A stretch of 64,000 nt of DNA, taken from the NCBI GenBank assembly GCA_001783215.1, contig MFRA01000005.1, positions 254,322 to 318,321 on the forward strand. The letters are read 5' to 3'. Shown here one piece after another: positions 1-64,000 of this stretch. The translations under genes were made by a program, and so were the position numbers. Below the pieces are notes generated by a model, which saw nothing but the letters and a program-made list of their open reading frames with translations, was not told where the DNA came from and made no database searches. Each line of letters begins with the position of its first letter. Positions within the stretch are counted from its first letter, which is position 1. Origin of the DNA: Candidatus Magasanikbacteria bacterium RIFOXYD1_FULL_40_23. Its GTDB lineage: Bacteria; Patescibacteriota; Patescibacteriia; Magasanikbacterales; GWA2-37-8.

Positions 1-1
1 G

Positions 2-3000
2 GTGGCGTTGTCTTCTTGTATGGAAGGTGAAATTCCTTGGATTTTGCGCAAAGAAGACAATTATGAAAAAGCCAAAAAAGTAGCTTTGGAATACCAAGAT
101 ATTTTTGGGGAAGAAAATTTTTATTTGGAATTAATGGATTTGCCGGCGCTAGAAGGTCAGATGGATTTAAACACAAGGCTTATTGAATTATCCAAAGATA
201 CCGGTATACCATTGGTAGTTACGCGTGATGTGCATTATTTGGAGCCAGACGATGCCGAAGCTCAAGATATACTTACATGTATTCGAGATGGACGAACGCT
301 CGACGAAGACAATCGTATTAGTATGAGCGGAGTGGATTATTCTTTTGTGGCGCCCAAAGAAATTATAAATCGTTTTAAACATGTTCCGGAAGCAGTAAGT
401 AATACTGTAAAAATTGCGGAGCGGGTAAACTTAACCATAGAACTAAACAAATGGCATTTTCCTGCTTTGGATATTCCAGATGGCAAGACCGCCGACGATT
501 ATTTACGTGAGCAGGTGTATGAAAAATTACCGCAGCGCATAGAAATGACAGAGGAAGTAAAAAAACGCGCAGATTATGAATTGGGTATTATTGCGACCAA
601 AGGTTATTCGCCATATTTTTTATGCGTGGCCGACTATATTGGTTATGCCAGAGACAATCGTATTATGGTGACCACCCGTGGTTCGGCAGCCGGTTCGGTA
701 GTGTCGTTTGCTATGGGGATTGTGATGGATAATCCGCTTTATTTTAAATTACCATTTGAAAGATTTTTGAATCCTTTTCGCCCTAGTCCGCCAGATATCG
801 ACGGTGACTTTGCCGATGACAAACGCGATGAGATGATTGCCTATGTAACCAAAAAATATGGGGCCGACAAGGTGGCTCAAATTATTACTTTTGGTACGAT
901 GGCGGCGCGCGGAGCTGTGCGAGATGTGGGTCGCGCCCTGGGTTATTCTTATTCTTTTTGTGATCAGGTATCCAAACTTATTCCATTTGGCGCGCAAGGG
1001 TTTCAGATGACGCTGCTAAAAGCGCTAGACTTGGAGCCGGAGTTAAAAAAATTATATCAAAAAAATGCAGAAGTAAAACGATTAATTGATTTGGCGCAAA
1101 AAGTAGAAGGTTGTGCTCGTCATACTTCTATTCATGCGGCCGGTGTTGTTATTTCTCCAACACCGCTTACAGATTTTACACCGGTGCAGCTGGAAACCGG
1201 GGGAGACAAAGTAGTAACTCAATACGAAATGCATTCAGTAGAGGCTGCCGGAGTTTTGAAAATGGATTTTTTGGGTATTCGTAACTTATCTATTTTAGGA
1301 AATGCCATTGAAATTATCGAAAAAACTACAGGTCAAAAAATAAATGTATATAATTTATATCCTTGGAACGATGCAAAGACATATGAGATGTTGGCGCGCG
1401 GAGAAACCGTAGGTGTGTTTCAACTTTCTAGTTCTGGTATGACCAGGTACCTCAAAGAGCTTAAGCCAGCTTCTATTTTTGATATCATGGCGATGGTGGC
1501 CTTATTTCGTCCTGGCCCTATGGACTCTATTCCAGACTATATTCAAAGAAAAAATAATCCAGATTTAATCCAGTACGAAGACCAAAGAATGAAAGAATAC
1601 CTCGATCAGTCACTGGGGCTTATTGTTTACCAAGACGATGTTTTGCTTACTGCTATAAATTTGGCCGGTTATAACTGGGAAGAAGCAGATAAATTCCGTA
1701 AAGCCATGGGTAAGAAAATTCCCGAAGAAATGGCAAAGCAAAAAGAAAAGTTTTATAAAGGAGCCAAGGAATTTGGCAAAGTTCCATCCGAAAAAATCGA
1801 TAGGCTTTGGGAGAGAATTGAACCGTTTGCAGCGTATGGTTTTAATAAAGCCCATGCAGCCAGTTATGCGGTAGTGGCTTATCAAACTGCTTATCTAAAA
1901 GCCAACTTTCCGGTGCAGTATATGACCGCCGTTCTAATTGCAGAAAGTGGCGATATAGATAAAGTGCCGGAAATTATCCATGAATGTGAAAGAATGGGTG
2001 TAAAAGTTTTACCCCCAGATATAAATGAGAGCTTTAAAAACTTTGCCATGATTCCGGCCAAGGATGGCGAACCAGCCTACATCCGTTTTGGTTTAAACGG
2101 CATTAAAAATTTGGGAGAAAATATTGCTGAAGCTATTTATCGTGAGCGTAAAGAAAATGGCAGGTTCAAAGATCTCCAGAGCTTTTTAACTAGAGTAAGT
2201 CATAAAGATTTAAATAAGAAATCTTTAGAAAGCTTAATCAAGTGCGGCGCTTTAGATGGTTTTGATTACGATCGTGGATTTTTGTTTGGTAATATAGAAA
2301 ATATTTTATCTTTTGTTAAGCAGATTCGTGAGCATAGCTCGGTTAGTCAGCATTCTTTGTTTTCGGGCACCAGCATAGATATGTCTTCCAAATTAAAATT
2401 AGAAGAAAAACCAAACGCTACCGAAGCCGAAAAACTTTCTTGGGAAAAAGAGTTGCTTGGATTTTATATTACCTCCCATCCATTTAATGCCTATCAAAAA
2501 ATAATGAGTAGTGTGCTTATTCCTTTAAAAGATTTGTCTGGCCAACCTCGTAATACTTGGGTGGTGGTGGGTGGTATGTTGGATTCTACCAAGAAAAAAA
2601 TTACTCGTAGCGGCAAAGCTATGATGTTTGCCAAACTACTCGACACCACCAGCAGTTTGGAACTGTTGGTGTTTCCAAAAACTTATGAAACCACCAAGGA
2701 TATTTGGGTAGAGGGAAGGCCGGTTTGTGTGATTGGAAGAACTTCGGAAGAAGAAGGCGACGACAAATTATTTGTAGAAAAAGCTTATGTGCTTACTCCG
2801 GAAAATGCGGCCTTGCTTACCAAGCAAATGTCTTTTGGTAAAAGCCATGGTACCAAACCAATGCTCGATGCGCCAGATAAAGAATTCAAAGAAGTATTTG
2901 AAATTACGGTTAGTGCCGATCAAATAAAATCCAAAAGTGATATTATAAAAAGTATATTCGATAAGTTTCCTGGAGAAAAACAGGCCATTATTAAGGTCGG

Positions 3001-3079
3001 ATCAAAAATTATAAAAACTTCTTATAATGTAGACGGTTGTGAAGAGTTAAAAAAAGAACTCGAAGAAGCTCTTGTTTAA
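2..3079 (+). CDS. dnaE: DNA polymerase III alpha subunit, C-terminal 1025 aa; the N-terminus (PHP domain) lies upstream of the window
   Basis: Long ORF open at the window edge. Characteristic PolIIIalpha blocks are present (GYSPYFLCVADYIGYARDNRIMVTTRGSAAGSVVSFAMGI, FNKAHAASYAVVAYQTAYLKANFP) plus a C-terminal OB-like region. Confidence 0.9.
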   Translation: MALSSCMEGEIPWILRKEDNYEKAKKVALEYQDIFGEENFYLELMDLPALEGQMDLNTRLIELSKDTGIPLVVTRDVHYLEPDDAEAQDILTCIRDGRTLDEDNRISMSGVDYSFVAPKEIINRFKHVPEAVSNTVKIAERVNLTIELNKWHFPALDIPDGKTADDYLREQVYEKLPQRIEMTEEVKKRADYELGIIATKGYSPYFLCVADYIGYARDNRIMVTTRGSAAGSVVSFAMGIVMDNPLYFKLPFERFLNPFRPSPPDIDGDFADDKRDEMIAYVTKKYGADKVAQIITFGTMAARGAVRDVGRALGYSYSFCDQVSKLIPFGAQGFQMTLLKALDLEPELKKLYQKNAEVKRLIDLAQKVEGCARHTSIHAAGVVISPTPLTDFTPVQLETGGDKVVTQYEMHSVEAAGVLKMDFLGIRNLSILGNAIEIIEKTTGQKINVYNLYPWNDAKTYEMLARGETVGVFQLSSSGMTRYLKELKPASIFDIMAMVALFRPGPMDSIPDYIQRKNNPDLIQYEDQRMKEYLDQSLGLIVYQDDVLLTAINLAGYNWEEADKFRKAMGKKIPEEMAKQKEKFYKGAKEFGKVPSEKIDRLWERIEPFAAYGFNKAHAASYAVVAYQTAYLKANFPVQYMTAVLIAESGDIDKVPEIIHECERMGVKVLPPDINESFKNFAMIPAKDGEPAYIRFGLNGIKNLGENIAEAIYRERKENGRFKDLQSFLTRVSHKDLNKKSLESLIKCGALDGFDYDRGFLFGNIENILSFVKQIREHSSVSQHSLFSGTSIDMSSKLKLEEKPNATEAEKLSWEKELLGFYITSHPFNAYQKIMSSVLIPLKDLSGQPRNTWVVVGGMLDSTKKKITRSGKAMMFAKLLDTTSSLELLVFPKTYETTKDIWVEGRPVCVIGRTSEEEGDDKLFVEKAYVLTPENAALLTKQMSFGKSHGTKPMLDAPDKEFKEVFEITVSADQIKSKSDIIKSIFDKFPGEKQAIIKVGSKIIKTSYNVDGCEELKKELEEALV

Positions 3080-3086
3080 GAGTAGG

Positions 3087-4187
3087 TTATTTAGCTAGCT
3101 TCCAATTTGGATCGGCTTTTATTTTTTTCCAAGAAGTAAAATCTTTTTGTTTTGCGTGATGGTATCCGGCCACGGCAATCATAGCCCCATTATCCATAGA
3201 GTATTTTAGTTCTGGGAGTTGGAAGCGGGTGTTAGGGAAGTTGGCAGTAATTTCTGATTGTAGAGTTTCGCGCAGTTTTTTGTTGGCGCTTACTCCGCCG
3301 CATAGAATAATTGTTTTTGGTTTGTATTCTGCTGCAGCAGTCATAGTTTTGGCTACCAGCACATCTATAATCGCTTGCTCAAAACTGGCGCAGAAATCAT
3401 TTATATTCAAAGATTCTTTATTGTCACGCAGCCAATAAAGAGCGGAAGTTTTTAGGCCGGAAAAACTAAAATTATAATCTTTGCTGTTAAGCATCGGTCT
3501 AGGGAATTTTATTGCTTCGGTGTTGCCAGTTAGTGCAAGTTTAGAAATTTGCGGTCCGCCAGGGTAGGGTAGTCCGATTAATTTTGCACCTTTATCAAAA
3601 CATTCTCCGGCCGCATCGTCTATGGTAGCGCCAAGCAGTTTGTATTTGCCGTGATCTTTCATAATAATAAGTTCGGTGTGTCCGCCGCTTACCACCAAAC
3701 ATAGAGCTGGAAATTGTAAATCCGTTTTGTCATTCTGAGGCGCAGACGAAGAATCCCTTTTGTCCGACCGAGAGGGATCCTTCACTCTGTTCAGGATGAC
3801 AGTGTCGTAGTTTTTTATTTGGGTAGAATAAATATGTCCTTCTATATGGTTTGTAGAAACCAAAGGCAGGTCTGTTATATAAGACAGTGTGCGGGCAGCT
3901 TCTACACCTACCAATAATCCAGTGATAAGTCCTGGTCCAGAAGTAACAGCTACAGCGTCTGGTTTTGGTTGATTTTCTAACACCGCTTCTATAAGCGGTA
4001 CAATTTTTTCGGCATGCATACGGCCGGCAATTTCTGGAACTACGCCGCCATATTTTTTGTGTACATCAATTTGAGAAGCGGTTTTTTCGGACAAAATAAA
4101 ACAGCCTTTATCGGAGCAGTCTAGCAAGGCTACGGAAGTGTCATCACAAGATGATTCAATACCGAGTATTCGCATATTTATAACCAA
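3087..4187 (-). CDS. tsaD: tRNA N6-adenosine threonylcarbamoyltransferase TsaD (Kae1/Gcp family). Likely true start is the second Met (MRILGIESSCDD, about 4175). Carries an in-frame ~26-aa insertion from a palindromic repeat.
   Basis: MRILGIESSCDDTSVAL, HIEGH, VSGGHTELI and DNGAMIA motifs. Relative to E. coli TsaD (recalled from memory), the HIEGH-to-VSGGH spacing is ~26 aa longer, and that stretch coincides with the repeat at 3728-3801. Confidence 0.88.
   Translation of the reverse strand: MVINMRILGIESSCDDTSVALLDCSDKGCFILSEKTASQIDVHKKYGGVVPEIAGRMHAEKIVPLIEAVLENQPKPDAVAVTSGPGLITGLLVGVEAARTLSYITDLPLVSTNHIEGHIYSTQIKNYDTVILNRVKDPSRSDKRDSSSAPQNDKTDLQFPALCLVVSGGHTELIIMKDHGKYKLLGATIDDAAGECFDKGAKLIGLPYPGGPQISKLALTGNTEAIKFPRPMLNSKDYNFSFSGLKTSALYWLRDNKESLNINDFCASFEQAIIDVLVAKTMTAAAEYKPKTIILCGGVSANKKLRETLQSEITANFPNTRFQLPELKYSMDNGAMIAVAGYHHAKQKDFTSWKKIKADPNWKLAK
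3728..3801. repeat. Family-A palindromic element, copy 1, in frame inside tsaD (encodes ...NRVKDPSRSDKRDSSSAPQNDKTD...)
   Basis: tgtcattctgaggcgcagacgaagaatcccttttgtccgaccgagagggatccttcactctgttcaggatgaca. The ends gtcattctga / tcaggatgac are inverted repeats with a central GGATCC. Matches copies at 14967, 51288, 52651, 59991 and 60612. Confidence 0.85.
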
Positions 4188-4440
4188 GTTTGTCTAGGAT
4201 ATGTGCAAGTTGAATTTTTAATTCAGAGTGTCCCTTACCACCTTTTAGGTATTTTTCTCTTTGTCGAGCATCGTCTTCGTGTAAATATCCTTCGTAATAA
4301 ATTAGACGTATAGGCCTTCTATGTTTAGTTGCTAAAACAAACCCAGATTTATGTTTAAGTATTCTCTTTTTTAAATCGGAAGTAAACCCAATATAAAGTT
4401 TACCATCTTTTTGGCAATACAAAATATATACGTAGTACAT
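4156..4440 (-). CDS. GIY-YIG nuclease family protein (UPF0213-like)
   Basis: YVYILYCQKDGKLYIGFTSDLKKRILKH fits the GIY-YIG pattern Y..Y...DG.LYIG.T.DL.KR...H. 94 aa. Overlaps the annotated tsaD start by ~30 nt. Confidence 0.8.
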   Translation of the reverse strand: MYYVYILYCQKDGKLYIGFTSDLKKRILKHKSGFVLATKHRRPIRLIYYEGYLHEDDARQREKYLKGGKGHSELKIQLAHILDKLGYKYANTRY

Positions 4441-4467
4441 ACCTTTATCCTGGTGTCGCGCGTTAGT

Positions 4468-4505
4468 GGCACGCTTAGCGTGCCTATAACGACGCTAAGC
4501 GTCGT
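4468..4505. repeat. Twin palindromes built on the core ACGCTTAGCGT (ggcACGCTTAGCGTgcc ... acgACGCTAAGCGTcgt)
   Basis: Two perfect palindromes 4 nt apart, immediately 3' of tRNA(CAU) and 28 nt upstream of the GIY-YIG start. The same twin arrangement recurs at 23967-24003. Confidence 0.7.
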
Positions 4506-4578
4506 GTCAAGGGAGAGATTTGAACTCTCGACCTCAGCGTTATGAATGCTGCGCTCTTACCAACTGAGCTACCCTGAC
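4505..4578 (-). tRNA. tRNA with CAU anticodon (Met elongator/initiator, or Ile2 if lysidinylated); CCA not encoded
   Basis: Minus-strand read GTCAGGGTAGCTCAGTTGGTAAGAGCGCAGCATTCATAACGCTGAGGTCGAGAGTTCAAATCTCTCCCTTGACA folds as a cloverleaf: 7-bp acceptor, D arm GCTC/GAGC, anticodon loop TTCATAA, T arm GAGAG/CTCTC with TTCAAAT loop. Confidence 0.8.
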
Positions 4579-4683
4579 TTTTCTGGTGTAAATAATACTA
4601 AAATTACGCTTAAAAGTCAACCCTGTTGCCATCTTATAAATTTATTAGGCCGGCATGTTTTATTCATGACGGCCATTGCTATT

Positions 4684-5157
4684 TTACTCATTTCCATTTT
4701 TATCCGTATCAAATATTTTGTTTCGCCATCTAGAAAGAGTGGTGGGCAGTTTTGTCCCCATCATTACCGACGTAAAGGAGATGCAAAACGACACTAGAAA
4801 ATCAGATTCCCACACTCCCTTTGGTTTACCTAGCATCGGCCAGATTCCTAGTATTTCTATTGGGTAAAATATCACAAGCGTTAGCAGCTGCTTTCTTATC
4901 AGTTCCCACCAATCAAAATTTGGCGTGTCAAAGTGCTTGCCCCATCTTTCGGCCAGGATAGCCAGAGGAGCTATTACCATGCCAGTAATATAGGCACAGT
5001 TGAACGGAAGTTTGGGGATAGATGACCAGTGTATACTGATCATGATTGTGTAGTAAACAGCCAGCGCCATCAAAAGAATGATCGTTCTTACGAGTTTGTT
5101 TTGCATTATTTTTCTCGACTTGCTTGTCCAAATGTATCGTACCCCTATATAATACAT
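4684..5157 (-). CDS. Hypothetical multi-pass membrane protein (possible start at MQNKLV, about 5103)
   Basis: Hydrophobic segments ILLMALAVYYTIMISIHW, ITGMVIAPLAILA, LLTLVIFYPIEILGIW. No recognisable catalytic motif. Confidence 0.4.
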   Translation of the reverse strand: MYYIGVRYIWTSKSRKIMQNKLVRTIILLMALAVYYTIMISIHWSSIPKLPFNCAYITGMVIAPLAILAERWGKHFDTPNFDWWELIRKQLLTLVIFYPIEILGIWPMLGKPKGVWESDFLVSFCISFTSVMMGTKLPTTLSRWRNKIFDTDKNGNE

Positions 5158-5227
5158 AATGTCCAGAATATTATTACCGTTGCCCGATAATAATTAGCTG
5201 GATGAAGTATCGCAGAGGAGTAAGATA

Positions 5228-5860
5228 ATGCGCGTTCTTTTTATCATCGCAGTAGCGATAGCCTCTCTTTGGTTGGGTGGCTGTGGAACAGGTAAGGCAT
5301 ATGTAAATTTGCGTAAGCCAATTTATTTGGTAACGGAGGATAGTTTTTTCACGGGCTGTGAAAAAGACCCTGCTGGTTCGGGTGCGTGTCGGGAGTCTCG
5401 TAGCCAGATAGTAAGGGATGGTGTAATGTTGTGGCTTAATCACTTCGAAAAGGATGTTCGTCCTTTTGTGGGGATTGTGTCCAATAGAGACCTTGTACCA
5501 TTTGGTACAACCAACCAGCCTATCCATATCATGGTGATGCCAGGTGGTTGTGATGAGGTATCAAAGAAGAAGACCATTTTGGCTTGTTATTTTGGCGGAG
5601 ATTGGTTTTCAGAACCGCATATAAATTTTACCAATACTGCTCCAGACCATATTGCTGCCAATGTGGTGGCTCACGAGTTTGGGCATGCGCTATTGGGTTC
5701 GGAGCACTATGACAATGAAGATGGCACTTTGTCTATTATGTCGGAGGCCGTGCCAATTGGCGGCGTCGTGGTTTCTACCGACATAGACCGTCTTTGCTGG
5801 ATTCACAAGGAATGCCCAAAACGCAAGCCTGTGCCTAAGAGTGGTAAAGGTACGAAATGA
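5228..5860 (+). CDS. Lipoprotein with a zinc-metalloprotease-like HExxH motif
   Basis: Signal peptide plus lipobox (IASLWLGGCGTG). VVAHEFGHALLGSEHYD (HExxH...GxxH, metzincin-like spacing). Confidence 0.6.
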   Translation: MRVLFIIAVAIASLWLGGCGTGKAYVNLRKPIYLVTEDSFFTGCEKDPAGSGACRESRSQIVRDGVMLWLNHFEKDVRPFVGIVSNRDLVPFGTTNQPIHIMVMPGGCDEVSKKKTILACYFGGDWFSEPHINFTNTAPDHIAANVVAHEFGHALLGSEHYDNEDGTLSIMSEAVPIGGVVVSTDIDRLCWIHKECPKRKPVPKSGKGTK

Positions 5861-5946
5861 CAGAAATGGAGAATCCCCAAAAATTGTTAGTTGGATTAGT
5901 CCTAGGTATATGTAAATACCAGGACTTTTGTTTTTCGGGTAATTCA

Positions 5947-5975
5947 TTGACTTTTTTCTCTAAATATAGTAGAAT
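5947..5975 (+). promoter_or_regulatory. Candidate sigma-70-type promoter for tRNA-Glu (-35 TTGACT, 17-bp spacer, -10 TAGAAT)
   Basis: TTGACT at 5947-5952 and TAGAAT at 5970-5975, with the tRNA 5' end at 5991. Confidence 0.4.
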
Positions 5976-5990
5976 ATTTTCACAATTAAT

Positions 5991-6062
5991 GGTCTCATCG
6001 TCTAATGGTTAGGACATTGCCCTTTCAAGGCGAAAATACGGGTTCAATTCCCGTTGGGACTA
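5991..6062 (+). tRNA. tRNA-Glu (anticodon UUC)
   Basis: GGTCTCA TC GTCT AATGGTT AGGAC A TTGCC CTTTCAA GGCGA AAAT ACGGG TTCAATT CCCGT TGGGACT A. Canonical cloverleaf similar to bacterial tRNA-Glu, with anticodon TTC at 6024-6026. Confidence 0.85.
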
Positions 6063-6069
6063 CAAATAA

Positions 6070-6098
6070 AAACAGGCACTTTGGTGTCTGTTTTTATT
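6070..6098 (+). terminator. Rho-independent terminator after tRNA-Glu
   Basis: acaggcac-tttg-gtgtctgt hairpin followed by tttttatttg. Confidence 0.5.
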
Positions 6099-6099
6099 T

Positions 6100-6233
6100 G
6101 TTATGGGCATCAACGGGAATTGAAGGGAAAGGGTGAAAACGGGAGTTTTCACTTTGCCGAGGAAAGTTCATGAAAACCCGAAGGTTTTTATGAGAGCCCG
6201 CTTGCGGGCGATCAATGCCCTAGTTGGGACTAC
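6100..6233 (+). other. Structured non-coding tract containing an inverted copy of the tRNA-Glu T-arm and a degenerate direct copy of the tRNA 3' end (att-scar-like). Possibly a small ncRNA.
   Basis: 6107-6122 caacgggaattgaag is the reverse complement of the tRNA T-arm gttcaattcccgttg. 6214-6233 gatcaatgccctagttgggactac resembles the tRNA 3' end ggttcaattcccgttgggactac. Several hairpins are present: gtgaaaac-ggga-gttttcac, gaaaacc-cgaa-ggttttt, gcccgc-ttgc-gggc. Confidence 0.3.
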
Positions 6234-6273
6234 TTAACAAAACACCATCACTAATATGATGGTGTTTTCGTGT
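6229..6273. repeat. Direct repeat DR-1 (terminator-like hairpin) at the left edge of the RSD cassette
   Basis: actacttaacaaaacaccatcactaatatgatggtgttttcgtg; about 90% identical to 8869-8914. Confidence 0.7.
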
Positions 6274-6481
6274 AAGGTTACAGGCGTAATTGAGTTTGCC
6301 ACTTCACTTTTTTCTTTTTTAAGACTATTTTAGATTTTTGTTCGTTTCTTCTCTTTGTTGACAGGCAAATAACGGTTTGATTCCGGCTGGACTCTGGTCA
6401 TAAAAATAAGTATATTACTTGCAGATACTTTGTGATTAAGATAGTATAAAGTCCAAAGTATCAAATTTAAGATTAAATGGT

Positions 6482-7387
6482 ATGGGTGAAATTTATACAC
6501 AAACATTAAAATATTTCTACATTGCGATTATTAGATTTTTGCCGCTTTTGAAAACGCTCGAAGTATCTGTGTTAGAGAAAAATGATAAAGCAGAAGTATC
6601 AGATCTTATTGAAATGTATTCAGACATAGAAGTACAGATCGACAAACTTGGTTTGAGTTTTCGTGAACCAAATAAGCGACACCTTGGGGAGCCAGTTGAA
6701 GTAAAAAACTGGTTGGATGAAGGTGTAATAGAAAATTTAAGCAGACTATCTATTCGTCTTTTAATTTCATGGAAAGAAGAGTTAAAAAATTTGCAAGAAA
6801 AAAAATATCTTACTGATGGAAACAAAGAAAGAATTAGTTATTTGGAAGACCGTATCTGGCCACTTGAGGCTTTATCCAAAGACCCTAATTACGTTATTGG
6901 TAAGTATGCTGATAAAGGACCCTTGGAATTTCCCGGTGAAAATAAGGTAAAAAAATCTAGTCCAGAAGTCATAGTTGAAGATGGAAAAGGGATTATTTTT
7001 TCCAAGGACCTAACATCTAAAATATCTGCCGATTTAGGAGGGCTGTGTAATGAGTTTAATTTTAATTATCAAAATAAAAAACCAAATGCAGGATTGCTTC
7101 TATTAAGGCGAATTTTACCCTTGGCCATTGTGCGTAAATTTCAAGCTCTGAATAGAGAGCTTGAAATTAAAAAGCCAGATGGTGATTTTTTAGACACAAA
7201 AGGTTTACTCGGACAAGTTGAAAAGTTACTTAGCAACAAGCGAATTTATAAAGAAATTGAGGGGTATAAGTTATTGATTGATAGTTCTCAGCATTCTTAC
7301 TCTCTAAATGTGGACGATTCGGATGTAGAGGGTGCCGCTATCAAGATTAGAGTTCTGTTGGATGATTTATTTTACAACCATAAGTGA
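6482..7387 (+). CDS. Hypothetical protein (301 aa), 5' partner of the RSD gene. No recognisable domain.
   Basis: The ORF ends in TGA at 7385-7387, overlapping the annotated GTG start at 7384 and 5 nt before ATG 7393. No HD/SpoT-hydrolase or Nudix motif. Confidence 0.55.
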   Translation: MGEIYTQTLKYFYIAIIRFLPLLKTLEVSVLEKNDKAEVSDLIEMYSDIEVQIDKLGLSFREPNKRHLGEPVEVKNWLDEGVIENLSRLSIRLLISWKEELKNLQEKKYLTDGNKERISYLEDRIWPLEALSKDPNYVIGKYADKGPLEFPGENKVKKSSPEVIVEDGKGIIFSKDLTSKISADLGGLCNEFNFNYQNKKPNAGLLLLRRILPLAIVRKFQALNRELEIKKPDGDFLDTKGLLGQVEKLLSNKRIYKEIEGYKLLIDSSQHSYSLNVDDSDVEGAAIKIRVLLDDLFYNHK

Positions 7388-8823
7388 TTGTTATGCTAAA
7401 CGCTGATCAAGTTAAAAAGGACTATCAAAATTTAAAGCCATTTTATGAAAAATTTCAGACGGAAGTCTGTGGTTTTCTTTTAACTGTTAAAGAAAAACAC
7501 GCTGCTTCAGTTGACGTATCTTCCATTTTGGAAAGGCAGGATGGGATAAAGAAGCTTGAATCAATTGAGGATAATATACGAGAAAAGCCAGAAAAATATC
7601 AGGATTTAAATGAATTGTCCCAAATTAATGATGTGGCGGGCGTTCGCATTACCTGCCATTGTCAAAGTGATCGCGAGGTTCTTTTTAATATATTGGGTGG
7701 TGAGATTTTGCAGCAGCAGGAATATATTGATGTGGATGGTCAGGAGAAGGACGGCATTTATCGAGCCTATCACTATAATTTTAGTAAGATTTTTGATACT
7801 CCTATAGGCAGAAAAAAGCTTTCGTGTGAAGTGCAGCTCAGGACCGTGTTGGGCGATGCTTGGGCAAAGCAAGATACAAAGTATGTATATAAAAAGATTA
7901 GTGAAGGTGAGCCGCATGTTCTGTCTAAGGCAATTTCTGATATTTTAAACAGCTGTGAGGCATTGTGGGATTTGGTAAAGGAAAAAACTAGAACAGATTC
8001 TGGTGATTCTAAAAGACCGCAAGCTGAAATTATTAAATTGAGTGAAAAAATTAAGATGGTTGGAGATCAGATAAAAATAAAAGAAAAAGATAGTAATTTA
8101 ACGGAATGGCTTAAACATCATCAGTTAGTAGCTAAAAAGGGTTTAACCGACGCTGAGGTTATTACTTTTATGGAGGTAGAAATACTATTGCCGTTAAGTG
8201 AGCTAAACTTGGCTAAAACAAAGCTCAATGATGTGGCTAGAGAAGCACCTATACGTACTTTTGGTTGGCCGATAGCGCTCTATTTGGAAAGGGATGAGTA
8301 CAGACCGAAGGTTTTAAAGGACGGTATTGTGGCTGAAATAAAAACAAATGATCGTGATCTTAACGGGAAACATAGGGCATGGACTTATGACTACTGGACA
8401 ATACGTACAGATGGATCCTTTTATCTAGCTAAAAGCCTTTTTGAAAATACAAGGAAACCAACACACATATTTTTTGATACGCGAATTATTCGTACTACAG
8501 AAGTATTAATGTATGCTTTAAATCTTTATTCTGCTCTTGGTGTTCCGGAAGATCAGAGGCTTACCGTAAAAATACGGTATAGTGGTATCAATGGTAAAAA
8601 ATTAGGTGCCGCTGGTAACAGGCTGATTCATGATTATCGTATTTGTCATGAAAATGATATTGAAATGGAGATAACAGCAAGTATGAAAGAACTAAGTGAA
8701 GAAATGAGTGTTTGCGTTGGAAAGCTAACAGCACCACTATTTGAGCTCTTTGATTTTTTTGCCGTTAGTCAAGAAGTTTTATATGGGATAGTTAATAATT
8801 ACCGAAAGGGGATTATTACCTAG
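7384..8823 (+). CDS. RelA/SpoT-synthetase-domain (RSD) nucleotidyltransferase with a ~280-aa C-terminal extension of unknown function; toxSAS/CapRel-like candidate. True start may be ATG 7393.
   Basis: Motifs match (p)ppGpp-synthetase-fold signatures: RQDGIKKLESIEDNIREKPEKY (GRxKxxxSIxxKxxRK-like), INDVAGVRITC (DxxGxRII), YRAYHY (YRSLH-like), EVQLRTVLGDAWAKQDTKYVYK (ELQIRTxxMHxWAExxHDxxYK). Confidence 0.8.
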   Translation: MIVMLNADQVKKDYQNLKPFYEKFQTEVCGFLLTVKEKHAASVDVSSILERQDGIKKLESIEDNIREKPEKYQDLNELSQINDVAGVRITCHCQSDREVLFNILGGEILQQQEYIDVDGQEKDGIYRAYHYNFSKIFDTPIGRKKLSCEVQLRTVLGDAWAKQDTKYVYKKISEGEPHVLSKAISDILNSCEALWDLVKEKTRTDSGDSKRPQAEIIKLSEKIKMVGDQIKIKEKDSNLTEWLKHHQLVAKKGLTDAEVITFMEVEILLPLSELNLAKTKLNDVAREAPIRTFGWPIALYLERDEYRPKVLKDGIVAEIKTNDRDLNGKHRAWTYDYWTIRTDGSFYLAKSLFENTRKPTHIFFDTRIIRTTEVLMYALNLYSALGVPEDQRLTVKIRYSGINGKKLGAAGNRLIHDYRICHENDIEMEITASMKELSEEMSVCVGKLTAPLFELFDFFAVSQEVLYGIVNNYRKGIIT

Positions 8824-8868
8824 GTTATTCAGCGGAGGTTAAAAAAGTTTGCCAAGTGTCTTGATCAA

Positions 8869-8914
8869 CACTACTTAACAAAAAACACCTTCACTAAAAT
8901 GATGGTGTTTTTGT
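8869..8914. repeat. Direct repeat DR-2 (terminator-like hairpin) at the right edge of the RSD cassette
   Basis: actacttaacaaaaaacaccttcactaaaatgatggtgtttttgtt; about 90% identical to DR-1 with a 2-nt indel. Confidence 0.7.
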
Positions 8915-8932
8915 TATTAATGAATTAAATTT

Positions 8933-9439
8933 CTAACGTCCTAATTTTGGCGCTGACATTTTGACCTTATACTTCATACCCATAAAGTTGCCTGTAAAAT
9001 GCTGTTTTCCAAACAGCGTTACATATTGTTGAGGGATATTATTGTCTTTTGTCCATTGCTTTAAATCCTCAGTTGTTTTTTTCATGGCAGCTGCTCTGTC
9101 GGTAGGGGTCATGTCTTTCAAGTCGACTAAACTTGTTTGTATCTCCTTGGTTTTACTGGTAATTAGATCTGCCTGGGCTTGGGTCAATTTTCCGTTTTTG
9201 ACCGCTTCAGCCAAGATGTCGGCCGTTCTTTTTTGGTGCTGCAGAGTGACTGTTTCGTTTATCACACTTTGCACATCCACCTGGTTTAGATTGAATTTTG
9301 CAGCAATGGCAGTAGAAATTTCGTTAAATTGATTATATTTTACTGGGTTAGTACTAGCCGCATAGGTGGTGCCTGCTGCCAGCAAGCCTACTACCGTAAG
9401 AGTAGATAAGGAAGCATATATAAGATTTTTCTTTTTCAT
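8933..9439 (-). CDS. Secreted hypothetical protein (signal peptide)
   Basis: MKKKNLIYASLSTLTVVGLLAAGTTYAAS signal peptide. 168 aa, Lys/Thr-rich. Confidence 0.5.
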   Translation of the reverse strand: MKKKNLIYASLSTLTVVGLLAAGTTYAASTNPVKYNQFNEISTAIAAKFNLNQVDVQSVINETVTLQHQKRTADILAEAVKNGKLTQAQADLITSKTKEIQTSLVDLKDMTPTDRAAAMKKTTEDLKQWTKDNNIPQQYVTLFGKQHFTGNFMGMKYKVKMSAPKLGR

Positions 9440-9592
9440 AACAATATAATATTAAGTTGGTGAATTATTTTTTTCGACCTTTTATACGCTGCGTATAATA
9501 ATACGTTCCACTGATTTAAAATGGTGCATCAGAAAAATTATATTTTTTACATATTTGTATTTTTTTGTTTTTTACAGTAGAGTGAAAATTAT

Positions 9593-10174
9593 ATGAATAC
9601 AGATTTGGATGAAAAATTAGTAGCCCTATATTTAGCTGGAGACGAAACCGCTCTGCAAAGTTTGGTGCGTAAACACACAACCGGTGTTTATAATTTTGTG
9701 GCGCAACTAGTAGGGTATGGCCAAAATGCGGAGGATGTCTCTCAGGAAGCCTTTATTAAAGCTTGGAAAAGTTTAAAAAAGTTTGATTTGGATAAGAAAT
9801 TTAAACCTTGGCTATATCGTATTGCTAGAAATTCGGCAATTGATTTTTTGCGCCAGCGCAAAGCTACAGTTCCTTTGGTAAACACATATGATGATGAAGA
9901 AGTAAACGAAGCGGATTATGTGGTAGATCCGGAGCCACTTCCATTGGAGCAGGCCATATCATCGGAAACAAAAGAGGCTATTCAAAAGTTGGTTAATTCC
10001 TTGCCATCAATTTATAGTACGGTATTAAAATTATATTATTTGGAAGAATTTTCTTTGCCAGAAATAGCCGAAATTTTGAATGAATCTATAGATACTGTAA
10101 AAAGTAAGCATCGTCGTGCTTTGATAAAACTGCGAGAATTAGTCTCGGAAGACCGTAACTTAGCCAAAAACTAG
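9593..10174 (+). CDS. RNA polymerase sigma-70 factor, ECF subfamily
   Basis: Region 2 (EDVSQEAFIKAWKSLKKFD...FKPWLYRIARNSAIDFLR) and region 4 (LPSIYSTVLKLYYLEEFSLPEIAEILNESIDTVKSKHRRALIKLRE). Confidence 0.85.
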   Translation: MNTDLDEKLVALYLAGDETALQSLVRKHTTGVYNFVAQLVGYGQNAEDVSQEAFIKAWKSLKKFDLDKKFKPWLYRIARNSAIDFLRQRKATVPLVNTYDDEEVNEADYVVDPEPLPLEQAISSETKEAIQKLVNSLPSIYSTVLKLYYLEEFSLPEIAEILNESIDTVKSKHRRALIKLRELVSEDRNLAKN

Positions 10175-10216
10175 CCTTTGCACCATAATTATTAATTATT
10201 ACGTAATATATAGCGT

Positions 10217-10651
10217 ATGCCGAAATTTTCTAACCTATTTGAAGAAACCGTATACTTGGCTGTTAAAGACAGTAGACTAGTAACCCCTTCAGCCACGTTG
10301 GCGGACAGGGTGCTTTTTGCTATCGAAAGAAAAAAGCGTTTTTATGCTTCTGTTAAATTGGCTATTTACAGTCTTGTTACCATAACTTCTTCCATTGGTT
10401 TGGCTGTAGTTTGGCGTATTGAAGGATCGGCCATAATAAACTCAGAAGCGATACAGTTATTATCTTTGTTGTTTAGCGATTTTAGTATAGTTGCTAGTTA
10501 TTGGCAGGATTACGCCTTTTCTTTGTTAGAGTCTTTGCCGGTTGTGTCTATAATTGTTGTTGCTTCTTTTGCTTGGGCAGCGTGCGCTTCTTTATGGATG
10601 GCGGCTCGCACATACAAAACATTCAATCATCGCGCAGTTGTTCGTGTTTAA
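10217..10651 (+). CDS. Putative anti-sigma-factor-like membrane protein
   Basis: Immediately downstream of the ECF sigma gene. Two hydrophobic helices. Call rests on context only. Confidence 0.4.
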   Translation: MPKFSNLFEETVYLAVKDSRLVTPSATLADRVLFAIERKKRFYASVKLAIYSLVTITSSIGLAVVWRIEGSAIINSEAIQLLSLLFSDFSIVASYWQDYAFSLLESLPVVSIIVVASFAWAACASLWMAARTYKTFNHRAVVRV

Positions 10652-10669
10652 TTTTTTTAAAAAAAATAT

Positions 10670-11131
10670 ATGACTATGGAAACTAAATTAGTTGGAACAA
10701 AAATTATAAAAGTATCTTTGATTGTCTTTGGTCTGCTTATTGCAGTTATGGCTATATTTTGGGCAGGAATGATGACAGGTTTCCGCAAAGCTAGATTTAG
10801 CTATCAGTGGGACAAAAATTATAATGTTCTTTTTACAAGAGGGCCGGGACACAAAATGCCGCCAATGGGGGATGTTCGAGGCAGAGAGTTTATGGACGCC
10901 AACAGCGCGTTTGGTTTAGTGATTGGGGTAAATTCCAGCACTCTGATTATTAAAGGCGATGACGATATTGAGAAAAGTATTTTTATTACCAACCAGACTG
11001 TTATTCGCAGAGGTCCGGAAACAATTGGAGCGGGCGATATAAAATCTGATGACAGAGTTGTAATTTTGGGCGTGCCTAGTAGCACTGGTCAAATAGAAGC
11101 CAGACTTATTCGACTTATGCCTAAATTGTAA
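10670..11131 (+). CDS. Hypothetical membrane-anchored protein
   Basis: N-terminal TM (VSLIVFGLLIAVMAIFWAGMM). 153 aa. Confidence 0.45.
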   Translation: MTMETKLVGTKIIKVSLIVFGLLIAVMAIFWAGMMTGFRKARFSYQWDKNYNVLFTRGPGHKMPPMGDVRGREFMDANSAFGLVIGVNSSTLIIKGDDDIEKSIFITNQTVIRRGPETIGAGDIKSDDRVVILGVPSSTGQIEARLIRLMPKL

Positions 11132-11139
11132 ATCTTATT

Positions 11140-12930
11140 ATGCTACACAAGATTATAGGTTGGATTACCAAACATAAAATATATACCCTTGTCATAGTGG
11201 GAGTTTTGGTTTTTGGTGGAAGATTTGCTTATCAATCTTTAAAAAGTGATAAGGTTGCTGTTAGTTATGTTTTAAGTACAGTTAGTAAAGGTACTTTGAT
11301 TACTTCTATTTCTGGCAGTGGTCAAATTTCTGTAATAAATCAGGTTGATATAAAAGCAAAAGCCGGTGGGGAAGTAACTGGTGTGTATGTAAAACAAGGG
11401 CAAGAAGTAAAATCCGGAACTATTTTGGCGCTAGTTGATGCTGGTGATGCGCAACGTTCGGTACGTGACGCGCAAACATCTTTGGAAACAGCCAAGCTAG
11501 AATTGGATAAAATACTTGCACCAACAGACGAGCTTACTTTGTTGCAGGCAGAAAACTCTTTGGCTCAGACAAAAGAATCAAAACAAAAGGCGGAAGATAG
11601 TTTAAAAAAAGCGTATGAAGATGGCTTTAATACTATATCCAATGCATTTTTAGCCTTGCCCGGAGTTATTACTGGATTACAAGACCTGCTTTTTTCTAGT
11701 ACTCTTAGTTATAGTCAGGCAAATTTAGATTTTTATGCAGGCGCTGTAAAAAGTTATGATGACAAAGTTTTGCAATATAGAGACGACGCCTATAACACTT
11801 ACCAAACAGCCCGTGCTGCCTACGACAAAAACTTTCAAGATTTTAAGTCTGTAACCAGATTTTCTGATTCAAATACAATTGAAAACACTATTACTCAAAC
11901 TTACAATACTACTAGACTTATTGCCGAAGCTGTAAAAAGCGCCAATAACCTAGCTCAGTTTTATCGAGATAAACTCACAGAACATAATATTGAACCAAAT
12001 TCAATTTCTGCCACTCATCTTTCTAGCCTTAACTCCTATACTAGTATTACCAACAGCCATCTTTCCAGTCTTCTTTCTATAAAACAAACCATCGCTGACT
12101 CGCAAGCTTCTATTATAAGCACAGCCAGAACCATACAAGAAAAAGAATTATCGCTTGCAAAGACAAAAAGCGGTGCAGAGACTTTGGATATTCGTGCAAA
12201 AAAGATAGCGATTCAACAAAAAGAGGATGCCTTAGCTGCCGCTAGACAGACATTGGCTGATCATTATGTACGTGCGCCTTTTGACGGTGTGATTGCCAAA
12301 GTTAATATTAAAAAAGGGGAGTCGCTTTCCTCCGGAGGTGCTGTGGTTACGCTTATTACCAAACAACATACAGCGGAAGTTTCTTTAAATGAAGTGGATG
12401 CAGCCAAAATTAAAGTTGGACAAAAGGTGAATGTAACATTTGATGCCATTGATGGTTTGAAGATTTCCGGCGAAGTTGCAGAGATCGATGCGCTTGGTAC
12501 GGTATCACAAGGAGTTGTAACTTATAATGTAAAAATTGTTCTTGATACTCAAGATGACAGAATAAAGCTTGGTATGAGTGTGAGTGCAACTATCACTACC
12601 GCCGTTAAACAAGATGTAGTTATAGTTCCTAGCAGTGCTGTTAAAACCCAAAACGGCAACAGTTATGTAGAAATGTTTGATCAACCAATACAGAACCCAA
12701 GCAGTCAAGGTGTAACTTCAGATATTCCTCCGCGCCAACAAGTTGTACAGATTGGTATTTCTAATGACACTGAAACAGAAATTATTTCTGGTCTTAAAGA
12801 AGGCGATCAAATTATAATTAGAACTGTTACTGCTTCTGCTGCTAAACCAGCTACTACTCAGGCACCAAGTTTGTTTGGTACAGGTGGTGGAGGAAATAGA
12901 ACCTTTAATGCAGGCGGGGCAGGACGTTAA
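11140..12930 (+). CDS. Efflux periplasmic adaptor subunit (HlyD/MacA-like), long form
   Basis: N-terminal TM, long coiled-coil region, beta-barrel-like C-terminal half (VRAPFDGVIAKVNIKKGE). Immediately upstream of a MacB-like ABC pair. Confidence 0.7.
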   Translation: MLHKIIGWITKHKIYTLVIVGVLVFGGRFAYQSLKSDKVAVSYVLSTVSKGTLITSISGSGQISVINQVDIKAKAGGEVTGVYVKQGQEVKSGTILALVDAGDAQRSVRDAQTSLETAKLELDKILAPTDELTLLQAENSLAQTKESKQKAEDSLKKAYEDGFNTISNAFLALPGVITGLQDLLFSSTLSYSQANLDFYAGAVKSYDDKVLQYRDDAYNTYQTARAAYDKNFQDFKSVTRFSDSNTIENTITQTYNTTRLIAEAVKSANNLAQFYRDKLTEHNIEPNSISATHLSSLNSYTSITNSHLSSLLSIKQTIADSQASIISTARTIQEKELSLAKTKSGAETLDIRAKKIAIQQKEDALAAARQTLADHYVRAPFDGVIAKVNIKKGESLSSGGAVVTLITKQHTAEVSLNEVDAAKIKVGQKVNVTFDAIDGLKISGEVAEIDALGTVSQGVVTYNVKIVLDTQDDRIKLGMSVSATITTAVKQDVVIVPSSAVKTQNGNSYVEMFDQPIQNPSSQGVTSDIPPRQQVVQIGISNDTETEIISGLKEGDQIIIRTVTASAAKPATTQAPSLFGTGGGGNRTFNAGGAGR

Positions 12931-12961
12931 AACTTTCCCTACTCAGTTCGAATATATATGT

Positions 12962-13672
12962 ATGATAGAAATAAAAAATGTTGTAAAGACATACAAAAGT
13001 GGTGATGGCACCGAGTTTCAGGCGTTAAAAAGTGTTAGTTTCAAAATTGAAGACGGAGAGTTTGTGGCAATTATGGGTCCATCTGGATCTGGAAAGTCCA
13101 CTCTTATGCATATTTTGGGCGCACTTGATACGCCTACTAGTGGTACTTATTTTTTGGACGGTAAGGATGTTTCCACTCTTTCCGAAGACGAATTGGCCGA
13201 TATTCGTAAAGGCAAAATTGGTTTTGTTTTTCAATCATTTAATTTATTGCCACGAGCTACGGTGTTGCGAAATGTGATGTTGCCGCTAGTATATAACGGA
13301 GTGCCACACGCCGATAGGCAGCCACAAGCAGAGGCAGCCTTGAAAGCCGCTGGTTTGGATGAAGGTCGTTTTCATAATTTATCTAATCAGTTATCCGGAG
13401 GGCAGATTCAGCGCGTAGCTATTGCCAGAGCTTTGGTAAATAATCCATCACTTATTTTGGCCGACGAACCCACTGGAAACTTGGATACAAAAACGGGAGA
13501 AATTGTTTTGGGAACTTTTCAGAAATTGAACAATGAACAAGGGCGTACGATTATTCTTATTACCCACGAACACGATGTAGCTCAGCATGCCGGACGTATA
13601 ATCTTTATCAAAGATGGGCAAATACTTAGTGATGCGAAAAATCCAAATCAGAAATTAATTAAGGATTTATAA
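12962..13672 (+). CDS. ABC transporter ATP-binding protein (MacB/LolD-like). Start taken at MIEIKNV; the ORF track extends to 12875.
   Basis: Walker A GPSGSGKST, signature LSGGQIQRVAIARAL, Walker B ILADEPTGNLD, H-loop ITHEHD. Confidence 0.9.
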   Translation: MIEIKNVVKTYKSGDGTEFQALKSVSFKIEDGEFVAIMGPSGSGKSTLMHILGALDTPTSGTYFLDGKDVSTLSEDELADIRKGKIGFVFQSFNLLPRATVLRNVMLPLVYNGVPHADRQPQAEAALKAAGLDEGRFHNLSNQLSGGQIQRVAIARALVNNPSLILADEPTGNLDTKTGEIVLGTFQKLNNEQGRTIILITHEHDVAQHAGRIIFIKDGQILSDAKNPNQKLIKDL

Positions 13673-13716
13673 TAAAAACAAGATAAAAATCACGTTGCGT
13701 ATATACTAATTGATCT

Positions 13717-14940
13717 ATGACAGTTGCTGATTTATTAGAAGAAACTTATTCCGCCTTATCCTCCAACAAAGCCAGGTCATTTTTGACTATTCTTGGTATT
13801 GTTATTGGTATTGGTTCGGTAATCGCTATGGTGGCCATTGGCCAAGGCGCGCAAAGTTCTATTGCCGCTCGCATTCAATCTATCGGTTCAGATTTGGTGC
13901 AAGTTACTCCAGGCGCGCAACGAGGAGTTGGTACTCAAGTCAGCTCTGGTCGTGGTGCATCTCGCACTCTCACCCAAGAAGATGCTGATGCTATTTCTAA
14001 AGAAGTAAGCACTGCCAAAGCGGTAGCTCCGGAACTTTCGGGACGTTATCAAGTTACAGCTAAAGGGAAAAATACAAATACATCCGTAGTAGGGGTTTCG
14101 CCAACTTATCCGGCCGTAAGAAATATAGCAGTAGATCAGGGTTCATTTATTTCTGACCAGAATTTGCTTAGTCTTTCCAAGGTGGCAGTTCTCGGTCCAA
14201 CCACGCGTGACGATCTTTTTGGAACAGATGCCGAAGCTGTCGGGCAGACAATACGAATTAAGAATATAGAATTTAAAGTAATCGGTATAACCACAGCTAA
14301 AGGTGGAACTGGTTTTGGTAGTCAAGACGATATGATATTCATTCCGCTTACCAGCGCGCAGCGGTTTTTGGCAGGGGATAATTATGTGACTACTATTAGT
14401 GTTCAGGCAGTTGATTCAGATTCAATGGCTCAAACACAGCAGCAAATAACAGATTTATTATTATCTCGTCATCATATTTCTGATCCAGAAGCAGCGGATT
14501 TTAGCACTTTGAATCAAGCGGACATTGTGGCCACCGCATCTAGTGTTACTGGTACGTTTACTATTCTGCTTGCGGCCGTGGCAGGAATTTCTTTGGTGGT
14601 AGGCGGCATTGGTATTATGAACATGATGTTAACTACAGTTACCGAACGAACCAGAGAGATTGGTTTGCGCAAAGCCATTGGAGCTAAACGAAGTGAGATT
14701 AATTTGCAGTTTCTTATTGAGGCAATAGTACTAACCTGCGTTGGCGGGTTGGTCGGTATAGTTTTGGGTTGGGCAGTGTCATTTGGGATTACTTATTTGG
14801 GAATTTTACAAACCAGCGTTTCTTTCTCTTCAGTCCTGCTTGCATTTGGAGTTTCGGCGGTTATCGGAATTGTTTTTGGTTATTTTCCTGCGCGTCGAGC
14901 TGCCGCGCTAAATCCGATAGATGCTTTGCGTTATGAATAA
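13717..14940 (+). CDS. ABC transporter permease (FtsX/MacB-type, 4 TM with a large periplasmic loop)
   Basis: N-terminal TM, ~250-aa extracytoplasmic domain, C-terminal FtsX-like TM triplet (ERTREIGLRKAIGAKRSEINLQFLIEA). Confidence 0.85.
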   Translation: MTVADLLEETYSALSSNKARSFLTILGIVIGIGSVIAMVAIGQGAQSSIAARIQSIGSDLVQVTPGAQRGVGTQVSSGRGASRTLTQEDADAISKEVSTAKAVAPELSGRYQVTAKGKNTNTSVVGVSPTYPAVRNIAVDQGSFISDQNLLSLSKVAVLGPTTRDDLFGTDAEAVGQTIRIKNIEFKVIGITTAKGGTGFGSQDDMIFIPLTSAQRFLAGDNYVTTISVQAVDSDSMAQTQQQITDLLLSRHHISDPEAADFSTLNQADIVATASSVTGTFTILLAAVAGISLVVGGIGIMNMMLTTVTERTREIGLRKAIGAKRSEINLQFLIEAIVLTCVGGLVGIVLGWAVSFGITYLGILQTSVSFSSVLLAFGVSAVIGIVFGYFPARRAAALNPIDALRYE

Positions 14941-14966
14941 ACAAACTATTTATTAATTAATTTAAC

Positions 14967-15040
14967 TGTCATTCTGAGCAAGGCGAAGAATCTCTTTCGT
15001 TTGGATGTAAAGGGATCCTTCATTACATTCAGGATGACAA
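14967..15040. repeat. Family-A palindromic element, copy 2 (intergenic)
   Basis: tgtcattctgagcaaggcgaagaatctctttcgtttggatgtaaagggatccttcattacattcaggatgacaa. Confidence 0.85.
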
Positions 15041-15046
15041 AAACGT

Positions 15047-15499
15047 ATGAAAAAAATATTACCAGTGTTTGTCGTTTTGTTAGTATTAGTAGGTGGAGGA
15101 TCTTTTTATGGAGGTATGAAGTATTCTGATAGTAAAAGAGTCTCAAGGTTTTCTGCCGATATGGCTGGGGGCGGTAATTTTCGTGCCGGCAATATAATGG
15201 GCGGTGGTGCGCCGCGTAGTACTGGAATGGCTGGAGGGAATGCCAGAGGAGTTGGTTTTGCAACCGGAGAAATTCTATCTAAAGACGATAGTAGTTTAAC
15301 TATAAAATTGCGTGATGGGGGCTCTCAGATAATTTTCTTTTCCACATCTACTCAAATTATGAAGTCATCTGCTGGATCAATGGGGGATTTAATAGTTGGA
15401 GAAAGTATTACAGTAAATGGTAGTACTAACCAAGATGGAAGTGTAACCGCGCAAAGCATTCAGTTACGTCCGGATATCGCTACATCTTCTATAAGGTAA
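15047..15499 (+). CDS. Gly-rich secreted/membrane-anchored hypothetical protein
   Basis: Signal/TM MKKILPVFVVLLVLVGGGSF, then Gly-rich GGGNFRAGNIMGGGAPRSTGMAGGNARG. Confidence 0.45.
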   Translation: MKKILPVFVVLLVLVGGGSFYGGMKYSDSKRVSRFSADMAGGGNFRAGNIMGGGAPRSTGMAGGNARGVGFATGEILSKDDSSLTIKLRDGGSQIIFFSTSTQIMKSSAGSMGDLIVGESITVNGSTNQDGSVTAQSIQLRPDIATSSIR

Positions 15500-15550
15500 T
15501 CAGGTATTTGAAAAAGTTTGCCATTTGTTTCGACTAACCCTATGCATGTC

Positions 15551-15580
15551 AAAATCCGCTTTTAAGCGGATTTTGTATAT
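15551..15580 (+). terminator. Rho-independent terminator
   Basis: aaaatccgc-tttta-agcggatttt hairpin followed by gtatatttt. Confidence 0.5.
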
Positions 15581-15675
15581 TTTATCTTTATAAGGGTTCT
15601 AATAACCTTGTTTTTATGCTAGACTAAAGTAGTCAGCTTAAAGCTGTTTTTTAAATTATTTATGAAGATTTACAC

Positions 15676-16383
15676 ATGTTCCTCTCTATAAAAAAATTAA
15701 GTAAAAATGACAAAAAAATTTGTCAAAAAACTATTAGCTCCAAGGCTATATATGCCATTGTAGGGGATGCTATATTAAGACAAAAAAGCATTTCCATAGT
15801 GAGGATGGGTGACGGAGAATGTAAAATCCTAAAAGCAGACAAAACCAAACCGTTTACGGCGTTTAATTATATGCACAATGAGTGGAATAAAAAACTAGGC
15901 ATAGAAAATATGCCTACTGATATTTTACAAAAAAATATAATAGAGGCAGGAAATAGCTGCTCCTATTTTGCCCCTTCGGTTTCCGGAATTTCCTTATCTG
16001 ATTATTATTTATATAATTTTTTTAAACCACGTAGGGAGTATTTTGATAATTTTTATGTAAATGACTGGACTGCCGAGATGATAAAAAGACTCTTTGAAGC
16101 AAGTGATGGCATATGTATTTTGCATAGGGATTATAAAAAAATAATAAGTAATTTTAAAAAAACATATAAATTTAAAAATACCGTTGTTTTTAAAGGGTTT
16201 CCTAAAAATAATTGGGATGATAACGAACAGTCGATTGATTTTGCCGTTAAATCCGGTATGCAACTAGTTCTTTATAGTGGAGGACCAGGTGCAAAAATTA
16301 TTGGACCAAAAATTGCTAAGGCCAAAAATAAAGTGGTATTGGATGTTGGGAATACTTTATTGCCTTGGAGCATAAAACGTTGA
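15676..16383 (+). CDS. Hypothetical protein, possibly a GT-D-type (DUF1792-like) glycosyltransferase
   Basis: VRMGDGE resembles the RFGDGE motif recalled for DUF1792/GT-D enzymes. Very AT-rich. Adjacent to a GT1-type transferase. Weak call. Confidence 0.35.
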   Translation: MFLSIKKLSKNDKKICQKTISSKAIYAIVGDAILRQKSISIVRMGDGECKILKADKTKPFTAFNYMHNEWNKKLGIENMPTDILQKNIIEAGNSCSYFAPSVSGISLSDYYLYNFFKPRREYFDNFYVNDWTAEMIKRLFEASDGICILHRDYKKIISNFKKTYKFKNTVVFKGFPKNNWDDNEQSIDFAVKSGMQLVLYSGGPGAKIIGPKIAKAKNKVVLDVGNTLLPWSIKR

Positions 16384-16428
16384 TTTTGACCAAAGCTGGT
16401 ATCGCCGGTTAATTATTCTAATAATTTC

Positions 16429-17556
16429 ATGAAAATAGCAACAAATGTTCATCGCGATGCGTTTGGTGGCATAACTATTTCCAACCTCGCGCTTTTTGAT
16501 TGGTTGGCGGATAAAAGCGAGATTATTGTTGGTATTGAAATTGTCTCCGCACGGCATATTTTAGGTCCGGCTATATTTCGTCATTATCTTCCTTCATTTT
16601 TCAAACATCATATCATTAGCGGGCTTGATATCCTTCCTCGTTTTTCTTGGGAAAAAATGATAAATCCACGGAAAAAATGGAGTATTCTTATTGAAACAGC
16701 AAAAGAAGTTCTTCGTGACGAAGCTGTGGATATAGTGCTTATCAACGGAACATACAGTATGCCGTGGATTTTGGCTCAAGCTGCCCACGAATTGGGGATT
16801 CCAATTGTTTTGCGGTATGCCGGTATTTTACAGCGGGAAGTAAGTCATAAAAATTTTTTTATTCGGAACAGGCTTTTACAGTATGAAAAATGGCTTGCTA
16901 CGGTGGCTTCTCATATTATTTTCCCGTCGGATCTTTGTCGTAAGGTTGTTGAAAATGAGATAATTAATGGTCAAGTAAAAAAATGGTCTATTATTCCGAA
17001 TCCGGTCAAAAAATGCAAATACAGCTTGCTTAGACGTAATGGCCGTTATACTTTAGCGGCAATAGGCCGTTGGACACCTATTAAAAACTTCCAAGCATTT
17101 ATTGCTCTACACCAAGAATTATTGCAGCAGGAGTGGCAGCATCGCGCCATCATGGTAACATCGCGTTGGGATGAAAAGTTTGGTATACCTGAAGCCGTAG
17201 AGCGCAAAAACCCCATGAGCCATGAAGATCTATTAAAATTTTATCGTTCAGTCGATTTGGTTGTAATTGCTTCTCACTTTGAAACATTTTGCAATGTAGC
17301 TGCGGAAGCCTTGGTTTGTGGAACTTCTGTGCTAGTATCAAAAAATGTGGGAATTTCGGAGATTCTTATCAAGGCGGGGTTAAAGAGAATGGTAATTGAT
17401 TCATTTGATAGTCCTGTAAAAGTGGCCGAAGCCGTAAAACGAATTTCAAAAAAAAGGATGTCAGCAAGAGAAGTAAAGTTGGTCGCCTCTTTACTTGATT
17501 CACAAATTATTCACCAGCGCATTGTAGATGTGCTTAATAAAGTCATTAAGAGTTAA
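16429..17556 (+). CDS. Glycosyltransferase, GT-B fold (GT1/GT4-like)
   Basis: C-terminal block VDLVVIASHFETFCNVAAEALVCGTSVLVSKNVG, typical of GT4 E..7E-type donor-binding regions. Confidence 0.65.
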   Translation: MKIATNVHRDAFGGITISNLALFDWLADKSEIIVGIEIVSARHILGPAIFRHYLPSFFKHHIISGLDILPRFSWEKMINPRKKWSILIETAKEVLRDEAVDIVLINGTYSMPWILAQAAHELGIPIVLRYAGILQREVSHKNFFIRNRLLQYEKWLATVASHIIFPSDLCRKVVENEIINGQVKKWSIIPNPVKKCKYSLLRRNGRYTLAAIGRWTPIKNFQAFIALHQELLQQEWQHRAIMVTSRWDEKFGIPEAVERKNPMSHEDLLKFYRSVDLVVIASHFETFCNVAAEALVCGTSVLVSKNVGISEILIKAGLKRMVIDSFDSPVKVAEAVKRISKKRMSAREVKLVASLLDSQIIHQRIVDVLNKVIKS

Positions 17557-17572
17557 TAAATAGCACTCAGAT

Positions 17573-18289
17573 ATGAACGTACTTTTTTTCATCATTGCTT
17601 TTATTTCCGAAGTTGTCGGTACCATAGCCGGTTTCGGATCTTCTACCATTGCGCTGCCAATCAGTTTGTTATTTCTTGATTTTAAAACAGCCATTGTACT
17701 GGTTGCTTTTCTGCATATTTTTGGAAACATAGGGAGAGTAAGTTTTTTTCGTTTTGGTTTTGATAAAAATATTTTATTGAAATTCGGCATGATAAGCGTA
17801 CTTTTTTCACTAGTCGGAGCATTACTTGTAAATTACATTCCGCAAGCAGGGCTAAAAGGCGGTCTTGGCGTTTTTCTAATTATTTATTCTGCCATATCTT
17901 GGTCCGGGACATTTAAATTAAAAGCTTCAAGTGCGACCGCCCTAGTAGGCGGAACATTGTCGGGATTTTTGGCCGGTCTTATTGGTACGGGTGGTGCTTT
18001 GCGCGCCATGTTTTTAAGCGCCTTTCAGCTGCCAAAAGAAAAATTTATTGCCACAGCCGCGATTATTGCTTTGGCTGTGGACGCAATTAGAATACCTGTT
18101 TATATCAGCGGTGGTTATTTAGATAGTAATTTGTATTGGCTAGTGCCGATTATTTTTGTTACCGCTATCGCTGGTTCGTTTGTAGGCAAAAAAATCGTAG
18201 ACAAAATCCCGCAGAATTTTTTCAGAAAGGTGGTTTTGTCGGCTATTTTTATGGTCGGTGTGAAGTTTGTTATTGATTGGTTATTATAA
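17573..18289 (+). CDS. Sulfite exporter TauE/SafE family membrane protein
   Basis: Two internally repeated 4-TM halves with GFGSSTIALPISLLFL and GTGGALRAMFLSAF motifs. Confidence 0.7.
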   Translation: MNVLFFIIAFISEVVGTIAGFGSSTIALPISLLFLDFKTAIVLVAFLHIFGNIGRVSFFRFGFDKNILLKFGMISVLFSLVGALLVNYIPQAGLKGGLGVFLIIYSAISWSGTFKLKASSATALVGGTLSGFLAGLIGTGGALRAMFLSAFQLPKEKFIATAAIIALAVDAIRIPVYISGGYLDSNLYWLVPIIFVTAIAGSFVGKKIVDKIPQNFFRKVVLSAIFMVGVKFVIDWLL

Positions 18290-18296
18290 ATAAAAT

Positions 18297-18953
18297 ATGA
18301 TTAAAGCTGTAATTTACGATATGGATGGAGTCCTTATAGATTCCGAACCTTTTTGGCGTCAGGCAGAAGTAGAGTCTTTTAAAAGCGTGGGTGTTTTTAT
18401 TACAGAAGAAATGTGTTATCAAACTACAGGATTACGTATTGATGAGGTGGTAGCGTTTTGGTATCAAAAAATGCCATGGGAAGGGGTGTCCCAATCAGAG
18501 GTGGCTGACTTAATTTTAAAAAATGTTATTGAGCTTGTTGAAAAAAAAGGGCAAGCTAAGGAGGGTGTCTTAGAATCTTTGGAGTTTATAAAAAAACAAA
18601 ATGTAAAATTAGCGCTCGCTTCTTCTTCGGCGTTAGTTTTAATAAAAACAGTTATAGCCAAGCTTGGTATACAAAATTATTTTGAAATTGTGCATTCGGC
18701 AGAATTTGAGAGTTATGGTAAGCCGCATCCGGATGTTTATCTTACAGCCGCAAAAAAGTTGGATATTGAACCTAGGTTTTGTGTGGCCATAGAGGATTCT
18801 GTGAATGGTATTATTTCTGCCAAAGCTGCCAAGATGAAATGTGTGGCAGTTCCCGAGAATGGTCAGGAAGGAGATAGGCGTTTGGGGATTGCTGACGCTG
18901 TTATTTCTTCTCTAAATGGTATTAATGATTCTCTTTGGGAGAAATTGATTTAA
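18297..18953 (+). CDS. HAD-superfamily hydrolase (phosphatase/beta-phosphoglucomutase-like)
   Basis: Motif I IYDMDGVLIDSE, motif II LALASSS, motif III/IV K...EDSVNG. Confidence 0.85.
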   Translation: MIKAVIYDMDGVLIDSEPFWRQAEVESFKSVGVFITEEMCYQTTGLRIDEVVAFWYQKMPWEGVSQSEVADLILKNVIELVEKKGQAKEGVLESLEFIKKQNVKLALASSSALVLIKTVIAKLGIQNYFEIVHSAEFESYGKPHPDVYLTAAKKLDIEPRFCVAIEDSVNGIISAKAAKMKCVAVPENGQEGDRRLGIADAVISSLNGINDSLWEKLI

Positions 18954-19049
18954 GATTTTGCCAGAGGTTTTTATTTATACTGCATAATTGACAAATTGCA
19001 TAATTAATATTATAAAAGCTTAATACAACCAAGTGTCAGGAGGTTTGTT

Positions 19050-19286
19050 ATGGCAACGACGTTTCTGGATGCTTTGAAAAGAAAAGGTGGCGGTGAAGGT
19101 GCAAAAGCTATGCTTAGACACCTTAGAGCCAAACTTTCGGGGGAAAACTTTGATAGATTTTTGAACAGCACCCCGGACGGTGATGATTTCTGGCCCGCTT
19201 ACATAAGCAGAAAGTTCACCAAAGATGAGCCGGACAAATATGGATACGATCAGTTTGCTGCGGACGTTCTTCGTCTACGTGGCTAG
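19050..19286 (+). CDS. Small hypothetical protein (78 aa), GC-elevated (~47%)
   Basis: ORF followed by two strong terminator hairpins. No recognisable motif. Confidence 0.35.
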   Translation: MATTFLDALKRKGGGEGAKAMLRHLRAKLSGENFDRFLNSTPDGDDFWPAYISRKFTKDEPDKYGYDQFAADVLRLRG

Positions 19287-19342
19287 CTGGTGTTGTTACT
19301 AGACTATGTCCCGACACCCACAAGCTGAGTGTCGGGAAAAAT

Positions 19343-19380
19343 AAAAAGTAACCCAAATATTTGGGTTACTTTTTATTTTA
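19343..19380. terminator. Bidirectional rho-independent terminator between convergent genes; a second hairpin lies at 19309-19337
   Basis: aaaaagtaaccc-aaatat-ttgggttacttttt with U-runs on both strands. Upstream hairpin cccgacac-ccacaagctga-gtgtcggg. Confidence 0.6.
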
Positions 19381-19508
19381 GATAATTCATTCGTCGTCAC
19401 CTTTCTTAAAGACAAATTGTTTATCTTTAGAAAGGTAGTGGGACGACGAGTGGGATTCGTCAGATCACACTGCCTCTGATTGGTTTCCCAATCAGGTGTA
19501 GTGCCGGT

Positions 19509-20096
19509 CTACGCCGTGAACAGCTTGGGAAGATGTTCGCGCAGGGCCGTCGTATCGTCGACGGAGATTCTGAACTTCTCCGTGGCCTGGCTCAGAACCT
19601 GCTTGGCCTCGTCCACGTTGCGGACCCCGTTCGCACTTCCGAGCAGGCGGTCGTTCTTGTAGAACCCCATGGTGGCACCGCAGCCACGGCAGCCCACGAG
19701 CACGATGATGTGCTCGTTGTGACTGATCATGCGTGTGATCTGCTCGTGACCAGCGCCGCCGAAGATCAGGATCACGTCCACGATGGGCATCATCTGCGGT
19801 ATGCTCTTGAAGCTCTCGACGAACAGGTCGTCGTCGCCGAAGGTTTCGGGCAGGTCGGCGGCCGCGACCGCGCTGCTGATGAGCGCAGAAACGCGCTTCT
19901 CCTCGTCGCTGGCCGTGGCCTCGTCCATGACGAGCGCCATGACCGCGCCCGCCTTGCGCGAGCCGAAGGCCGGGCCCTTGGTCGGCTTCTCGACCCCTTC
20001 GCGGAAGAGCTTGACGTGGGCGTGAACGCCGTTGGGGCCCTTGTGACCGCGGCACCCCTCGTCCTTGCAGTACTCGAGTTCGATACGATTCTTCAT
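19509..20096 (-). CDS. GC-rich (>60% GC) hypothetical protein (~196 aa from MKNRIELEYCK). Cys/His-rich N-terminus plus a Rossmann-like core. Probable horizontal acquisition.
   Basis: Abrupt GC jump relative to flanks. CKDEGCRGHKGPNGVHAH and VDVILIFGGAGHEQ...IIVLVGCRGCGAT. The ORF track's longer 237-aa version runs into the AT-rich upstream region. Strong terminators lie 3' of the gene. Confidence 0.5.
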   Translation of the reverse strand: MKNRIELEYCKDEGCRGHKGPNGVHAHVKLFREGVEKPTKGPAFGSRKAGAVMALVMDEATASDEEKRVSALISSAVAAADLPETFGDDDLFVESFKSIPQMMPIVDVILIFGGAGHEQITRMISHNEHIIVLVGCRGCGATMGFYKNDRLLGSANGVRNVDEAKQVLSQATEKFRISVDDTTALREHLPKLFTA

Positions 20097-20383
20097 GTGA
20101 GTATCCTGCTTTCCTTTTGTGCTTCCCCGGAGCACAGGTGTGTTATTGCTGGGGAAATAACCTACGAATTTCTTAGGCTTTTTTCCCAGCAAAAAAATGT
20201 AAAGAACGACGTATATTAGCAAAAAATACCTCTTTTGTCAATAGTTGGTAAAAGAGAGTGTGGTGTTGTCTTTGTCATTTTAAACAAAGTATTATATAAT
20301 ATTCTCACTAAATTATTTCCCGCCGTTTGCTTGGCGCAAACGCGCAGGGATCCCCGGTGGGGGAAAACAACTTTTTAAAATAT

Positions 20384-20734
20384 ATGCAGGACATCCAAGA
20401 GATATTTAATCGCATGCAAGAAATTAAGAAAAAGCAAAAAGATATCCGCAGTGCTTATAAAGAATCATTAGAAGCTTCGTTGGAGTATAAAGAAATAAAT
20501 GACAAAATAAAAACTCTTAGAGAAAGAAAAAAACAAATTGAAAATATTACCAAAGAATCTTTTTCGGCAGAGTTTACAAAGCTTGATGATTTTAAGATTG
20601 ATCTAGAATCAGACAGTGTAATGTTAAGCGATATTGCTTTAAATAAATTGATGAAAGGCGAGACAGTGCAGGTGGTAGATGAATACAATAATAGTTACGA
20701 GCCACTCTTTACGGTAAAATTCAAAAAAACCTAG
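20384..20734 (+). CDS. Coiled-coil hypothetical protein (start taken at MQDIQEIF; the ORF track starts at 20327 inside a hairpin)
   Basis: Lys/Glu-rich heptad-like sequence followed by a terminator at 20775. Confidence 0.4.
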   Translation: MQDIQEIFNRMQEIKKKQKDIRSAYKESLEASLEYKEINDKIKTLRERKKQIENITKESFSAEFTKLDDFKIDLESDSVMLSDIALNKLMKGETVQVVDEYNNSYEPLFTVKFKKT

Positions 20735-20774
20735 TGCGTTTTTAGTAAGCCTCTTCAGAGATCTTGTATATTAA

Positions 20775-20810
20775 ATCCACCGCCAAAATTGGCGGTGGAT
20801 AACTTTTTAT
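20775..20810 (+). terminator. Rho-independent terminator
   Basis: atccaccgcc-aaaatt-ggcggtggat followed by aactttttat. Confidence 0.55.
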
Positions 20811-20854
20811 AAATCTATTGACGGTACTTTTAATAGGGTATACGATAAATGCAA

Positions 20855-21005
20855 TAGAGAACTAAGTTCGATGGCAAAAGCTGCAGACCACGTCTGCAAC
20901 CCAACCTCAACCCACCTCTCTCTACCCATATGGATTCAACCCGAATCCACCCACCACACACACCCACACGAGACCAAAGCTTCGGCTAAGGTCTCTCATT
21001 TTTTT
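20855..21005 (+). ncRNA. Candidate small RNA: C/A-rich, G-poor tract with CCCAC/CCUCU repeats, ending in a terminator hairpin
   Basis: Possible promoter TTGACG(20818)-17 nt-TACGAT. Body caacccaacctcaacccacctctctctaccca...ccacccaccacacacacccacac. Terminator gagacc-aaagcttcggctaa-ggtctc followed by tcattttttta. The overlapping 79-aa ORF (20871-21110) is low-complexity and probably not coding. Confidence 0.25.
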
Positions 21006-21018
21006 ATAATTAAATTAT

Positions 21019-21477
21019 CTACTTTCTGTTTTCTCGCATTACTTCGTTTTGAATGGTATTTATATTTGTTTTTTCTTTCATTCTCTTTAATTCTTTATCG
21101 TCTTCGATAGGAAGTCCTAAGTGGTCGTGAATTTCATCGAGCATGTTTATTATTCTGGTAACTTCATGTTCTGCCTTGATATTAATTTGTAAATCTATCT
21201 CTTCTCGCAAATCGTCTATTTGGCTGGCGCGATTTTGACTGATAAGCACAATAACGCTAAGAAATATGGCTTCCAAAGATACGGCGGTAGTAAGCAATCC
21301 GTATGGATATGGGTCAAAAACAGGAAGATTAGGAATAAATCCGGAATTTATAATTATCCATACGGCAAAAACGATAGCGTTTATAACAAGAAACCAAACT
21401 GTGCCAAAAGAATTTCTGAGAAAATCGGCGCAGCGGTCGACCGGACTTTTATTTTTTTCTAGTTTTGTTCTGAACAT
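21019..21477 (-). CDS. DUF1003-like membrane protein
   Basis: Two TM helices (VWFLVINAIVFAVWIIINSGF, LLTTAVSLEAIFLSVIVLISQNR) followed by a charged coiled C-terminal region, as in DUF1003 proteins. Confidence 0.5.
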   Translation of the reverse strand: MFRTKLEKNKSPVDRCADFLRNSFGTVWFLVINAIVFAVWIIINSGFIPNLPVFDPYPYGLLTTAVSLEAIFLSVIVLISQNRASQIDDLREEIDLQINIKAEHEVTRIINMLDEIHDHLGLPIEDDKELKRMKEKTNINTIQNEVMRENRK

Positions 21478-21616
21478 ATGTGGTAAAATTTAGTGATTAG
21501 CATAGTAAGTATAGCAAAGACACCCCTTCAGGGCAAACAAGGCGCGGCCGTTATTATGCGGGAGTTTTTCCTTGACCAGACGGGTAGTCAGGAGTAAGAT
21601 AAGACAAATTAATTGT

Positions 21617-22153
21617 ATGAAAACCAACTCATTATTTAAGAGATTATTTGTAGTTTATACTGTTGCTTTGTTGGCAGTGGTAGTTTTTGTTCCACGTGTT
21701 GCCTTGGCACAAACCAGCAGCGCAGACAGTGTGGAAGCAGAAAACTCTACTACTGTTTATAGTCCAAACGATGTAAATACGGATAGTGTAACCCCGAGCG
21801 CCAATATTAGTATTTTAAAAAATTTAAAAATATTTGGACAAGATACGGGTATGAGCTCTACCGACCCGCGTCTGATAATTGCTCGTTTGGTAAGAGTGGC
21901 TATGGGTTTTGTAGGAATTATAGTTCTGATTATGATACTTGGTAGTGGGCTTATGTTTATGACTGCCGGAGGGGATGAAGAAAAAACTAGCCAAGCAAAA
22001 AGAACATTTTTTAATGCTATACTCGGGCTATTAATAATGCTCTCTGCGTACAGTATTGTAACCTTTGTTCTTAATACTATAACCACTGCAAGCAGCACTT
22101 CTAATACGACTAGCACTGCTCCAGCTGTTGCAGATCCAATAGTTAATCCTTAG
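21617..22153 (+). CDS. Secreted protein with two closely spaced TM helices (VirB2/TrbC-pilin-like topology) and a Ser/Thr-rich tail. Start taken at MKTNSLF.
   Basis: Signal peptide ...VPRVALAQTSS; helix pair VAMGFVGIIVLIMILGSGLMFMTA / AILGLLIMLSAYSIVTFVL separated by GGDEEKTSQAKRTFFN. Confidence 0.4.
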   Translation: MKTNSLFKRLFVVYTVALLAVVVFVPRVALAQTSSADSVEAENSTTVYSPNDVNTDSVTPSANISILKNLKIFGQDTGMSSTDPRLIIARLVRVAMGFVGIIVLIMILGSGLMFMTAGGDEEKTSQAKRTFFNAILGLLIMLSAYSIVTFVLNTITTASSTSNTTSTAPAVADPIVNP

Positions 22154-22177
22154 GATAGTTCATCAGTAAAATTATCT

Positions 22178-22984
22178 ATGAATATTTTTCGTAGAATTGC
22201 AGAACGTATCGTGGCGGCGGGTTTTAGTTTGGCAGTGCTTTGGTTGGTTGTAACTCAAATTTTTGAGCGACTAGACCAGCGTATGCCTGCTTTTTTGGCC
22301 GGCGTTCTTACTTATATAGTGGTTGCGTATAGTTTGCTTCCTCGTCTTATTCAGTTTGTGCTTATGGTATTGCGCAGAGGGCGTGTGCCTAGGTTTACAC
22401 GCACAGGTGACGGTTTGCTAGCTGATCCGGTAAATATAATTTTAATTGGCTCAGAAGAGATGTTGCGACATATTTTTGTTAGTGCTGGTTGGTATGAAGC
22501 AGAGCCATTAACATTTAAGTCGGCTACAAAAATGATTTGGGCTTTTGTTAATAATAAGCCATATCAGACCGCGCCGTTTAGTTCGCTTTATCTTTTTGGC
22601 CGCAGACAAGATTTTGGGTTTCAACAGCCAATAGGAAAAAGCCCTCGTCACCGTCATCATATACGGTTTTGGGCTGCCAACCTTGATCCCGAAAAAGATA
22701 TTACAAATTTTAAGTATTGGCTCCAAACACATGCGTTAGATCCAAATCAGCCGGTAATGTGGGTGGGTAGTGGTACCAAAGATATTGGTTTTGGTTTAAC
22801 CAGGCACACATACCAGATTAGCCACAAGGTAGATAAAAATATAGATCAAGAGCGTGATCATATAATTGCCGCTCTGCGACAGACAGGGCTACTTACCCAA
22901 GAGCATTACTTTGATCCGGGTAAATTTATTGTTGGTAAATATAAATCCGATGGACGGATACTCACCGCTTATATAGAAAAATAG
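22178..22984 (+). CDS. Hypothetical membrane protein (2 N-terminal TM helices plus a ~200-aa soluble domain)
   Basis: FSLAVLWLVVTQIF and FLAGVLTYIVVAYSLL helices. No catalytic motif recognised. Confidence 0.45.
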   Translation: MNIFRRIAERIVAAGFSLAVLWLVVTQIFERLDQRMPAFLAGVLTYIVVAYSLLPRLIQFVLMVLRRGRVPRFTRTGDGLLADPVNIILIGSEEMLRHIFVSAGWYEAEPLTFKSATKMIWAFVNNKPYQTAPFSSLYLFGRRQDFGFQQPIGKSPRHRHHIRFWAANLDPEKDITNFKYWLQTHALDPNQPVMWVGSGTKDIGFGLTRHTYQISHKVDKNIDQERDHIIAALRQTGLLTQEHYFDPGKFIVGKYKSDGRILTAYIEK

Positions 22985-23002
22985 TTTGTTATATAATTTA
23001 AT

Positions 23003-23085
23003 TATATAGGGGCTAAAGCCACATATATGCTCATTCACTCAGAAATAAATAAGTTTACTTATTTATTTCTTCATTCATTTCGCAT
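23003..23085 (+). repeat. Family-C leader module, copy 1, ending at the start codon of the 23086 gene
   Basis: tatataggggctaaagccacatatatgctcattcactca + palindrome gaaataaataag-ttt-acttatttatttc + ttcattcatttcgcat + ATG. Confidence 0.75.
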
Positions 23086-23496
23086 ATGAAAGAATTTTTT
23101 GTTAGCTTATTTGTAATTATATTTGTAGCAGCGGTAGTTGTGTTTGGAGTTTTTCCTCCGAAGGTTTATGTTACATTTATTTCTGCGCAGAATAGTGTCT
23201 TGGCTGCAGAGCAAAAACAAATTACAGATGCTTTGCTTTGGCAATATAGTTATAATCCTTTGCGAGTAGGGCGAGAGTACCAGATAAATATGCCTAGCCC
23301 CGCACCCTTGAAAAATCCGGCAAAACAAGATTACCAATATTTTATTTGGGCAAGTGTAAAATCCCTATCTTTTGTAAAAGAATCAGAAGCAGGGGATAAT
23401 ACTTGGAATTTGGTTTTGGCAAAAGATAAAAATGGCAACTGGAAAATTGTAGCTGACAAGCTTTGTTGCGGGCAAGGGGTTGATGAATGGTATTAA
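23086..23496 (+). CDS. Hypothetical membrane-anchored protein
   Basis: N-terminal TM FFVSLFVIIFVAAVVVFGVF. 136 aa. Confidence 0.5.
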   Translation: MKEFFVSLFVIIFVAAVVVFGVFPPKVYVTFISAQNSVLAAEQKQITDALLWQYSYNPLRVGREYQINMPSPAPLKNPAKQDYQYFIWASVKSLSFVKESEAGDNTWNLVLAKDKNGNWKIVADKLCCGQGVDEWY

Positions 23497-23511
23497 AATA
23501 TTTTAATAAAT

Positions 23512-23548
23512 AAAAATCCCTTGCTTGAAGCAGGGGATTTTTATTTAG
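23512..23548. terminator. Bidirectional rho-independent terminator (serves the 23086 gene and hup)
   Basis: aaaaatccc-ttgcttgaagca-ggggattttt with U-runs on both strands. Confidence 0.6.
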
Positions 23549-23568
23549 TTGAAGCTCGTTTATAATTG

Positions 23569-23844
23569 TTATTTTAGAGCGTCTTTTAGAGCCTTGCCAG
23601 CTTTGAATTTTGGTACGGTAACAGCTGGGATTTGGATTTTTTGAGAAGGGTTTTGTGGGTTTACGCCTTGTCTAGCGGCGCGCTTCTTGGCTGTAAAAGC
23701 TCCAAAACCGGTTAAAACTACCTCTCCATCTTTCTTTAATTGTTCTACGACAGTGTCAAGGACGGCGTTTAAGGTGTCTTCAACTTGGCGTTTTGGTAGG
23801 TTTAGTTTTTCGGATACAGCTTGTGCTAAATCTGCTTTATTCAT
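23569..23844 (-). CDS. hup: DNA-binding protein HU
   Basis: MNKADLAQAVSEKLNLPKRQVEDTLNAVLDTVVEQLKKDGEVVLTGFGAF...RQGVNPQNPSQKIQIPA. Canonical HU/IHF fold signature (GFGxF, R-N-P). Confidence 0.9.
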   Translation of the reverse strand: MNKADLAQAVSEKLNLPKRQVEDTLNAVLDTVVEQLKKDGEVVLTGFGAFTAKKRAARQGVNPQNPSQKIQIPAVTVPKFKAGKALKDALK

Positions 23845-23966
23845 AGTTTCACCCCCTTTCCAATTTGGAATTTTGACATATATCAGGATGATTATTTTCT
23901 CTAACCTTAGCCTGTATTATAACATGTGGGTGTTTTTTTGCCTATGTTTAGCAGTTTTAGTTATCC

Positions 23967-24003
23967 CCAACGCTTAGCGTTGGTATGGGGACGCTAAGCG
24001 TCC
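23967..24003. repeat. Twin ACGCTTAGCGT-core palindromes, second locus (ccaACGCTTAGCGTtgg ... ggACGCTAAGCGTcc)
   Basis: Same architecture as 4468-4505, with flanking nucleotides changed in a way that keeps complementarity. Lies between the rny stop and the hup start. Confidence 0.7.
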
Positions 24004-24010
24004 ACCAAGA

Positions 24011-25543
24011 TTACTTAGCGTATTCTACTACGCGAGTTTCGCGAATAATAGTAACACGGATTTCACCAGGGTATTGAAGTTCTTGTTCAATTTTGCGAGA
24101 GATATCTTTGGCCAATTGGAAAGCAGAATAATCGTCTACTTCATTTGGTTTTACAAACACGCGTACTTCGCGACCAGCTTGGATTGCATATACTTTATCA
24201 ATTCCAGGGAAGCTCTTGGCGGTTTTTTCTAATTCTTCCAAACGAGCCACGAATTGTTCATAGCTGTCTTTGCGAGCGCCAACTCTGGCGCCAGAGATGG
24301 CGTCGGCAGCTTTGGCAATAGAAGAATAGATATTGTAAGGTTTGTCTTGGTGGTGAGTAAGAGCTGCTTGGCAGATATCTTCGTCCATGTTGAACTTTTT
24401 CAAGATCATATGGCCAATCTCTGGGTGAGAGCCTTGAGTCTCTTGGTCCACAGCTTTACCAATATCGTGGAAGAAGCCACATTTTTTGGCCTTAGCTGCA
24501 TCAAGTCCTAGTTCGCTAGCAATCATACCGGCCAAGTAGCCAGTCTCCATAGAGTGGAGAATAATATTTTGTCCGTAGCTAGTGCGGTATTTTAATCTAC
24601 CAACAATACTTACTAATTTTGGATCAATGCCGGTAATGCCCATTTTATAAAGGGCTTCCTCACCAGCTTTTTTGATATCCACTGCCAAATCTTGTTTGGC
24701 TTTTTCTACAAACTCTTCGATGCGAGCTGGTTGAATGCGGCCATCAGCCATTAATTTTTCTAGCGCCAGCTTGGCAATTTGTCGGCGGATAGGGGAGAAT
24801 CCAGATACTACGATAGCGTCTGGGGTGTCGTCGATAATAAGTTCACAACCAGTTAGCTTTTCAATTGTTTTAATGTTGCGTCCTTCTTTACCGATAATGC
24901 GGCCCTTCATGTCTTCGCTAGTTAGCTGTACGGTGGTGGAAGTGATTTCGGCAGCATGAGAAGAAGCACAGCGCTGTACTGCGTCGGCAATAAGTTCGCG
25001 AGCTTTTTCTTCGTAAACTTCTATTGATTCTTTGTCTAGTTTCAAAACTCTAGCCATCAAATCGGCTTTGCTTTGTTGTTCAATTCTTTTTAGAAGCTCT
25101 TCTTTGGCCTCTTCTTTTTTCATTGTTGCAATCTGTTGCAATTTTTCTACCTCTTGCTCCTTCATTTGTTCTATCTCTGTTTTTATATGTTGGATCTGGT
25201 CTGCTTTTTCTTGTAGTTTTTGTTTGCTACCTTCTAGTTCAATCAATTTTTGATCAAACAAAGCCTCGCGTCTTTCTAGTCTTTCTTGGGCATTGTGAAG
25301 ATCTTGGCGAACGGTTTTTTCTTCACGCTTAGCTTCGTCTACTATTTGAGTAGCTTTTTCTTTGCCCTGTAGGATTATTTCTTGTTGTTTTGTTTTTGCT
25401 TCAACAAGAAGACTCTCTGCTTTGGCTTCGATAGAGTTGGCTTGGGCTTGAGCCAATTTTTTCCTTAAGAAGTATCCAACGCTTGTGCCGAGTCCGGCGC
25501 CAGCTACTACCAGGATTGCCCAGATAAAGTTTGACATATACAA
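24011..25543 (-). CDS. rny: Ribonuclease Y
   Basis: N-terminal TM, long coiled-coil, KH domain (GRIIGKEGRNIKTIE), HD domain (HSMETGYLAGMIASELG...FFHDIGKA). Confidence 0.9.
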   Translation of the reverse strand: MYMSNFIWAILVVAGAGLGTSVGYFLRKKLAQAQANSIEAKAESLLVEAKTKQQEIILQGKEKATQIVDEAKREEKTVRQDLHNAQERLERREALFDQKLIELEGSKQKLQEKADQIQHIKTEIEQMKEQEVEKLQQIATMKKEEAKEELLKRIEQQSKADLMARVLKLDKESIEVYEEKARELIADAVQRCASSHAAEITSTTVQLTSEDMKGRIIGKEGRNIKTIEKLTGCELIIDDTPDAIVVSGFSPIRRQIAKLALEKLMADGRIQPARIEEFVEKAKQDLAVDIKKAGEEALYKMGITGIDPKLVSIVGRLKYRTSYGQNIILHSMETGYLAGMIASELGLDAAKAKKCGFFHDIGKAVDQETQGSHPEIGHMILKKFNMDEDICQAALTHHQDKPYNIYSSIAKAADAISGARVGARKDSYEQFVARLEELEKTAKSFPGIDKVYAIQAGREVRVFVKPNEVDDYSAFQLAKDISRKIEQELQYPGEIRVTIIRETRVVEYAK

Positions 25544-25845
25544 AAATCCTCAAAATCTTTGAGTTATTACTATTTAAAGCTGAGAGAAGAAGCTTTAGAT
25601 TCGGTAGTTATTTACGGATAAAATACAAAAAAGCACAGGCAAATTCGCTTGTTTTAGGTCTTTTTGGAAGTTTTTTTGTAGTTTTTTTAGCATAAATGGC
25701 CGAACTAATTGCTATCTGTTTGGATCTTTTTCGTTTCTTCTTGCAGAAATAAAGGTAATTACCTAAAGATCATTAATAATTTAATACTGGGTATATATTA
25801 GCATTCTTGGGCCAATTTGTCAAACTGTGGGAGTAAGTATAAAAA

Positions 25846-26070
25846 TTACATTTTCCAGGTTTGTTGGTTGTCTTTTGTTGGAGGTTTTTCTGGTGTTGGG
25901 GGTGGGGTAGGGTCGTGGATAGGTGCGTCAATAGTAGGCTGCGGATTGTCTTCCGGCATTCTTTTCTTGCGTTCTTTGTCTATCCTTCTTTTTATTTCAT
26001 CTGGTGGGGGTATTTTGGTTGGGTCAATTTCTGGCATCCAGGGGTCTTTTTTATCTGGACTGCTCATCAT
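25846..26070 (-). CDS. Small Pro/Lys/Asp-rich ORF immediately downstream of truB (uncertain)
   Basis: Co-directional with truB and overlaps it by 20 nt. The proline-rich low-complexity sequence also yields ORFs in two plus-strand frames, so coding status is uncertain. Confidence 0.25.
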   Translation of the reverse strand: MMSSPDKKDPWMPEIDPTKIPPPDEIKRRIDKERKKRMPEDNPQPTIDAPIHDPTPPPTPEKPPTKDNQQTWKM

Positions 26071-26740
26071 ATGATTTGAAATTATCTAAATTAATAGCAT
26101 TTTTTAGTAAGTATTTGCCAATTTTTGTACGCATTAATTCTTGGCAATAAGCGCCAGTTTCTAACTTTGCGCCTATATCGTGAGCCAATGTGCGAATGTA
26201 GGTTCCTGCCGAACATTGTACTTCAATTTTTAAAATAGGCCAAGAGTATTCTAAAAGCTTAATTTTATAAATTTCTATTTCGTTTGCTTTTCTTTCTACA
26301 GTTATTCCTTTTCTAGCCAACTGGTATAGTCTTTGTCCGTCTACCCATTTGGCAGAAAACATTGGCGGAGTTTGTAGTTGTTTGCCAATAAAAGTTTTAA
26401 GTAGGCTTTTTATTTGTTTTTTGTCTGGTTGAATCATGCTGTGTGTATCATGCATCGTGATCTGTCCGGTTTTATCATCAGTATCACTTGTGGCTCCAAG
26501 TTTAATAGTAGCAATATACGTTTTGGGCATGTTTTTAAACCCGTCCAGTTTTTTGGTAGCTTCTCGGCCAACACCTACGATAAGCAGTCCGGTGGCAAAC
26601 GGATCCAGAGTGCCGGCATGACCAACCTTTACCCTTTTTTGTTTGTCGGGTAGGGGGGTCTTTTTAACACGGTTGCGTACAAAAGCTACAACATCAAAAC
26701 TGCTCCAGCCTTCGGGTTTGTTAATTAATAGGTAGTTCAT
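26051..26740 (-). CDS. truB: tRNA pseudouridine(55) synthase TruB
   Basis: INKPEGWSSFDVVAFVR...KVGHAGTLDPFATGLLIVGVGREATK, with the catalytic Asp in GTLDP. Confidence 0.9.
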   Translation of the reverse strand: MNYLLINKPEGWSSFDVVAFVRNRVKKTPLPDKQKRVKVGHAGTLDPFATGLLIVGVGREATKKLDGFKNMPKTYIATIKLGATSDTDDKTGQITMHDTHSMIQPDKKQIKSLLKTFIGKQLQTPPMFSAKWVDGQRLYQLARKGITVERKANEIEIYKIKLLEYSWPILKIEVQCSAGTYIRTLAHDIGAKLETGAYCQELMRTKIGKYLLKNAINLDNFKSYDEQSR

Positions 26741-26826
26741 AAACGAAATGAGTGAGCAAAGTAATAAGCCTGCTTAATTACTTTCGAGCGAATGAGTATA
26801 TATGCAGCTTTAGCCCATATATAGTA
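26741..26826 (-). repeat. Family-C leader module, copy 2, ending at the truB start codon (minus-strand orientation)
   Basis: Minus-strand read tatatgggctaaagctgcatatatactcattcgctc + palindrome gaaagtaattaagc-agg-cttattactttg + ctcactcatttcgttt + ATG(truB). Confidence 0.75.
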
Positions 26827-26873
26827 TTTGTGTTATTATGCAAGAGTTTAAGGAAAAGGACAAGAAGCCTAAA

Positions 26874-26902
26874 TTGACTTTTTAAGGCTTCTTCTATATA
26901 AT
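26874..26902 (+). promoter_or_regulatory. Near-consensus sigma-70 promoter for infB (-35 TTGACT, 17 bp, -10 TATAAT), with an 8-bp palindrome aagaagcct/aggcttctt overlapping the -35
   Basis: TTGACT at 26874-26879; TATAAT at 26897-26902; infB ATG at 26927. Confidence 0.5.
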
Positions 26903-26926
26903 ACGACGTATTCTAAACCAAATCCT

Positions 26927-28945
26927 GTGAATGTTTCCGAACTAGCCAGACAACTCAGAATCCACCCTCAAAAGCTTTTGCAAATTTTGCCTGAGTTTGG
27001 TTTTGATATTGGTGCCAAAGCGATAAAGATAGACGATCGTATCGCTCAGCAAATTCAACGCCAATGGAAACGAATTAAGTTTGTAATGGAAGAAAGAGAG
27101 ATGCAGGAAAAAGAAAAGCAAAAAGAATTAGAAAAAGAAGCGCGCAAAAGTAGTGGTGTTACAGTAAATATCGCCGACAAATTAACTGTGCGCGAATTGG
27201 CTGAATTATTGCAGATGCCAGTTACTAGGTTGATTATGGAATTCATGAAGAATGGTATTTTGGCTACTCAAAATGAAAATATAGACCGCGATACTGCTGT
27301 ACTAGTTGCCCAAGAACTTGGGTTTACTGTAGCCGAAGGATCTGGAGAAACTACAGTGGTAGAAGAAACTTCTCATGTAGAAAATTTGCAAAGCATCTTA
27401 ACAGAAGAAGGTGGAGTTGCCCGACCGCCAGTAATTGTGGTTATGGGTCACGTAGACCACGGTAAAACCAAATTGTTAGATTCTATCCGTAGTGCCAACG
27501 TTATGGCTCAAGAAGCCGGCGGTATTACCCAGCACATTGGTGCGTACCAAGTAGTTTGGAATAATCCAAAAACAAAAGAAAAATCTCCTCTTACTTTTAT
27601 TGATACTCCTGGCCATGAAGCCTTTTCGGTTATGCGTGGTCGTGGTGCCAAAGTGGCCGATATTGCAGTGTTAGTTGTTGCTGCCGATGATAGTGTAAAA
27701 CCACAGACTATAGAAGCGATAAATATTATTAAAGCCGTAAAATTACCGGTGGTAGTAGCGATAAACAAAATGGACAAAGAAGGTGCCGATCCGAAAAAAG
27801 TGCGCGCCGACTTGTCTCAGCATAATATTTTGGCCGAAGAATGGGGTGGCGATGTGCCAATGGTAGAAATTTCTGCGAAAAATAATTTAAATATAGACAA
27901 GCTTTTGGATATTTTGCTTCTTGTGGCCGATGTTCACGCCGACGAAATAAAAGCTAACCCAGGTAGAGCCGCTGCAGGTACAATTATTGAAGCTCATGTA
28001 GACAAAGGCGAAGGACCGGTAGCTACTGTGCTTGTACAAACCGGAACCCTAAAATTAAATGATCCACTAGTTGTAAATGGGGAAATTTATGGCAAAGTGC
28101 GCGCCATGAGAGATTATAAGGGAGAGAATTTGAAAGAAGCTGTGCCAAGTTGTCCGGTCAGAATTTTGGGTTTCAAAGTTGCTCCGCAAGTTGGAGATAT
28201 TTTGGATGTTGGTAGTGCCGGTACAGCCAACCTAATTAACATAAAAGAAAAACGAAATATTCAATCTGGTGCTGAAAAGAAAGTCGTTTCTAGAACTGCC
28301 GACCCAGAAGAAGAGGAGCAGAAAAAAGTTTTGAATTTGGTAATTAAAGCCGATACCCTTGGATCGCTCGAAGCAATTATTGGGTCTTTGGACAAGATTA
28401 AAAACGATGAAGTGGGCGTGCGTGTGGTAGGTAAAGGTTTGGGAAATGTAAGCGCCGACGATGTGTCTAAAGCCGAAACTACCCATGCAGTTATTTGTGG
28501 GTTCAATGTGACACCGGTGCTGCTGGCCAAAAACATGATTCAAGATAAAAATATACAATTTTTGGAATTTAGTGTAATATATGATCTCATGGACTTTGTA
28601 AAAGTAGAGTTGAAGAAATTACTAAATCCGGAAAAAATTGTTATCGAGTTGGGTAGTCTACGAGTCGCCGCCATTTTCCGCACCACCAAAAACAGCATGA
28701 TTGTCGGTGGGCGAGTAGAGTCCGGTAAAATTAAAAAAGATGCTCGCGCCAGAGTAAGACGCAACGGAGAAATAATTGGTACTGGTAAATTAGCCCAGCT
28801 TCAGTCCGGCAAACAAACCGTAAACGAATTGCCAGAAGGCAATGAAGGCGGCTTGCAATTTGATGGTAAATTAAAATTAGAAGTGGGCGACGTTTTGGAA
28901 GCTTACAAAGAAGAAGAAAAAGAAAAGAAGTTGATTTTGGGATAG
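26927..28945 (+). CDS. infB: Translation initiation factor IF-2
   Basis: GTP-binding domain ([24 protein letters not shown]), beta-barrel domains and a Lys/Glu-rich N-terminal region. Confidence 0.95.
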
Positions 28946-28972
28946 TGTGCGATGAAGGATGAATAAAGAAGT

Positions 28973-29365
28973 ATGAATTATGAGGCTAGAAAAATTAACA
29001 GCTTTGTTGATTTGAATGCTTGGCAGGAAGGGCATAAATTGGTTTTAGAAATTTATGAAATTACTAAAAAATTTCCCTCGGCAGAAAATTTTGGTTTGAC
29101 AAGTCAGATGCAGCGAAGTGCGGTATCTATAACTTCAAATATTGCAGAGGGTTTTGGCAGACAAACATATAAAGACAAAACACATTTTTATTTTATCTCG
29201 GCCGGTTCTTTAACAGAACTGCATAATCAAGTTATTATTTCCAAGGATTTAAAGTATATAACAATAGAAAAGTTCGGTGTTATAGGTGGTCAGATAATAA
29301 AGGTTCAAAAAATACTTAACGGCTTAATAAAAAGTTCAAAGTCTCGCATTATTCATAATTCCTAA
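28973..29365 (+). CDS. Four-helix-bundle protein (23S rRNA intervening-sequence protein family)
   Basis: AWQEGHKLVLEIY...FGLTSQMQRSAVSITSNIAEGFGR...ELHNQVIIS, the hallmark of the PF05635/TIGR02436 family. Confidence 0.8.
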   Translation: MNYEARKINSFVDLNAWQEGHKLVLEIYEITKKFPSAENFGLTSQMQRSAVSITSNIAEGFGRQTYKDKTHFYFISAGSLTELHNQVIISKDLKYITIEKFGVIGGQIIKVQKILNGLIKSSKSRIIHNS

Positions 29366-29384
29366 TTCTTTATTCTTAAATAGT

Positions 29385-29705
29385 ATGGAACACATTTTCA
29401 CCGAAGCAAATTTTGATCAAGAAGTTTTAAAATCAACCACGCCGGTATTTGTGGATTTTTGGGCAGCTTGGTGCGGTCCTTGTCAGATGATGTCTCCGCT
29501 TGTAGAAGAAATGGCCAAGTCCTACGAAGGTAAAAATATTAAAATTGGCAAATGTAATGTAGATGAAAACCCGGAAATTTCTTCTAGGTACAATATAATG
29601 AGTATTCCATCGTTTATGGTTTTTAAAAACGGCGAATTGGTAGACCAGGTAGTAGGTGGTGTGCAAAAAGAAAAATTGCAGGCAATGATAGATAAACATA
29701 TATAA
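29385..29705 (+). CDS. trxA: Thioredoxin
   Basis: WAAWCGPCQMMSP active site. 106 aa. Confidence 0.95.
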   Translation: MEHIFTEANFDQEVLKSTTPVFVDFWAAWCGPCQMMSPLVEEMAKSYEGKNIKIGKCNVDENPEISSRYNIMSIPSFMVFKNGELVDQVVGGVQKEKLQAMIDKHI

Positions 29706-29730
29706 GTAGTTTCTTAAATATTTTAAAAGA

Positions 29731-29762
29731 AAAGACGATCGTTTAAAGCGGTCGTCTTTTGT
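29731..29762 (+). terminator. Rho-independent terminator after trxA
   Basis: aaagacgatcg-tttaaag-cggtcgtctttt. Confidence 0.6.
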
Positions 29763-29859
29763 ATATTGTAAATTTTGTCATATTATGATAAAAATGTACT
29801 ATATTTTCTTAATCTGCCCAAAATTGGGTGGGTAAACGCAAAAACAAGTGGAGGGTCAT

Positions 29860-30306
29860 ATGTTGCTCAGCGCGCAAGAGCTGGCAAGCTTTAGTGGAGG
29901 GCAGGTCCAGCTAAGAGAAGCTTGTAGACAAGTTGGCAATCTGTTTGATGGCAAACATCCGGACTTTCGTTGTGGAGCCGCGCTATTTCAGGGAGGAATT
30001 CAACGATTGCTGATTGTGGAAGATAGTTTGCAAGCTTGGATAGTTTGGTATGCCAAGAACGAAGGTTGTCCAACCCAAGTTGCTCCAAGATGGTTTAAGT
30101 GTCGTGGAAAGATTTTGCAGTGGAGTGTCAAGGGTGTGAAAGAAGATAGCATCATTCGGAAGGATGGGGGTTTGGTGGAACTTCCACTTGGTTTAACCGA
30201 CAGACGGTTGATCTTGTTTCAGAAGGGGTATGCGGGTCGGGAGTATGGCGGCTTGGTAGTCGTCGAAGCGCAGGTGGTGACTGTCAATAAGGGTGATCTT
30301 TTTTAG
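29860..30306 (+). CDS. GC-elevated (~50%) hypothetical secreted protein with a double-glycine-type leader (MLLSAQELASFSGG) and a 4-Cys mature region. Start taken at the second ATG, preceded by a strong GGAGGG RBS.
   Basis: Leader matches the LSxxELxxIxGG consensus of class II bacteriocin/GG-leader peptides. The ORF track starts 12 nt upstream (29848), inside the RBS. Confidence 0.5.
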   Translation: MLLSAQELASFSGGQVQLREACRQVGNLFDGKHPDFRCGAALFQGGIQRLLIVEDSLQAWIVWYAKNEGCPTQVAPRWFKCRGKILQWSVKGVKEDSIIRKDGGLVELPLGLTDRRLILFQKGYAGREYGGLVVVEAQVVTVNKGDLF

Positions 30307-30462
30307 ATAATTTTTTGTCCGTAATCCGCTCGTCGGAATGCCCCAACAATGTTGGTAAAGGTGTCTCGGCGAGCGGTGTTTTTTTGTTTAATTTTGTCTT
30401 GATTATTTATCTGGTTTTAGGTAAGATATATTGTACAAATTATTATAGAGATAATAGGATTT

Positions 30463-33400
30463 ATGCAGAAATACGATCCGAAAAAAATTGAAAAAAAGTG
30501 GCAGAAATATTGGGAAAAGAATAAAACTTTTGAAGTGCAAGAAGATGCTAAAAAAGATAAATTTTATTCTTTGATTGAGTTTCCTTACCCGAGTGGCGAG
30601 GGTCTTCATGTTGGCCATCCACGCCCATTTACGGCCATGGATGTGATAAGCCGCAAAAAAAGAATGGAAGGCAAAAATGTTTTGTTTCCCATTGGTTTTG
30701 ACGCTTTTGGTTTGCCGACCGAAAACTTTGCTATTAAAACCGGTAAACCGCCAGCCGAAGTAACGAAAAAAAATATTGCCAACTTTACCCGCCAGCTTAA
30801 AATGCTTGGGTTTAGTTTTGATTGGTCCAGGCAGGTAGACACTACTGACCCAAATTATTATAAATGGACCCAAAAATTATTTTTGCAATTTTTTAAACAT
30901 GGTCTTGCTTACAAAAAAAACCAGCCAATTAACTGGTGTCCAAAAGATAAAATCGGTTTGGCAAATGAAGAAGTGGTAAATGGAAACTGTGAGCGTTGCG
31001 GCACTCCGGTAGAAAAACGAAACAAAGAGCAGTGGATGCTTGCCATTACCAAATATGCCGATAAGCTTTTGGATGGTTTAAAAAACGTAGATTATATAGA
31101 GCGCGCTCGTTTGCAACAAGAGAATTGGATTGGTAAAAGCGAAGGTGCCGAAGTAGATTTCCCTCTTCGCATGGTACCAGGCCAGACAGATGATAAACAT
31201 TTTGTAAAAATATTTACTACTCGCCCGGATACAATTTTTGGGGCAACTTTTTTGGCAGTCTCTCCAGAGCTTGCTAAGAGTTGGTTAGATATAGGTTGGC
31301 AGGCTAGTGAAGAAGTAAAAAAATATATAACTCAGGCGCTTGAAGCTCGTACCGCGGTAACTGCTCGTGAAGAACAAGAAAAAACTGGTATAAGTGCCGG
31401 CATTGTGGCAATCAATCCAGTTTCCAAAAAAGAAATTCCAGTTTGGATAACCAATTATGTAATGGGTGAAGTTGGTACGGGTGCAATTATGGGCGTGCCG
31501 GCGCACGACCAGCGTGATTTTGATTTTGCCAAAAAGTTTGGATTGCCAGTTAAACAGGTGGTTATGCAAAATATTGTGGTGGCAGGTGCCGCCGCACCAC
31601 GAGAGGGCAAAGATTTAGTGCAGCGTAAAGTAGTGACAGGTATTATTCATAATCCAAAAAATGACACTTTTTTACTTTTACGACGTGCAGATAAAGAAAG
31701 TTCTTTCGTTGGTGGTACCATTGAAAATGGCGAAGATGCTATTACAGCCCTACGTCGTGAAATTGTGGAGGAAACTGGATATACAGATTTTGAAATTAAA
31801 AGTACTTCTTTTCCTAATTTTTTTGGTAATGGCTATAAATTACGTATTGATAAAAATTGTTTGGACTTTGAATATTTTTATGCAGTTGAGCTAAAGAGCG
31901 AAGATCGTCAGGAAGTCAGCAAGGAAGAACTAGCAAAGCATGAACCATTTTTGGTACCACGCGCAGAAGTGTCTAAGACAATTACGCTTACAATGCATCA
32001 ATACATGTGGAAATATTATACAGAGGAAAAACCAAAGTATTTAATTTTTGATTTTGATGGGGTAATTGGTAATACTTTTGAGGCGTGTGCTAAGGCACAG
32101 ATGGTTATAGATAATAAAAGTAAGGAAGAGGCAGTTGAAGCAATGACAAGATATTTTAGCAGTAAGCCAAATCATGCCAAGGGGCACAGTCTTACAGAGA
32201 TAGAGATGGTTGCGAAGCTTGATTGGACGCGCAGATTTGGCGAAGAAATGGCAAAGCTAGAGTATTCATTATTTAGTAAATTTAATAAAGAAATAAAAAA
32301 CATACCAAATACAAAGGTTGCTATTATTTCTGCGGGTTCCGGATTATATATTAGAAATAGAATAGAAGAAACCGGCCTTAACCCAAGCCATGTTCTTACC
32401 TTTGAAGACCATCATTCCAAAGAAGAAAAAATAGAACAGGTCTGCAAAGATTGGGGAGTGTCTATGAAAGACGTTTATTATTTCACTGATTCCAAAGCAG
32501 ACGTATACGAATTGGAAGATTGTTTGGATCGTAAAAAAATAATCGGCTGTGCTTGGGGTTATTGCGGGTATGATCTATTGCGAGAATTGTTGCCAGAAAA
32601 CCAGGTATTAAAAAATCCAGAAGATATCCATTTGTTATTTGCAGATTCGGTTTACGAAAATGAAGGTGTGGCTGTGGAGTCAGAATTTTTAAATGGTTTA
32701 AAAACACCGGAAGCTAAACAAAAAATGATTAGTTGGTTAGAAGAAAATAGAATAGGCAAAAAACAGATAAATTATAAACTTCGCGACTGGGTTTTTTCCC
32801 GTCAGCGATATTGGGGTGAGCCAATTCCGCTTGTGCATTGCGAGAAATGCTCTGGCTGGGTTCCTCTTCCCGAAGATGAATTGCCGCTCAAATTGCCAAA
32901 AGTAGAAAAATATCAGCCAACCGATAATGGCGAATCTCCTTTGGCCGCAATGGAAAAATGGGTAAAAACTAAATGCCCAAATTGTGGCGGTCCGGCCAGA
33001 CGAGAAACAGATACTATGCCAAATTGGGCTGGTTCAAGTTGGTATTTTTTGGCCTATGCAATGGGTGGAGAAAAAAGATTAAAAGAAAAAGGCGATAAGT
33101 TTTGGGATAAAGAAATGCTAAAACATTGGCAACCTGTAGATTGGTACAATGGGGGAATGGAACATACAGTTTTGCATTTGTTGTATTCTCGTTTTTGGAA
33201 TCAATTCTTGTACGATATTGGTATGGTGCCAACACCCGAGCCGTATGCCAAGCGCACATCACACGGCATGATTCTCGCCAAGGGTGGAGAAAAAATGAGT
33301 AAATCCAAAGGAAATGTTGTAAACCCGGATGAAATGGTGGAACAGTTCGGCGCTGATGCTTTGCGCGCTTATATTATGTTTATGGGTCCGTTTGATCAGG

Positions 33401-33957
33401 CAGTAGAGTGGGATACAAATGGGCTAGTTGGGGTGAAAAGATTTTTGGATAAAGTATGGAATTTGCAAGAAAAAGTTGAAAATAAAATTACAGATACTAA
33501 AATTGAGACGGCTTTACATCAAACTATTAAAAAAGTTACCGAAGATATAGATGCGATGCGGTTTAATACAGCGATTGCCAAGATGATGGAATTGGTGAAT
33601 GAGATGTCAAAAGCGGATAAGATTTCAGTTGTAAATTATACTTATTTAGTTCAAATTTTGGCGCCATTTGCTCCACACCTGTGTGAAGAACTGTGGGATG
33701 TGCTTGGACATGAAAAATCATTAGCCTGTGAATCTTGGCCGCAATTTAATCCGGAATTAATAAAGGAGAGTGAAGTCACTTTGGCTGTCCAAGTAAATGG
33801 AAAATTGCGCGATACAATAACTGTGGCCGCAGACATATCGGAAGAAGAGGCCAAAAGGACGGCGCTATCAAGCGAAGCAGTTAAGAAGTGGCTAGAAGGT
33901 AAAGAGCCAAAAAAAGTTATCTATGTAAAAGGCAAGTTGGTGAGTGTGGTGGTTTAG
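30463..33957 (+). CDS. leuS: Leucyl-tRNA synthetase with a ~400-aa internal insertion carrying Nudix-hydrolase-like and HAD-hydrolase-like modules
   Basis: HVGH (class I HIGH motif), CP1/editing blocks (TTRPDTIFGATFLAVSPE, VPAHDQRDFDFAKKFG), KMSKS, an anticodon-binding C-terminus. Insert at ~31570-32770 has GGTIENGEDAITALRREIVEETGY (perfect Nudix box Gx5Ex7REUxEExGU), LIFDFDGVIG (HAD motif I) and VAIISAGSG. Confidence 0.9.
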   Translation: MQKYDPKKIEKKWQKYWEKNKTFEVQEDAKKDKFYSLIEFPYPSGEGLHVGHPRPFTAMDVISRKKRMEGKNVLFPIGFDAFGLPTENFAIKTGKPPAEVTKKNIANFTRQLKMLGFSFDWSRQVDTTDPNYYKWTQKLFLQFFKHGLAYKKNQPINWCPKDKIGLANEEVVNGNCERCGTPVEKRNKEQWMLAITKYADKLLDGLKNVDYIERARLQQENWIGKSEGAEVDFPLRMVPGQTDDKHFVKIFTTRPDTIFGATFLAVSPELAKSWLDIGWQASEEVKKYITQALEARTAVTAREEQEKTGISAGIVAINPVSKKEIPVWITNYVMGEVGTGAIMGVPAHDQRDFDFAKKFGLPVKQVVMQNIVVAGAAAPREGKDLVQRKVVTGIIHNPKNDTFLLLRRADKESSFVGGTIENGEDAITALRREIVEETGYTDFEIKSTSFPNFFGNGYKLRIDKNCLDFEYFYAVELKSEDRQEVSKEELAKHEPFLVPRAEVSKTITLTMHQYMWKYYTEEKPKYLIFDFDGVIGNTFEACAKAQMVIDNKSKEEAVEAMTRYFSSKPNHAKGHSLTEIEMVAKLDWTRRFGEEMAKLEYSLFSKFNKEIKNIPNTKVAIISAGSGLYIRNRIEETGLNPSHVLTFEDHHSKEEKIEQVCKDWGVSMKDVYYFTDSKADVYELEDCLDRKKIIGCAWGYCGYDLLRELLPENQVLKNPEDIHLLFADSVYENEGVAVESEFLNGLKTPEAKQKMISWLEENRIGKKQINYKLRDWVFSRQRYWGEPIPLVHCEKCSGWVPLPEDELPLKLPKVEKYQPTDNGESPLAAMEKWVKTKCPNCGGPARRETDTMPNWAGSSWYFLAYAMGGEKRLKEKGDKFWDKEMLKHWQPVDWYNGGMEHTVLHLLYSRFWNQFLYDIGMVPTPEPYAKRTSHGMILAKGGEKMSKSKGNVVNPDEMVEQFGADALRAYIMFMGPFDQAVEWDTNGLVGVKRFLDKVWNLQEKVENKITDTKIETALHQTIKKVTEDIDAMRFNTAIAKMMELVNEMSKADKISVVNYTYLVQILAPFAPHLCEELWDVLGHEKSLACESWPQFNPELIKESEVTLAVQVNGKLRDTITVAADISEEEAKRTALSSEAVKKWLEGKEPKKVIYVKGKLVSVVV

Positions 33958-34017
33958 GCACAACTTGTCCGGTTGTATTTGTAGCGGTAAATATGGTAAA
34001 ATAAGGGTGTTAACTTT

Positions 34018-34413
34018 TTGGATGTCTTTATGCCCACTCAACATGAACAGAGGGTTTTAATTGTAGAAGATGATGCGTTGTTGGCCCAGGTCTTAGCCAG
34101 CTCTTTTAACGAGGTGAAGTTTGGTGTTTTAAATATATATAACGGCTTAGAGGTTCTGGATGCCGCCAAAAAGTTTGAACCCGCTGTTATTTTATTGGAT
34201 CTAATTTTGCCAGGTATAGACGGTTTTGAAGTCTTGAAACAGTTAAAAGCAGATGTGCAAACTAAAAATATTCCTGTGGTAATAATCTCCAACTTAACTG
34301 ATGCTGCCGATATAAAATCAGCTCTTGCGTTGGGGGCAGTTGAATATTTTATCAAGGCCAATACTCAGCTAGAAAAAATAGTAGATTTTGTTAAAAAGAT
34401 AATTAAGGATTAA
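34018..34413 (+). CDS. Single-domain response regulator (CheY-like receiver)
   Basis: RVLIVEDD...LLDLILPGIDGFEVLKQLK...PVVIISNL...GAVEYFIKA, with the phospho-acceptor Asp in LLDL. Confidence 0.8.
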   Translation: MDVFMPTQHEQRVLIVEDDALLAQVLASSFNEVKFGVLNIYNGLEVLDAAKKFEPAVILLDLILPGIDGFEVLKQLKADVQTKNIPVVIISNLTDAADIKSALALGAVEYFIKANTQLEKIVDFVKKIIKD

Positions 34414-34418
34414 ATAGT

Positions 34419-34814
34419 ATGTCCGCGCCTTCAAAGATGGTTTTACTAATTGTAGAGGACGATGAAGTGTTATTAAGAGCTTTGTATATTCTTTTTCACA
34501 AGAGTAAATATACTATAGCATCTGCTACCGACGGTGCTATGGCTGTACAAATGGCGCAAAGACTAAAGCCAAATTTAATTTTATTAGATTTATTACTTCC
34601 CAAAATAAATGGTTTTGAGGTGTTAAGAATTGTTAAATCAGATCCAGCACTCAAAGAAACGCCTGTTATTATATTATCAAATTTGGGTAGCGCCGAAGAT
34701 GTCGAAAGGGCCAAGGCGGGTGGTGCGATTGATTATTTTATCAAAGCCAATACCGATTTGTCCGTTTTAGAAAATAAAATCAAGCAAGTTTTAGAGATTA
34801 AAACTCAGTCATAG
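34419..34814 (+). CDS. Single-domain response regulator (CheY-like receiver)
   Basis: VLLIVEDD...LLDLLLPKINGFEVLRIVK...PVIILSNL...GAIDYFIKA. Confidence 0.8.
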   Translation: MSAPSKMVLLIVEDDEVLLRALYILFHKSKYTIASATDGAMAVQMAQRLKPNLILLDLLLPKINGFEVLRIVKSDPALKETPVIILSNLGSAEDVERAKAGGAIDYFIKANTDLSVLENKIKQVLEIKTQS

Positions 34815-34847
34815 AGCTTTTAATCTGTGGCGGCTAAATAGAATCAA

Positions 34848-35672
34848 ATGAGATCTGCATGGTTAAATCTGGTTTTATCTTTAACCAACCGCATCTATTC
34901 TCGCAAGCAAGAACTAATCCACAGCACAGGTGTAAAGGGGATGCGACATGTTTTTGTTTTGATTTCTTTAGAAATTATTTTAGCTTTTATTTCTACGCCG
35001 CTTTATTTGGGCATAAAATCCGCTTCCGTCTCCGCCTATTTTAGAGAAAAGGGCGGTTATGAAAAAATAAATTTTGATTATAATATTCGTCGAGTCCTAA
35101 CTCTTACAGGGGTGGGTATTTTTTTATTAATTTGGTTGTTCAAATTGGCGATAATTATTTTTGTGCCGCAAGCGTATGGGCCGTTGCCACTTTATCGTGT
35201 TGGCAATCTTGAACCTATAGATATGGTAGTAAGCGGTGATTTAGCTGCTACCAGCGTTGCTTTCCAAACTGCAAAAACATTGAGTTCTTTACCGTCACCC
35301 CAGTTAAAAGAAATTCGTAAAGTTGCCGGCGGTACCTATGTTTTTATTGGCAATAGTCAGCCTAGCATGGAGGTAGTTTTGTTATTATCAGAAAAAAATA
35401 CCATTGTTTATTCTGGTGCGGCAGATAAAAATGGCCGTTGGGAGATAAAACATTCGCAAAAAGATATCAGGCTTAGCGAGGGCAACCATTCGGTTTTAGT
35501 CTATAATTTTGATGCAAAATCCGGTGTGCGTAGTGTGGCTGCGGGAGAAAAGTTTTTCAAAATTACCAATACCTGGATTGATTCATTGGTTAAAGATGTG
35601 GATGTTTCGGCAAATTGGTCAGTGGTGTTAATTGTAATAGTTGGTATTTTGTTAACTTTTTTAACCCTTTAG
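34848..35672 (+). CDS. Hypothetical membrane protein (start possibly MRHVFVL, about 34940)
   Basis: Two N-terminal TM helices, an extracytoplasmic domain and a C-terminal TM (WSVVLIVIVGILLTFLTL). Confidence 0.45.
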   Translation: MRSAWLNLVLSLTNRIYSRKQELIHSTGVKGMRHVFVLISLEIILAFISTPLYLGIKSASVSAYFREKGGYEKINFDYNIRRVLTLTGVGIFLLIWLFKLAIIIFVPQAYGPLPLYRVGNLEPIDMVVSGDLAATSVAFQTAKTLSSLPSPQLKEIRKVAGGTYVFIGNSQPSMEVVLLLSEKNTIVYSGAADKNGRWEIKHSQKDIRLSEGNHSVLVYNFDAKSGVRSVAAGEKFFKITNTWIDSLVKDVDVSANWSVVLIVIVGILLTFLTL

Positions 35673-35723
35673 AGTTTGAAGAGGATTTGTTTTAGGGGCC
35701 AGGATTAATTTGTAAAAAGCCGT

Positions 35724-38700
35724 ATGGTAAAAAGTTTTTTAAATTTTTTCTTTCATTATTCAGGGGCTGTTTTTCGAATTAAGCGCCATATTTTGGAAGC
35801 GGACAAATGGTACAAATCAGTATTTTTTTCATTGATACTATTTTTTGTTGAATTTATTTTTGTAGTTATTTCTTTGCCTTTTTATTTTTTAATTTCTCCC
35901 AAAAATCTGCATGAGCGTGGATTTATATTTCCTTCATCCAAAGATGATTCAATGGCCTTTAAACATTTTGTTGCTAGGCGCAAGATAAGCGCAATTACCC
36001 TTATTAGCGTTTCGGCAGTTTGGGCGTTTAAAGTCTTTTTGTTGGGAGCAATTTCTTATATTTTTTTTGGAGCCGCGCAGATTTTTGCAGATACGCATAC
36101 GTGGGTATTTTCAAATCCTAGTAGTTATACTTATAATTCGTCTCTCGTAGAGGTGGCTGGGGGAGAGGCAAGACTAAAAGATATTGGTGGCACCACTATA
36201 GTTACTACTACTAACCCAGGATTTAATAGTAATGCCACTGGTTGGACTTATGCCGATTGGAATCAGAGTGGTGGAGAGGTAAATGTGGCTGGTACCCGTA
36301 TAACTACTGGTGGTAATCCTGGTGGATGGGTGAGAATTAATTTTCCTATTGGCAATGGCGATGAGTTGGGCGGATATTATCGTCAACCGTTTGTTATTAG
36401 CTTATCTAACCCGTCTACCACTGTTAGTTTTGATTGGCAGGTTTTGGCGCACGATTCTACGCCCGCGCCTGTTACTTTTAAGATGATGGTGTTTGTAGAT
36501 AGGGCAAGTAGCGTTCCTGTAATAGGTCAGGAAGTTTGGTCTTCTGGAGAAATTACTTCTACCAGCACTTGGCAATCAATTTCCAATTTGGATGTTTCGT
36601 CCAAAGTAACTAGCACGGGCACGTATTATCTAAAAGTAGCTGTTTGGCTAGAAACACCTGGTTCAAACACGGGTCCGTTTACTATTGGTTATGATAATAT
36701 TTTGTTAACCTCTGCCAGTACATCCCATGTATTTTCTTCGTCATTACCATCTATTGCGCCAAACACATCTCTTTCTGATACAAAAATTGTAAGTTGGAAT
36801 TCGTTTAGTGAAACCGCCATAAAAAATGGCGGGCAAATTTATTATCAATTATCCGATGATGATGGTGTTAGTTGGAAATATTGGAATGGTTCGTCTTGGG
36901 CAGCGGCTGCCACAACCACTAATTCCAACACTTCTTCTGTTATAAATGCTCATATTTCATCTTTCACCACCAGTACAAATCAAATAAAATGGAAAGGATT
37001 TTTATCGAGTGACGGAACTCAGCAGGTAAGTTTGAGCGCCATTAATATTGATTACACATCAAACAACCGTCCTGCTGTTCCAAGCATATCTGCCAGCCAA
37101 CAAACAAGCGATGGGTTGGTTAATGTAAATTATATTTTGCAAGATGCAGAAAGCGATCTGTCTAGTTTGTCTGCTTATGAATATTCATTTGATTTGGAAA
37201 ATTGGTTTGTAATGACAGCTGCAGTTTCAGATCCGGAGCATAGTGGAATTAATAATTTACTGTCTTCGCCTGTTGGGGTAGCACATACTTTTGTTTGGAA
37301 TGCATTGGCAGATTTGGGCAGTACATATAATAGTTCAGTTTATGTTCGCTTGCGTGCTAATGATGGCATAGCCGATGGCCCCTACGCCACCTCTACTATT
37401 TTTGCTGTAGATTATGTAGTCCCAACAGTTTCTAATTTATCTGCCGCACAAGATTTGGGTAGTGCTAGCGTGCGTTTTGTTTATGACCTATTTGATAATA
37501 CAAGCAGTGATTTATTTGTGGAATTGTTAATTTCCGATGATGGTGGCAGTACTTGGAATGTGGCTTCCAGTTCAGTGTCGGGCGATGTTGGCGCAGGGTT
37601 ATCTTCTGGCACAAACAAAACTATTACATGGCAGGCCGTCGCCGATTTTGTAAATCAGGAGCAAGACGATATGCAGGTACGCATACGCGCTCGTGATAAG
37701 TTTTCCAATCAAGGTAATTTTGTTACTTCAATCAATTTTTTGGTAGACACGCAAGTGCCAACGGTAAATACAACCACCAATTTGTTGGCTCAGCCAAATG
37801 CAGGGGATAGCTCGGTTTTAGTTGGGGGTTCTTTTCATGAATCAAATCCTGGGACCAGTAGTTTTTTTGTGGCTATAAATGGCGGTGATTATGGCGCTGT
37901 TACTTATGGTGAAGGGTACACAGCCTCGCCTTCTCCACAGCTTGTTAGCATGGGTGCGCCACTTACTGGTGCAGATTATATTTCCAAAGTATCTTTGTCT
38001 TTAGAAGATAAGTATGGTCATACCGGGCAAAACGAAAATACTTCTCCAGAAAGTTCTTATAAATATGTAAAGCCTTATACTCCACCAGCACCCGCTATAA
38101 GCAATCCGCAATCCAGTACTTTGGATTTAGTAATAAGTAAGCATGCAGACGAAATTGACGGTCTGGAGTATGCAATTTTTGAAGGTTCACAATCAAAATA
38201 TATACAAGACGACGGAACTTTAGGTGATAGCCCTGTTTGGAAATCTTTGGGAACTGGTGTTGGGCAGTGGGGCGAAGGTGGCGAAGCAGGCAAGGTGATT
38301 ATACAAAATTTGAGTCAACCAATTTCTGCATATGTATTCCAAATAAAATCTAGAAATATTAGTGATTCGTTTCATGCGGCTAGCAGCGAGAGTGGTTTGT
38401 CTGGTGGTGCTTCTTTATCTTATATTTCCCCATCTATTAACATATCAATCAGTTCTTTGGCGCAAACTGCGGATGGTACAAAGTATGTGCCAATTAGTTA
38501 TTCCGGTGCGGATGCGCAAAGCAATTTAAATAGTTTGGTGGTTTACGAATACTCTACAGACAATACGACGTGGCAGACGATGACAGAGAAAACAGGTGTA
38601 GGATCGGATGGAAAAAATAATTTAGTTTTTGCTCCGGCTGGCACCGAACATATGTTTGCTTGGGATGTGGGGGCTGATTTATCTGGTGTAGAATTTTCTA

Positions 38701-40742
38701 CGGTTCGTGTTCGTCTGCAATCTTATGATGGTGTTGGAAATAGTAATTTATCTGTTTCTTCAGTTTTTGAAATCGATACTGCCGGTCCGGTAATATCTGG
38801 CATACAAGCCGCTCAATCTGTGGGCAGCAGTACTGTAAATGTAAGCTATGATTTATCCGACGGGGCCGGCATAAACAATGTCGTAGAGTTTTTGATTTCT
38901 AGCAATGCTGGCGTTGACTATTTGGTGCCTACTACGACTGTGGTTGGAGATGTTGGGGCAGGAATAAGTTCCGGTGTAAACAAAAATATTGTTTGGAACG
39001 CTGGCGTGGATTTTGCAAATCAAACTTCAGCGGCTATGCGTGTAAAAATTATGGCCACAGATCGTTATGGTAATGTTGGGAGCTTTACCGAATCGTCCAA
39101 TTTTAATTTAGACACCAGTAAGCCTGTCTTGGTGGTAACTGGTGCGGCGCAGGTTGTCGGTACAGATTTAATGGCAGTAAGTTATAATTTGTCAGATGTA
39201 AGTTCCACTATCACGTTGTGGATATCTGCAGATGGTGGCTCCACTTGGTTTATTCCGACCAGTTCTGTGAGCGGGGATATTGGTTTTGTATCTTCGGCTG
39301 GCGATAAAACTCTTGTGTGGAATATGGCAACCGATTTTATTGATCAAGAAACAAATAGCGCCGTAGTACGCATCATGGCCACAGATTATTTTGGAAATAT
39401 TAGTGACTATGCATCTTCGTCTATTTTTTCTTTGGATACCAAAGCGCCAATAATTAGCACTGTAAGCGCTGCACAGATTGCGGGCACATCTAACGTTTCT
39501 ATAAATTACGATTTTTCTGATCTCTCTTCTTTGTCTAATGTTTATATAGAAATTTCATCTGACGGCGGTTTATCTTGGAGTGTGGCTACATCTACTTTGG
39601 CTGGTGATGTTGGTGTGGGCGTGTCTACGGGAAGTGGTAAACAAGTATCTTGGAATGCTGGCGTTGATTTGCCAAACAGAGAGGTGCAAAACGCCAGAGT
39701 TCGTATTATGGCCACAGATAATCAAGGCAATAGCAGCGCTAAATTTATTTCTAATGATTTTGTTGTAAATACAATTATTTCATCAGCAGCAGAAACTCCT
39801 GCTGTGAGCGGTGGCGGTGTGGCTATTCCTATAACCACAGTTCCTGAAACAGAAGATACAGTTGCCCCAGGCGCTCCGATTGTTTTTAGTCCGGACGATA
39901 ATAGTAATATTAGTGAAACAGCCCTTGTTTTAATTGGTGGTACCGAGCCCCTGGCAGTTGTAGAGTTAATTTTAAATGAAGAAGAAACGTTTAACGCTTA
40001 TGCTGATAATAATGGTACTTGGCGTTTTGTATTACCGTCTGCGGTTATATTAAAAGAAGGTGCTAATGTTTTCCAAATTAATGCTAAGGATGAGGCGGGG
40101 AATGTTAGCGCTTCACTATTTTTTAGATTAAACAAAGCGGTTCTTACAGCTGCTGGTATCGTTCCTATTTTCACCACAAGTCCTATTGTTACAGCCCCCA
40201 TCATAACAACTCCAGCTCCAGTCATTATTCCAACCAGGCCAGTGGCACCTACTCCCGCCACCGCTCCAGTTATTGCTGAGGTAAATAGAGCGGTTGAAGT
40301 GCTAAGTATTCCTGCGCCAGAGGTGGATTTAGTTGTATCGCCAGTTCAAGAGAACTTGTCTACCAACGATATTATAAGATTTAGCGGTATAGCTTTGCCA
40401 AACCAAGAATTAATTGTGTATGTGCATAGTGAACAGGCCTTAATTTATAGAGCAAAAGCCAACAATCAAGGTGTGTGGTCTGTAGACCATTCACAAAAAT
40501 CTTTCGAACTTGCACCTGGCGTTCACACAGTATATGCAGTCGGGCTTAATAACGGGTATAATATAAAAAGTAGACCAGGTTTGGTAAAAACTTTCACAGT
40601 CAGTAAAAATTATTGGGTGGCAGCTTTTAATTATTTAAATTTACAGACAACGATAATAGCCACGGCGGTTTTAATTTTTGCTATGGGTTGGTTATATATA
40701 TTACGAAAAAGAGAGCAAGGTTATTTTACAAAAAATTTATGA
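35724..40742 (+). CDS. Giant (1672 aa) cell-surface protein with at least 6 tandem ~110-aa repeats bearing BNR/Asp-box-like motifs (SxDGGSTW), a Pro/Thr-rich linker, Ig-like C-terminal domains and a C-terminal TM anchor
   Basis: N-terminal TM helices. Repeats with ISDDGGSTWNV, ISADGGSTWFI, ISSDGGLSWSV and the VSGDVGAGxSSGxNKxIxWxAxxDFxNQ consensus. PAPVIIPTRPVAPTPATAP linker. C-terminal IIATAVLIFAMGWLYILRKRE. Confidence 0.8.
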   Translation: MVKSFLNFFFHYSGAVFRIKRHILEADKWYKSVFFSLILFFVEFIFVVISLPFYFLISPKNLHERGFIFPSSKDDSMAFKHFVARRKISAITLISVSAVWAFKVFLLGAISYIFFGAAQIFADTHTWVFSNPSSYTYNSSLVEVAGGEARLKDIGGTTIVTTTNPGFNSNATGWTYADWNQSGGEVNVAGTRITTGGNPGGWVRINFPIGNGDELGGYYRQPFVISLSNPSTTVSFDWQVLAHDSTPAPVTFKMMVFVDRASSVPVIGQEVWSSGEITSTSTWQSISNLDVSSKVTSTGTYYLKVAVWLETPGSNTGPFTIGYDNILLTSASTSHVFSSSLPSIAPNTSLSDTKIVSWNSFSETAIKNGGQIYYQLSDDDGVSWKYWNGSSWAAAATTTNSNTSSVINAHISSFTTSTNQIKWKGFLSSDGTQQVSLSAINIDYTSNNRPAVPSISASQQTSDGLVNVNYILQDAESDLSSLSAYEYSFDLENWFVMTAAVSDPEHSGINNLLSSPVGVAHTFVWNALADLGSTYNSSVYVRLRANDGIADGPYATSTIFAVDYVVPTVSNLSAAQDLGSASVRFVYDLFDNTSSDLFVELLISDDGGSTWNVASSSVSGDVGAGLSSGTNKTITWQAVADFVNQEQDDMQVRIRARDKFSNQGNFVTSINFLVDTQVPTVNTTTNLLAQPNAGDSSVLVGGSFHESNPGTSSFFVAINGGDYGAVTYGEGYTASPSPQLVSMGAPLTGADYISKVSLSLEDKYGHTGQNENTSPESSYKYVKPYTPPAPAISNPQSSTLDLVISKHADEIDGLEYAIFEGSQSKYIQDDGTLGDSPVWKSLGTGVGQWGEGGEAGKVIIQNLSQPISAYVFQIKSRNISDSFHAASSESGLSGGASLSYISPSINISISSLAQTADGTKYVPISYSGADAQSNLNSLVVYEYSTDNTTWQTMTEKTGVGSDGKNNLVFAPAGTEHMFAWDVGADLSGVEFSTVRVRLQSYDGVGNSNLSVSSVFEIDTAGPVISGIQAAQSVGSSTVNVSYDLSDGAGINNVVEFLISSNAGVDYLVPTTTVVGDVGAGISSGVNKNIVWNAGVDFANQTSAAMRVKIMATDRYGNVGSFTESSNFNLDTSKPVLVVTGAAQVVGTDLMAVSYNLSDVSSTITLWISADGGSTWFIPTSSVSGDIGFVSSAGDKTLVWNMATDFIDQETNSAVVRIMATDYFGNISDYASSSIFSLDTKAPIISTVSAAQIAGTSNVSINYDFSDLSSLSNVYIEISSDGGLSWSVATSTLAGDVGVGVSTGSGKQVSWNAGVDLPNREVQNARVRIMATDNQGNSSAKFISNDFVVNTIISSAAETPAVSGGGVAIPITTVPETEDTVAPGAPIVFSPDDNSNISETALVLIGGTEPLAVVELILNEEETFNAYADNNGTWRFVLPSAVILKEGANVFQINAKDEAGNVSASLFFRLNKAVLTAAGIVPIFTTSPIVTAPIITTPAPVIIPTRPVAPTPATAPVIAEVNRAVEVLSIPAPEVDLVVSPVQENLSTNDIIRFSGIALPNQELIVYVHSEQALIYRAKANNQGVWSVDHSQKSFELAPGVHTVYAVGLNNGYNIKSRPGLVKTFTVSKNYWVAAFNYLNLQTTIIATAVLIFAMGWLYILRKREQGYFTKNL

Positions 40743-43153
40743 AGCAGAGTGATTTACCCCCTAATCAAACGAAAAACAATTTAGCTGTCGCAGCTAAAAA
40801 CTTTTCGGAAGTTTCGGCAACGGCTGTCTTTTTAGTGGGTATTTTGGTTTTAATTGGGTGGCAGTTTGATATTGGATTTTTAAAGAGTGTGCATAGCGGC
40901 TTTGTTACAATGAAGCCAAACACAGCTTTAGGGGTTGTATTTTTGGGTTTATCTTTGTGGTTGTTGCAAGAAAAACGAATGCGTAGCTGGTTAAAGTATT
41001 TGGGCTGGGGCTCTGCGCTTTTTGTATTATTTATAGGCCTTACTGCAGTGCTGGAGCATATAACCGGGATAAATTTAGGTGTTGATATGCTTTTATTTCG
41101 AGAGTCTAGCCCAGCACCTTTTACTACTTTTCCGGGTCGAATGGCTTTAAATACCGCATTTTGCTTTGTTTTTTTTGGGATTTCTCTTTTGTACTTAAAT
41201 ATAAAAACAAAAAACGGGCTGCACCTGTCGGTAATCCCGGCTGTTTTTAGTGGTTTGGTAGCCTTGGTGGTTATAGTAGGTTATTTTTATGATATATCTC
41301 AATTTTATTTTGGAGCAAAGTTTGATACGCTTATGGCTTTGCATACAGCCCTTGCGTTTTTTATCGCTAGTTTGGGGGTTTTGTTTGCTCGTCCAGAAGG
41401 CAACCTAACCAGGGTTTTTATAGGTGCTAATTTATCGGGTGTTACTATTCGTCGTCTATTTCCGCTGGCCTTTTTGGTGCCGTTGCTTTTTATTTGGTTA
41501 GAACAAGTTGGAAATCGGTATCATTTATATGGCCATGATTTTGGGATGTCCATCACTGCTGCTGCCAGCATCGTGGTGCTCGCCACGCTTATTTGGGTGC
41601 ACGCTGTTTTGATGGAAAAGAAAGAAGACGCTCGTTTAAAAGCAGTCAAGGAGTTGGTTATAGCTACAGAAGAAGCAAGGCGGCTTTCATTTTTAGTTGA
41701 AAACACAATTGAGGCTGTCGCAATAGTTGATTTAGAAGATCATAACGCTTTGCGCTATGTTAACAGCGCTTGGGAAAAAATGTTTGGCTATAAGAAAAAT
41801 GAAGTAGAAAACAAAAGAGAGCCCTTAATTATTGATGCTATCAAGAAAAATCCTGCGTTGTATAAAAAGTTTAAAGCTTCCATAGCGGCGCATGTTCCGT
41901 TTTATGCGGAAATGGAATGGGAAAGAAAAGATGGAAAGTTGGTACCTGTAGAAGTGTTTACCACTCCCACTCAAGATCCAAATACCGGGAAGTATATTTG
42001 GTTTAATACTATCCGCGATATAAGTGAACGCAAACAAGCACAAGGTAAGCTTCTGAAAGAGAAAAGGGTGTCTGAATTATTAGCTAAGGATTTAAAAAAG
42101 TTTCAATTAGCAGTAGATTCTTCTTCGGACCATATTATGATTACCGATGCCGAAGGGAAAATTTTATATGGAAATAAGGCGATAGAGTCTATTACGGGTT
42201 ATGCTATCAGTGAAATTATAGGGAAAACCGTTGGTCAAGTTTGGGGTGGGCATATGCCCAAAGAGTTTTATGTTAAATTATGGCATAAAATAAAAACAGA
42301 AAAAAAGATGTTTGTAGGAGAGCTAACTAATTACAGAAAGGATGGCACGCCATACACGGCCGAGGTACGAATAAGTCCTATTTTGTTTGATGACGGTGAA
42401 GTTAATTTTTTTGTTGGTGTCGAGCGAGACATTACCAGGATGAAAGAAGTAGACAAAATGAAATCGGAGTTTGTTTCTCTAACCTCTCATCAGCTCAGCA
42501 CTCCGCTTACAGCTATAAAATGGTATGTTGAAATTTTGTTAAAAAAGAAGCATGGATCCGAAGATAAGAAAAATCTGAAACAGATATATGCTAGCAACGA
42601 ACGAATGATCAGATTGATTAGTGATTTGTTAGATGTGTCTAGAATTGAGTCTGGAAACAAGTTTGCTATTATTTTAAAACCTAAAAACATCGCTTCTTTA
42701 ATAAAAGAGATTGTAGATACGTCTTTAATTTCTATAAAGACTAAGCATCGTCAGGGAGTAATAAAATTAGAAGATAAATTTCCTGAAGTTTTGAAATTAG
42801 AAATTGATGAAAATAAAATACGCCAGGTTTTTCAAAATCTCATTGATAATGCTATAAATTACTCTGTGGATAGAATTAAAATATCTGTTGGATGCAAAGA
42901 AGAAGGTGGCCAGATTGTTTTTCATGTTAAGGATACAGGTATTGGCATACCCAAAGTACAACAGGGTCGTGTTTTTGAGAAATTCTTTCGTGCCGACAAT
43001 ACAGCTTTGCTCAAATCTCAGGGCACTGGTTTGGGGTTGTACCTGTCCAAAGCTATTGTAGAGGGGCATGGAGGAAAAATACGGTTTGAATCCGAAGAGG
43101 GTGCGGGAACTACCTTCTACTTTTCTTTGCCGTTAAATCGTGGTAAGCTGTAG
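40739..43153 (+). CDS. Sensor histidine kinase (multi-TM N-terminal sensor, two PAS domains, HisKA, HATPase_c). Start taken at the ATG overlapping the upstream stop (ATGA).
   Basis: About 8 TM helices in the first 330 aa. PAS-like EAVAIVDLEDHNALRYVNSAWEKMFGY and DHIMITDAEGKILYGNKAIESITGY. H-box LTSHQLSTPLTAIKWYVEIL. N/G-boxes VFQNLIDNAINYS...GTGLGLYLSKAIVEGHGGKI. Confidence 0.85.
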   Translation: MKQSDLPPNQTKNNLAVAAKNFSEVSATAVFLVGILVLIGWQFDIGFLKSVHSGFVTMKPNTALGVVFLGLSLWLLQEKRMRSWLKYLGWGSALFVLFIGLTAVLEHITGINLGVDMLLFRESSPAPFTTFPGRMALNTAFCFVFFGISLLYLNIKTKNGLHLSVIPAVFSGLVALVVIVGYFYDISQFYFGAKFDTLMALHTALAFFIASLGVLFARPEGNLTRVFIGANLSGVTIRRLFPLAFLVPLLFIWLEQVGNRYHLYGHDFGMSITAAASIVVLATLIWVHAVLMEKKEDARLKAVKELVIATEEARRLSFLVENTIEAVAIVDLEDHNALRYVNSAWEKMFGYKKNEVENKREPLIIDAIKKNPALYKKFKASIAAHVPFYAEMEWERKDGKLVPVEVFTTPTQDPNTGKYIWFNTIRDISERKQAQGKLLKEKRVSELLAKDLKKFQLAVDSSSDHIMITDAEGKILYGNKAIESITGYAISEIIGKTVGQVWGGHMPKEFYVKLWHKIKTEKKMFVGELTNYRKDGTPYTAEVRISPILFDDGEVNFFVGVERDITRMKEVDKMKSEFVSLTSHQLSTPLTAIKWYVEILLKKKHGSEDKKNLKQIYASNERMIRLISDLLDVSRIESGNKFAIILKPKNIASLIKEIVDTSLISIKTKHRQGVIKLEDKFPEVLKLEIDENKIRQVFQNLIDNAINYSVDRIKISVGCKEEGGQIVFHVKDTGIGIPKVQQGRVFEKFFRADNTALLKSQGTGLGLYLSKAIVEGHGGKIRFESEEGAGTTFYFSLPLNRGKL

Positions 43154-43189
43154 GGTAATAAAGGCGGGGTTTAATTTAGTAAGAATATC

Positions 43190-43416
43190 TATAGGGGCTA
43201 AAGCCCGCGGCGCGCTCACTCATTTCGATTATATGGGCTAAAGCCACATATATACTCATTCGCTCATAAATAATTTCATTAGAAAATAATTGAGCAAGCT
43301 CATTATTTTCTCACTCATTATTTAACTCACTCACTTCGTATATATAGTTAAACATATATTTTCACTCACTCGGAAATAAATAAGCAAGCTCATTTATTTC
43401 CTCATTCATTTCAAAT
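43190..43416 (+). repeat. Family-C leader module, copy 3 (tandem, with an extra truncated head), ending at the start codon of the 43417 response regulator
   Basis: ataggggctaaagcc-cgcggcgcg-ctcactcatttcg, then tatatgggctaaagccacatatatactcattcgctca ... palindrome ggaaataaat-aagcaagctc-atttatttcc + tcattcatttcaaat + ATG. Numerous TCACTCA/TCATTCA reiterations. Confidence 0.75.
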
Positions 43417-43788
43417 ATGAAAAAAATTCTTATAGTAGAGGACGAATTGGCGTTATTGTATGCTTTAGCATCTCAGTTTGATAAAAAAGAATTTAAAGTT
43501 CTTCAGGCTGTGGATGGCGAAGAAGGCTTAAAAACTGCCCTAAAGTCACATCCGGATTTAATTTTATTGGACTTGCTTATGCCGAAAATGGATGGCATGT
43601 CTATGTTAAAAGAATTGCGCAAGGATTCTTGGGGTAAGGGTGTAAAAGTAATAATTTTAACCAACCTAAGTGATGCAGAAAAAATTGATGAAGCGTTAAA
43701 GCAGGGGACATATGATTATTTAGTAAAAAAAGATTGGAACATTTCCGAAGTAATTGAAAAAGTGAAAGCTAGTCTGGGTATGAAATAG
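43417..43788 (+). CDS. Single-domain response regulator (CheY-like receiver)
   Basis: KILIVEDE...LLDLLMPKMDGMSMLKELR...KVIILTNL...YDYLVKK. Confidence 0.85.
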   Translation: MKKILIVEDELALLYALASQFDKKEFKVLQAVDGEEGLKTALKSHPDLILLDLLMPKMDGMSMLKELRKDSWGKGVKVIILTNLSDAEKIDEALKQGTYDYLVKKDWNISEVIEKVKASLGMK

Positions 43789-43792
43789 TGGT

Positions 43793-45400
43793 ATGCTGTT
43801 GTGGTTGGAAAAGATAAAAAGCGCCATGCTTCAATGGGTAATTGCGTGGCATGACTTCGTTAAATCAAAAAATAAAATGCTTATTGCGTTTTGTTTTTGT
43901 TTTATAGTGGGTGCCGGCGTATTCTCTCTTTTAGAAAATAATGGATCCTTATTTTATTTGTATCTTTTGTTATTCATCATTCTGTTTTTTGTAATAATTT
44001 TTTGGCATAAAAAATATATAAGATTTTTGTGTCTATGTCTGCTGTTTTTTATATTGGGGGCGTGTAGATTTTTGATCAGTATCCCAGAAAAAAATTTTGC
44101 GAGAGTGGAATTCTATAATGGAGAAAAGAAGGTGTTGCGAGGGTTTGTATCCAGTGAGCCGGATATTGGGTTAAGTGATGCCAGGTATGTTGTGCGGGTG
44201 GAGAGTGTAAAAGAAGATCAAAACTCTAAATCCGTGTCTGGCAATATTTCTGTTAAAACCAGGATTTATCCCGAATATAAATATGGCGACACGCTAGAAA
44301 TAGAATGTTTATTGCAAGAGCCAGCCAATTTTACCACCGCCTCAGCGGGGTCCCGCCTCATGGCGGCGAAAGATAGTAAATTCAATTATATAAAGTATCT
44401 AGCCAAACAGGGTGTGTGGTCGATTTGCAGTAATCCGAATATAAAAAATTTGGACGAAAATAAAGGTAATATTTTGGTAAGCTTTATGTTAAAAATAAAA
44501 AGTAAAATAAAAGTTCAAATAGCCAGTCTGTGGCCGGAGCCGAACAGTAGCCTAATGGCCGGGTTGCTCTATGGCAGTCGTAGTGGCTTGCCGCAAGAGT
44601 TGGTAGATAATTTTAGTCGTACGGGAGTTAGTCATATTGTGGCTGTGTCCGGATACAATGTTAGTATAATTGCCGTGGCTTTAAATATCATTTTAATTTA
44701 TGCGGGTTTGTTTAGGCGGCAATCTTTTTGGTTTTTAATATCTTTAATTTTGGCGTTTGTATTTTTTACCGGAGCCACTGCTTCGGTGGTGCGAGCGGGA
44801 ATAATGGCTATAATTATTTTGGCTGCCCAACATATCGGCCGGATGTCGGCGGTAGGCAGAGCGCTAGTTTATGCAGCTGTTGTCATGTTAGTTCTTAATC
44901 CGTATTTGTTAGTTTGGGACGCTGGTTTCCAGCTTTCTTTTTTATCTACACTCGGATTGGTTTATCTTTCTCCGATTATTCAATATTTTGTCGATAGTAA
45001 ATTTAAAATCGAAAGTAATTTATGGAAGTCGGCTTTAGAAGTTTTTATTACTACAATTTCTGCGATTTTGGTCACTTTGCCGCTTATCATGTATCAGTTT
45101 GGTAGATTTTCTGTTGTTGCACCGCTAGTTAATATTTTAATTTTGTGGATTGTGCCATGGCTTATGTTGTTTGGGTTCATATCTTTGGTTTTTAGTTTTA
45201 TATTTTTCCCAGTTGGGCAGCTGGTTGCTTGGGGCACAGACCTGGGAGTTAGGTATGTTATAATGGTAGTGGATTGGTTTGGAAGCAAGAGTTGGAGTGC
45301 CTTTAATTTGCGAATTTCTTTGCCGACAATGGTTGTTATTTACCTAGTATTAATCTTATTTATATGGCGAAAAAAGCCAAAGTTTTATCTTCAGAAGTAG
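43793..45400 (+). CDS. comEC: ComEC/Rec2 DNA-internalisation channel (DUF4131 plus competence domain; no MBL domain in this ORF). True start may be MLIAFCF, about 43877.
   Basis: Multi-TM throughout. GVSHIVAVSGYNVSIIA (ComEC SGxH-like block). Family-B repeat copy overlaps the annotated N-terminus. Confidence 0.75.
   Translation: MLLWLEKIKSAMLQWVIAWHDFVKSKNKMLIAFCFCFIVGAGVFSLLENNGSLFYLYLLLFIILFFVIIFWHKKYIRFLCLCLLFFILGACRFLISIPEKNFARVEFYNGEKKVLRGFVSSEPDIGLSDARYVVRVESVKEDQNSKSVSGNISVKTRIYPEYKYGDTLEIECLLQEPANFTTASAGSRLMAAKDSKFNYIKYLAKQGVWSICSNPNIKNLDENKGNILVSFMLKIKSKIKVQIASLWPEPNSSLMAGLLYGSRSGLPQELVDNFSRTGVSHIVAVSGYNVSIIAVALNIILIYAGLFRRQSFWFLISLILAFVFFTGATASVVRAGIMAIIILAAQHIGRMSAVGRALVYAAVVMLVLNPYLLVWDAGFQLSFLSTLGLVYLSPIIQYFVDSKFKIESNLWKSALEVFITTISAILVTLPLIMYQFGRFSVVAPLVNILILWIVPWLMLFGFISLVFSFIFFPVGQLVAWGTDLGVRYVIMVVDWFGSKSWSAFNLRISLPTMVVIYLVLILFIWRKKPKFYLQK
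43818..43872. repeat. Family-B hairpin repeat, copy a (RR-comEC junction)
   Basis: aagcgccatgcttcaatgggtaattgcgtggcatgacttcgttaaatcaaaaaat; the stem gccatgc/gcgtggc is retained. Confidence 0.65.
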
Positions 45401-46014
45401 GCTATAATTTGGCTGCTGATGTTTATGATGAAAATGAAAATTATCTAAATAGTTTTGAGCAAGGAGAGCTTATCCCTTTGCTTGGTGCGTTGGATGGCAA
45501 AAGAGTTTTAGATGTTGGGGCAGGCACGGGCCGGCTATCTTTGCCTTTGGTAAGTAGAGGTGCACACGTTACGGCTCTAGATGTATCGCCTAAAATGTTA
45601 GATTTAATAAAAAAGAAGCAGCGCCGCGTTTCAATGAACGTTACGCGGCATGATTCCGTTGAATCAAAAATTACCACTGTGGTTGGTGATGCGGAAAGTT
45701 TGCCTTTTGAAAATAATACTTTTGATATTGTGACAGCTGCGTTTTTAATTGTACATCTCAAAAATCCGACCAGATTTTTTGACGAAGCGTACAGAGTCTT
45801 AAAAGACGGAGGGATTTTGGTGGTGACCAATATTAATCAGAAGGATCCGCCAACAGTAAAAACAAAAGAGGGAAAAATAATTATAGAATCTTTTTATCAT
45901 CGCCCAGAAAAAGTTGTAGAAATATTAGAATCGTTGGCGTATGGAATTGAAGAAAATGTTTTTGTAAAAGAGGGGAGTCTTTGGGTAGATCAGATTGTGG
46001 TGGCGAGGAAATAA
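45364..46014 (+). CDS. Class I SAM-dependent methyltransferase carrying an in-frame Family-B repeat (~17 aa: QRRVSMNVTRHDSVESK)
   Basis: Motif I VLDVGAGTGRLSL; post-I DVSPKML; motif II/III GDAESLPFENNTFDIV...AFLIVHL. Confidence 0.8.
   Translation: MAKKAKVLSSEVGYNLAADVYDENENYLNSFEQGELIPLLGALDGKRVLDVGAGTGRLSLPLVSRGAHVTALDVSPKMLDLIKKKQRRVSMNVTRHDSVESKITTVVGDAESLPFENNTFDIVTAAFLIVHLKNPTRFFDEAYRVLKDGGILVVTNINQKDPPTVKTKEGKIIIESFYHRPEKVVEILESLAYGIEENVFVKEGSLWVDQIVVARK
45618..45672. repeat. Family-B hairpin repeat, copy b (inside the methyltransferase CDS, in frame)
   Basis: agcagcgccgcgtttcaatgaacgttacgcggcatgattccgttgaatcaaaaatt; stem gccgcgt/acgcggc. Confidence 0.7.
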
Positions 46015-46044
46015 ATCCTTCTTCTCCCCACTTCTTTAGTAGAA

Positions 46045-46509
46045 GTGGGCAAGAATCGCTCGCTAACCTTTATCACCCCATTTTGTCAGCAAAACGGGGT
46101 GATACCCCAAAACTGCCTCGCGGATGAATATCTCACAGCCAGTTCGGACTCATTTTTCTCTGACTCTGAACTCACCCCCTCGGGGGTTCAAACACAGAGC
46201 CAGACACGAAAAACTCATCTCGAACTGCTTGGTTCGATATTCATATGCTCGGTTACCGACCAGACACTGTTGGGACAACGGTTCGATATCCGAGCATATA
46301 CGAACCTGCGTGTACTTGCCACGGTGAAATGGAGTGATCCCGACTTTTTAGTTGGGATTGGCGATCATGCGACTATGCTCATTGATCGCCAAAACGACAT
46401 GAGCCGATGGAAGTACCGTCAGGTGAGTATCAGCTCGGGAACTTTTCCCTCCAGCTTTTGGTTACAAAAGGTGGATGAAGGTATTTCTTTTAAAGAAAGC
46501 GGCAAGTAA
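46045..46509 (+). other. Doubtful ORF (154 aa) in a GC-elevated, hairpin-dense tract between the methyltransferase and the MBL gene. Possibly a remnant of inserted DNA or a structured RNA rather than a gene.
   Basis: Hairpins ccccacttc-tttagta-gaagtggg and caccccatttt-gtcagc-aaaacggggtg. A ~20-bp inverted repeat ggttcgatattcatatgctcgg...ccgagcatatacgaacc with an internal direct repeat ggttcgatat. No protein motif recognised. Confidence 0.2.
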
Positions 46510-46528
46510 ATGGTGATACAATATAATT

Positions 46529-47395
46529 ATGAATAGCAAAAGTAAAAAAATTTTATTGGCCGCTAGCGCAGTTCTAATTATTTCACTGGGCCTGCTTGGT
46601 TATTTTCTATATAAATCCAGCACTAAACACAGTTTTAAAATTACTTTTTTTGATATCGGACAAGGCGATGCGGCTCTTATTCAGTTTGATAATGGCCAGA
46701 AAATGCTGGTAGATTGTGGTGCGGATAGAAAAATTTTAGCCAAGCTTGGCCGGGCGTTGCCTTTTTATGACCGCACCATAGATTATGTTTTGGCTACTCA
46801 TTCGGATTTAGATCATTATGGTGGATGTGTAGACGTTCTCAAAAATTATAAAGTAAAAGAAATTATTTTAAATAATCGTAAAAAAGAATATGATCCGTAT
46901 TGGCGAGAATGGGACAAAGCAGTAAAAAACGAAGGGGCAAATATAAAAATTATAGACAGTCCGCAAGTTTGGACAATTGCTAGTTCTACTTTGGAATTTT
47001 TATCTCCCGACTCATCTCTGGCGTTGGAAGTTGGGGCAGATGATAGCAATAATTATTCTATTGTTTTTAGATTAAAGAATCAGGAAAAGAGTTTTTTGTT
47101 TACTGCGGATATGGAAACCCCGCTCGAGAACGCGTTGTTGAAAAAGTATTGTGTTAGCACTTCCACCAAACCTTGCACGGTTTTGGAGTCAGATATTTTA
47201 AAAGTTGGTCATCATGGCAGTGACAGCTCTTCAGGCGAGGAGTTCTTAAGAGCAGTAAATCCACAAAAAGCCATAGTGTCCAATGGTAAAAACAATCGGT
47301 ACGGCCACCCATCTTTGCGAGTTTTAAAGAAAGTGGAACGTTCGGGAGCGGAAATACTGCGAACCGATAAATTGGGCAATATTATAGAGTATTGA
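46529..47395 (+). CDS. Membrane-anchored MBL-fold metallo-hydrolase (ComEC C-terminal beta-lactamase-like domain as a separate protein)
   Basis: N-terminal TM LLAASAVLIISLGLLGYFLY. FFDIGQGDAALIQF...LATHSDLDHYGG (HxHxDH) ...VGHHGSDSS. Confidence 0.75.
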   Translation: MNSKSKKILLAASAVLIISLGLLGYFLYKSSTKHSFKITFFDIGQGDAALIQFDNGQKMLVDCGADRKILAKLGRALPFYDRTIDYVLATHSDLDHYGGCVDVLKNYKVKEIILNNRKKEYDPYWREWDKAVKNEGANIKIIDSPQVWTIASSTLEFLSPDSSLALEVGADDSNNYSIVFRLKNQEKSFLFTADMETPLENALLKKYCVSTSTKPCTVLESDILKVGHHGSDSSSGEEFLRAVNPQKAIVSNGKNNRYGHPSLRVLKKVERSGAEILRTDKLGNIIEY

Positions 47396-47510
47396 CATAA
47401 ATAGCCTAGGATGGTATTATTAGAGCATAAGAAGAGCTTCCATATAGGAACGCTCTTTTTTGTTAGCCATTTTTGTGCTAATATAATAACTAATTATAAT
47501 TTAATATACT

Positions 47511-48728
47511 ATGTCAGATATTACAAAGGCTATACAAGTATTATGCGAGGAAAAAAATCTTTCTTACGAATCCGTAATGGAAGCTATTGAGTTTGCTCTG
47601 GCTGCCGCTTACCGCAAGGATTTTGGTAATAAACAGCAAAATATCAAGGTAAAATTTGATCCAGAAAAAGGCGATATGAAAGCTTGGGATGTAAAAACTG
47701 TCGTAGAAGATATTGCTGAGGATGCTCTTTTGGTTGCTCAAGAAGAGTTAACCAAAAGACGAGAAAAAGCCAAAGAAGAAAAGCGAGAATTAACCGAAGA
47801 AGAAACAGAAGATTTGCCTCGTTTTAATCCAAAGACAGAGCTCATGCTTAGTGCTGCCAAAGAAATAGATAAAAAAGTAAAAGTAGGAGAAGTGATGGAA
47901 ATTCCTTTGGAAATCCAGCACGAATTTGGTCGTATGGCTGCTCAAACTGCCAAGCAAGTTATTATCCAAAAAATTCGCGAGGCCGAAAGAGGTATCATGT
48001 TTAATGACTTTAAAGGCCAAGAAGGACAGCTTGTGATGGGAACAATCCAAAGAGCGGAAGCCCGCAAAGTTTTGGTAGACTTTGGAAAAGTTACCGGAGT
48101 TTTACTTGCCGAACATCAAAATAGTCGCGATCATTATCGCCCAGGTGCACGCATGAAGTTTTTGTTGTTGTCTGTGCAAATGACTCCTCGCGGTTTAGAA
48201 GTGCTTTTGTCTCGCAGTGATGTGGCTATGGTACGAGAAATATTCAAACAAGAAATTCCAGAAATTAGCGATGGCTTAATAGAAATAAAAGGTATTGCTC
48301 GTGAGGCAGGCTTCCGTTCCAAAGTAGCTGTATTTACAACCGACAAAGCCATAGACCCAATCGGTTCTTGTATTGGTCAAAAGGGAAGTCGTATAAATAC
48401 TATTATAGAAGAATTGGGTGGAGAAAAAATTGATATTATTCAATATAGCGAAGATGCAAAAGAATATATTGCTCACGCGCTTGCTCCGGCCAAAATCTTG
48501 AATGTAAAATTAAACGAATCAGACAAGATTGCCGAAGTTGGCGTTGCTCCGGATCAGTTCTCTTTGGCTATTGGCCGCAACGGACAAAATGTACGTCTAG
48601 CTGCCAATCTTACCGGTTGGAGAATAGATGTAGTAGAGGAAGGTGGAAGCGAAAAATTGTCTAGCGATGAAGTAAAACCAGAGGCTGTAGAGGTTGCAGA
48701 AGAAGTAGAAGAGAAAAAAGAGGAATAA
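47511..48728 (+). CDS. nusA: Transcription termination/antitermination factor NusA
   Basis: N-terminal domain, S1-like domain (GQEGQLVMGTIQRAEARKVLVDFG), two KH domains (IGSCIGQKGSRINTIIEELGGEKIDII; AIGRNGQNVRLAANLTGWRIDV) and an acidic tail. Confidence 0.9.
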   Translation: MSDITKAIQVLCEEKNLSYESVMEAIEFALAAAYRKDFGNKQQNIKVKFDPEKGDMKAWDVKTVVEDIAEDALLVAQEELTKRREKAKEEKRELTEEETEDLPRFNPKTELMLSAAKEIDKKVKVGEVMEIPLEIQHEFGRMAAQTAKQVIIQKIREAERGIMFNDFKGQEGQLVMGTIQRAEARKVLVDFGKVTGVLLAEHQNSRDHYRPGARMKFLLLSVQMTPRGLEVLLSRSDVAMVREIFKQEIPEISDGLIEIKGIAREAGFRSKVAVFTTDKAIDPIGSCIGQKGSRINTIIEELGGEKIDIIQYSEDAKEYIAHALAPAKILNVKLNESDKIAEVGVAPDQFSLAIGRNGQNVRLAANLTGWRIDVVEEGGSEKLSSDEVKPEAVEVAEEVEEKKEE

Positions 48729-48737
48729 AACATTAGG

Positions 48738-48830
48738 TCGGGCTTCAATGGACGCGCCGGCCGCGTTTCAAAGGACGTGACGCGGCATGATTACGTCGAA
48801 TCAATTTCGTTAAATCAAATCTTAAATTTT
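48738..48830. repeat. Family-B hairpin repeat, copy c (nusA-yidC intergenic; partially reiterated)
   Basis: gggcttcaatggacgcgcc + ggccgcgtttcaaaggacgtgacgcggcatgattacgtcgaatcaa + tttcgttaaatcaaatc. Confidence 0.65.
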
Positions 48831-48831
48831 T

Positions 48832-49590
48832 ATGATAGCTCTATTTCACACCGTGCTCTACCAACCGATATTTAATGTTTTTGTCTTCTTATACAATATC
48901 ATTCCCGGACACGATGTGGGTGTGGTAATTTTAGCTATCACTATTTTAGTGCGTTTAGTTTTGTATCCTCTAACCAGTGCTTCAATAAAAGCCCAGCGTT
49001 CCTTGCAGGATTTACAGCCAAAAATGGCGGCTATCAAATTGCAATATCCAAATGATAAACAAAAACAAACGGAGGCTACGATGGAGATGTATAAAAACAA
49101 CAAAGTAAATCCGTTTACTTCTTGTTTGCCAATGTTGTTGCAGCTGCCAATTTTGATTGCTCTGTATATGGTATTGCAGGACGGCTTAAATTCCAAAAAT
49201 TTAGCAGATTCGCTATATTCTTTTGTTGGTAATCCAGGCACAATCAATCAGATTTCTCTTGGCTTAATAAATATGGCCAAGCCAAACTATGTTCTAGCAT
49301 TTATGGCGGGGTTAGCTCAATACTTACAAGCCAAGACGATGAGTACCAAAAATCCACCGCCACAAGCAGGTGAAGGAGCTAAAGACGAAGCCATGATGTC
49401 TATGATGAATAAACAGATGCTTTATCTTATGCCGGTTATGACTGTAGTAATTGGTTTCAATCTTCCTGGCGGACTTACTTTGTACTGGTTCTTCGGTACT
49501 GTGCTTATGGCATTGCAGCAAATTTGGCTTTCCAAATCTAGTAAAAATGAAGGTAATGGCAATGTTATAGAAGGTAAATTGGTTAAGTAA
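48832..49590 (+). CDS. yidC: Membrane protein insertase YidC (short, Gram-positive/Oxa1-like form)
   Basis: PLTSASIKAQRSLQDLQPKMAAIKLQYPNDKQKQTEATMEMYKNNKVNPFTSCLPMLLQLPILIALY, typical of the YidC/Oxa1 core. Confidence 0.85.
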   Translation: MIALFHTVLYQPIFNVFVFLYNIIPGHDVGVVILAITILVRLVLYPLTSASIKAQRSLQDLQPKMAAIKLQYPNDKQKQTEATMEMYKNNKVNPFTSCLPMLLQLPILIALYMVLQDGLNSKNLADSLYSFVGNPGTINQISLGLINMAKPNYVLAFMAGLAQYLQAKTMSTKNPPPQAGEGAKDEAMMSMMNKQMLYLMPVMTVVIGFNLPGGLTLYWFFGTVLMALQQIWLSKSSKNEGNGNVIEGKLVK

Positions 49591-49611
49591 AAAGTAAGCG
49601 CACTAAGGTCT

Positions 49612-49878
49612 ATGGTTATAAATCTACGTAAATTATTCTGTTTACCGGTTTATACCGAATCTGGCAAAAAACTGGGTAAAGTTTTTGATTTAGAGTTAGA
49701 TGTAGATTCGCATACGGTTGTGCGCTACTTAGTAAGATCAAATTTTTTAAGCGTAAAATATTTACTTGTTCAAAGTAACTCAATCAAAGCGATAAAAGAA
49801 GATAAAATTATCGTAGAGGATAGCGTTGAAAAAATAAGTTCAGTCGAAACATCTCCAGGCATGGTTTTAGAAGAGTAA
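49612..49878 (+). CDS. Small PRC-barrel-like protein
   Basis: LPVYTESGKKLGKVFDLELDVDSHTVVRYLV resembles PRC-barrel/YlmC-type folds. 88 aa. Confidence 0.45.
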   Translation: MVINLRKLFCLPVYTESGKKLGKVFDLELDVDSHTVVRYLVRSNFLSVKYLLVQSNSIKAIKEDKIIVEDSVEKISSVETSPGMVLEE

Positions 49879-49972
49879 TTTCACCCTGTTAAATAATTTT
49901 AAATTCTCTATAATATATAAATAATTTAAAATTAAGATTTGAATAATTCAAATCTTATTTAACGGGGTAAAT

Positions 49973-50917
49973 ATGGAACTAGAACAATCTCTCCGCCAGT
50001 CAATACTTAGCACTCTAGCATATTTTGATTTATCTCAATTTCCCCTTACCAAAGAGGAACTTTTTGTTTTTCTTTGGGAGCCGCCGACCGTTAATTACGC
50101 AGATTTTTTGGAATTATTACAGACAGATAGTTTTGTAAATGGTAATTTTGAAACCAAAAACGGTTATTATTTTTTGCCAGGACGCCAAGAATTAGTAGAA
50201 ATAAGAAGACGCAGATTAATTATTTCAGAAAAGAAATTAAAGATTGCCAGGCGAGCGCTTAGAATAATTAGATCAGTTCCGTTTCTGAAAGCGGTATTTG
50301 TTTGCAATACGGTGGCATCAGAGCAGGCAAGTATAGATAGTGATATAGACTTTTTCATCGTTACAGCCAAGAACAGGATTTGGATTACCAGATTATTTGT
50401 TACATTTTTACTAGGACTGTTTAGATTGAGGCGTGTTAAAAATCGTGTCAAAGATAAAATTTGCCTTAGTTTTTATGTTACCGAAGAAGCTTTGGACCTG
50501 TCCAAATTTAGAGTAATAGACGACGATGTTCACTTTGCTTTTTGGATAAACCAAATGTTGCCGGCGTATGATCCGGATAATTTTTATGCCAAATTTTTGG
50601 AAGCAAACAGTTGGACAAAAAAGTATTTACCAAATATAAATAGTAGTAGCGCTTCTTCGTATATTTTTAGGATTACCAATTCTAAATTAGGCAAAATTTG
50701 GAAGAGTGCATGGGAGAAAATGTGGGAGGGGAGTTATGGCAGCTTAATTAATGAGGAAGCCAAAAAAATACAGATTTCTAAGATGAAATTTTCTGGTAAC
50801 AAAATAGACCGAGGCGATGATAAAGGAGTGGTAATTTCTGATTCTGTATTAAAATTTCACGAAAAAGATACTAGAATTGAATATAGAGAATTATGGAAAA
50901 ACAAAATCGGGGTTTAA
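49973..50917 (+). CDS. Hypothetical protein with a minimal nucleotidyltransferase-like motif
   Basis: VCNTVASEQASIDSDIDFFIVT fits the G[SG]...DxD pattern of the Pol-beta-type NTase fold. Otherwise unrecognised. Confidence 0.4.
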   Translation: MELEQSLRQSILSTLAYFDLSQFPLTKEELFVFLWEPPTVNYADFLELLQTDSFVNGNFETKNGYYFLPGRQELVEIRRRRLIISEKKLKIARRALRIIRSVPFLKAVFVCNTVASEQASIDSDIDFFIVTAKNRIWITRLFVTFLLGLFRLRRVKNRVKDKICLSFYVTEEALDLSKFRVIDDDVHFAFWINQMLPAYDPDNFYAKFLEANSWTKKYLPNINSSSASSYIFRITNSKLGKIWKSAWEKMWEGSYGSLINEEAKKIQISKMKFSGNKIDRGDDKGVVISDSVLKFHEKDTRIEYRELWKNKIGV

Positions 50918-52263
50918 TTTTGCAAGAAGTTCAACATGTGTTAGCGTTGTTGTTTTTGTTTTTGCTGCCATGGCAAACCAGATATATTTGGAAGTATGGC
51001 CAATTAAATGGCGGCTATTGGGAGTATGGCACGGGCAGTCTGTATGTAACAGAGATTTTATTGTGGGTTATTTTGGTATTATTTTTTGTTAATAATTTTT
51101 TAAAGAAAGAAGTTTGGGTCGGTTTGTTTAAAAATAAAAATGTTTTTTCTTTGGTGTTCGCTGGGTTTTTAGCTGTGGTGGGCGCATCAGTAATGTTGAG
51201 CGAAAATTTTGGCATCTCCTATAATTATATTTTCCGTATTTTGGAGGGCATGGCCATAATGACGGTGCTGTTTCGGAGCGGGCAGTCTGTCATCCTGAAC
51301 GGAGTGAAGGATCCCTTAAACACAAATGAAAGGGATTCTTCGGTCGCTTTTCTTCCTCAGAATGACAGATATGTAGTTGCTATTTGGCTTGGCGCGGTAG
51401 GGCAGGGAGCGCTGGCGATTTATCAGTTTTTGACCCAGCATGTTTTTGCCAGCAAGTGGCTAGGTATGGCAGCGCAAGAGTCGTACAACTTGGGCCCAAG
51501 CGTAATACAATTTGCTGACCAGAGGTGGTTGCGCGCCTACGGTAGTTTTGGTTCGCCAAATTCTTTGGGGATTTATTTGGCTGTGTTATTTGTATTAGGT
51601 TTTATTTTATATTTTAAAACGCAAATACCGCGCTATAAAATTTTAATTAGCGTAGGTCAATTATTTATTTTATCTGGATTGTTGCTTTCTTTTTCTCGCG
51701 GGGCGTGGTTGGCAGCTTTGGTTGGTCTGGCATCTCTTTTTATTGTTTTATTTTTTAAACAAAAAGATTTTTTACGAGATTTTATAAAACAGATCGTATT
51801 TGCTTTGGGTGTAGCTATATTTTGGATTATTATTTTTTATCCAGTTTTTAACGCCAGATTTAATTTGCAAAATCGTTTGGAAGCCACGTCTGTTTCCGAA
51901 AGAAAAGGGCAGTATAGCGAATCTTTATCTTTTATTAAATTAAATCCAATTTTTGGGGTTGGGCCGGGCGTATATACTTTTGCTTTGGCCAAAAAATATC
52001 CAGATTTAGCTTCGTGGCAGCTGCAGCCAATACATAATATTTATTTACTTATTCTCGTAGAGATGGGCATATTTGGTATGTTGGCTATATTTTTATCAGT
52101 TGCCAGTATTGCTAGACTGATACTTAAAAATAACTTAATTTACGCACCAGTTTTGACGGCTTTGTTTGCTTCTGGAATGCTAGATCATTGGTTGGCCAGC
52201 CTGTTTACAGGCATGGTTTTTTGGTGGGTAGTCTTGGGTTTAGGCCTAAAAAAGAACCCTTGA
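50893..52263 (+). CDS. O-antigen ligase/polymerase-like (Wzy_C-type) polytopic membrane protein carrying an in-frame Family-A repeat
   Basis: About 10-12 TM helices with a periplasmic loop containing RGAWLAALVGL-type Wzy_C features. Inserted peptide VILNGVKDPLNTNERDSSVAFLPQNDRYV. Confidence 0.55.
   Translation: MEKQNRGLILQEVQHVLALLFLFLLPWQTRYIWKYGQLNGGYWEYGTGSLYVTEILLWVILVLFFVNNFLKKEVWVGLFKNKNVFSLVFAGFLAVVGASVMLSENFGISYNYIFRILEGMAIMTVLFRSGQSVILNGVKDPLNTNERDSSVAFLPQNDRYVVAIWLGAVGQGALAIYQFLTQHVFASKWLGMAAQESYNLGPSVIQFADQRWLRAYGSFGSPNSLGIYLAVLFVLGFILYFKTQIPRYKILISVGQLFILSGLLLSFSRGAWLAALVGLASLFIVLFFKQKDFLRDFIKQIVFALGVAIFWIIIFYPVFNARFNLQNRLEATSVSERKGQYSESLSFIKLNPIFGVGPGVYTFALAKKYPDLASWQLQPIHNIYLLILVEMGIFGMLAIFLSVASIARLILKNNLIYAPVLTALFASGMLDHWLASLFTGMVFWWVVLGLGLKKNP
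51288..51368. repeat. Family-A palindromic element, copy 3 (in frame in the Wzy-like gene)
   Basis: tgtcatcctgaacggagtgaaggatcccttaaacacaaatgaaagggattcttcggtcgcttttcttcctcagaatgacag. Confidence 0.85.
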
Positions 52264-52298
52264 CACCAACGCACTCTTCTTGTAAAATGACCTCACTC

Positions 52299-52325
52299 TT
52301 ATCACTCTATTATTTTGAGTGATAA
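52299..52325 (+). promoter_or_regulatory. CIRCE-like inverted repeat (HrcA operator variant) upstream of groES
   Basis: TTATCACTC-tattatttt-GAGTGATAA, versus canonical CIRCE TTAGCACTC-N9-GAGTGCTAA. 33 nt upstream of the groES ATG. Confidence 0.6.
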
Positions 52326-52357
52326 CATAATTATTAATAAATTCTAATTTTATTTGT

Positions 52358-52642
52358 ATGCAACTTAAGCCCTTAGGAGACAATGTTTTGGTCAAGCAAA
52401 TTAAAGCCGATGAAGTTACTTCTTTCGGTTTGGTTTTGCCAGATAAAGATGAAAAGAAAGCCGAGGCCGAAGTGGTAGCTATTGGCCCGGGCAAATTATT
52501 GGAAAATGGCCAACGAAGTGTGATGGAAGTAAAAGTAGGCGATAAAGTATTATTAAAAAATTGGGGTGGAGAAAAGGTAGAGCTAGATAAACAGGAGTAT
52601 AAAATTGTTTCTCAGGATGACATTTTGGCAATATTTGGATAA
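52358..52642 (+). CDS. groES: Co-chaperonin GroES
   Basis: MQLKPLGDNVLVKQ...EVVAIGPG...VKVGDKVL. 94 aa. Confidence 0.95.
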   Translation: MQLKPLGDNVLVKQIKADEVTSFGLVLPDKDEKKAEAEVVAIGPGKLLENGQRSVMEVKVGDKVLLKNWGGEKVELDKQEYKIVSQDDILAIFG

Positions 52643-52650
52643 ATTTAAAC

Positions 52651-52747
52651 TGTCATTCCGAATCCCTTTTGTGGGGTGAGGAATCTTTGTCCATATTGTT
52701 GTTAAGTACAGAGATCCCTCGTCGCTACGGCTCGCTCGGGATGACAA
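52651..52747. repeat. Family-A-related palindromic element, variant copy (groES-groEL intergenic)
   Basis: tgtcattccgaatccc...gatccctcgtcgctacggctcgctcgggatgacaa. Terminal inverted repeats tgtcatYccg and the central gatcc are retained. Confidence 0.7.
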
Positions 52748-52780
52748 TACGTTGCATAATTCTTAATTCGTAATTCATAA

Positions 52781-54436
<1,656 letters not shown>

Positions 54437-54504
54437 AGTATAGGTGGAATGCTTGCCCGATAGAGCTTTAGCGAAGGCGGGTATTAAAATAAAATTAAAC
54501 AGAA

Positions 54505-54530
54505 GCGCTCCGAAAGGGGCGTTTTTTGTT
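54505..54530 (+). terminator. Rho-independent terminator after groEL
   Basis: cgctcc-gaaa-ggggcg followed by ttttttgttg. Confidence 0.6.
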
Positions 54531-54600
54531 GTAAAATATTAGATTACAGGGTAAAATTAAATTAACAATTAAAGCTTTAATGTTATTTTAGAAGCAAAGC

Positions 54601-55161
54601 TTGCTAATTTTATCAGGTCTCACAAATATGGAAAAAACATTTTTCATATTTGATTCAACCTTCGAAATTATGGTTCAAAATATAATAGCTGCCTTTGCAG
54701 GATTTCCGCCAGAATTAGTTACTTTTTTTGTAGCTATGACGCCCATACTGGAACAGAGGGTGGCGCTACCTATGGCCATTATTGGCTTTAATATGCCAGT
54801 GTGGAAGGCGCTAGCTATTACTTTGGCGGGTAATCTGTTACCCACCACAGCCCTTCTTTATTTTGCCGATAATTTTCATACATGGGTAAACAAACATTCC
54901 GGTACATTTTTTGGTAAAGCTTGGCTCAAAAGTTTGCACAATGCGCAAGAAAAATTTGCTAAGTACGAAAAATACGGTTTGTTAGGCCTGGCTTTATTTA
55001 TCGCTTTGCCTATTCCAGGTAGTGGAATTTTTACCGGCACGATGATTGCATTTCTAATGGGCGTGCCATTTAAGCATTCAGTCCCATATATTTGGGCAGC
55101 GGTTATTGGTTCGTCGCTGGTTACTATGTTTATATCAGTAGGTATTGATAAAGTATTCTAA
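54601..55161 (+). CDS. Small membrane protein (likely start MEKTFFIF, about 54628)
   Basis: Four hydrophobic helices. No motif recognised. Confidence 0.45.
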   Translation: MLILSGLTNMEKTFFIFDSTFEIMVQNIIAAFAGFPPELVTFFVAMTPILEQRVALPMAIIGFNMPVWKALAITLAGNLLPTTALLYFADNFHTWVNKHSGTFFGKAWLKSLHNAQEKFAKYEKYGLLGLALFIALPIPGSGIFTGTMIAFLMGVPFKHSVPYIWAAVIGSSLVTMFISVGIDKVF

Positions 55162-55227
55162 GTCTCCTTTTAGTCCCTTACCTTATAAGCGGTAGGGTAG
55201 AAGAGGGGTTTTTGTGGTAATGTTTAT

Positions 55228-55650
55228 ATGCAAGAAGATTTGGATCCGAATAAGGCAATTTATGTTGACCCGAAACATCAGGAGCATGCTTTTGATTTAC
55301 CTTTTTGGCGAGACAATGAAAAATTATGGGCGTTGGAAGTTCCAATAGAAGAAATGAACGTTGATGAGCTGCTTTGGATTTTAGATTTGCCTTTTTGGGA
55401 AGATGAAAAAGGTAATATTGTTATTGCACCTAAAGAAGTTATAAATAATCCGGAAAAATATCCAGCACATAGAGATAAAATCAAGGCTGCCGACACTTCT
55501 TATCCTATCGATATAATGAAAAACAAAAAAGGTAAGTGGCTAACCCTGGACGGTCTTCATCGACTTGTTAAACTAGTGTTAGCAAACGAACCAACTATTC
55601 AAGTAAGAAAAATTCCACCCGAACTTATACATCTTACAGCGCGAGATTAA
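55228..55650 (+). CDS. Hypothetical protein with an internal DLPFWxD duplication
   Basis: AFDLPFWRDNEKLWALEV and ILDLPFWEDEKGNIVIA repeats. 140 aa. Confidence 0.45.
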   Translation: MQEDLDPNKAIYVDPKHQEHAFDLPFWRDNEKLWALEVPIEEMNVDELLWILDLPFWEDEKGNIVIAPKEVINNPEKYPAHRDKIKAADTSYPIDIMKNKKGKWLTLDGLHRLVKLVLANEPTIQVRKIPPELIHLTARD

Positions 55651-55662
55651 ATCATCATCCCT

Positions 55663-56739
55663 ATGTCCGTAGAAGATTTGCATGAGTTACAATCCAAAAT
55701 AAAAGATACAAAAAAACTTCTTAATATTGACGATTTACAAAAAAAGCTTGAGCGGTTAGCCGAAGAGATGAATGCCCAAGATTTTTGGAGCAACCAAGAA
55801 ACTGCTCAGGTTGTGAGCCAAGATTATCAAGATATAAAAAAAGAAATAGAAAAGTTTGCCGATTTAGAAAAAAGAACAAATGATTTATTGGAGTTGTCTC
55901 AATCAGATGATAATTCTTTGGTAAGTGAGATTGACCAGCAGACAAAAAGTTTGCAAAAAGAGTTTGCTGATTACGAATTTTTGGTGTTACTTTCGGGGCC
56001 ATACGACAAAAATAATGTTATTTTATCTATTCATGCCGGCGCAGGTGGTACCGAAGCTCAAGATTGGGCCGAAATGCTTTTGCGTATGATAACGCGCTTT
56101 TCCGACAAGATGGGTTGGCAAACTAGAATTTTGGACGAGTCACGTGGGGCGGAAGCTGGTTATAAATCAGTAATGCTAGAAATAAAAGGACGGTTTGCTT
56201 ATGGATATCTAAAATCCGAACACGGCGTGCATAGATTAGTGCGCATATCTCCGTTTGATGCCGAAAAAATGCGCCATACTTCTTTTGCTTTGATAGAAGT
56301 TTTGCCAGAGCTGGACGATAGAGTAAAAATCGAAATAGATCCAAAAGATATTCGCATAGATACTTTTATGTCCGGAGGCAAGGGAGGTCAGAGTGTAAAT
56401 ACCACTTATTCGGCTGTGCGTATTGTGCATATTCCAACAAACATTTCTGTATCATGTCAAAACGAAAGATCTCAGCAGCAAAACAAAGATACGGCAATGA
56501 AGATTTTGCAATCTAAATTAAACGCCTTGGAAGAAGAAAAAAAAGCAAAAGAAAGATTGGAAATGAGAGGGGAGTACAAATCTGCCGAATGGGGAAATCA
56601 GATTCGTTCGTATGTGCTGCATCCGTATCATCTAGTAAAAGACAATCGAACAGAATACGAATCTGCCGATCCGGAGTCTGTATTAGAAGGAGAGTTATTG
56701 CCGCTTAGTGAAGCATATCTAAAGTGGATAAAAACGTAG
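55663..56739 (+). CDS. prfB: Peptide chain release factor 2, encoded without a programmed +1 frameshift
   Basis: SPF tripeptide motif (RISPFDAEKMRHTSF). GGQ motif in the unusual context GGKGGQSVN; canonical is GGQHVN. NERSQQQNKDTAM. Confidence 0.85.
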   Translation: MSVEDLHELQSKIKDTKKLLNIDDLQKKLERLAEEMNAQDFWSNQETAQVVSQDYQDIKKEIEKFADLEKRTNDLLELSQSDDNSLVSEIDQQTKSLQKEFADYEFLVLLSGPYDKNNVILSIHAGAGGTEAQDWAEMLLRMITRFSDKMGWQTRILDESRGAEAGYKSVMLEIKGRFAYGYLKSEHGVHRLVRISPFDAEKMRHTSFALIEVLPELDDRVKIEIDPKDIRIDTFMSGGKGGQSVNTTYSAVRIVHIPTNISVSCQNERSQQQNKDTAMKILQSKLNALEEEKKAKERLEMRGEYKSAEWGNQIRSYVLHPYHLVKDNRTEYESADPESVLEGELLPLSEAYLKWIKT

Positions 56740-56740
56740 T

Positions 56741-58504
56741 ATGCAAATTCTAAAGGAGTGTTATTTATCGCAAGCTGTTGCTTCATTGCTCGAAGGCAAG
56801 GTTTTGGTATTTCCTACAGAAACTTCTTATGGTTTAGGGTGTGATGCTACTAGTCAAAAATCAGTAGATAAAATTTTTAAAATGAAGGGCAGAGGTGATG
56901 ACAAGCCGTTGCTTATAGTGGTGCCAACTATAGATGTGGCCAGAAAATATTTGGAATGGAACGATGCGGTTGACCGGTTGGCCAAAGCGCATTGGCCAGG
57001 GGCTCTAACTATTGTGGGTATGGCCAAACCAAATTCTGGTCTGGCAAATGGTGTTATCTCAAAATTTGGTACAGTGGCGGTACGAGTCAGCGCCAACAAT
57101 GTAGTTAAATTTTTAAGCGAAAGTTTGGGCAAGGCGTTGGTGGCCACCTCTGCCAACATATCTGGTGCCGGAGACGTATATAATAGTAGCGAAGCACAAG
57201 CGATGTTTTCCGAAAAAGTTTTTCAACCGGATATTATTTTGGATTATGGCCAATTGGAGAAAAGGCCACCCACCACTATAGTGGATGCGACAAAAGATAA
57301 GATAAAAATTTTAAGACAAGGCCAAGTGAAAATTAAATTTCGAGAATTTTTTTCTATAAAAATAAAACCATGGATAGCTTGGATGGTAATTGGTATTGGA
57401 GCCATACTTTTTTCTATTTTATTTTTGACTCAATATGTTTTGGCTATGGCCGAAACAGAAAGCATGAGTGCGGTGGGTTTATTTCAAGCAGATCTTATAT
57501 CTGGCAATCACTTGGTAAATACTAGATATAAAAGAGCTCCGATAAAAGTAAAAGGCCTATACCTTACAGCCTACTCTGCCGGTGGCGAGAAAAAAATGGA
57601 TTCTATAATTAAATTAATAAACGAAACAGAGTTGAATGCGGTAGTTATAGATCTAAAAGATTATAGCGGTAAAGTTTTGTATGATTCCAAAATTCCTTTG
57701 GTTGATAATTTGAAATTACAAGACATTAGAATAAAAAATGTAGAAAAATTGCTTGCCAAATTAGATGAAAATAATATTTATAAAATTGCTCGTATTAGTG
57801 TTTTCCAAGATCCGATTTTGGCAGAAAAGAAACCGCAGTGGTCTATAAAATCCAAACAGGGAGGTTTGTGGAGGGATAAAAACCATTTAGCGTGGGTGGA
57901 TCCGGCCAATCCAGAAGTGTGGAAGTATGTAATTTCTGTGGCCAAAGAAGCTGGTCGTATGGGCTTTGATGAAATAAATTTTGACTATATACGTTTTCCA
58001 ACCGATGGTCGTATGTCCGATATAGTTTATACAAACGGGAACAGCAAACGTTACGAAGTGGTAGCTAAATTTTTTAAATTTTTATCTAAAGAGATGGAAG
58101 ATGAACCAGTCTTTATCTCCGCGGACTTGTTTGGCTTAACTACCGAAAAGAAAGGTGAAGACGACATGCAAATTGGTCAGCGATTGTCCGATGCGGTTTT
58201 GTATTTTGATTATGTTATGCCTATGGTCTATCCTTCGCATTACCCAAGTGGTTATAGGGGTTACAAAAATCCAGCCAATTATCCATATGAAGTTGTTTAT
58301 CAATCTATGAAAGCTGGAGTAAAACAAGCCGAAGGCAAAAAAGCCAAGCTTCGTAGCTGGATTCAGGCATTTAATCTAGGGGCAGTATATGATGGCGCAA
58401 AAATAAAATCCCAAATAAAAGCTACCGACGATGCTGGGGCAGACGGTTGGGTTCTGTGGAATGCGGCCAATAGGTATACAAGTGCCGGTTTAGAGAAAGA
58501 ATAA
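56741..58504 (+). CDS. Fusion protein: N-terminal L-threonylcarbamoyladenylate synthase (TsaC/YrdC) domain, one TM helix, C-terminal ~350-aa TIM-barrel-like putative glycoside-hydrolase-like (DUF4015/GHL-type) domain
   Basis: YrdC block LVFPTETSYGLGCDATSQKSVDKIFKMKGRGDDKPLLIVV...ATSANISG. TM IAWMVIGIGAILFSILFLTQYVLAM. C-terminal NAVVIDLKDYSGKVLYDS...FDEINFDYIRFP. Confidence 0.7.
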   Translation: MQILKECYLSQAVASLLEGKVLVFPTETSYGLGCDATSQKSVDKIFKMKGRGDDKPLLIVVPTIDVARKYLEWNDAVDRLAKAHWPGALTIVGMAKPNSGLANGVISKFGTVAVRVSANNVVKFLSESLGKALVATSANISGAGDVYNSSEAQAMFSEKVFQPDIILDYGQLEKRPPTTIVDATKDKIKILRQGQVKIKFREFFSIKIKPWIAWMVIGIGAILFSILFLTQYVLAMAETESMSAVGLFQADLISGNHLVNTRYKRAPIKVKGLYLTAYSAGGEKKMDSIIKLINETELNAVVIDLKDYSGKVLYDSKIPLVDNLKLQDIRIKNVEKLLAKLDENNIYKIARISVFQDPILAEKKPQWSIKSKQGGLWRDKNHLAWVDPANPEVWKYVISVAKEAGRMGFDEINFDYIRFPTDGRMSDIVYTNGNSKRYEVVAKFFKFLSKEMEDEPVFISADLFGLTTEKKGEDDMQIGQRLSDAVLYFDYVMPMVYPSHYPSGYRGYKNPANYPYEVVYQSMKAGVKQAEGKKAKLRSWIQAFNLGAVYDGAKIKSQIKATDDAGADGWVLWNAANRYTSAGLEKE

Positions 58505-58509
58505 TAGAT

Positions 58510-59739
58510 ATGCTTGGTGATAGAAAAAGTAAGTTAGAAAAGAATTTCTTCAAAATTTTTTTCATTAACGCCCTTCTTAATGTAAAGATGATAAATATTG
58601 TTATCTCTTTATTTTATGTTTACCGTAGTTTGCGAGTGGCAGATATTTTTTATTTAGGAGTTGTGTATTCGGCTACGGTAATACTAAGCGAGGTGCCATC
58701 AAGTTATTTGGCCGATAGATTTGGCAGAAAACGCACTATTATTATGGCCGCATTTTTTGGTCTTCTGCACTGGGTATTTTTTTTAACCGCAAATTCCTTT
58801 TTTCTATTTGCAATCGGCATAGTGTTTTATGCGCTGGCCGAATCTTGTATGAGCGGTACGGACGAAGCTTTTGTTTATGATACCAACAAAGAACTTAATA
58901 ACCAGTCTCAGTCATTACAAAAATTAAGTCGCTATTTTTCTTCCGAAAGATTTTTCAAAATATTTTCTGCGTTTTTGGGCGCTATTATTGCCAAAGATTT
59001 ACTGGATTGGCAATTTAACTCAATTATTATGGTAGATATGGTAGCGTCTGTGGTAGCTATTATCTTTGCCTTTACATTACTCGAGCCGAATCATTTTATG
59101 GATGTAGAAAAGCAGGAGGCTGGATTGATAAAGGATGCTTATAAAATTTTATCCAGAGACAAAACACTTATGTTTAGCGTACTTAATAAGCTGCTTGTGC
59201 TTATTGGCGCTCACTTGTGTTGGGCCTATGCCACGGTTTTCTTTGTTGATAACTTAAGCATATCTGTTGTAACTATGGGTATAGTTTGGAGCGTGTATCA
59301 TTTCTTGGTGTTGGGCGCCAGTCATTTTTTGCATTCTTTATGGCCAAATCATTCCGAAACAGTTAAGATTAATATGCTAAGCGCCGTTGTTTCGGCGGCT
59401 TTGGGGATGTTTCTTTTCAGTTGGTTCTTTTTCCCATATAAGTATATCCTTTTAGCGTTTTATCTTATAGTAGAATTCACTGCTTCTATAAGACAGCCTA
59501 TTTTTTCCAATATTTTTAATAAGCAATTCTTCTCCTATAATAGAGCTACCACCTTATCTATGGCCAATTTTGTCCAGCATGTATTTCAGATCCCGTTACT
59601 GCTGCTCACGGGCTGGCTTGTCGGTATAAATATTATTTTTCCGTATGTAGTTGCTTTATTCCTAGCGCTTGCCGCAGTTCTTTATTTTAGAATAAATCAA
59701 AAAGAACCTAACAATGTATATGTCTCAAAAACTATTTAA
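58510..59739 (+). CDS. MFS transporter
   Basis: About 11-12 TM helices. ADRFGRKRTII (MFS motif A-like GRKR) between TM2 and TM3. Confidence 0.75.
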   Translation: MLGDRKSKLEKNFFKIFFINALLNVKMINIVISLFYVYRSLRVADIFYLGVVYSATVILSEVPSSYLADRFGRKRTIIMAAFFGLLHWVFFLTANSFFLFAIGIVFYALAESCMSGTDEAFVYDTNKELNNQSQSLQKLSRYFSSERFFKIFSAFLGAIIAKDLLDWQFNSIIMVDMVASVVAIIFAFTLLEPNHFMDVEKQEAGLIKDAYKILSRDKTLMFSVLNKLLVLIGAHLCWAYATVFFVDNLSISVVTMGIVWSVYHFLVLGASHFLHSLWPNHSETVKINMLSAVVSAALGMFLFSWFFFPYKYILLAFYLIVEFTASIRQPIFSNIFNKQFFSYNRATTLSMANFVQHVFQIPLLLLTGWLVGINIIFPYVVALFLALAAVLYFRINQKEPNNVYVSKTI

Positions 59740-60622
59740 TGAAGATTATCTAAAGCATCTTTGCCAAAAATACAGCCTTACCCCGTCCAAAAAATATGGG
59801 CAGAATTATTTGGTAAATCCAGAGCCGATAGAAAAAATGGTAAATGCAGCAGAAATTAAAAAAGACGATGTGGTAGTAGAAGTGGGTCCGGGATTTGGCG
59901 TTCTTACGTTAGCTTTGGCAGAAAAGGCAAAAAAGGTAATTTCATTTGAAATTGAAAAAAAATTGACGACCTACTGGAAAAATATTACAGGTCATCCTGA
60001 ACGGAGTGAAGGATCCCTCTTGGCGAACGAAAGGGATTCTTCGGCAGAGCCTCAGAATGACAAATACAAGAATATAGAAATAGTTTGGGGAAATATATTA
60101 TACGAATTTAAAGGTGATGGATTAAAAGCGGGGGAGTACAAAGTAGTAGCCAATTTACCATACCAAATTACTTCGCATGTAATTAGGAAATTTTTGGAAA
60201 TGGAAAACAATCCAGATATGCTGGTGCTTATGGTGCAAAAAGAGGTAGCCGAAAGAATTTGTGCGCAAGCAGGTGATATGTCTGTTTTGGCGGTATCTGT
60301 TCAATATTATGGCAAGCCAGAGATTGTCACTTTTGTGCCACGTTCATCTTTTTGGCCAATGCCGGCGGTGGATTCGGCAGTAATAAAGATAAAAATAAAT
60401 AAAGATAATGCAGGTGCTAAAAATAATAGCGAATCTTTTTTCAAGCTTGTAAAAGCTGGTTTTTCTAGTCGTAGAAAAATGCTTATCAAAAATCTAAGCG
60501 CGGTAGCGGACAGGCAAGCTCTACGCAACCTATTTAAAGAACTGGGTATAGACGAAAAGGTGCGAGCGCAAGAATTAAGCGTGGAGCAGTGGAAAGAAAT
60601 AGTTGCCAAATTGTCATTCTGA
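59714..60622 (+). CDS. rsmA: 16S rRNA (adenine1518/1519-N6)-dimethyltransferase RsmA/KsgA. Has an in-frame Family-A repeat, and its last residues plus stop codon come from a second repeat copy.
   Basis: YGQNYLVNPE, VVEVGPGFGVLTLAL, NLPYQITS. Inserted peptide GHPERSEGSLLANERDSSAEPQNDKYKN. C-terminal ...KLSF-TGA lies inside ttgtcattctga. Confidence 0.85.
   Translation: MYMSQKLFNEDYLKHLCQKYSLTPSKKYGQNYLVNPEPIEKMVNAAEIKKDDVVVEVGPGFGVLTLALAEKAKKVISFEIEKKLTTYWKNITGHPERSEGSLLANERDSSAEPQNDKYKNIEIVWGNILYEFKGDGLKAGEYKVVANLPYQITSHVIRKFLEMENNPDMLVLMVQKEVAERICAQAGDMSVLAVSVQYYGKPEIVTFVPRSSFWPMPAVDSAVIKIKINKDNAGAKNNSESFFKLVKAGFSSRRKMLIKNLSAVADRQALRNLFKELGIDEKVRAQELSVEQWKEIVAKLSF
59991..60062. repeat. Family-A palindromic element, copy 4 (in frame in rsmA)
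   Basis: gtcatcctgaacggagtgaaggatccctcttggcgaacgaaagggattcttcggcagagcctcagaatgaca. Confidence 0.85.
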
Positions 60623-60684
60623 AAGAAGTGGGAGAGCTCCTTTTAAAGTTTAAGGGATCCTTCGCTGCTGTGGCGGCTCAGGAT
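60612..60684. repeat. Family-A palindromic element, copy 5 (partial; spans the rsmA stop codon and the downstream hairpin)
   Basis: ttgtcattctgaaagaagtgggagagctccttttaaagtttaagggatccttcgctgctgtggcggctcaggatgg, then hairpin ggtttttgc-ttgcgac-agcaaaaacc. Confidence 0.7.
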
Positions 60685-60801
60685 GGTTTTTGCTTGCGAC
60701 AGCAAAAACCACTTATCCCCATTATTTTTTTATTTTGTTTGTGTTATAATATTGGAAGTAAGCAAGTGAAGCAATGAAGCTTATTTTAACCGATAGTTAG
60801 T

Positions 60802-61392
60802 ATGCCAGAGGAGCAAGACGGCGGCGGGTTAAGAAAAGAACAGAAAATGGGGATAGCCCTGCTTTCTATTTTTGCCGTGTTTGCAATCGTCTTGGGTTTC
60901 TTGCAAATTCGCAATACCATGTATGCGCCCTTTGCTCTAAACAATAAAGTTCCTTATGTAGTAAGAGATGAAATAGATACAAACGAAGCACTCATGTATC
61001 GCGATACAGACAAAGACGGGCTTAATGATTTTGATGAGTTGTATGTTTATATTACTAGTCCATATTTGGCAGATACCGACTCCGACGGTCTAGATGATAA
61101 AACAGAAATAGAAAAAGGTACCAGTCCTATTTGTGCGGAAGGGCAAACTTGCTCCGAGCTTGCTGCCAATGAGGACACTTTGTTAAACACTGCTCCGGCA
61201 GATTCGGCAACTTCCACTTTGGGGCCACCGCCTTCTACCGAAGAGCTTGACCAGCTTATAAATAATCCGGCAGAAATCCGCAAGATGTTGCTCGCTTCTG
61301 GTTTTGACAAAAAGATATTGGATCAAACATCCGATGCCGACCTTATGAAAATGGTAAAAGATGTTTTAAATTCTACCAGCACAACCCCTTAA
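60802..61392 (+). CDS. Membrane-anchored hypothetical protein with thrombospondin-type-3-like Asp-rich (Ca-binding-like) repeats
   Basis: TM IALLSIFAVFAIVLGFL. DTDKDGLNDFDE and DTDSDGLDDKTE (DxDxDG loops). Confidence 0.45.
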   Translation: MPEEQDGGGLRKEQKMGIALLSIFAVFAIVLGFLQIRNTMYAPFALNNKVPYVVRDEIDTNEALMYRDTDKDGLNDFDELYVYITSPYLADTDSDGLDDKTEIEKGTSPICAEGQTCSELAANEDTLLNTAPADSATSTLGPPPSTEELDQLINNPAEIRKMLLASGFDKKILDQTSDADLMKMVKDVLNSTSTTP

Positions 61393-61399
61393 ACTTTAT

Positions 61400-64000
61400 A
61401 TGACAAAATTTAAAAAATTTGCTCTTAAAGTTCTATTATCTGTATTTACTTTTGTAACTGTGGGTGGTTCTTTGTTTTATGTTCAGCCTGCCAAAGCCTT
61501 CCCGGTAGAAATTACTTGGGACCCTGGCTATGTGTGGAGCGTGTACAAAAGCTTTATAAAAGACGCTGCCGTAAGTATCAGCGTACAAACTTTTTCATAT
61601 TTTTTACGTCGTATCGCCTACGATTCAGCTGTTTGGTTAGCCTCCGGAGGAAAAGGACAGTCGCCATTTGCGCAATACAAAAATTTTGGTGATTACATGA
61701 AAAATGTAGGAGACAACGCTGCCGGTGTAGCAATAGAGGCATTGGGTACAGACGTTGGTTTCAATTTATGTAAAATTCCAGACCCAAAGATAGATTTGGC
61801 AATGCGCATAGGTCTTACTTACAAATTTTTGGATTTGACACCGAATTTAAATACCTTACCTGGCGCAAGAAAACCAACCTGTACTTGGTCTACCTTTCAA
61901 AACGATGTCCTGAGTGCCGATAATTGGCAGAGTCAATTTGGAAGCACAAATGATGTAGCTCGCAAATTTAACGTAGCGTTTTCTGTTGAGCAAACAGATG
62001 TGGGTATACTTATGAGCGCCACAGAAAAGATAGATAAATATGTGGCTCAACAATCAGCTTCGGCTCAATTACAGCGTCAAGAGGGTGATGGATATAACCC
62101 ATTGTCTACCCTTATATCTAACGAAATAATAACGCCCGCTAAGAATGTTGCCGAATATGCTCAGTCACTAAATCCGGATCAGCAATCCAAATCAGCAGAG
62201 GCTGGATTTTTGTCCACTCTTGGTACTGGAGCAGTGGGCAGTATTGCTAGTGCTGCCGGTTTATTTTTAAACACTTTGGCCACACAGATGATGAAAAATT
62301 GGCAAACCAAAGGCATGTTGCCTTTTGGGGTTGGTTGTATTAATGGGGTAGTGGGTTCTGAATGTAAAACTTTACAAGACACGCTAACTAATTTACAAGG
62401 ACAAGTATCAAGAGGTGGTCTTCAAACTGCGCAGGCACTGTTTAGTGATCTGCTTACCCCTCCAAATATTGCTGTAGATCAATACAATGTATTGATTAAT
62501 TTTACCAATTGTCCTACCAGTCCTGCTCCGGATAATTGTGTTATTGACGCTGCTTTGGCTCAGGCAGCTCAAGAAGCCGATGCTGGTAAAACAGTAACTA
62601 TTGCTCAAGCTATAGAAAAAAATTGGCTTCATGGTGAATGGAAACTTATTTCTCCAGATCGTTTTGCAGACAATGTAGACCCTACCTGTTATCAGAGAGC
62701 CTATTGTTTTGCCAATATTGCCAAACTTCGCAAAGCAAGAATTTTTCCTTTAGGTTTTGAAATAGCGGCCTTAAAGAGTAATCCAGATAAACCATGGACA
62801 TTAAAACAAGTCGTAGATGGCTTTAATGATTGTAATTTTATAAGAGATACAAGTGGCAAAGTAGTTGGCGTAGAAAACGACCCAGTCAACAAGCCATTTT
62901 GTCATTTAATTGATCCGGAATGGGTAATCAAAGCGCCGCCATCAAAGTGTAATTTTATGGCTTATGGTTCCAGTCCATATTTTTCTGGTACTGCAAACCG
63001 TGCTCAAGAGTGTGTGGATATGACCACCTGTGTGGCCTATGATAAAGACGGAAATTGCGCCACTCAAGGATACTGCACCAGAGAAAAAAATGTTTGGAAG
63101 ATAGATGCGGGTCAGTGTGATGTGCAGAATCGTACTTGTAGATCTTTCCAAGACAGCACTGGCAAAACAGTAAGCTATCTCTATCGCACCCTTAACACAG
63201 GTTTTTGTACCCAAGAAACTGTAGGTTGTTCGCAGTATAGTCTAAAACAAAACAATACTGGTGCTTGGGTTGGTTATTCCAGTACAGACTTAAATGCTGT
63301 AGGAGAAAATTCTGCTATATATTTTAACGATAAGGTTTCCACAAACTGTTCCCCAAATTCAGAAGGATGTTCTGCTTTCAAAGTGGCAGATGGCGCAGAT
63401 ACACTTTATTTGCGTAAAGCACCATACTATTTGGGTTGTTATGATACAAACAATACAACTTTGGCCACAGATTGGCCTAGAACCGTCAGCGATTTAAACA
63501 GGCTTCCAAACAAACCAGAATGTAGCAAGTTCTCTTCTGCCTGTATTGCCGACGAAGTAAATTGTAATTGGTATGAACCAACTAGTTACTCTGGCGATGC
63601 AATACCGGGTAAATTTACACCTGCCACAGTAGTAGAAGATCAAATAGTTTGGAACGATCAATGTGATCAAAGATGCGTCGGCTACGCTGGTTATAGAGAA
63701 ATGCAGAGTAATTATTCAAATGGTCAATCACTTGCATACATTATTCCGTCTTCCGGTTCATCGTGTAGTGCGGCAGAAGAAGGTTGTGCCAGCTTTACCA
63801 ATTTATCAACCACTACAGGAAATTTAGAAACAGTTGAATATTATTCTTATCTACGCCCTTGTATTTTGCCTGATCCAGCCAGACAGAAAAATTTCTTTAC
63901 ATACGAAGGTTCTACGGTGGGTGGGTTCCAATTAAAATCCTTTATTTTAGAAAGAGACACAGATGGCAGTCCAAAATATTTCTATCGCACACCTCAAGAT
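61400..64000 (+). CDS. Large Cys-rich secreted protein; 5' part only (867 codons open to the window end). Not in the supplied ORF track because it has no in-window stop.
   Basis: ATG at 61400 with signal peptide MTKFKKFALKVLLSVFTFVTVGGSLFYVQPAKA. Uninterrupted reading frame to 64000. Many Cys in CxxC/CxC-like clusters (CNFMAYGSS, CVDMTTCVAYDKDGNCATQGYCTREKN, CDVQNRTC). Confidence 0.6.
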   Translation, partial: MTKFKKFALKVLLSVFTFVTVGGSLFYVQPAKAFPVEITWDPGYVWSVYKSFIKDAAVSISVQTFSYFLRRIAYDSAVWLASGGKGQSPFAQYKNFGDYMKNVGDNAAGVAIEALGTDVGFNLCKIPDPKIDLAMRIGLTYKFLDLTPNLNTLPGARKPTCTWSTFQNDVLSADNWQSQFGSTNDVARKFNVAFSVEQTDVGILMSATEKIDKYVAQQSASAQLQRQEGDGYNPLSTLISNEIITPAKNVAEYAQSLNPDQQSKSAEAGFLSTLGTGAVGSIASAAGLFLNTLATQMMKNWQTKGMLPFGVGCINGVVGSECKTLQDTLTNLQGQVSRGGLQTAQALFSDLLTPPNIAVDQYNVLINFTNCPTSPAPDNCVIDAALAQAAQEADAGKTVTIAQAIEKNWLHGEWKLISPDRFADNVDPTCYQRAYCFANIAKLRKARIFPLGFEIAALKSNPDKPWTLKQVVDGFNDCNFIRDTSGKVVGVENDPVNKPFCHLIDPEWVIKAPPSKCNFMAYGSSPYFSGTANRAQECVDMTTCVAYDKDGNCATQGYCTREKNVWKIDAGQCDVQNRTCRSFQDSTGKTVSYLYRTLNTGFCTQETVGCSQYSLKQNNTGAWVGYSSTDLNAVGENSAIYFNDKVSTNCSPNSEGCSAFKVADGADTLYLRKAPYYLGCYDTNNTTLATDWPRTVSDLNRLPNKPECSKFSSACIADEVNCNWYEPTSYSGDAIPGKFTPATVVEDQIVWNDQCDQRCVGYAGYREMQSNYSNGQSLAYIIPSSGSSCSAAEEGCASFTNLSTTTGNLETVEYYSYLRPCILPDPARQKNFFTYEGSTVGGFQLKSFILERDTDGSPKYFYRTPQD

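What the first reader, a model, noticed from the sequence alone, without database searches (positions are those of the whole stretch)
51288..51368. Family-A element in frame inside a polytopic Wzy/O-antigen-ligase-like membrane protein
The 81-bp copy adds 27 aa (…VILNGVKDPLNTNERDSSVAFLPQNDRYV…) within a loop of a ~12-TM protein. It shares orientation and reading frame with the tsaD and rsmA copies. The encoded peptide is hydrophilic and acidic, so it is tolerated as a loop. This reinforces that insertion is frame- and orientation-selected.
Basis: seen in the sequence. Interest (0 to 1): 0.5.

Follow-up and report, generated by a model that had tools for sequence, protein, structure and literature searches.

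The report
Palindromic repeat translated inside membrane protein
A 78-base palindromic repeat sits in frame inside a membrane-protein gene of an uncultured groundwater bacterium and adds a floppy 26-residue loop; it belongs to a known kind of repeat (tagged REP, like the Rickettsia palindromic elements) that had not been reported in this group of bacteria.

Summary
Window 51289-51366 (+) is a 78-bp palindromic element. It lies in frame in a 456-aa Wzy_C (O-antigen-ligase-like) gene of a Candidatus Magasanikbacteria genome. Three more copies of the same family are in the window: in tsaD, in rsmA and in one spacer.

The closest orthologues (77-83% identical) lack the segment, so it is an insertion. 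AlphaFold places it as the only low-confidence stretch, a coil between TM4 and TM5 that is probably cytoplasmic.

The element is not a simple palindrome. It is an inverted pair of 25-nt hairpin units, each with a (T/C)GTC tag. This matches the CGTC/TGTC-tagged REP superfamily of Di Nocera 2013, which includes Rickettsia RPE-4/-6, inserts in frame in genes, and has no known transposase. The unit occurs in most bacterial phyla.

In 115 metagenomic copies, genic copies are mostly sense (17:3 after de-duplication) and nearly all fall in two length classes that give one exit frame (..QND). This supports selection on frame and orientation.

One correction: the rsmA copy enters in a different frame from the wzy and tsaD copies.

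Verdict: a new member of a known kind. Translation and the way the element moves are not shown.

The parts
51289..51366 (+). 78-bp element core (inverted dimer of two tagged REP-like units plus spacer), in frame in the Wzy_C gene; encodes VILNGVKDPLNTNERDSSVAFLPQND
51289..51313 (+). Left unit: tag GTC (preceded by T at 51288), then hairpin ATCCT-GA-AC-GGA-GT-GA-AGGAT, then C. This is the canonical RY-GNA-RY mini-hairpin unit.
   Evidence: within-unit covariation in 130 copies (6:22 CG 66/TA 61; 11:17 GC 90/AT 31; 12:16 CG 115/TA 8)
51314..51334 (+). Spacer between the two units (CCTTAAACACAAATGAAAGGG). Its ends pair and lengthen the long hairpin. With the adjoining unit bases it is 19/22 identical to the spacer of the copy at the same site in L002.
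51335..51366 (-). Right unit, read on the - strand: GTCATTCTGAGGAAGAAAAGCGACCGAAGAAT. It has an enlarged, degenerate apical part. On the + strand it encodes ..DSSVAFLPQND.
50893..52263 (+). Host gene: 456-aa Wzy_C / O-antigen-ligase-like polytopic membrane protein. The insert is at residues 133-158, between TM4 and TM5.
3729..3800 (-). 72-bp copy of the same family, sense and in frame in tsaD (3087-4187, -). It encodes VILNRVKDPSRSDKRDSSSAPQND. The segment is absent from solved TsaD structures.
59991..60061 (+). 71-bp copy, sense in rsmA/ksgA (59714-60622, +). It enters in another frame (GHPERSEGS) and leaves in the ..PQND frame. It is absent from the syntenic rsmA of L001 and L002.
14968..15038 (-). 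71-bp copy in the spacer between two + strand genes (13717-14940 and 15047-15499), antisense to them
52652..52745 (.). Inverted dimer of tagged units of another family (GTCATTCCGA.. / GTCATCCCGAGCGAGCC..) in the GroES-GroEL spacer. Same superfamily, not family A.

Best explanation
The segment is a non-autonomous repeat element that inserted into the coding sequence and is read through by the ribosome.

Anatomy (shown). The element is two inverted 25-nt units separated by about 20 nt. Each unit is a (T/C)GTC tag followed by a small hairpin: ATYCT, GA, RY, GNA, RY, GA, AGRAT. This is the architecture of the CGTC/TGTC-tagged REP superfamily, to which Rickettsia RPE-4/-6 belong.

It is an insertion into a short loop between TM4 and TM5 (shown). 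The native loop is 10 aa. The closest orthologues have CAG GAA AAT AAG TAT where this genome has CAG TCT [78 bp] AGA TAT.

The loop side is inferred. Helix parity, the K/R distribution and the WaaL-like fold make it cytoplasmic.

Why it is kept (inferred). The 78 bases are a multiple of three. They carry no stop codon in the frame used, and they encode a mildly hydrophilic, acidic, disordered 26-mer. The protein therefore still folds, and the copy escapes purifying selection.

Why genic copies share frame and orientation (partly shown). This looks like a survival filter, not frame-aware insertion. Only about one fifth of sampled copies are genic. Those are mostly sense and fall in the two length classes that leave in the ..QND frame. 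The third frame ends in TGA. The antisense reading gives basic or hydrophobic peptides such as VILRRSRRIP and ..FASLRMT.

How it moves (not shown). There is no target-site duplication and no linked transposase. The most likely route is trans-mobilisation of the folded single strand by an unlinked enzyme, as for REP/RAYT and IS200/IS605.
For: Repeat family: 4 copies against 0 expected. The window holds 10 tagged units arranged as 5 inverted dimers, against 1.9 units in shuffles.

Insertion:
- Orthologues P0003, P0004 and P0005 (77-83% identical, 431 aa) lack the segment. Gene order is the same, NusA-YidC-PRC-x-Wzy-GroES-GroEL.
- The rsmA and tsaD copies are likewise absent from orthologues or solved structures.

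Loop:
- AlphaFold gives mean pLDDT 92.3 and pTM 0.93.
- The 10-residue blocks covering residues 131-160 score 59, 56 and 72.
- Residues 137-155 are coil between helices 106-136 and 156-181.
- The best structural match is WaaL 7tpg_B, E 1.2e-6.
- K/R residues cluster on the loops assigned to the inside.

Permissive site: among 115 full-length orthologues, this loop (baseline 10 aa) and a second one near residue 290 (baseline 8 aa) each carry element-type peptides of many families in roughly a quarter of the sequences.

Unit structure:
- Within-unit covariation is 6:22 CG 66/TA 61/TG 2/CA 1, 11:17 GC 90/AT 31, and 12:16 CG 115/TA 8.
- The apical loop is GNA in 106 of 130 copies.
- Position 6 varies independently between the two arms.

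Tag and target: T at -1 in 102 of 126 copies and A at +1 in 98 of 126, with no target-site duplication.

Selection filter:
- 22 of 115 copies are genic. In the raw counts, 19 are sense and 3 antisense (binomial p 0.0009).
- After de-duplication, with a slightly different definition of 'genic', the split is 17:3 (p 0.003).
- Genic core length mod 3 is 0:11, 2:10, 1:1, against 22, 35, 36 for non-genic copies (Fisher p 0.002).

Known kind: PMC3733652 describes CGTC/TGTC-tagged REPs with these properties:
- they are mostly inverted dimers;
- intragenic dimers encode 20-30 aa;
- R. conorii RPE-4/-6 are members;
- there is no dedicated transposase.

No RAYT, TIRYT or GIY-YIG homologue was found in the DNA held around the sampled copies: about 1.6 Mb for RAYT/TIRYT, and the window plus the first 123 loci for GIY-YIG.
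Against: Translation of the segment is not demonstrated. No transcript or peptide data were available.

The direction of events is not fully resolved. A near-identical 78-bp copy (86% identity, same spacer) sits at the same site in P0007, whose protein is only 65% identical, while closer relatives are empty. This needs either repeated precise loss or repeated gain at one site.

The net gain (75 bp) does not equal the core (78 bp) or the core plus T and A (80 bp). The original junction therefore cannot be reconstructed.

The cytoplasmic side of the loop rests on a model and the positive-inside rule, not on experiment.

Copies in spacers show the opposite orientation bias (5 sense to 17 antisense). 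The peptide filter does not explain this, so some strand-specific process also acts.
Confidence: 0.8

Rival explanations
1. The insertion (or replacement) mechanism is itself site-directed. The element homes to an already occupied or sequence-defined site, so recurrence at this loop and the shared orientation come from the mechanism rather than from selection on the protein.
For: - Different element families occupy the same loop with the same right junction (..ND|[KR]xxx-A[IL]W) in separate clades.
- The sister genomes (window and L003, 83% identical) share the left junction CAG TCT|GTCATC to the base but carry different elements.
- The window and L002 copies share 19 of 22 spacer bases although their hosts are 65% identical.
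- Spacer copies have their own orientation bias.
Against: - No conserved target beyond T/A is seen in 126 flanks.
- The tsaD and rsmA sites show no sequence in common with the wzy site apart from being AT-rich.
- The depletion of one length class and of antisense copies inside genes is what a protein-level filter predicts.
- Recurrence is equally expected if only two short loops of this protein tolerate insertions.
Confidence: 0.12
2. The copy has been co-opted. Either the hairpin in the mRNA (stability, RNase III processing, translational pausing during membrane insertion) or the extra cytoplasmic loop now has a function, and it is kept by positive or purifying selection.
For: - The element is more conserved between the window and L002 (86% at nucleotide level) than the host protein (65% at amino-acid level).
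- The strong predicted hairpin (-37 kcal/mol) lies inside an mRNA.
- REPs are thought to act as RNA elements (PMC3733652).
Against: - The closest relatives do without it, and others carry unrelated elements at the same place.
- 6 of the 26 residues differ between the two orthologous copies, with changes concentrated where the unit consensus allows them. This points to constraint on the DNA/RNA unit rather than on the peptide.
- The loop is predicted to be disordered.
Confidence: 0.1
3. The segment is removed before or during translation (RNA processing and religation, an intron-like element, or ribosomal bypass), so the protein made is the 431-aa form and the open frame is incidental.
For: Candidate Phyla Radiation genomes are known for intervening sequences in rRNA genes (my own background knowledge, not tested here). 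The element is a very stable hairpin.
Against: - If the segment were removed, neither a length that keeps the frame nor the absence of stop codons would be required. Yet genic copies are strongly enriched for exactly these properties and for one orientation.
- No Rfam intron or ribozyme family matches.
- R. conorii proteins carrying RPE-1 at the N terminus are reported as expressed in vivo (PMC3733652).
Confidence: 0.05
4. The segment is a native, ancestral part of the protein (or an assembly artefact) that only resembles a repeat.
For: A similar segment is present in some more distant homologues (P0007, P0033).
Against: - The nearest orthologues lack it, and the family baseline loop is 10 aa.
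- The same 25-mer occurs in three unrelated places in the window and in most bacterial phyla.
- The homologues that carry the segment also carry the palindrome.
- The identical protein is on record from 9 contigs.
Confidence: 0.02

Closest known systems
CGTC/TGTC-tagged REP superfamily (Di Nocera, De Gregorio and Rocco 2013, BMC Genomics 14:522, PMC3733652)
   Same: - An unpaired (C/T)GTC tag.
- A short hairpin whose stem starts with A-T then T-A.
- A short C-rich tail.
- Units mostly arranged as inverted dimers.
- Mostly intergenic, with a minority in frame inside genes, where dimers encode 20-30 aa.
- No adjacent transposase.
- A textbook CGTC-1 dimer (CCGTCATTCCCGCCGCAAGCGGGAATCCAG..) sits in the second loop of the orthologue P0006. 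CGTC-1-type peptides (VIPAKAGIQ..FRGND, SFPPQAGIQ..GMT) fill the same loops of other orthologues.
   Different: - The unit here has a 5-bp stem, two tandem G.A pairs, a 2-bp stem and a 3-nt GNA loop. The described families have an 8-9 bp stem and a 4-5 nt loop.
- The tail is CCC/CTC rather than CCA.
- I could not match the unit to CGTC-1 to -4, because their consensus figure is not held. Its head resembles CGTC-2 (peptide RHSELVSGS).
- The paper reports the superfamily in 5 phyla. This unit was found in many more, including Patescibacteria.
Rickettsia palindromic elements (RPE; Ogata et al. 2000 and 2002; reviewed in PMC10969869)
   Same: A palindromic repeat inserted in frame in unrelated housekeeping genes of a small-genome bacterium. 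It adds a peptide that is compatible with the fold. RPE-4 and RPE-6 are CGTC-tagged REPs according to PMC3733652.
   Different: The host is a Candidate Phyla Radiation bacterium, not Rickettsia. The element is 71-78 bp, against about 150 bp for RPE-1. Sequence relationship to individual RPE families was not tested. Here the same loop is reused by several families in orthologues.
REPIN-RAYT systems (Bertels and Rainey 2011; GTAG-tagged REPs)
   Same: Two inverted REP units that can form a long hairpin. The element is non-autonomous, lacks a target-site duplication and is presumably handled as single-stranded DNA.
   Different: The tag is (T/C)GTC, not GTAG. No RAYT/Y1 transposase homologue was found in about 1.6 Mb around 245 copies. 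The unit sequence is nearly the same across phyla, whereas REPINs are lineage-specific.
Bacterial MITEs (for example Correia/NEMIS, Nezha, QMITE of Coxiella; PMC5896051)
   Same: Short, non-coding, with terminal inverted repeats, many copies, and occasional in-frame fusions with genes.
   Different: No target-site duplication. No parent insertion sequence with the same ends. The inverted repeats are themselves self-folding units with within-unit covariation.

Membership tests
CGTC/TGTC-tagged REP superfamily (PMC3733652) | Unpaired terminal tag CGTC, also TGTC or CCTC, at one end of each unit | tested here: met
   Window units start ctGTC, ttGTC or agGTC. In 126 copies the base before GTC is T in 102 and C in 18.
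CGTC/TGTC-tagged REP superfamily (PMC3733652) | Each unit is a small hairpin; the stem begins with complementary A and T in its first and second positions | tested here: met
   Unit ATYCT-GA-RY-GNA-RY-GA-AGRAT. Covariation is 6:22 CG 66/TA 61, 11:17 GC 90/AT 31, and 12:16 CG 115/TA 8. The A-T and T-A pairs were fixed by the search pattern, but they are seen directly in all window units.
CGTC/TGTC-tagged REP superfamily (PMC3733652) | Stem of 8-9 bp and loop of 4-5 nt, as in families CGTC-1 to -4 | tested here: inconclusive
   Nine stem positions, but two are G.A pairs, and the loop is 3 nt (GNA in 106 of 130). The paper itself notes families with other loops. I read this as a further family, not as exclusion. 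The consensus figure was not available.
CGTC/TGTC-tagged REP superfamily (PMC3733652) | Short unpaired tail after the hairpin (consensus CCA) | tested here: inconclusive
   Tails here are CCC(T), CTC(T) or CTT(T). They are similar but not CCA. The CGTC-1 dimer in L240 does have CCA.
CGTC/TGTC-tagged REP superfamily (PMC3733652) | Units mostly organised as inverted dimers | tested here: met
   The 10 units in the window form 5 inverted dimers, with no singletons.
CGTC/TGTC-tagged REP superfamily (PMC3733652) | No dedicated transposase gene next to the repeats | tested here: met
   No recurrent neighbouring protein family. phmmer with three RAYT/TIRYT sequences against all ORFs of about 1.6 Mb around 245 copies gave no hit.
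Rickettsia palindromic elements (RPE) | Repeated palindrome inserted in frame in functional ORFs, at a position compatible with the fold | tested here: met
   Three of the four family-A copies in the window are in frame in Wzy_C, TsaD and RsmA. The insert is a disordered loop in the model and lies between aligned blocks of solved TsaD.
Rickettsia palindromic elements (RPE) | Sequence similarity to one of the RPE consensus families | not tested
The only link is the literature statement that RPE-4/-6 are CGTC REPs.
MITE derived from an insertion sequence | Target-site duplication flanking the terminal inverted repeats | tested here: not met
   Direct-repeat matches between flanks are at the chance level for k = 1 to 8 in 126 copies.
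REPIN-RAYT | GTAG-tagged REP units and a cognate RAYT gene | tested here: not met
   The tag is (T/C)GTC. No RAYT homologue is near any copy. A single-copy gene elsewhere in the genome cannot be excluded from a 64-kb window.
Wzy_C / O-antigen-ligase-like membrane proteins (host gene) | Pfam PF04932 above the curated cut-off and a roughly 12-helix WaaL-like fold | tested here: met
   79.9 bits against a cut-off of 31.7. The AlphaFold model has pLDDT 92.3 and 12 long hydrophobic helices. The only significant PDB match is WaaL 7tpg_B (E 1.2e-6, TM 0.49/0.54). Whether it is a ligase or a polymerase was not tested.

The most novel reading that the evidence does not exclude
The unit (T/C)GTC-ATYCTGA-RYGNARY-GAAGRAT-C is a structure-constrained element that is almost the same sequence in most bacterial phyla and has no linked transposase. 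In Patescibacteria it turns over in place at a few loops of conserved proteins: different families replace one another at the same junction. It also follows opposite orientation rules inside genes and in spacers. Together these would point to an undescribed, trans-acting, site-directed mobilisation or replacement machinery, or a strand-specific cellular role, rather than passive junk filtered by selection.
Probability: 0.2. Interest if true: 0.65.

Novelty: new member of a known kind. Interest (0 to 1): 0.4.

Why it matters
It extends a phenomenon known mainly from Rickettsia to the Candidate Phyla Radiation: palindromic repeats that are translated as extra loops in essential proteins. In the Candidate Phyla Radiation it appears common. 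Three of about sixty genes in this window are affected, and roughly a quarter of the orthologues of this one protein carry such an insert at each of two loops.

Practical consequences:
- Such inserts inflate apparent protein divergence.
- They create spurious 'hypothetical' ORFs and spurious similarity between unrelated proteins.
- They mark permissive loops that could be used for protein engineering.

The wider family (one 25-nt hairpin unit across most phyla, no transposase) remains an unsolved problem of how small repeats spread and persist.

Tried and rejected
1. GIY-YIG nuclease link. I recalled such palindromes next to small GIY-YIG genes. The window does have one (4159-4494, -), about 400 bp from the tsaD copy. 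Neither a regex nor phmmer found any homologue in the 120 genome loci. Rejected.
2. RAYT/TIRYT (Y1 HUH) transposase nearby. No hit in about 1.6 Mb.
3. Any recurrent neighbouring gene. Clustering all ORFs within 400 bp of 130 copies recovered only the element-encoded peptides.
4. Autonomous parent element between paired copies (L041, L052, L110). Nothing transposase-like was found.
5. Rfam. No family matched at gathering score in the window or in 8 loci. Only chance-level hits appeared at E up to 10.
6. Target-site duplication. None.
7. The long hairpin as the selected structure. Positions 6 and 22 vary independently between the two arms but covary within each arm. The small within-unit hairpins are therefore the constrained structure.
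8. Hammerhead-like or tRNA-like readings of the CUGA..GAA motifs. Considered by eye. The core does not fit, and neither ARAGORN-type nor Rfam models support them.
9. Literature searches with the DNA strings and the encoded peptides found only primers or nothing. Searches on the Candidate Phyla Radiation plus palindromic insertions found nothing specific.
10. Phage and plasmid collections. No phage match and two cyanobacterial plasmids, so no sign of a vector.
11. The RPE consensus paper (PMC186582) is not held.
12. DNA for P0025 could not be fetched.
Full report
1. What is in the sequence

Window 51286-51369 reads TCT GTCATCCTGAACGGAGTGAAGGATC CCTTAAACACAAATGAAAGG GATTCTTCGGTCGCTTTTCTTCCTCAGAATGAC AGA. 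The outer arms (13 nt, 92% complementary) and an inner pair of arms (12 nt) are inverted repeats. As a single strand the region folds at -37.2 kcal/mol, against -22.3 +/- 3.3 for shuffles (z = -4.6).

The 25-nt left arm occurs four times in the window at up to 3 mismatches. No match occurred in 100 dinucleotide-preserving shuffles. The other copies are:
- 3729-3800 on the - strand,
- 14968-15038 on the - strand,
- 59991-60061 on the + strand.

Core lengths (GTCAT..ATGAC) are 78, 72, 71 and 71 bp.

The copy under study lies in frame in the ORF 50893-52263 (456 aa). The tsaD copy lies in frame and sense in 3087-4187 (-). The rsmA copy lies in frame and sense in 59714-60622 (+). The fourth copy is in a spacer between two + strand genes and is antisense to them.

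The wzy and tsaD copies are read GTC ATC CTG (VIL..). The rsmA copy is read G GTC ATC.. as GGT CAT CCT (GHPERSEGS). Because it is 71 bp long, it leaves in the same frame as the others (..RDSS..PQND).

2. The host gene and organism

The ORF matches Pfam Wzy_C (PF04932, E 2e-22). It is identical to a hypothetical protein of Candidatus Magasanikbacteria bacterium RIFOXYD2_FULL_39.

An AlphaFold model built on 113 homologues has mean pLDDT 92.3 and pTM 0.93. Its only significant match among solved structures is the O-antigen ligase WaaL (7tpg_B, E 1.2e-6, TM 0.49/0.54). I did not try to decide between ligase and polymerase.

3. It is an insertion

The three closest orthologues without the segment (P0003, P0004, P0005) are 77-83% identical and 431 aa long. 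They read ..VL-RSGQENKYVL-AIW.. or similar, where the window reads ..VLF-RSGQS[26 aa]RYVV-AIW...

At DNA level the empty site of L239 is CAG GAA AAT AAG TAT. That of L001 is TGG AAT AAT AAA TAT. The window has CAG TCT [78 bp] AGA TAT.

Gene order around the gene is conserved in these contigs: NusA, YidC, PRC-barrel, an unknown gene, Wzy_C, GroES, GroEL, then RF1, Sua5, DUF4015 and RsmA. These are true orthologous sites.

The rsmA genes of L001 and L002 (276 and 280 aa) lack the rsmA insert, which is a net +23 aa. Residues 129-154 of TsaD have no counterpart in solved TsaD structures; they fall between the two aligned blocks of 6n9a_D.

4. Where the insert sits in the protein

The model has twelve long hydrophobic helices. 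The only low-confidence stretch is residues about 131-160 (block pLDDT 59, 56, 72). Residues 137-155 are coil between helices 106-136 and 156-181.

I counted helices from an N terminus that carries K3 and R6. K/R-rich short loops then fall on alternate sides. On that basis the TM4-TM5 loop is on the cytoplasmic side. The same holds for a second short loop near residue 290. This is an inference, not a measurement.

The 26-mer has GRAVY -0.49, pI 4.4 and net charge -2.

5. The same loops are reused in orthologues

In 115 full-length orthologues the TM4-TM5 loop has a baseline of 10 aa and the loop near residue 290 a baseline of 8 aa. Each is expanded in roughly a quarter of the sequences. The expansions are recognisable element products of many kinds:
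- VIL..QND,
- CHPERSEGS..AQND,
- VIPAKAGIQ..FRGND,
- SFPPQAGIQ..AAGMT,
- ..ALRMT.

The right junction at the first loop is the same in separate clades..ND, then K or R, then three residues, then A-[IL]-W.

In a neighbour-joining tree the window protein is sister to P0002. P0002 carries a different 93-bp element after the identical left junction CAG TCT|GTCATC. Next come the empty P0003, then the empty P0004 and P0005, then P0006 with yet another element.

P0007 (65% identical) lies in another clade, together with two proteins that carry decayed remnants. It has a 78-bp family-A copy at the same site that is 86% identical to the window copy. The match includes 19 of 22 spacer bases and the same unusual long right unit.

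This needs either repeated precise loss and replacement, or repeated gain at one position. I cannot decide between them.

6. What the element is

The hits come from Nitrospirota, Acidobacteriota, Bacillota, Bacteroidota, Planctomycetota, Chloroflexota, Verrucomicrobiota, several classes of Proteobacteria, Omnitrophota, Patescibacteria and others, including isolates (Pedobacter, Mucilaginibacter, Legionella).

In 126 copies with flanks, the base before the core is T in 102 and C in 18. The base after is A in 98. Nothing else is conserved, and there is no target-site duplication.

The two arms are not simply each other's complement.
- Position 6 (C/T) in the left arm and its partner in the right arm vary independently (36, 34, 31, 29 for the four combinations).
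- Within one arm, position 6 covaries almost perfectly with position 22 (CG 66, TA 61, TG 2, CA 1).
- Position 11 covaries with 17 (GC 90, AT 31, GT 6, AC 3).
- Position 12 covaries with 16 (CG 115, TA 8, TG 5).
- The three bases between are GNA in 106 of 130 copies.

These positions were free (Y, R or N) in the search pattern, so the pattern did not impose the covariation.

Each 25-nt arm is therefore a self-folding unit: tag GTC; stem ATYCT; two G.A pairs; stem RY; loop GNA; and back. In many copies the second unit has its apical part replaced by another local hairpin, such as GGCCAACGGCC, TCCCGCCGTTGGCGGGA or GGGCTTTGCCC.

The window contains ten such tagged units arranged as five inverted dimers. 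Shuffles give 1.9 units.

7. Comparison with what is known

This anatomy is that of the CGTC-tagged REP superfamily of Di Nocera et al. 2013 (PMC3733652). Their description includes:
[quoted passage not shown] - a short tail;
- mostly inverted dimers;
- intragenic dimers that encode 20-30 aa;
- the intragenic R. conorii repeats being RPE-4 and RPE-6;

Their table of intragenic copies lists VIPAKAGI, SFPRKRES..DSRFRGND..AFAGMT, VIPWLDHGI and RHSELVSGS. These are the same peptide types that fill the Wzy loops. The second loop of P0006 holds a textbook CGTC-1 dimer.

The family studied here differs from the four described families in its G.A pairs, its 3-nt GNA loop and its CCC/CTC tail. I could not see their consensus figure. 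I therefore file it as a further family of that superfamily rather than as one of CGTC-1 to -4.

It works like the Rickettsia palindromic elements, which are known for in-frame insertion in housekeeping genes (PMC10969869).

It is not a classical MITE, because there is no target-site duplication and no parent insertion sequence. It is not a GTAG REPIN, because the tag differs and no RAYT was found. There is no Rfam family for it.

8. Is frame and orientation selected?

Only 22 lie inside a stop-free reading frame that extends at least 50 aa on both sides. Of these, 19 are sense and 3 antisense. After removal of copies with near-identical flanks the counts are 17:3 (p = 0.003).

Genic cores have length mod 3 of 0 (11), 2 (10) and 1 (1). 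Non-genic cores have 22, 35 and 36 (Fisher p = 0.002).

The reason can be read from the sequence.
- One entry frame contains TGA (G TCA TCC TGA).
- One exit frame contains TGA (TCA GAA TGA).
- A core of length 0 mod 3 entered as VIL.. leaves as ..QND.
- A core of length 2 mod 3 entered as (C/G)HPERSEGS also leaves as ..QND.
- Length 1 mod 3 gives ..FFASLRMT, which is common in spurious ORFs and almost absent from real genes.

Genic copies are also enriched for a second unit with two extra bases (CTTCGGCTNCGCCTCAG). This turns the stop-bearing ..DSSLRSE* frame into ..RDSSxxPQND. The antisense reading of the same DNA gives VILRRSRRIP..KGSFASLRMT.

The filter does not explain one further result. 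Copies in spacers between co-directional genes show the opposite bias, 5 sense to 17 antisense (p = 0.017; Fisher against genic copies 6.5e-5). The sample is small and gene calling was crude, so I list this as unexplained.

9. Mechanism, and what is shown or inferred

Shown:
- repeat family;
- insertion relative to orthologues;
- in-frame, stop-free state;
- position in a disordered loop of a confident model;
- unit structure with covariation;
- lack of target-site duplication and of linked transposase;
- orientation and length bias of genic copies.

Inferred:
- the segment is translated;
- the loop is cytoplasmic;
- the copy is neutral or nearly so;
- spread is by trans-mobilisation of a folded single strand.

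Unknown:
- the enzyme;
- the original junction (net +75 bp for a 78-bp core);
- whether the site is reused by homing or only because it is permissive.

10. Verdict

The element belongs to a known kind (tagged REP dimers, RPE-like in-frame insertions). It is a new family member in a new host group. It comes with several unexplained population-level features that are worth a proper census.

Noticed in passing
window 52652-52745: An inverted dimer of tagged units of a different family (GTCATTCCGAATCCC.. and GTCATCCCGAGCGAGCCGTAGCGACGAGGGAT) fills the GroES-GroEL spacer. Its second unit resembles the element that occupies the wzy loop in the sister genome L003 (GTCATCCCGAGCGAGCCTCGCGGCGACGAGGGATC). 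L003 also has an element in its GroES-GroEL spacer (5638-5747).
   Followed up: partly
window 4159-4494 (-): A small GIY-YIG (YhbQ/COG2827-like) ORF (MYYVYILYCQKDGKLYIGFTSDLKKRILKHKSG..) lies between tsaD and a tRNA gene (4505-4578), about 400 bp from the tsaD copy. No homologue was found near any of the copies in the 120 genome loci searched, so the proximity looks coincidental.
   Followed up: yes
loci L124-L238 (metagenome copies): There is an orientation dichotomy. Genic copies are 17 sense to 3 antisense, but copies in spacers between co-directional genes are 5 sense to 17 antisense (Fisher p 6.5e-5). The only spacer copy in the window (14968-15038) is also antisense.
   Followed up: partly
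Wzy orthologues P0001-P0120; L240 positions about 1370-1470: A second short loop (near residue 290 of the window protein, baseline 8 aa) is a second hot spot for element insertions in orthologues. One example is a textbook CGTC-1 REP dimer in P0006 (KPSFPPQAGIQAIGSDTRFPLAAGMT). The window protein is empty at that site.
   Followed up: partly
L060 1071-1147; L110 6237-6301 and 6547-6611: Other Patescibacteria proteins carry in-frame copies. LepA/EF4 of a Baikal Magasanikbacteria genome has ..KYTCHPERSEGSRPQSQLGSSVGSPPQNDSTYTLNLIDTPGH... A family-2 glycosyltransferase has one internal copy and one at its 5' end.
   Followed up: no
L046 6886-6960; L077 5993-6072; L113 1260-1336; L053 185-246: Outside Patescibacteria, a few copies also lie inside very long open frames (flanks of 180-880 aa) in a Thermoguttaceae, a gammaproteobacterial, an Omnitrophota and a Rickettsiales genome. 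I did not check whether these are real genes.
   Followed up: no
window 14946-15263 (-): A 105-aa ORF on the - strand runs through the spacer copy and ends ..VILNVMKDPFTSKRKRFFALLRMTVKLINK. It overlaps the start of the + strand gene 15047-15499 and is most likely a spurious ORF created by the stop-free element.
   Followed up: no
L003 9178-10941, compared with L001 15700-17453 and L002 15360-17127: In L003 the Sua5/YciO/YrdC gene and the DUF4015 gene are called as one 587-aa product. They are two genes in L001 and L002. This could be a fusion or a sequencing or calling artefact.
   Followed up: no
L002 1-1773: A 1207-residue class-I aminoacyl-tRNA synthetase product has Pfam hits to HAD/hydrolase families between its synthetase parts. 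This suggests a large domain insertion.
   Followed up: no
L010 7582-7648 and 7657-7723; L041 2330-2407 and 3153-3230: Copies can occur in tandem, 8 bp apart, in a Lachnospiraceae genome. They can also occur as identical copies 745 bp apart with no convincing gene between them.
   Followed up: partly

What the first reader, a model, noticed from the sequence alone, without database searches (positions are those of the whole stretch)
59991..60684. rsmA carries one Family-A element in frame and a second copy supplying its C-terminal residues and stop codon
Copy 4 (59991-60062) inserts ~24 aa between the SAM-binding region and the conserved NLPYQITS motif of RsmA/KsgA. Copy 5 begins inside the last codons (…aaa ttg tca ttc TGA), so the repeat itself provides the gene's terminal amino acids and stop. 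It is then followed by a hairpin. A mobile palindrome creating a new C-terminus and terminator is a concrete example of a selfish element reshaping gene ends.
Basis: seen in the sequence. Interest (0 to 1): 0.6.

Follow-up and report, generated by a model that had tools for sequence, protein, structure and literature searches.

The report
Palindromic repeats inside and ending rsmA
A small selfish-looking palindromic DNA repeat sits in frame inside the rRNA methyltransferase gene rsmA of a Candidate Phyla Radiation bacterium, and an older copy overlaps its stop codon; both effects have precedents in Rickettsia and Coxiella, and the protein is barely changed.

Summary
rsmA (59714-60622) carries a 72-nt palindromic insert (59991-60062) in frame. 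It adds 24 residues to a disordered surface loop and is absent from the closest orthologs. A second, decayed copy starts inside codon 300 and supplies Ser-Phe-TGA.

Repeat-free orthologs end at the same alignment column, so two residues are swapped rather than a new C-terminus made. The 3' copy is old: four other orthologs start an element at the same junction, and others keep decayed remnants. The downstream hairpin is structurally conserved in orthologs but fails the intrinsic-terminator scan.

Each element is two inverted ~26-nt hairpin units (GTCAT, stem with tandem G·A, GNA triloop, ATCC) around a variable spacer. The same unit occurs in at least 120 metagenomic contigs (GC 28-72%). In two of those contigs it directly flanks small GIY-YIG nuclease genes, as published for Ssn/NTS repeats, although it does not match the published SRM pattern.

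The closest analogues are Rickettsia palindromic elements (in-frame copies) and Coxiella QMITEs (3'-end overlap). I rate it a new member of a known kind, of moderate interest.

The parts
59714..60622 (+). rsmA/ksgA CDS (16S rRNA A1518/A1519 dimethyltransferase), 302 aa
   Evidence: ORF list. Pfam RrnaAD, E 2.5e-48, residues 26-298. PDB KsgA hits at 1e-42. 100% identical to a Candidatus Magasanikbacteria RsmA.
59991..60062 (+). Family-A copy 4: 72 nt read in frame as aa 93-116 (GHPERSEGSLLANERDSSAEPQND)
   Evidence: Absent from P0004-P0008 and from L001/L002 DNA. In the AlphaFold2 model it is coil, with 10-residue-block mean pLDDT 51-76, between helix 82-92 and strand 121-125, in a model of mean pLDDT 91.3.
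60612..60687 (+). Family-A copy 5, in opposite orientation to copy 4 and decayed. Its first 11 nt overlap the last codons and supply Ser301-Phe302-TGA.
   Evidence: Elements start at the identical junction in L083, L206, L207 and L208, with a decayed form in L085.
60685..60710 (+). Hairpin GGTTTTTGC-TTGCGACA-GCAAAAACC. It begins in the last bases of copy 5 and ends at the conserved ACTTATCCCCAT motif.
   Evidence: The 57-nt stretch holding the hairpin folds at -15.4 kcal/mol, z = -5.0. Hairpins of different sequence sit at the same position in L084, L085, L207 and L208. The terminator scan did not call it.
60711..60722 (+). Conserved intergenic motif ACTTATCCCCAT upstream of the next gene (60802-61392). 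It marks the orthologous right boundary of the insertion.
   Evidence: Present in the window, L001, L002 (TTATCCCCAT), L003 and L083-L085, and as AGTTATCCCCAT in L207/L208.
3729..3800 (-). Family-A copy 1: 72 nt in frame in tsaD (VILNRVKDPSRSDKRDSSSAPQND)
   Evidence: The Pfam TsaD match is split in two. Solved TsaD structures have no counterpart for about 26 residues here.
14968..15038 (+). Family-A copy 2: 71 nt, intergenic, ending 8 nt before the start codon of ORF 15047-15499
   Evidence: z = -4.6.
51289..51366 (+). Family-A copy 3: 78 nt in frame in a Wzy_C/O-antigen-ligase-like membrane protein (aa 133-158)
52652..52745 (+). Longer variant with the same termini (GTCATTCCGA...TCGGGATGAC): 94 nt between groES and groEL
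   Evidence: z = -3.7.
4156..4440 (-). Context only: a 94-aa single-domain GIY-YIG nuclease ORF, 356 nt from copy 1. It is probably NOT the cognate enzyme of Family A.
   Evidence: Pfam GIY-YIG, E 6e-16. The best PDB hit is a UPF0213 protein. In the three homolog loci examined (L209, L219, L227) the gene follows a tRNA gene and ACGCTTAGCGT-type palindromes, with no GTCAT-type repeat arms nearby.

Best explanation
Both sequences belong to a family of ~72-nt imperfect palindromes, with five or six copies in this 64-kb window.

Anatomy. Each element is a doublet of two inverted ~26-nt hairpin units separated by a variable spacer. A unit reads GTCAT, then a 7-nt stem containing a tandem G·A mismatch, a GNA triloop, the return stem, then ATCC. 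This unit is not specific to this organism. It occurs in very diverse bacteria, and in other contigs it directly flanks small GIY-YIG nuclease genes. That puts it in the class of Ssn-associated hairpin repeats (Neisseria NTS/dRS3 type), built like a REPIN or BIME. It most likely spreads as DNA through single-stranded hairpin intermediates. The mobilising enzyme is inferred, not shown.

Copy 4. It landed (or was inherited) in a permissive frame in a disordered surface loop of RsmA. It is simply translated as 24 extra residues, a tolerated passenger like the Rickettsia palindromic elements. Two of the three frames of each arm lack stop codons, and the three intragenic copies add 72, 78 and 72 nt.

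Copy 5. It is an old insertion read in the third frame, G TCA TTC TGA, so it terminates RsmA at once. It replaced the last two codons and the stop without changing protein length. It has been inherited across Magasanikbacteria, decays by deletion, and leaves variable C-termini where it was lost.

Hairpin. The adjacent hairpin is conserved in structure and probably marks the 3' end of the rsmA transcript, but that is inference.
For: Family and structure: repeat finding and alignment; element folds with z = -3.4 to -4.6.

In-frame status and absence from close orthologs. Disordered loop in an otherwise confident fold.

Frame logic: frames 0 and 2 of the arms are open and frame 1 contains TGA. 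Intragenic copies add 72, 78 and 72 nt, while intergenic copies are 71 and 94 nt.

Copy 5 is orthologous across L083, L085, L206, L207 and L208. L084 and L003 keep only the right arm and have new stop codons. The C-terminus falls in the same column in repeat-free orthologs.

Distribution of the arm: at least 120 metagenome contigs, GC 0.28-0.72, with the second terminus found in about a third of copies at element lengths of 46-142 nt. The loop is GNA in 112 of 125 distinct copies. The closing pair is C-G in 117 and T-A in 4.

GIY-YIG link: in L179 (two genes) and L184, GIY-YIG genes are flanked on both sides by these arms. The L184 ORF itself ends ...CHPERSEGSH* inside an arm.

Published precedents: Ssn nucleases cut their flanking hairpin repeats as ssDNA, in the arrangement repeat-ssn-repeat (PMC11893778). 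MITEs overlap gene 3' ends and supply the stop (PMC5896051). RPEs insert in frame (PMC10969869).
Against: The arms do not match the published SRM search pattern: 0 hits in the window.

The only GIY-YIG gene in the window belongs to a different subtype that keeps company with other palindromes. No cognate nuclease has therefore been shown in this genome, and only 64 kb of it was visible.

No target-site duplication, donor copy or transposition intermediate was seen.

The patchy distribution of both rsmA copies on the RsmA tree needs either many independent losses or lateral exchange. I could not tell which.

There is no direct evidence that the insert is translated or that transcription ends at the hairpin.
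Confidence: 0.7

Rival explanations
1. Classical IS-derived MITE. Family A is a deletion derivative of an insertion sequence and is moved in trans by a DDE transposase that recognises the TGTCAT...ATGACA terminal inverted repeats.
For: The ends are inverted repeats that start TG and end CA in 10 of 11 termini. From my own knowledge, that is typical of DDE elements. Size and copy number fit a MITE.
Against: No target-site duplication flanks any copy. The interior is not conserved between copies, whereas the 26-nt arms are conserved across contigs of 28-72% GC. Each arm is itself a GNA-loop hairpin. The arms flank GIY-YIG genes, not transposase genes. No full-length IS with these ends was seen.
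Confidence: 0.12
2. KLSF-stop (TTG TCA TTC TGA) is the native RsmA terminus of this group. The repeat only abuts it, or was attracted to it because the native sequence resembles the element's own end.
For: The KLSF ending is scattered over the RsmA tree. L031, a 41%-identical Patescibacteria ortholog, ends NLSF* with TTGTCATTCTGA but has no recognisable element after it.
Against: In L206, L207 and L083 a canonical, complete left arm (GTCATTCTGA-ATGAAAT-GAAGAATC...) starts at exactly that G. An element that lacked its own first 10 nt would be odd. The ten bases match the family terminus exactly. Selection on the coding bases explains why only they survive in L031.
Confidence: 0.12
3. Exaptation, which is compatible with the main explanation. 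Copy 5 and the following hairpin are kept because they act in the rsmA mRNA. Possible roles are a 3'-end or terminator structure, protection from exonucleases, or a brake on termination of translation, since the stop codon lies inside the stem.
For: The right arm and a hairpin at a fixed position persist in orthologs of only 60-70% protein identity. The stems differ in sequence (TTTTTGC/GCAAAAA, TTCGCC/GGCGAA, CTCGCGC/GCGCG, CTCGCC/GGCGAG). From my own knowledge, REP hairpins stabilise upstream mRNA, and REPs close to stop codons reduce translation in E. coli (Liang, Rudd and Deutscher 2015).
Against: No U-tract follows the stem, and the terminator scan is negative. The closest relatives L001 and L002 have lost the element and the hairpin and keep the same downstream promoter-like region. 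The left arm of copy 5 has decayed and the element no longer folds better than shuffles.
Confidence: 0.3
4. The in-frame copy is removed before the protein is made or matures, behaving like an intron or intein, so RsmA is unaltered.
For: The element forms a strong RNA hairpin (-31 kcal/mol, z = -4.0), which would bring its two ends together.
Against: There is no Rfam match. All intragenic copies keep an open frame and add a multiple of 3 nt, while the intergenic copies do not. Excision would not require that. No intein motifs are present. Dozens of orthologs carry diverged, partly deleted in-frame remnants such as VQDDK, which only makes sense if they are translated.
Confidence: 0.03

Closest known systems
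Rickettsia palindromic elements (RPE; Ogata et al. 2000 Science and 2002 Genome Res, as summarised in PMC10969869)
   Same: Both are short palindromic repeats present in many copies and inserted in frame into unrelated housekeeping genes. Both are translated as extra peptide in positions compatible with the fold, and both are absent from orthologs.
   Different: Family A is about 72 nt against roughly 100-150 nt for RPEs. No sequence relation was tested or seen. The host is a CPR bacterium. Family A is built from two conserved hairpin units around a free spacer. The same units occur across many phyla.
Coxiella burnetii QMITE1/QMITE2 (PMC5896051)
   Same: These MITE copies overlap the 3' ends of functional genes by 1-50 bp. 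[quoted passage not shown] That is exactly the situation of copy 5.
   Different: The sequence family and host are different. Here the overlap is old and shared by several orthologs, and a structurally conserved hairpin follows it.
Ssn-related motifs: Neisseria NTS/dRS3 repeats and Ssn GIY-YIG ssDNA nucleases (PMC11893778)
   Same: The unit has the same layout: GTCAT head, roughly 7-bp stem, short loop, then (A)TC. Copy number is high and the units are often in inverted pairs. They directly flank small single-domain GIY-YIG genes (L179, L184). True NTS-like units (GTCATTCCCGC...GCGGGAATGAC) lie nested beside Family A in L084 and L085.
   Different: Family-A arms fail the published SRM search pattern. 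The stem has tandem G·A pairs and a GNA triloop instead of a G+C-rich perfect stem. Half of the copies here are intragenic. No cleavage data exist, and no cognate nuclease was identified in this window.
REP / BIME / REPIN elements mobilised by RAYT transposases
   Same: Both are imperfect palindromic units of 20-40 nt arranged as inverted doublets with a variable spacer, which fold into long hairpins. Both sit close to gene ends.
   Different: There is no GTAG or CGTC head and no RAYT gene was seen. Copies are not confined to extragenic DNA. The unit is conserved across phyla instead of being species-specific.

Membership tests
RPE-like protein-coding palindromic repeat | Multi-copy palindromic element in one genome | tested here: met
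   Five or six copies in 64 kb. The terminal 10-mer occurs 15 times against 4.5 expected.
RPE-like protein-coding palindromic repeat | Inserted in frame in unrelated conserved genes and absent from orthologs | tested here: met
   Copies lie in tsaD, a Wzy_C gene and rsmA. The rsmA insert is absent from P0004-P0008 and from L001/L002. Solved TsaD structures have no counterpart for the tsaD insert.
RPE-like protein-coding palindromic repeat | Insert lies at the protein surface and leaves the fold intact | tested here: met
   In the AlphaFold2 model (mean pLDDT 91.3), residues 93-115 are coil with block-mean pLDDT 51-76, and the flanking helix and strand are confident.
RPE-like protein-coding palindromic repeat | Sequence homology to Rickettsia RPE families | not tested
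Size and host differ.
RPE-like protein-coding palindromic repeat | Insert present in mRNA and protein | not testable with these tools
   This needs metatranscriptome or metaproteome data.
MITE (IS-derived) | Terminal inverted repeats | tested here: met
   The ends read TGTCATYCTGA...TCAGRATGACA.
MITE (IS-derived) | Target-site duplication flanking the element | tested here: not met
   No direct repeats flank any of the six copies.
MITE (IS-derived) | Parent IS with the same ends and a transposase | tested here: inconclusive
   None turned up in the window or among the fetched loci, but no dedicated search for an IS with these ends was run. Only 64 kb of this genome was available.
Ssn-related motif (SRM/NTS) repeats | Match to the published pattern HGTCWYN(0-2)YYVSBRHN(0-5)WNVSBRGN(0-2)RNCYNB | tested here: not met
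   0 matches in the window; shuffled sequence gave a mean of 0.12.
Ssn-related motif (SRM/NTS) repeats | Oriented head (GTCAT) followed by a hairpin-forming semi-palindrome of 20-50 nt | tested here: met
   The unit is GTCAT-CCTGAAC-GNA-GTGAAGG-ATCC. The loop is GNA in 112 of 125 copies, and the closing pair switches between C-G and T-A. ViennaRNA with DNA parameters scores this hairpin weakly (-1.6 kcal/mol, no better than shuffles). I attribute that to unmodelled G·A pairs and GNA-loop bonuses, which is my own interpretation.
Ssn-related motif (SRM/NTS) repeats | Repeats flank a small single-domain GIY-YIG (ssn) gene on both sides | tested here: met
   This holds for L179 (two genes) and L184. 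The L179-type protein has Tyr, Tyr+11 and Glu+58, the same spacing as the Y6/Y17/E64 residues mutated in N. meningitidis SsnA (my residue count from the sequence against PMC11893778).
Ssn-related motif (SRM/NTS) repeats | Cognate ssn gene in the same genome | tested here: inconclusive
   The window's GIY-YIG (4156-4440) is a different subtype tied to tRNA genes and ACGCTTAGCGT palindromes. An L179-type homolog does exist in at least one Patescibacteria MAG (P0306). The rest of this genome was not visible.
Ssn-related motif (SRM/NTS) repeats | Cleaved by the nuclease as ssDNA only | not testable with these tools
   This is a biochemical assay.
REP/BIME/REPIN | GTAG or CGTC head and an associated RAYT (Y1 transposase) | tested here: not met
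   The head is GTCAT. No Y1 transposase was found among the 26 window ORFs scanned with Pfam. The scan was not exhaustive.
Intrinsic (Rho-independent) terminator, for the hairpin 60685-60710 | G+C-rich stem followed directly by a U-run | tested here: not met
   The scan did not call it. The stem is A/T-rich and the T-run starts about 13 nt downstream.

The most novel reading that the evidence does not exclude
The GTCAT/GNA-triloop hairpin unit may be the recognition site of a pan-bacterial clade of Ssn-type GIY-YIG ssDNA nucleases that also acts as the mobilising enzyme. That would be a transposase-free, REPIN-like mobile system able to colonise coding sequence in CPR bacteria. On this reading, the copy at the rsmA stop codon and its hairpin have been domesticated as a conserved 3'-end or translation-termination signal across Magasanikbacteria.
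Probability: 0.15. Interest if true: 0.7.

Novelty: new member of a known kind. Interest (0 to 1): 0.4.

Why it matters
The finding extends the Rickettsia phenomenon of selfish palindromes inside protein-coding genes to the Candidate Phyla Radiation. Unexplained insertions in conserved proteins are common there and complicate annotation and phylogeny.

It shows that a repeat-derived stop codon can be inherited across a group of orthologs down to about 60% RsmA identity. When the repeat is lost, the C-terminus varies from lineage to lineage.

It also ties these elements to the recently described Ssn nuclease and hairpin-repeat class. That gives a testable candidate for how they move and what they do to recombination.

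For RsmA itself the consequence is probably small: a floppy 24-residue loop and two changed terminal residues.

Tried and rejected
- Rfam on the region (E up to 1) and on the whole window at gathering thresholds found only two tRNAs and no RNA family for the repeat.
- The published SRM pattern gave 0 hits.
- I looked for target-site duplications by eye on six copies and found none.
- The terminator and promoter scans gave nothing at the hairpin.
- Literature searches for the terminal 11-mers and for encoded peptides (HPERSEGS, CHSERSEES, VILNEVKD and others) returned only unrelated primer hits or nothing. No paper linked CPR to these repeats.
- The window's own GIY-YIG as the cognate enzyme of Family A: rejected as unlikely. 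The three homolog loci examined in CPR (L209, L219, L227) show a tRNA gene, then ACGCTTAGCGT-like palindromes, then the GIY-YIG gene, with no GTCAT arms.
- NCBIfam gave no specific family for either GIY-YIG type.
- The genome-contig scan with the RsmA alignment returned mostly distant relatives and was of limited use. It did contribute L003, L031 and L044.
- Orthology of copy 4 with the L084 insert could not be settled. It shares site, orientation and subfamily, but the spacer similarity is also shared by non-orthologous copies in the window.
- The DNA of P0011 (which ends KLSF) could not be fetched.
Full report
**Where the window comes from.** The RsmA protein encoded at 59714-60622 is 100% identical to a database entry from a Candidatus Magasanikbacteria MAG (Candidate Phyla Radiation/Patescibacteria). 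It matches Pfam RrnaAD over residues 26-298 of 302 and solved KsgA structures at E about 1e-42.

- Copy 4 (59991-60062) is read in frame as GHPERSEGSLLANERDSSAEPQND (aa 93-116). It lies between the GPGFG SAM motif and ANLPYQITS.
- Copy 5 begins at 60613, so the gene ends AAA TTG TCA TTC TGA. The repeat provides Ser301, Phe302 and the stop.
- The family is real. Similar elements lie at 3729-3800, 14968-15038 and 51289-51366, with a longer variant at 52652-52745.
- The terminal 10-mer occurs 15 times against 4.5 expected by chance.
- The intact copies fold far better than shuffled sequence, z = -3.4 to -4.6.
- Copy 5 is decayed. Its left inner arm is mutated, its right end is GGATGG, and its fold has z = -0.5.

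**Copy 4 is an insertion into a permissive loop.**
- The closest RsmA orthologs (P0004-P0008; 73-82% identity by local BLASTP) are 276-279 aa. They have seven ordinary residues where the window has 6 + 24. DNA of two of them (L001, L002) shows no trace of the repeat.
- An AlphaFold2 model built on 84 orthologs has mean pLDDT 91.3. Residues 93-115 are coil, with block-mean pLDDT of 51-76, between helix 82-92 and strand 121-125.
- The other two intragenic copies behave the same way. One adds 24 residues after the NHIEGH motif of TsaD, with no counterpart in solved TsaD structures. The other adds 26 residues to a Wzy_C membrane protein.
- Intragenic copies add 72, 78 and 72 nt. The intergenic ones are 71 and 94 nt.
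- In each arm, two frames are open (VILN.VKDP and HPERSEGSL). The third frame reads SS*/SF*. Copy 5 is simply a copy read in that third frame.

**The same RsmA loop is occupied in other lineages.**
- Repeat-derived peptides of several subfamilies occupy this loop in other orthologs: P0017, P0032, P0036, P0043, P0050, P0054, P0055, and the Saccharibacteria locus L044.
- Short remnants such as VQDDK occur in P0056, P0060 and P0090.
- Some orthologs carry two or three in-frame elements; P0017 is 358 aa and P0055 is 376 aa.
- I cannot say whether this reflects a targeting preference or only survival in the few tolerant loops.

**Copy 5 changes very little and is old.**
- Repeat-free orthologs end in the same alignment column (P0004 ...SKLKI*).
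- The insertion is not private to this genome. RsmA proteins ending KLSF are scattered over the ortholog tree.
- In every such ortholog whose DNA I could read (L083, L206, L207, L208), a Family-A element starts at the same junction in the same orientation. L206's contig ends inside its element. L085 has a decayed left arm (TCG CCC TGA) with an NTS-like element nested inside.
- L084 and L003 retain only the right arm and use new stop codons.
- L031, only 41% identical, ends NLSF* with TTGTCATTCTGA but nothing recognisable after it.
- The nearest relatives of the window (L001, L002) have lost the element, and their C-termini differ from each other (KLKI, RSIE).
- At codon level the window is closest to L001, L002 and L085 everywhere except around the two repeats.
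- The simplest reading is one old insertion followed by repeated deletion, each deletion recruiting a new stop. Recurrent insertion or allele exchange is not excluded.

**The hairpin.**
- GGTTTTTGC-TTGCGACA-GCAAAAACC (60685-60710) starts in the last bases of copy 5 and ends at a conserved motif, ACTTATCCCCAT. The 57-nt stretch containing it folds at -15.4 kcal/mol, z = -5.0.
- L084, L085, L207 and L208 have hairpins at the same position with different stem sequences. That argues for a conserved structure.
- It is not a canonical intrinsic terminator. The stem is A/T-rich, the T-run begins about 13 nt later, and the scan does not call it.
- L001 and L002 lack both the element and the hairpin.
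- A terminator, mRNA-stabilising or translation-braking role is plausible but unproven.

**What the element is.**
- The copies share the two roughly 26-nt arms but not the spacer.
In the roughly one third of copies where the second terminus was found within 200 nt, element lengths ran from 46 to 142 nt.
- Each arm can itself fold: CCTGAAC / GTGAAGG with tandem G·A pairs around a three-base loop. That loop is GNA in 112 of 125 distinct copies. The closing pair is C-G in 117 and T-A in 4. From my own knowledge, GNA triloops closed by C-G are classic stable single-strand DNA mini-hairpins. ViennaRNA's DNA parameters do not rate this arm hairpin above shuffles.
- This architecture, two inverted self-folding units with a free spacer, resembles REPIN/BIME elements more than an IS-derived MITE. 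No target-site duplications are present.

**The link to Ssn nucleases.**
- A 2025 paper (PMC11893778) shows that small single-domain GIY-YIG proteins (the Ssn family) cut ssDNA at hairpin repeats that flank their own genes. Examples are NTS, CGTCATTCCCGCGMAVGCGGGAATCYRG, and other 'SRM' motifs.
- Family-A arms share that layout (GTCAT head, 7-bp stem, short loop, ATC) but fail the published SRM pattern (0 hits).
- In two of the metagenomic contigs found through the arm, GIY-YIG genes are flanked on both sides, directly or within about 150 nt, by Family-A arms. These are L179 (Bacteroidota, two genes) and L184. The L184 gene itself ends in an arm (...CHPERSEGSH*).
- Homologs of this nuclease type occur in many phyla, including a Patescibacteria MAG.
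- The window also encodes a 94-aa GIY-YIG protein (4156-4440, minus strand), 356 nt from copy 1. In the three homolog loci examined from other CPR genomes, the gene follows a tRNA gene and ACGCTTAGCGT-type palindromes, with no GTCAT arms nearby. It is therefore probably the partner of a different repeat, found in the window at 4471-4502 and 23970-24001.
- The enzyme that moves or acts on Family A in this genome remains unidentified.

**Comparison with known systems.**
- In-frame palindromes are the hallmark of Rickettsia RPEs (PMC10969869).
- MITEs that overlap the last bases of functional genes and supply residues and the stop, without changing protein size, are documented for Coxiella QMITEs (PMC5896051).
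- Rfam has no family for the element, and I found no paper describing these repeats in CPR.
- The finding is therefore a new member of a known kind. It has two less ordinary aspects: the long inheritance of a repeat-derived stop codon, and the apparent kinship with Ssn-associated hairpin repeats.

**Verdict.** The effect on RsmA is small. Interest is moderate (0.4).

Noticed in passing
window 4156-4440 (-), with 4471-4502 and tRNA 4505-4578: A 94-aa single-domain GIY-YIG nuclease ORF sits directly after a tRNA gene and an ACGCTTAGCGT...ACGCTAAGCGT palindrome, and overlaps the start of tsaD. The same order (tRNA, CTNAGC-type palindromes, GIY-YIG gene) recurs in other CPR genomes (L209, L219, L227). 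That suggests a second nuclease and hairpin-repeat pair.
   Followed up: partly
window 23970-24001 and 4471-4502: Two copies of a 32-nt palindromic unit (ACGCTTAGCGT-N10-ACGCTAAGCGT), reported as inverted repeat I7. The second copy lies between the HU gene (23569-23844) and ORF 24011-25543.
   Followed up: no
window 23003-23100, 26736-26823, 43190-43431: Another repeat family (TATAGGGGCTAAAGCC...ACATATATGCTCATTCACTCAGAAATAAATAAG; D1, D3, I1, I2) lies in intergenic regions. A similar string (GAGCGAACGAGAATATATGTGGCAAAGCCCATG) occurs downstream of rsmA in L002.
   Followed up: no
L085 about 2440-2505; L084 about 2580-2650: Neisseria NTS/dRS3-like elements (GTCATTCCCGCCAAAGCGGGAATCCAG ... GGGAATGAC) lie nested inside or next to the Family-A copy at the rsmA 3' end. 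The RsmA ortholog P0054 ends ...VIPAKAGIQKDK, the peptide signature of that repeat.
   Followed up: partly
L184 6345-6791: A GIY-YIG nuclease gene whose own C-terminus (CHPERSEGSH*) and stop codon come from a Family-A arm. This is the same trick as at the end of rsmA, applied to the putative partner enzyme.
   Followed up: partly
P0017 (L084), P0055 (L003), P0036, P0050: RsmA orthologs of 343-376 aa carry two or three separate repeat-derived in-frame inserts: after the YW helix, after GNVL, and in the linker before the C-terminal domain.
   Followed up: partly
window 28973-29365: An ORF matches the 23S rRNA-intervening-sequence protein family (PF05635, E 1.5e-36), next to a thioredoxin gene.
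   Followed up: no
window 43824-43868, 45623-45667, 48760-48804: Three copies of a 45-nt direct repeat (GCCGCGTTTCAATGAACGTTACGCGGCATGATTCCGTTGAATCAA; family D2). Two copies are 89% alike, and the third is only 60% like the reference. Its nature is unexplored.
   Followed up: no
window 52612-52621: A match to the repeat terminus (TCAGGATGAC) inside the end of groES is native coding sequence (...SQDDILAIFG*), not a repeat copy. This is a caution for motif-only counting.
   Followed up: yes
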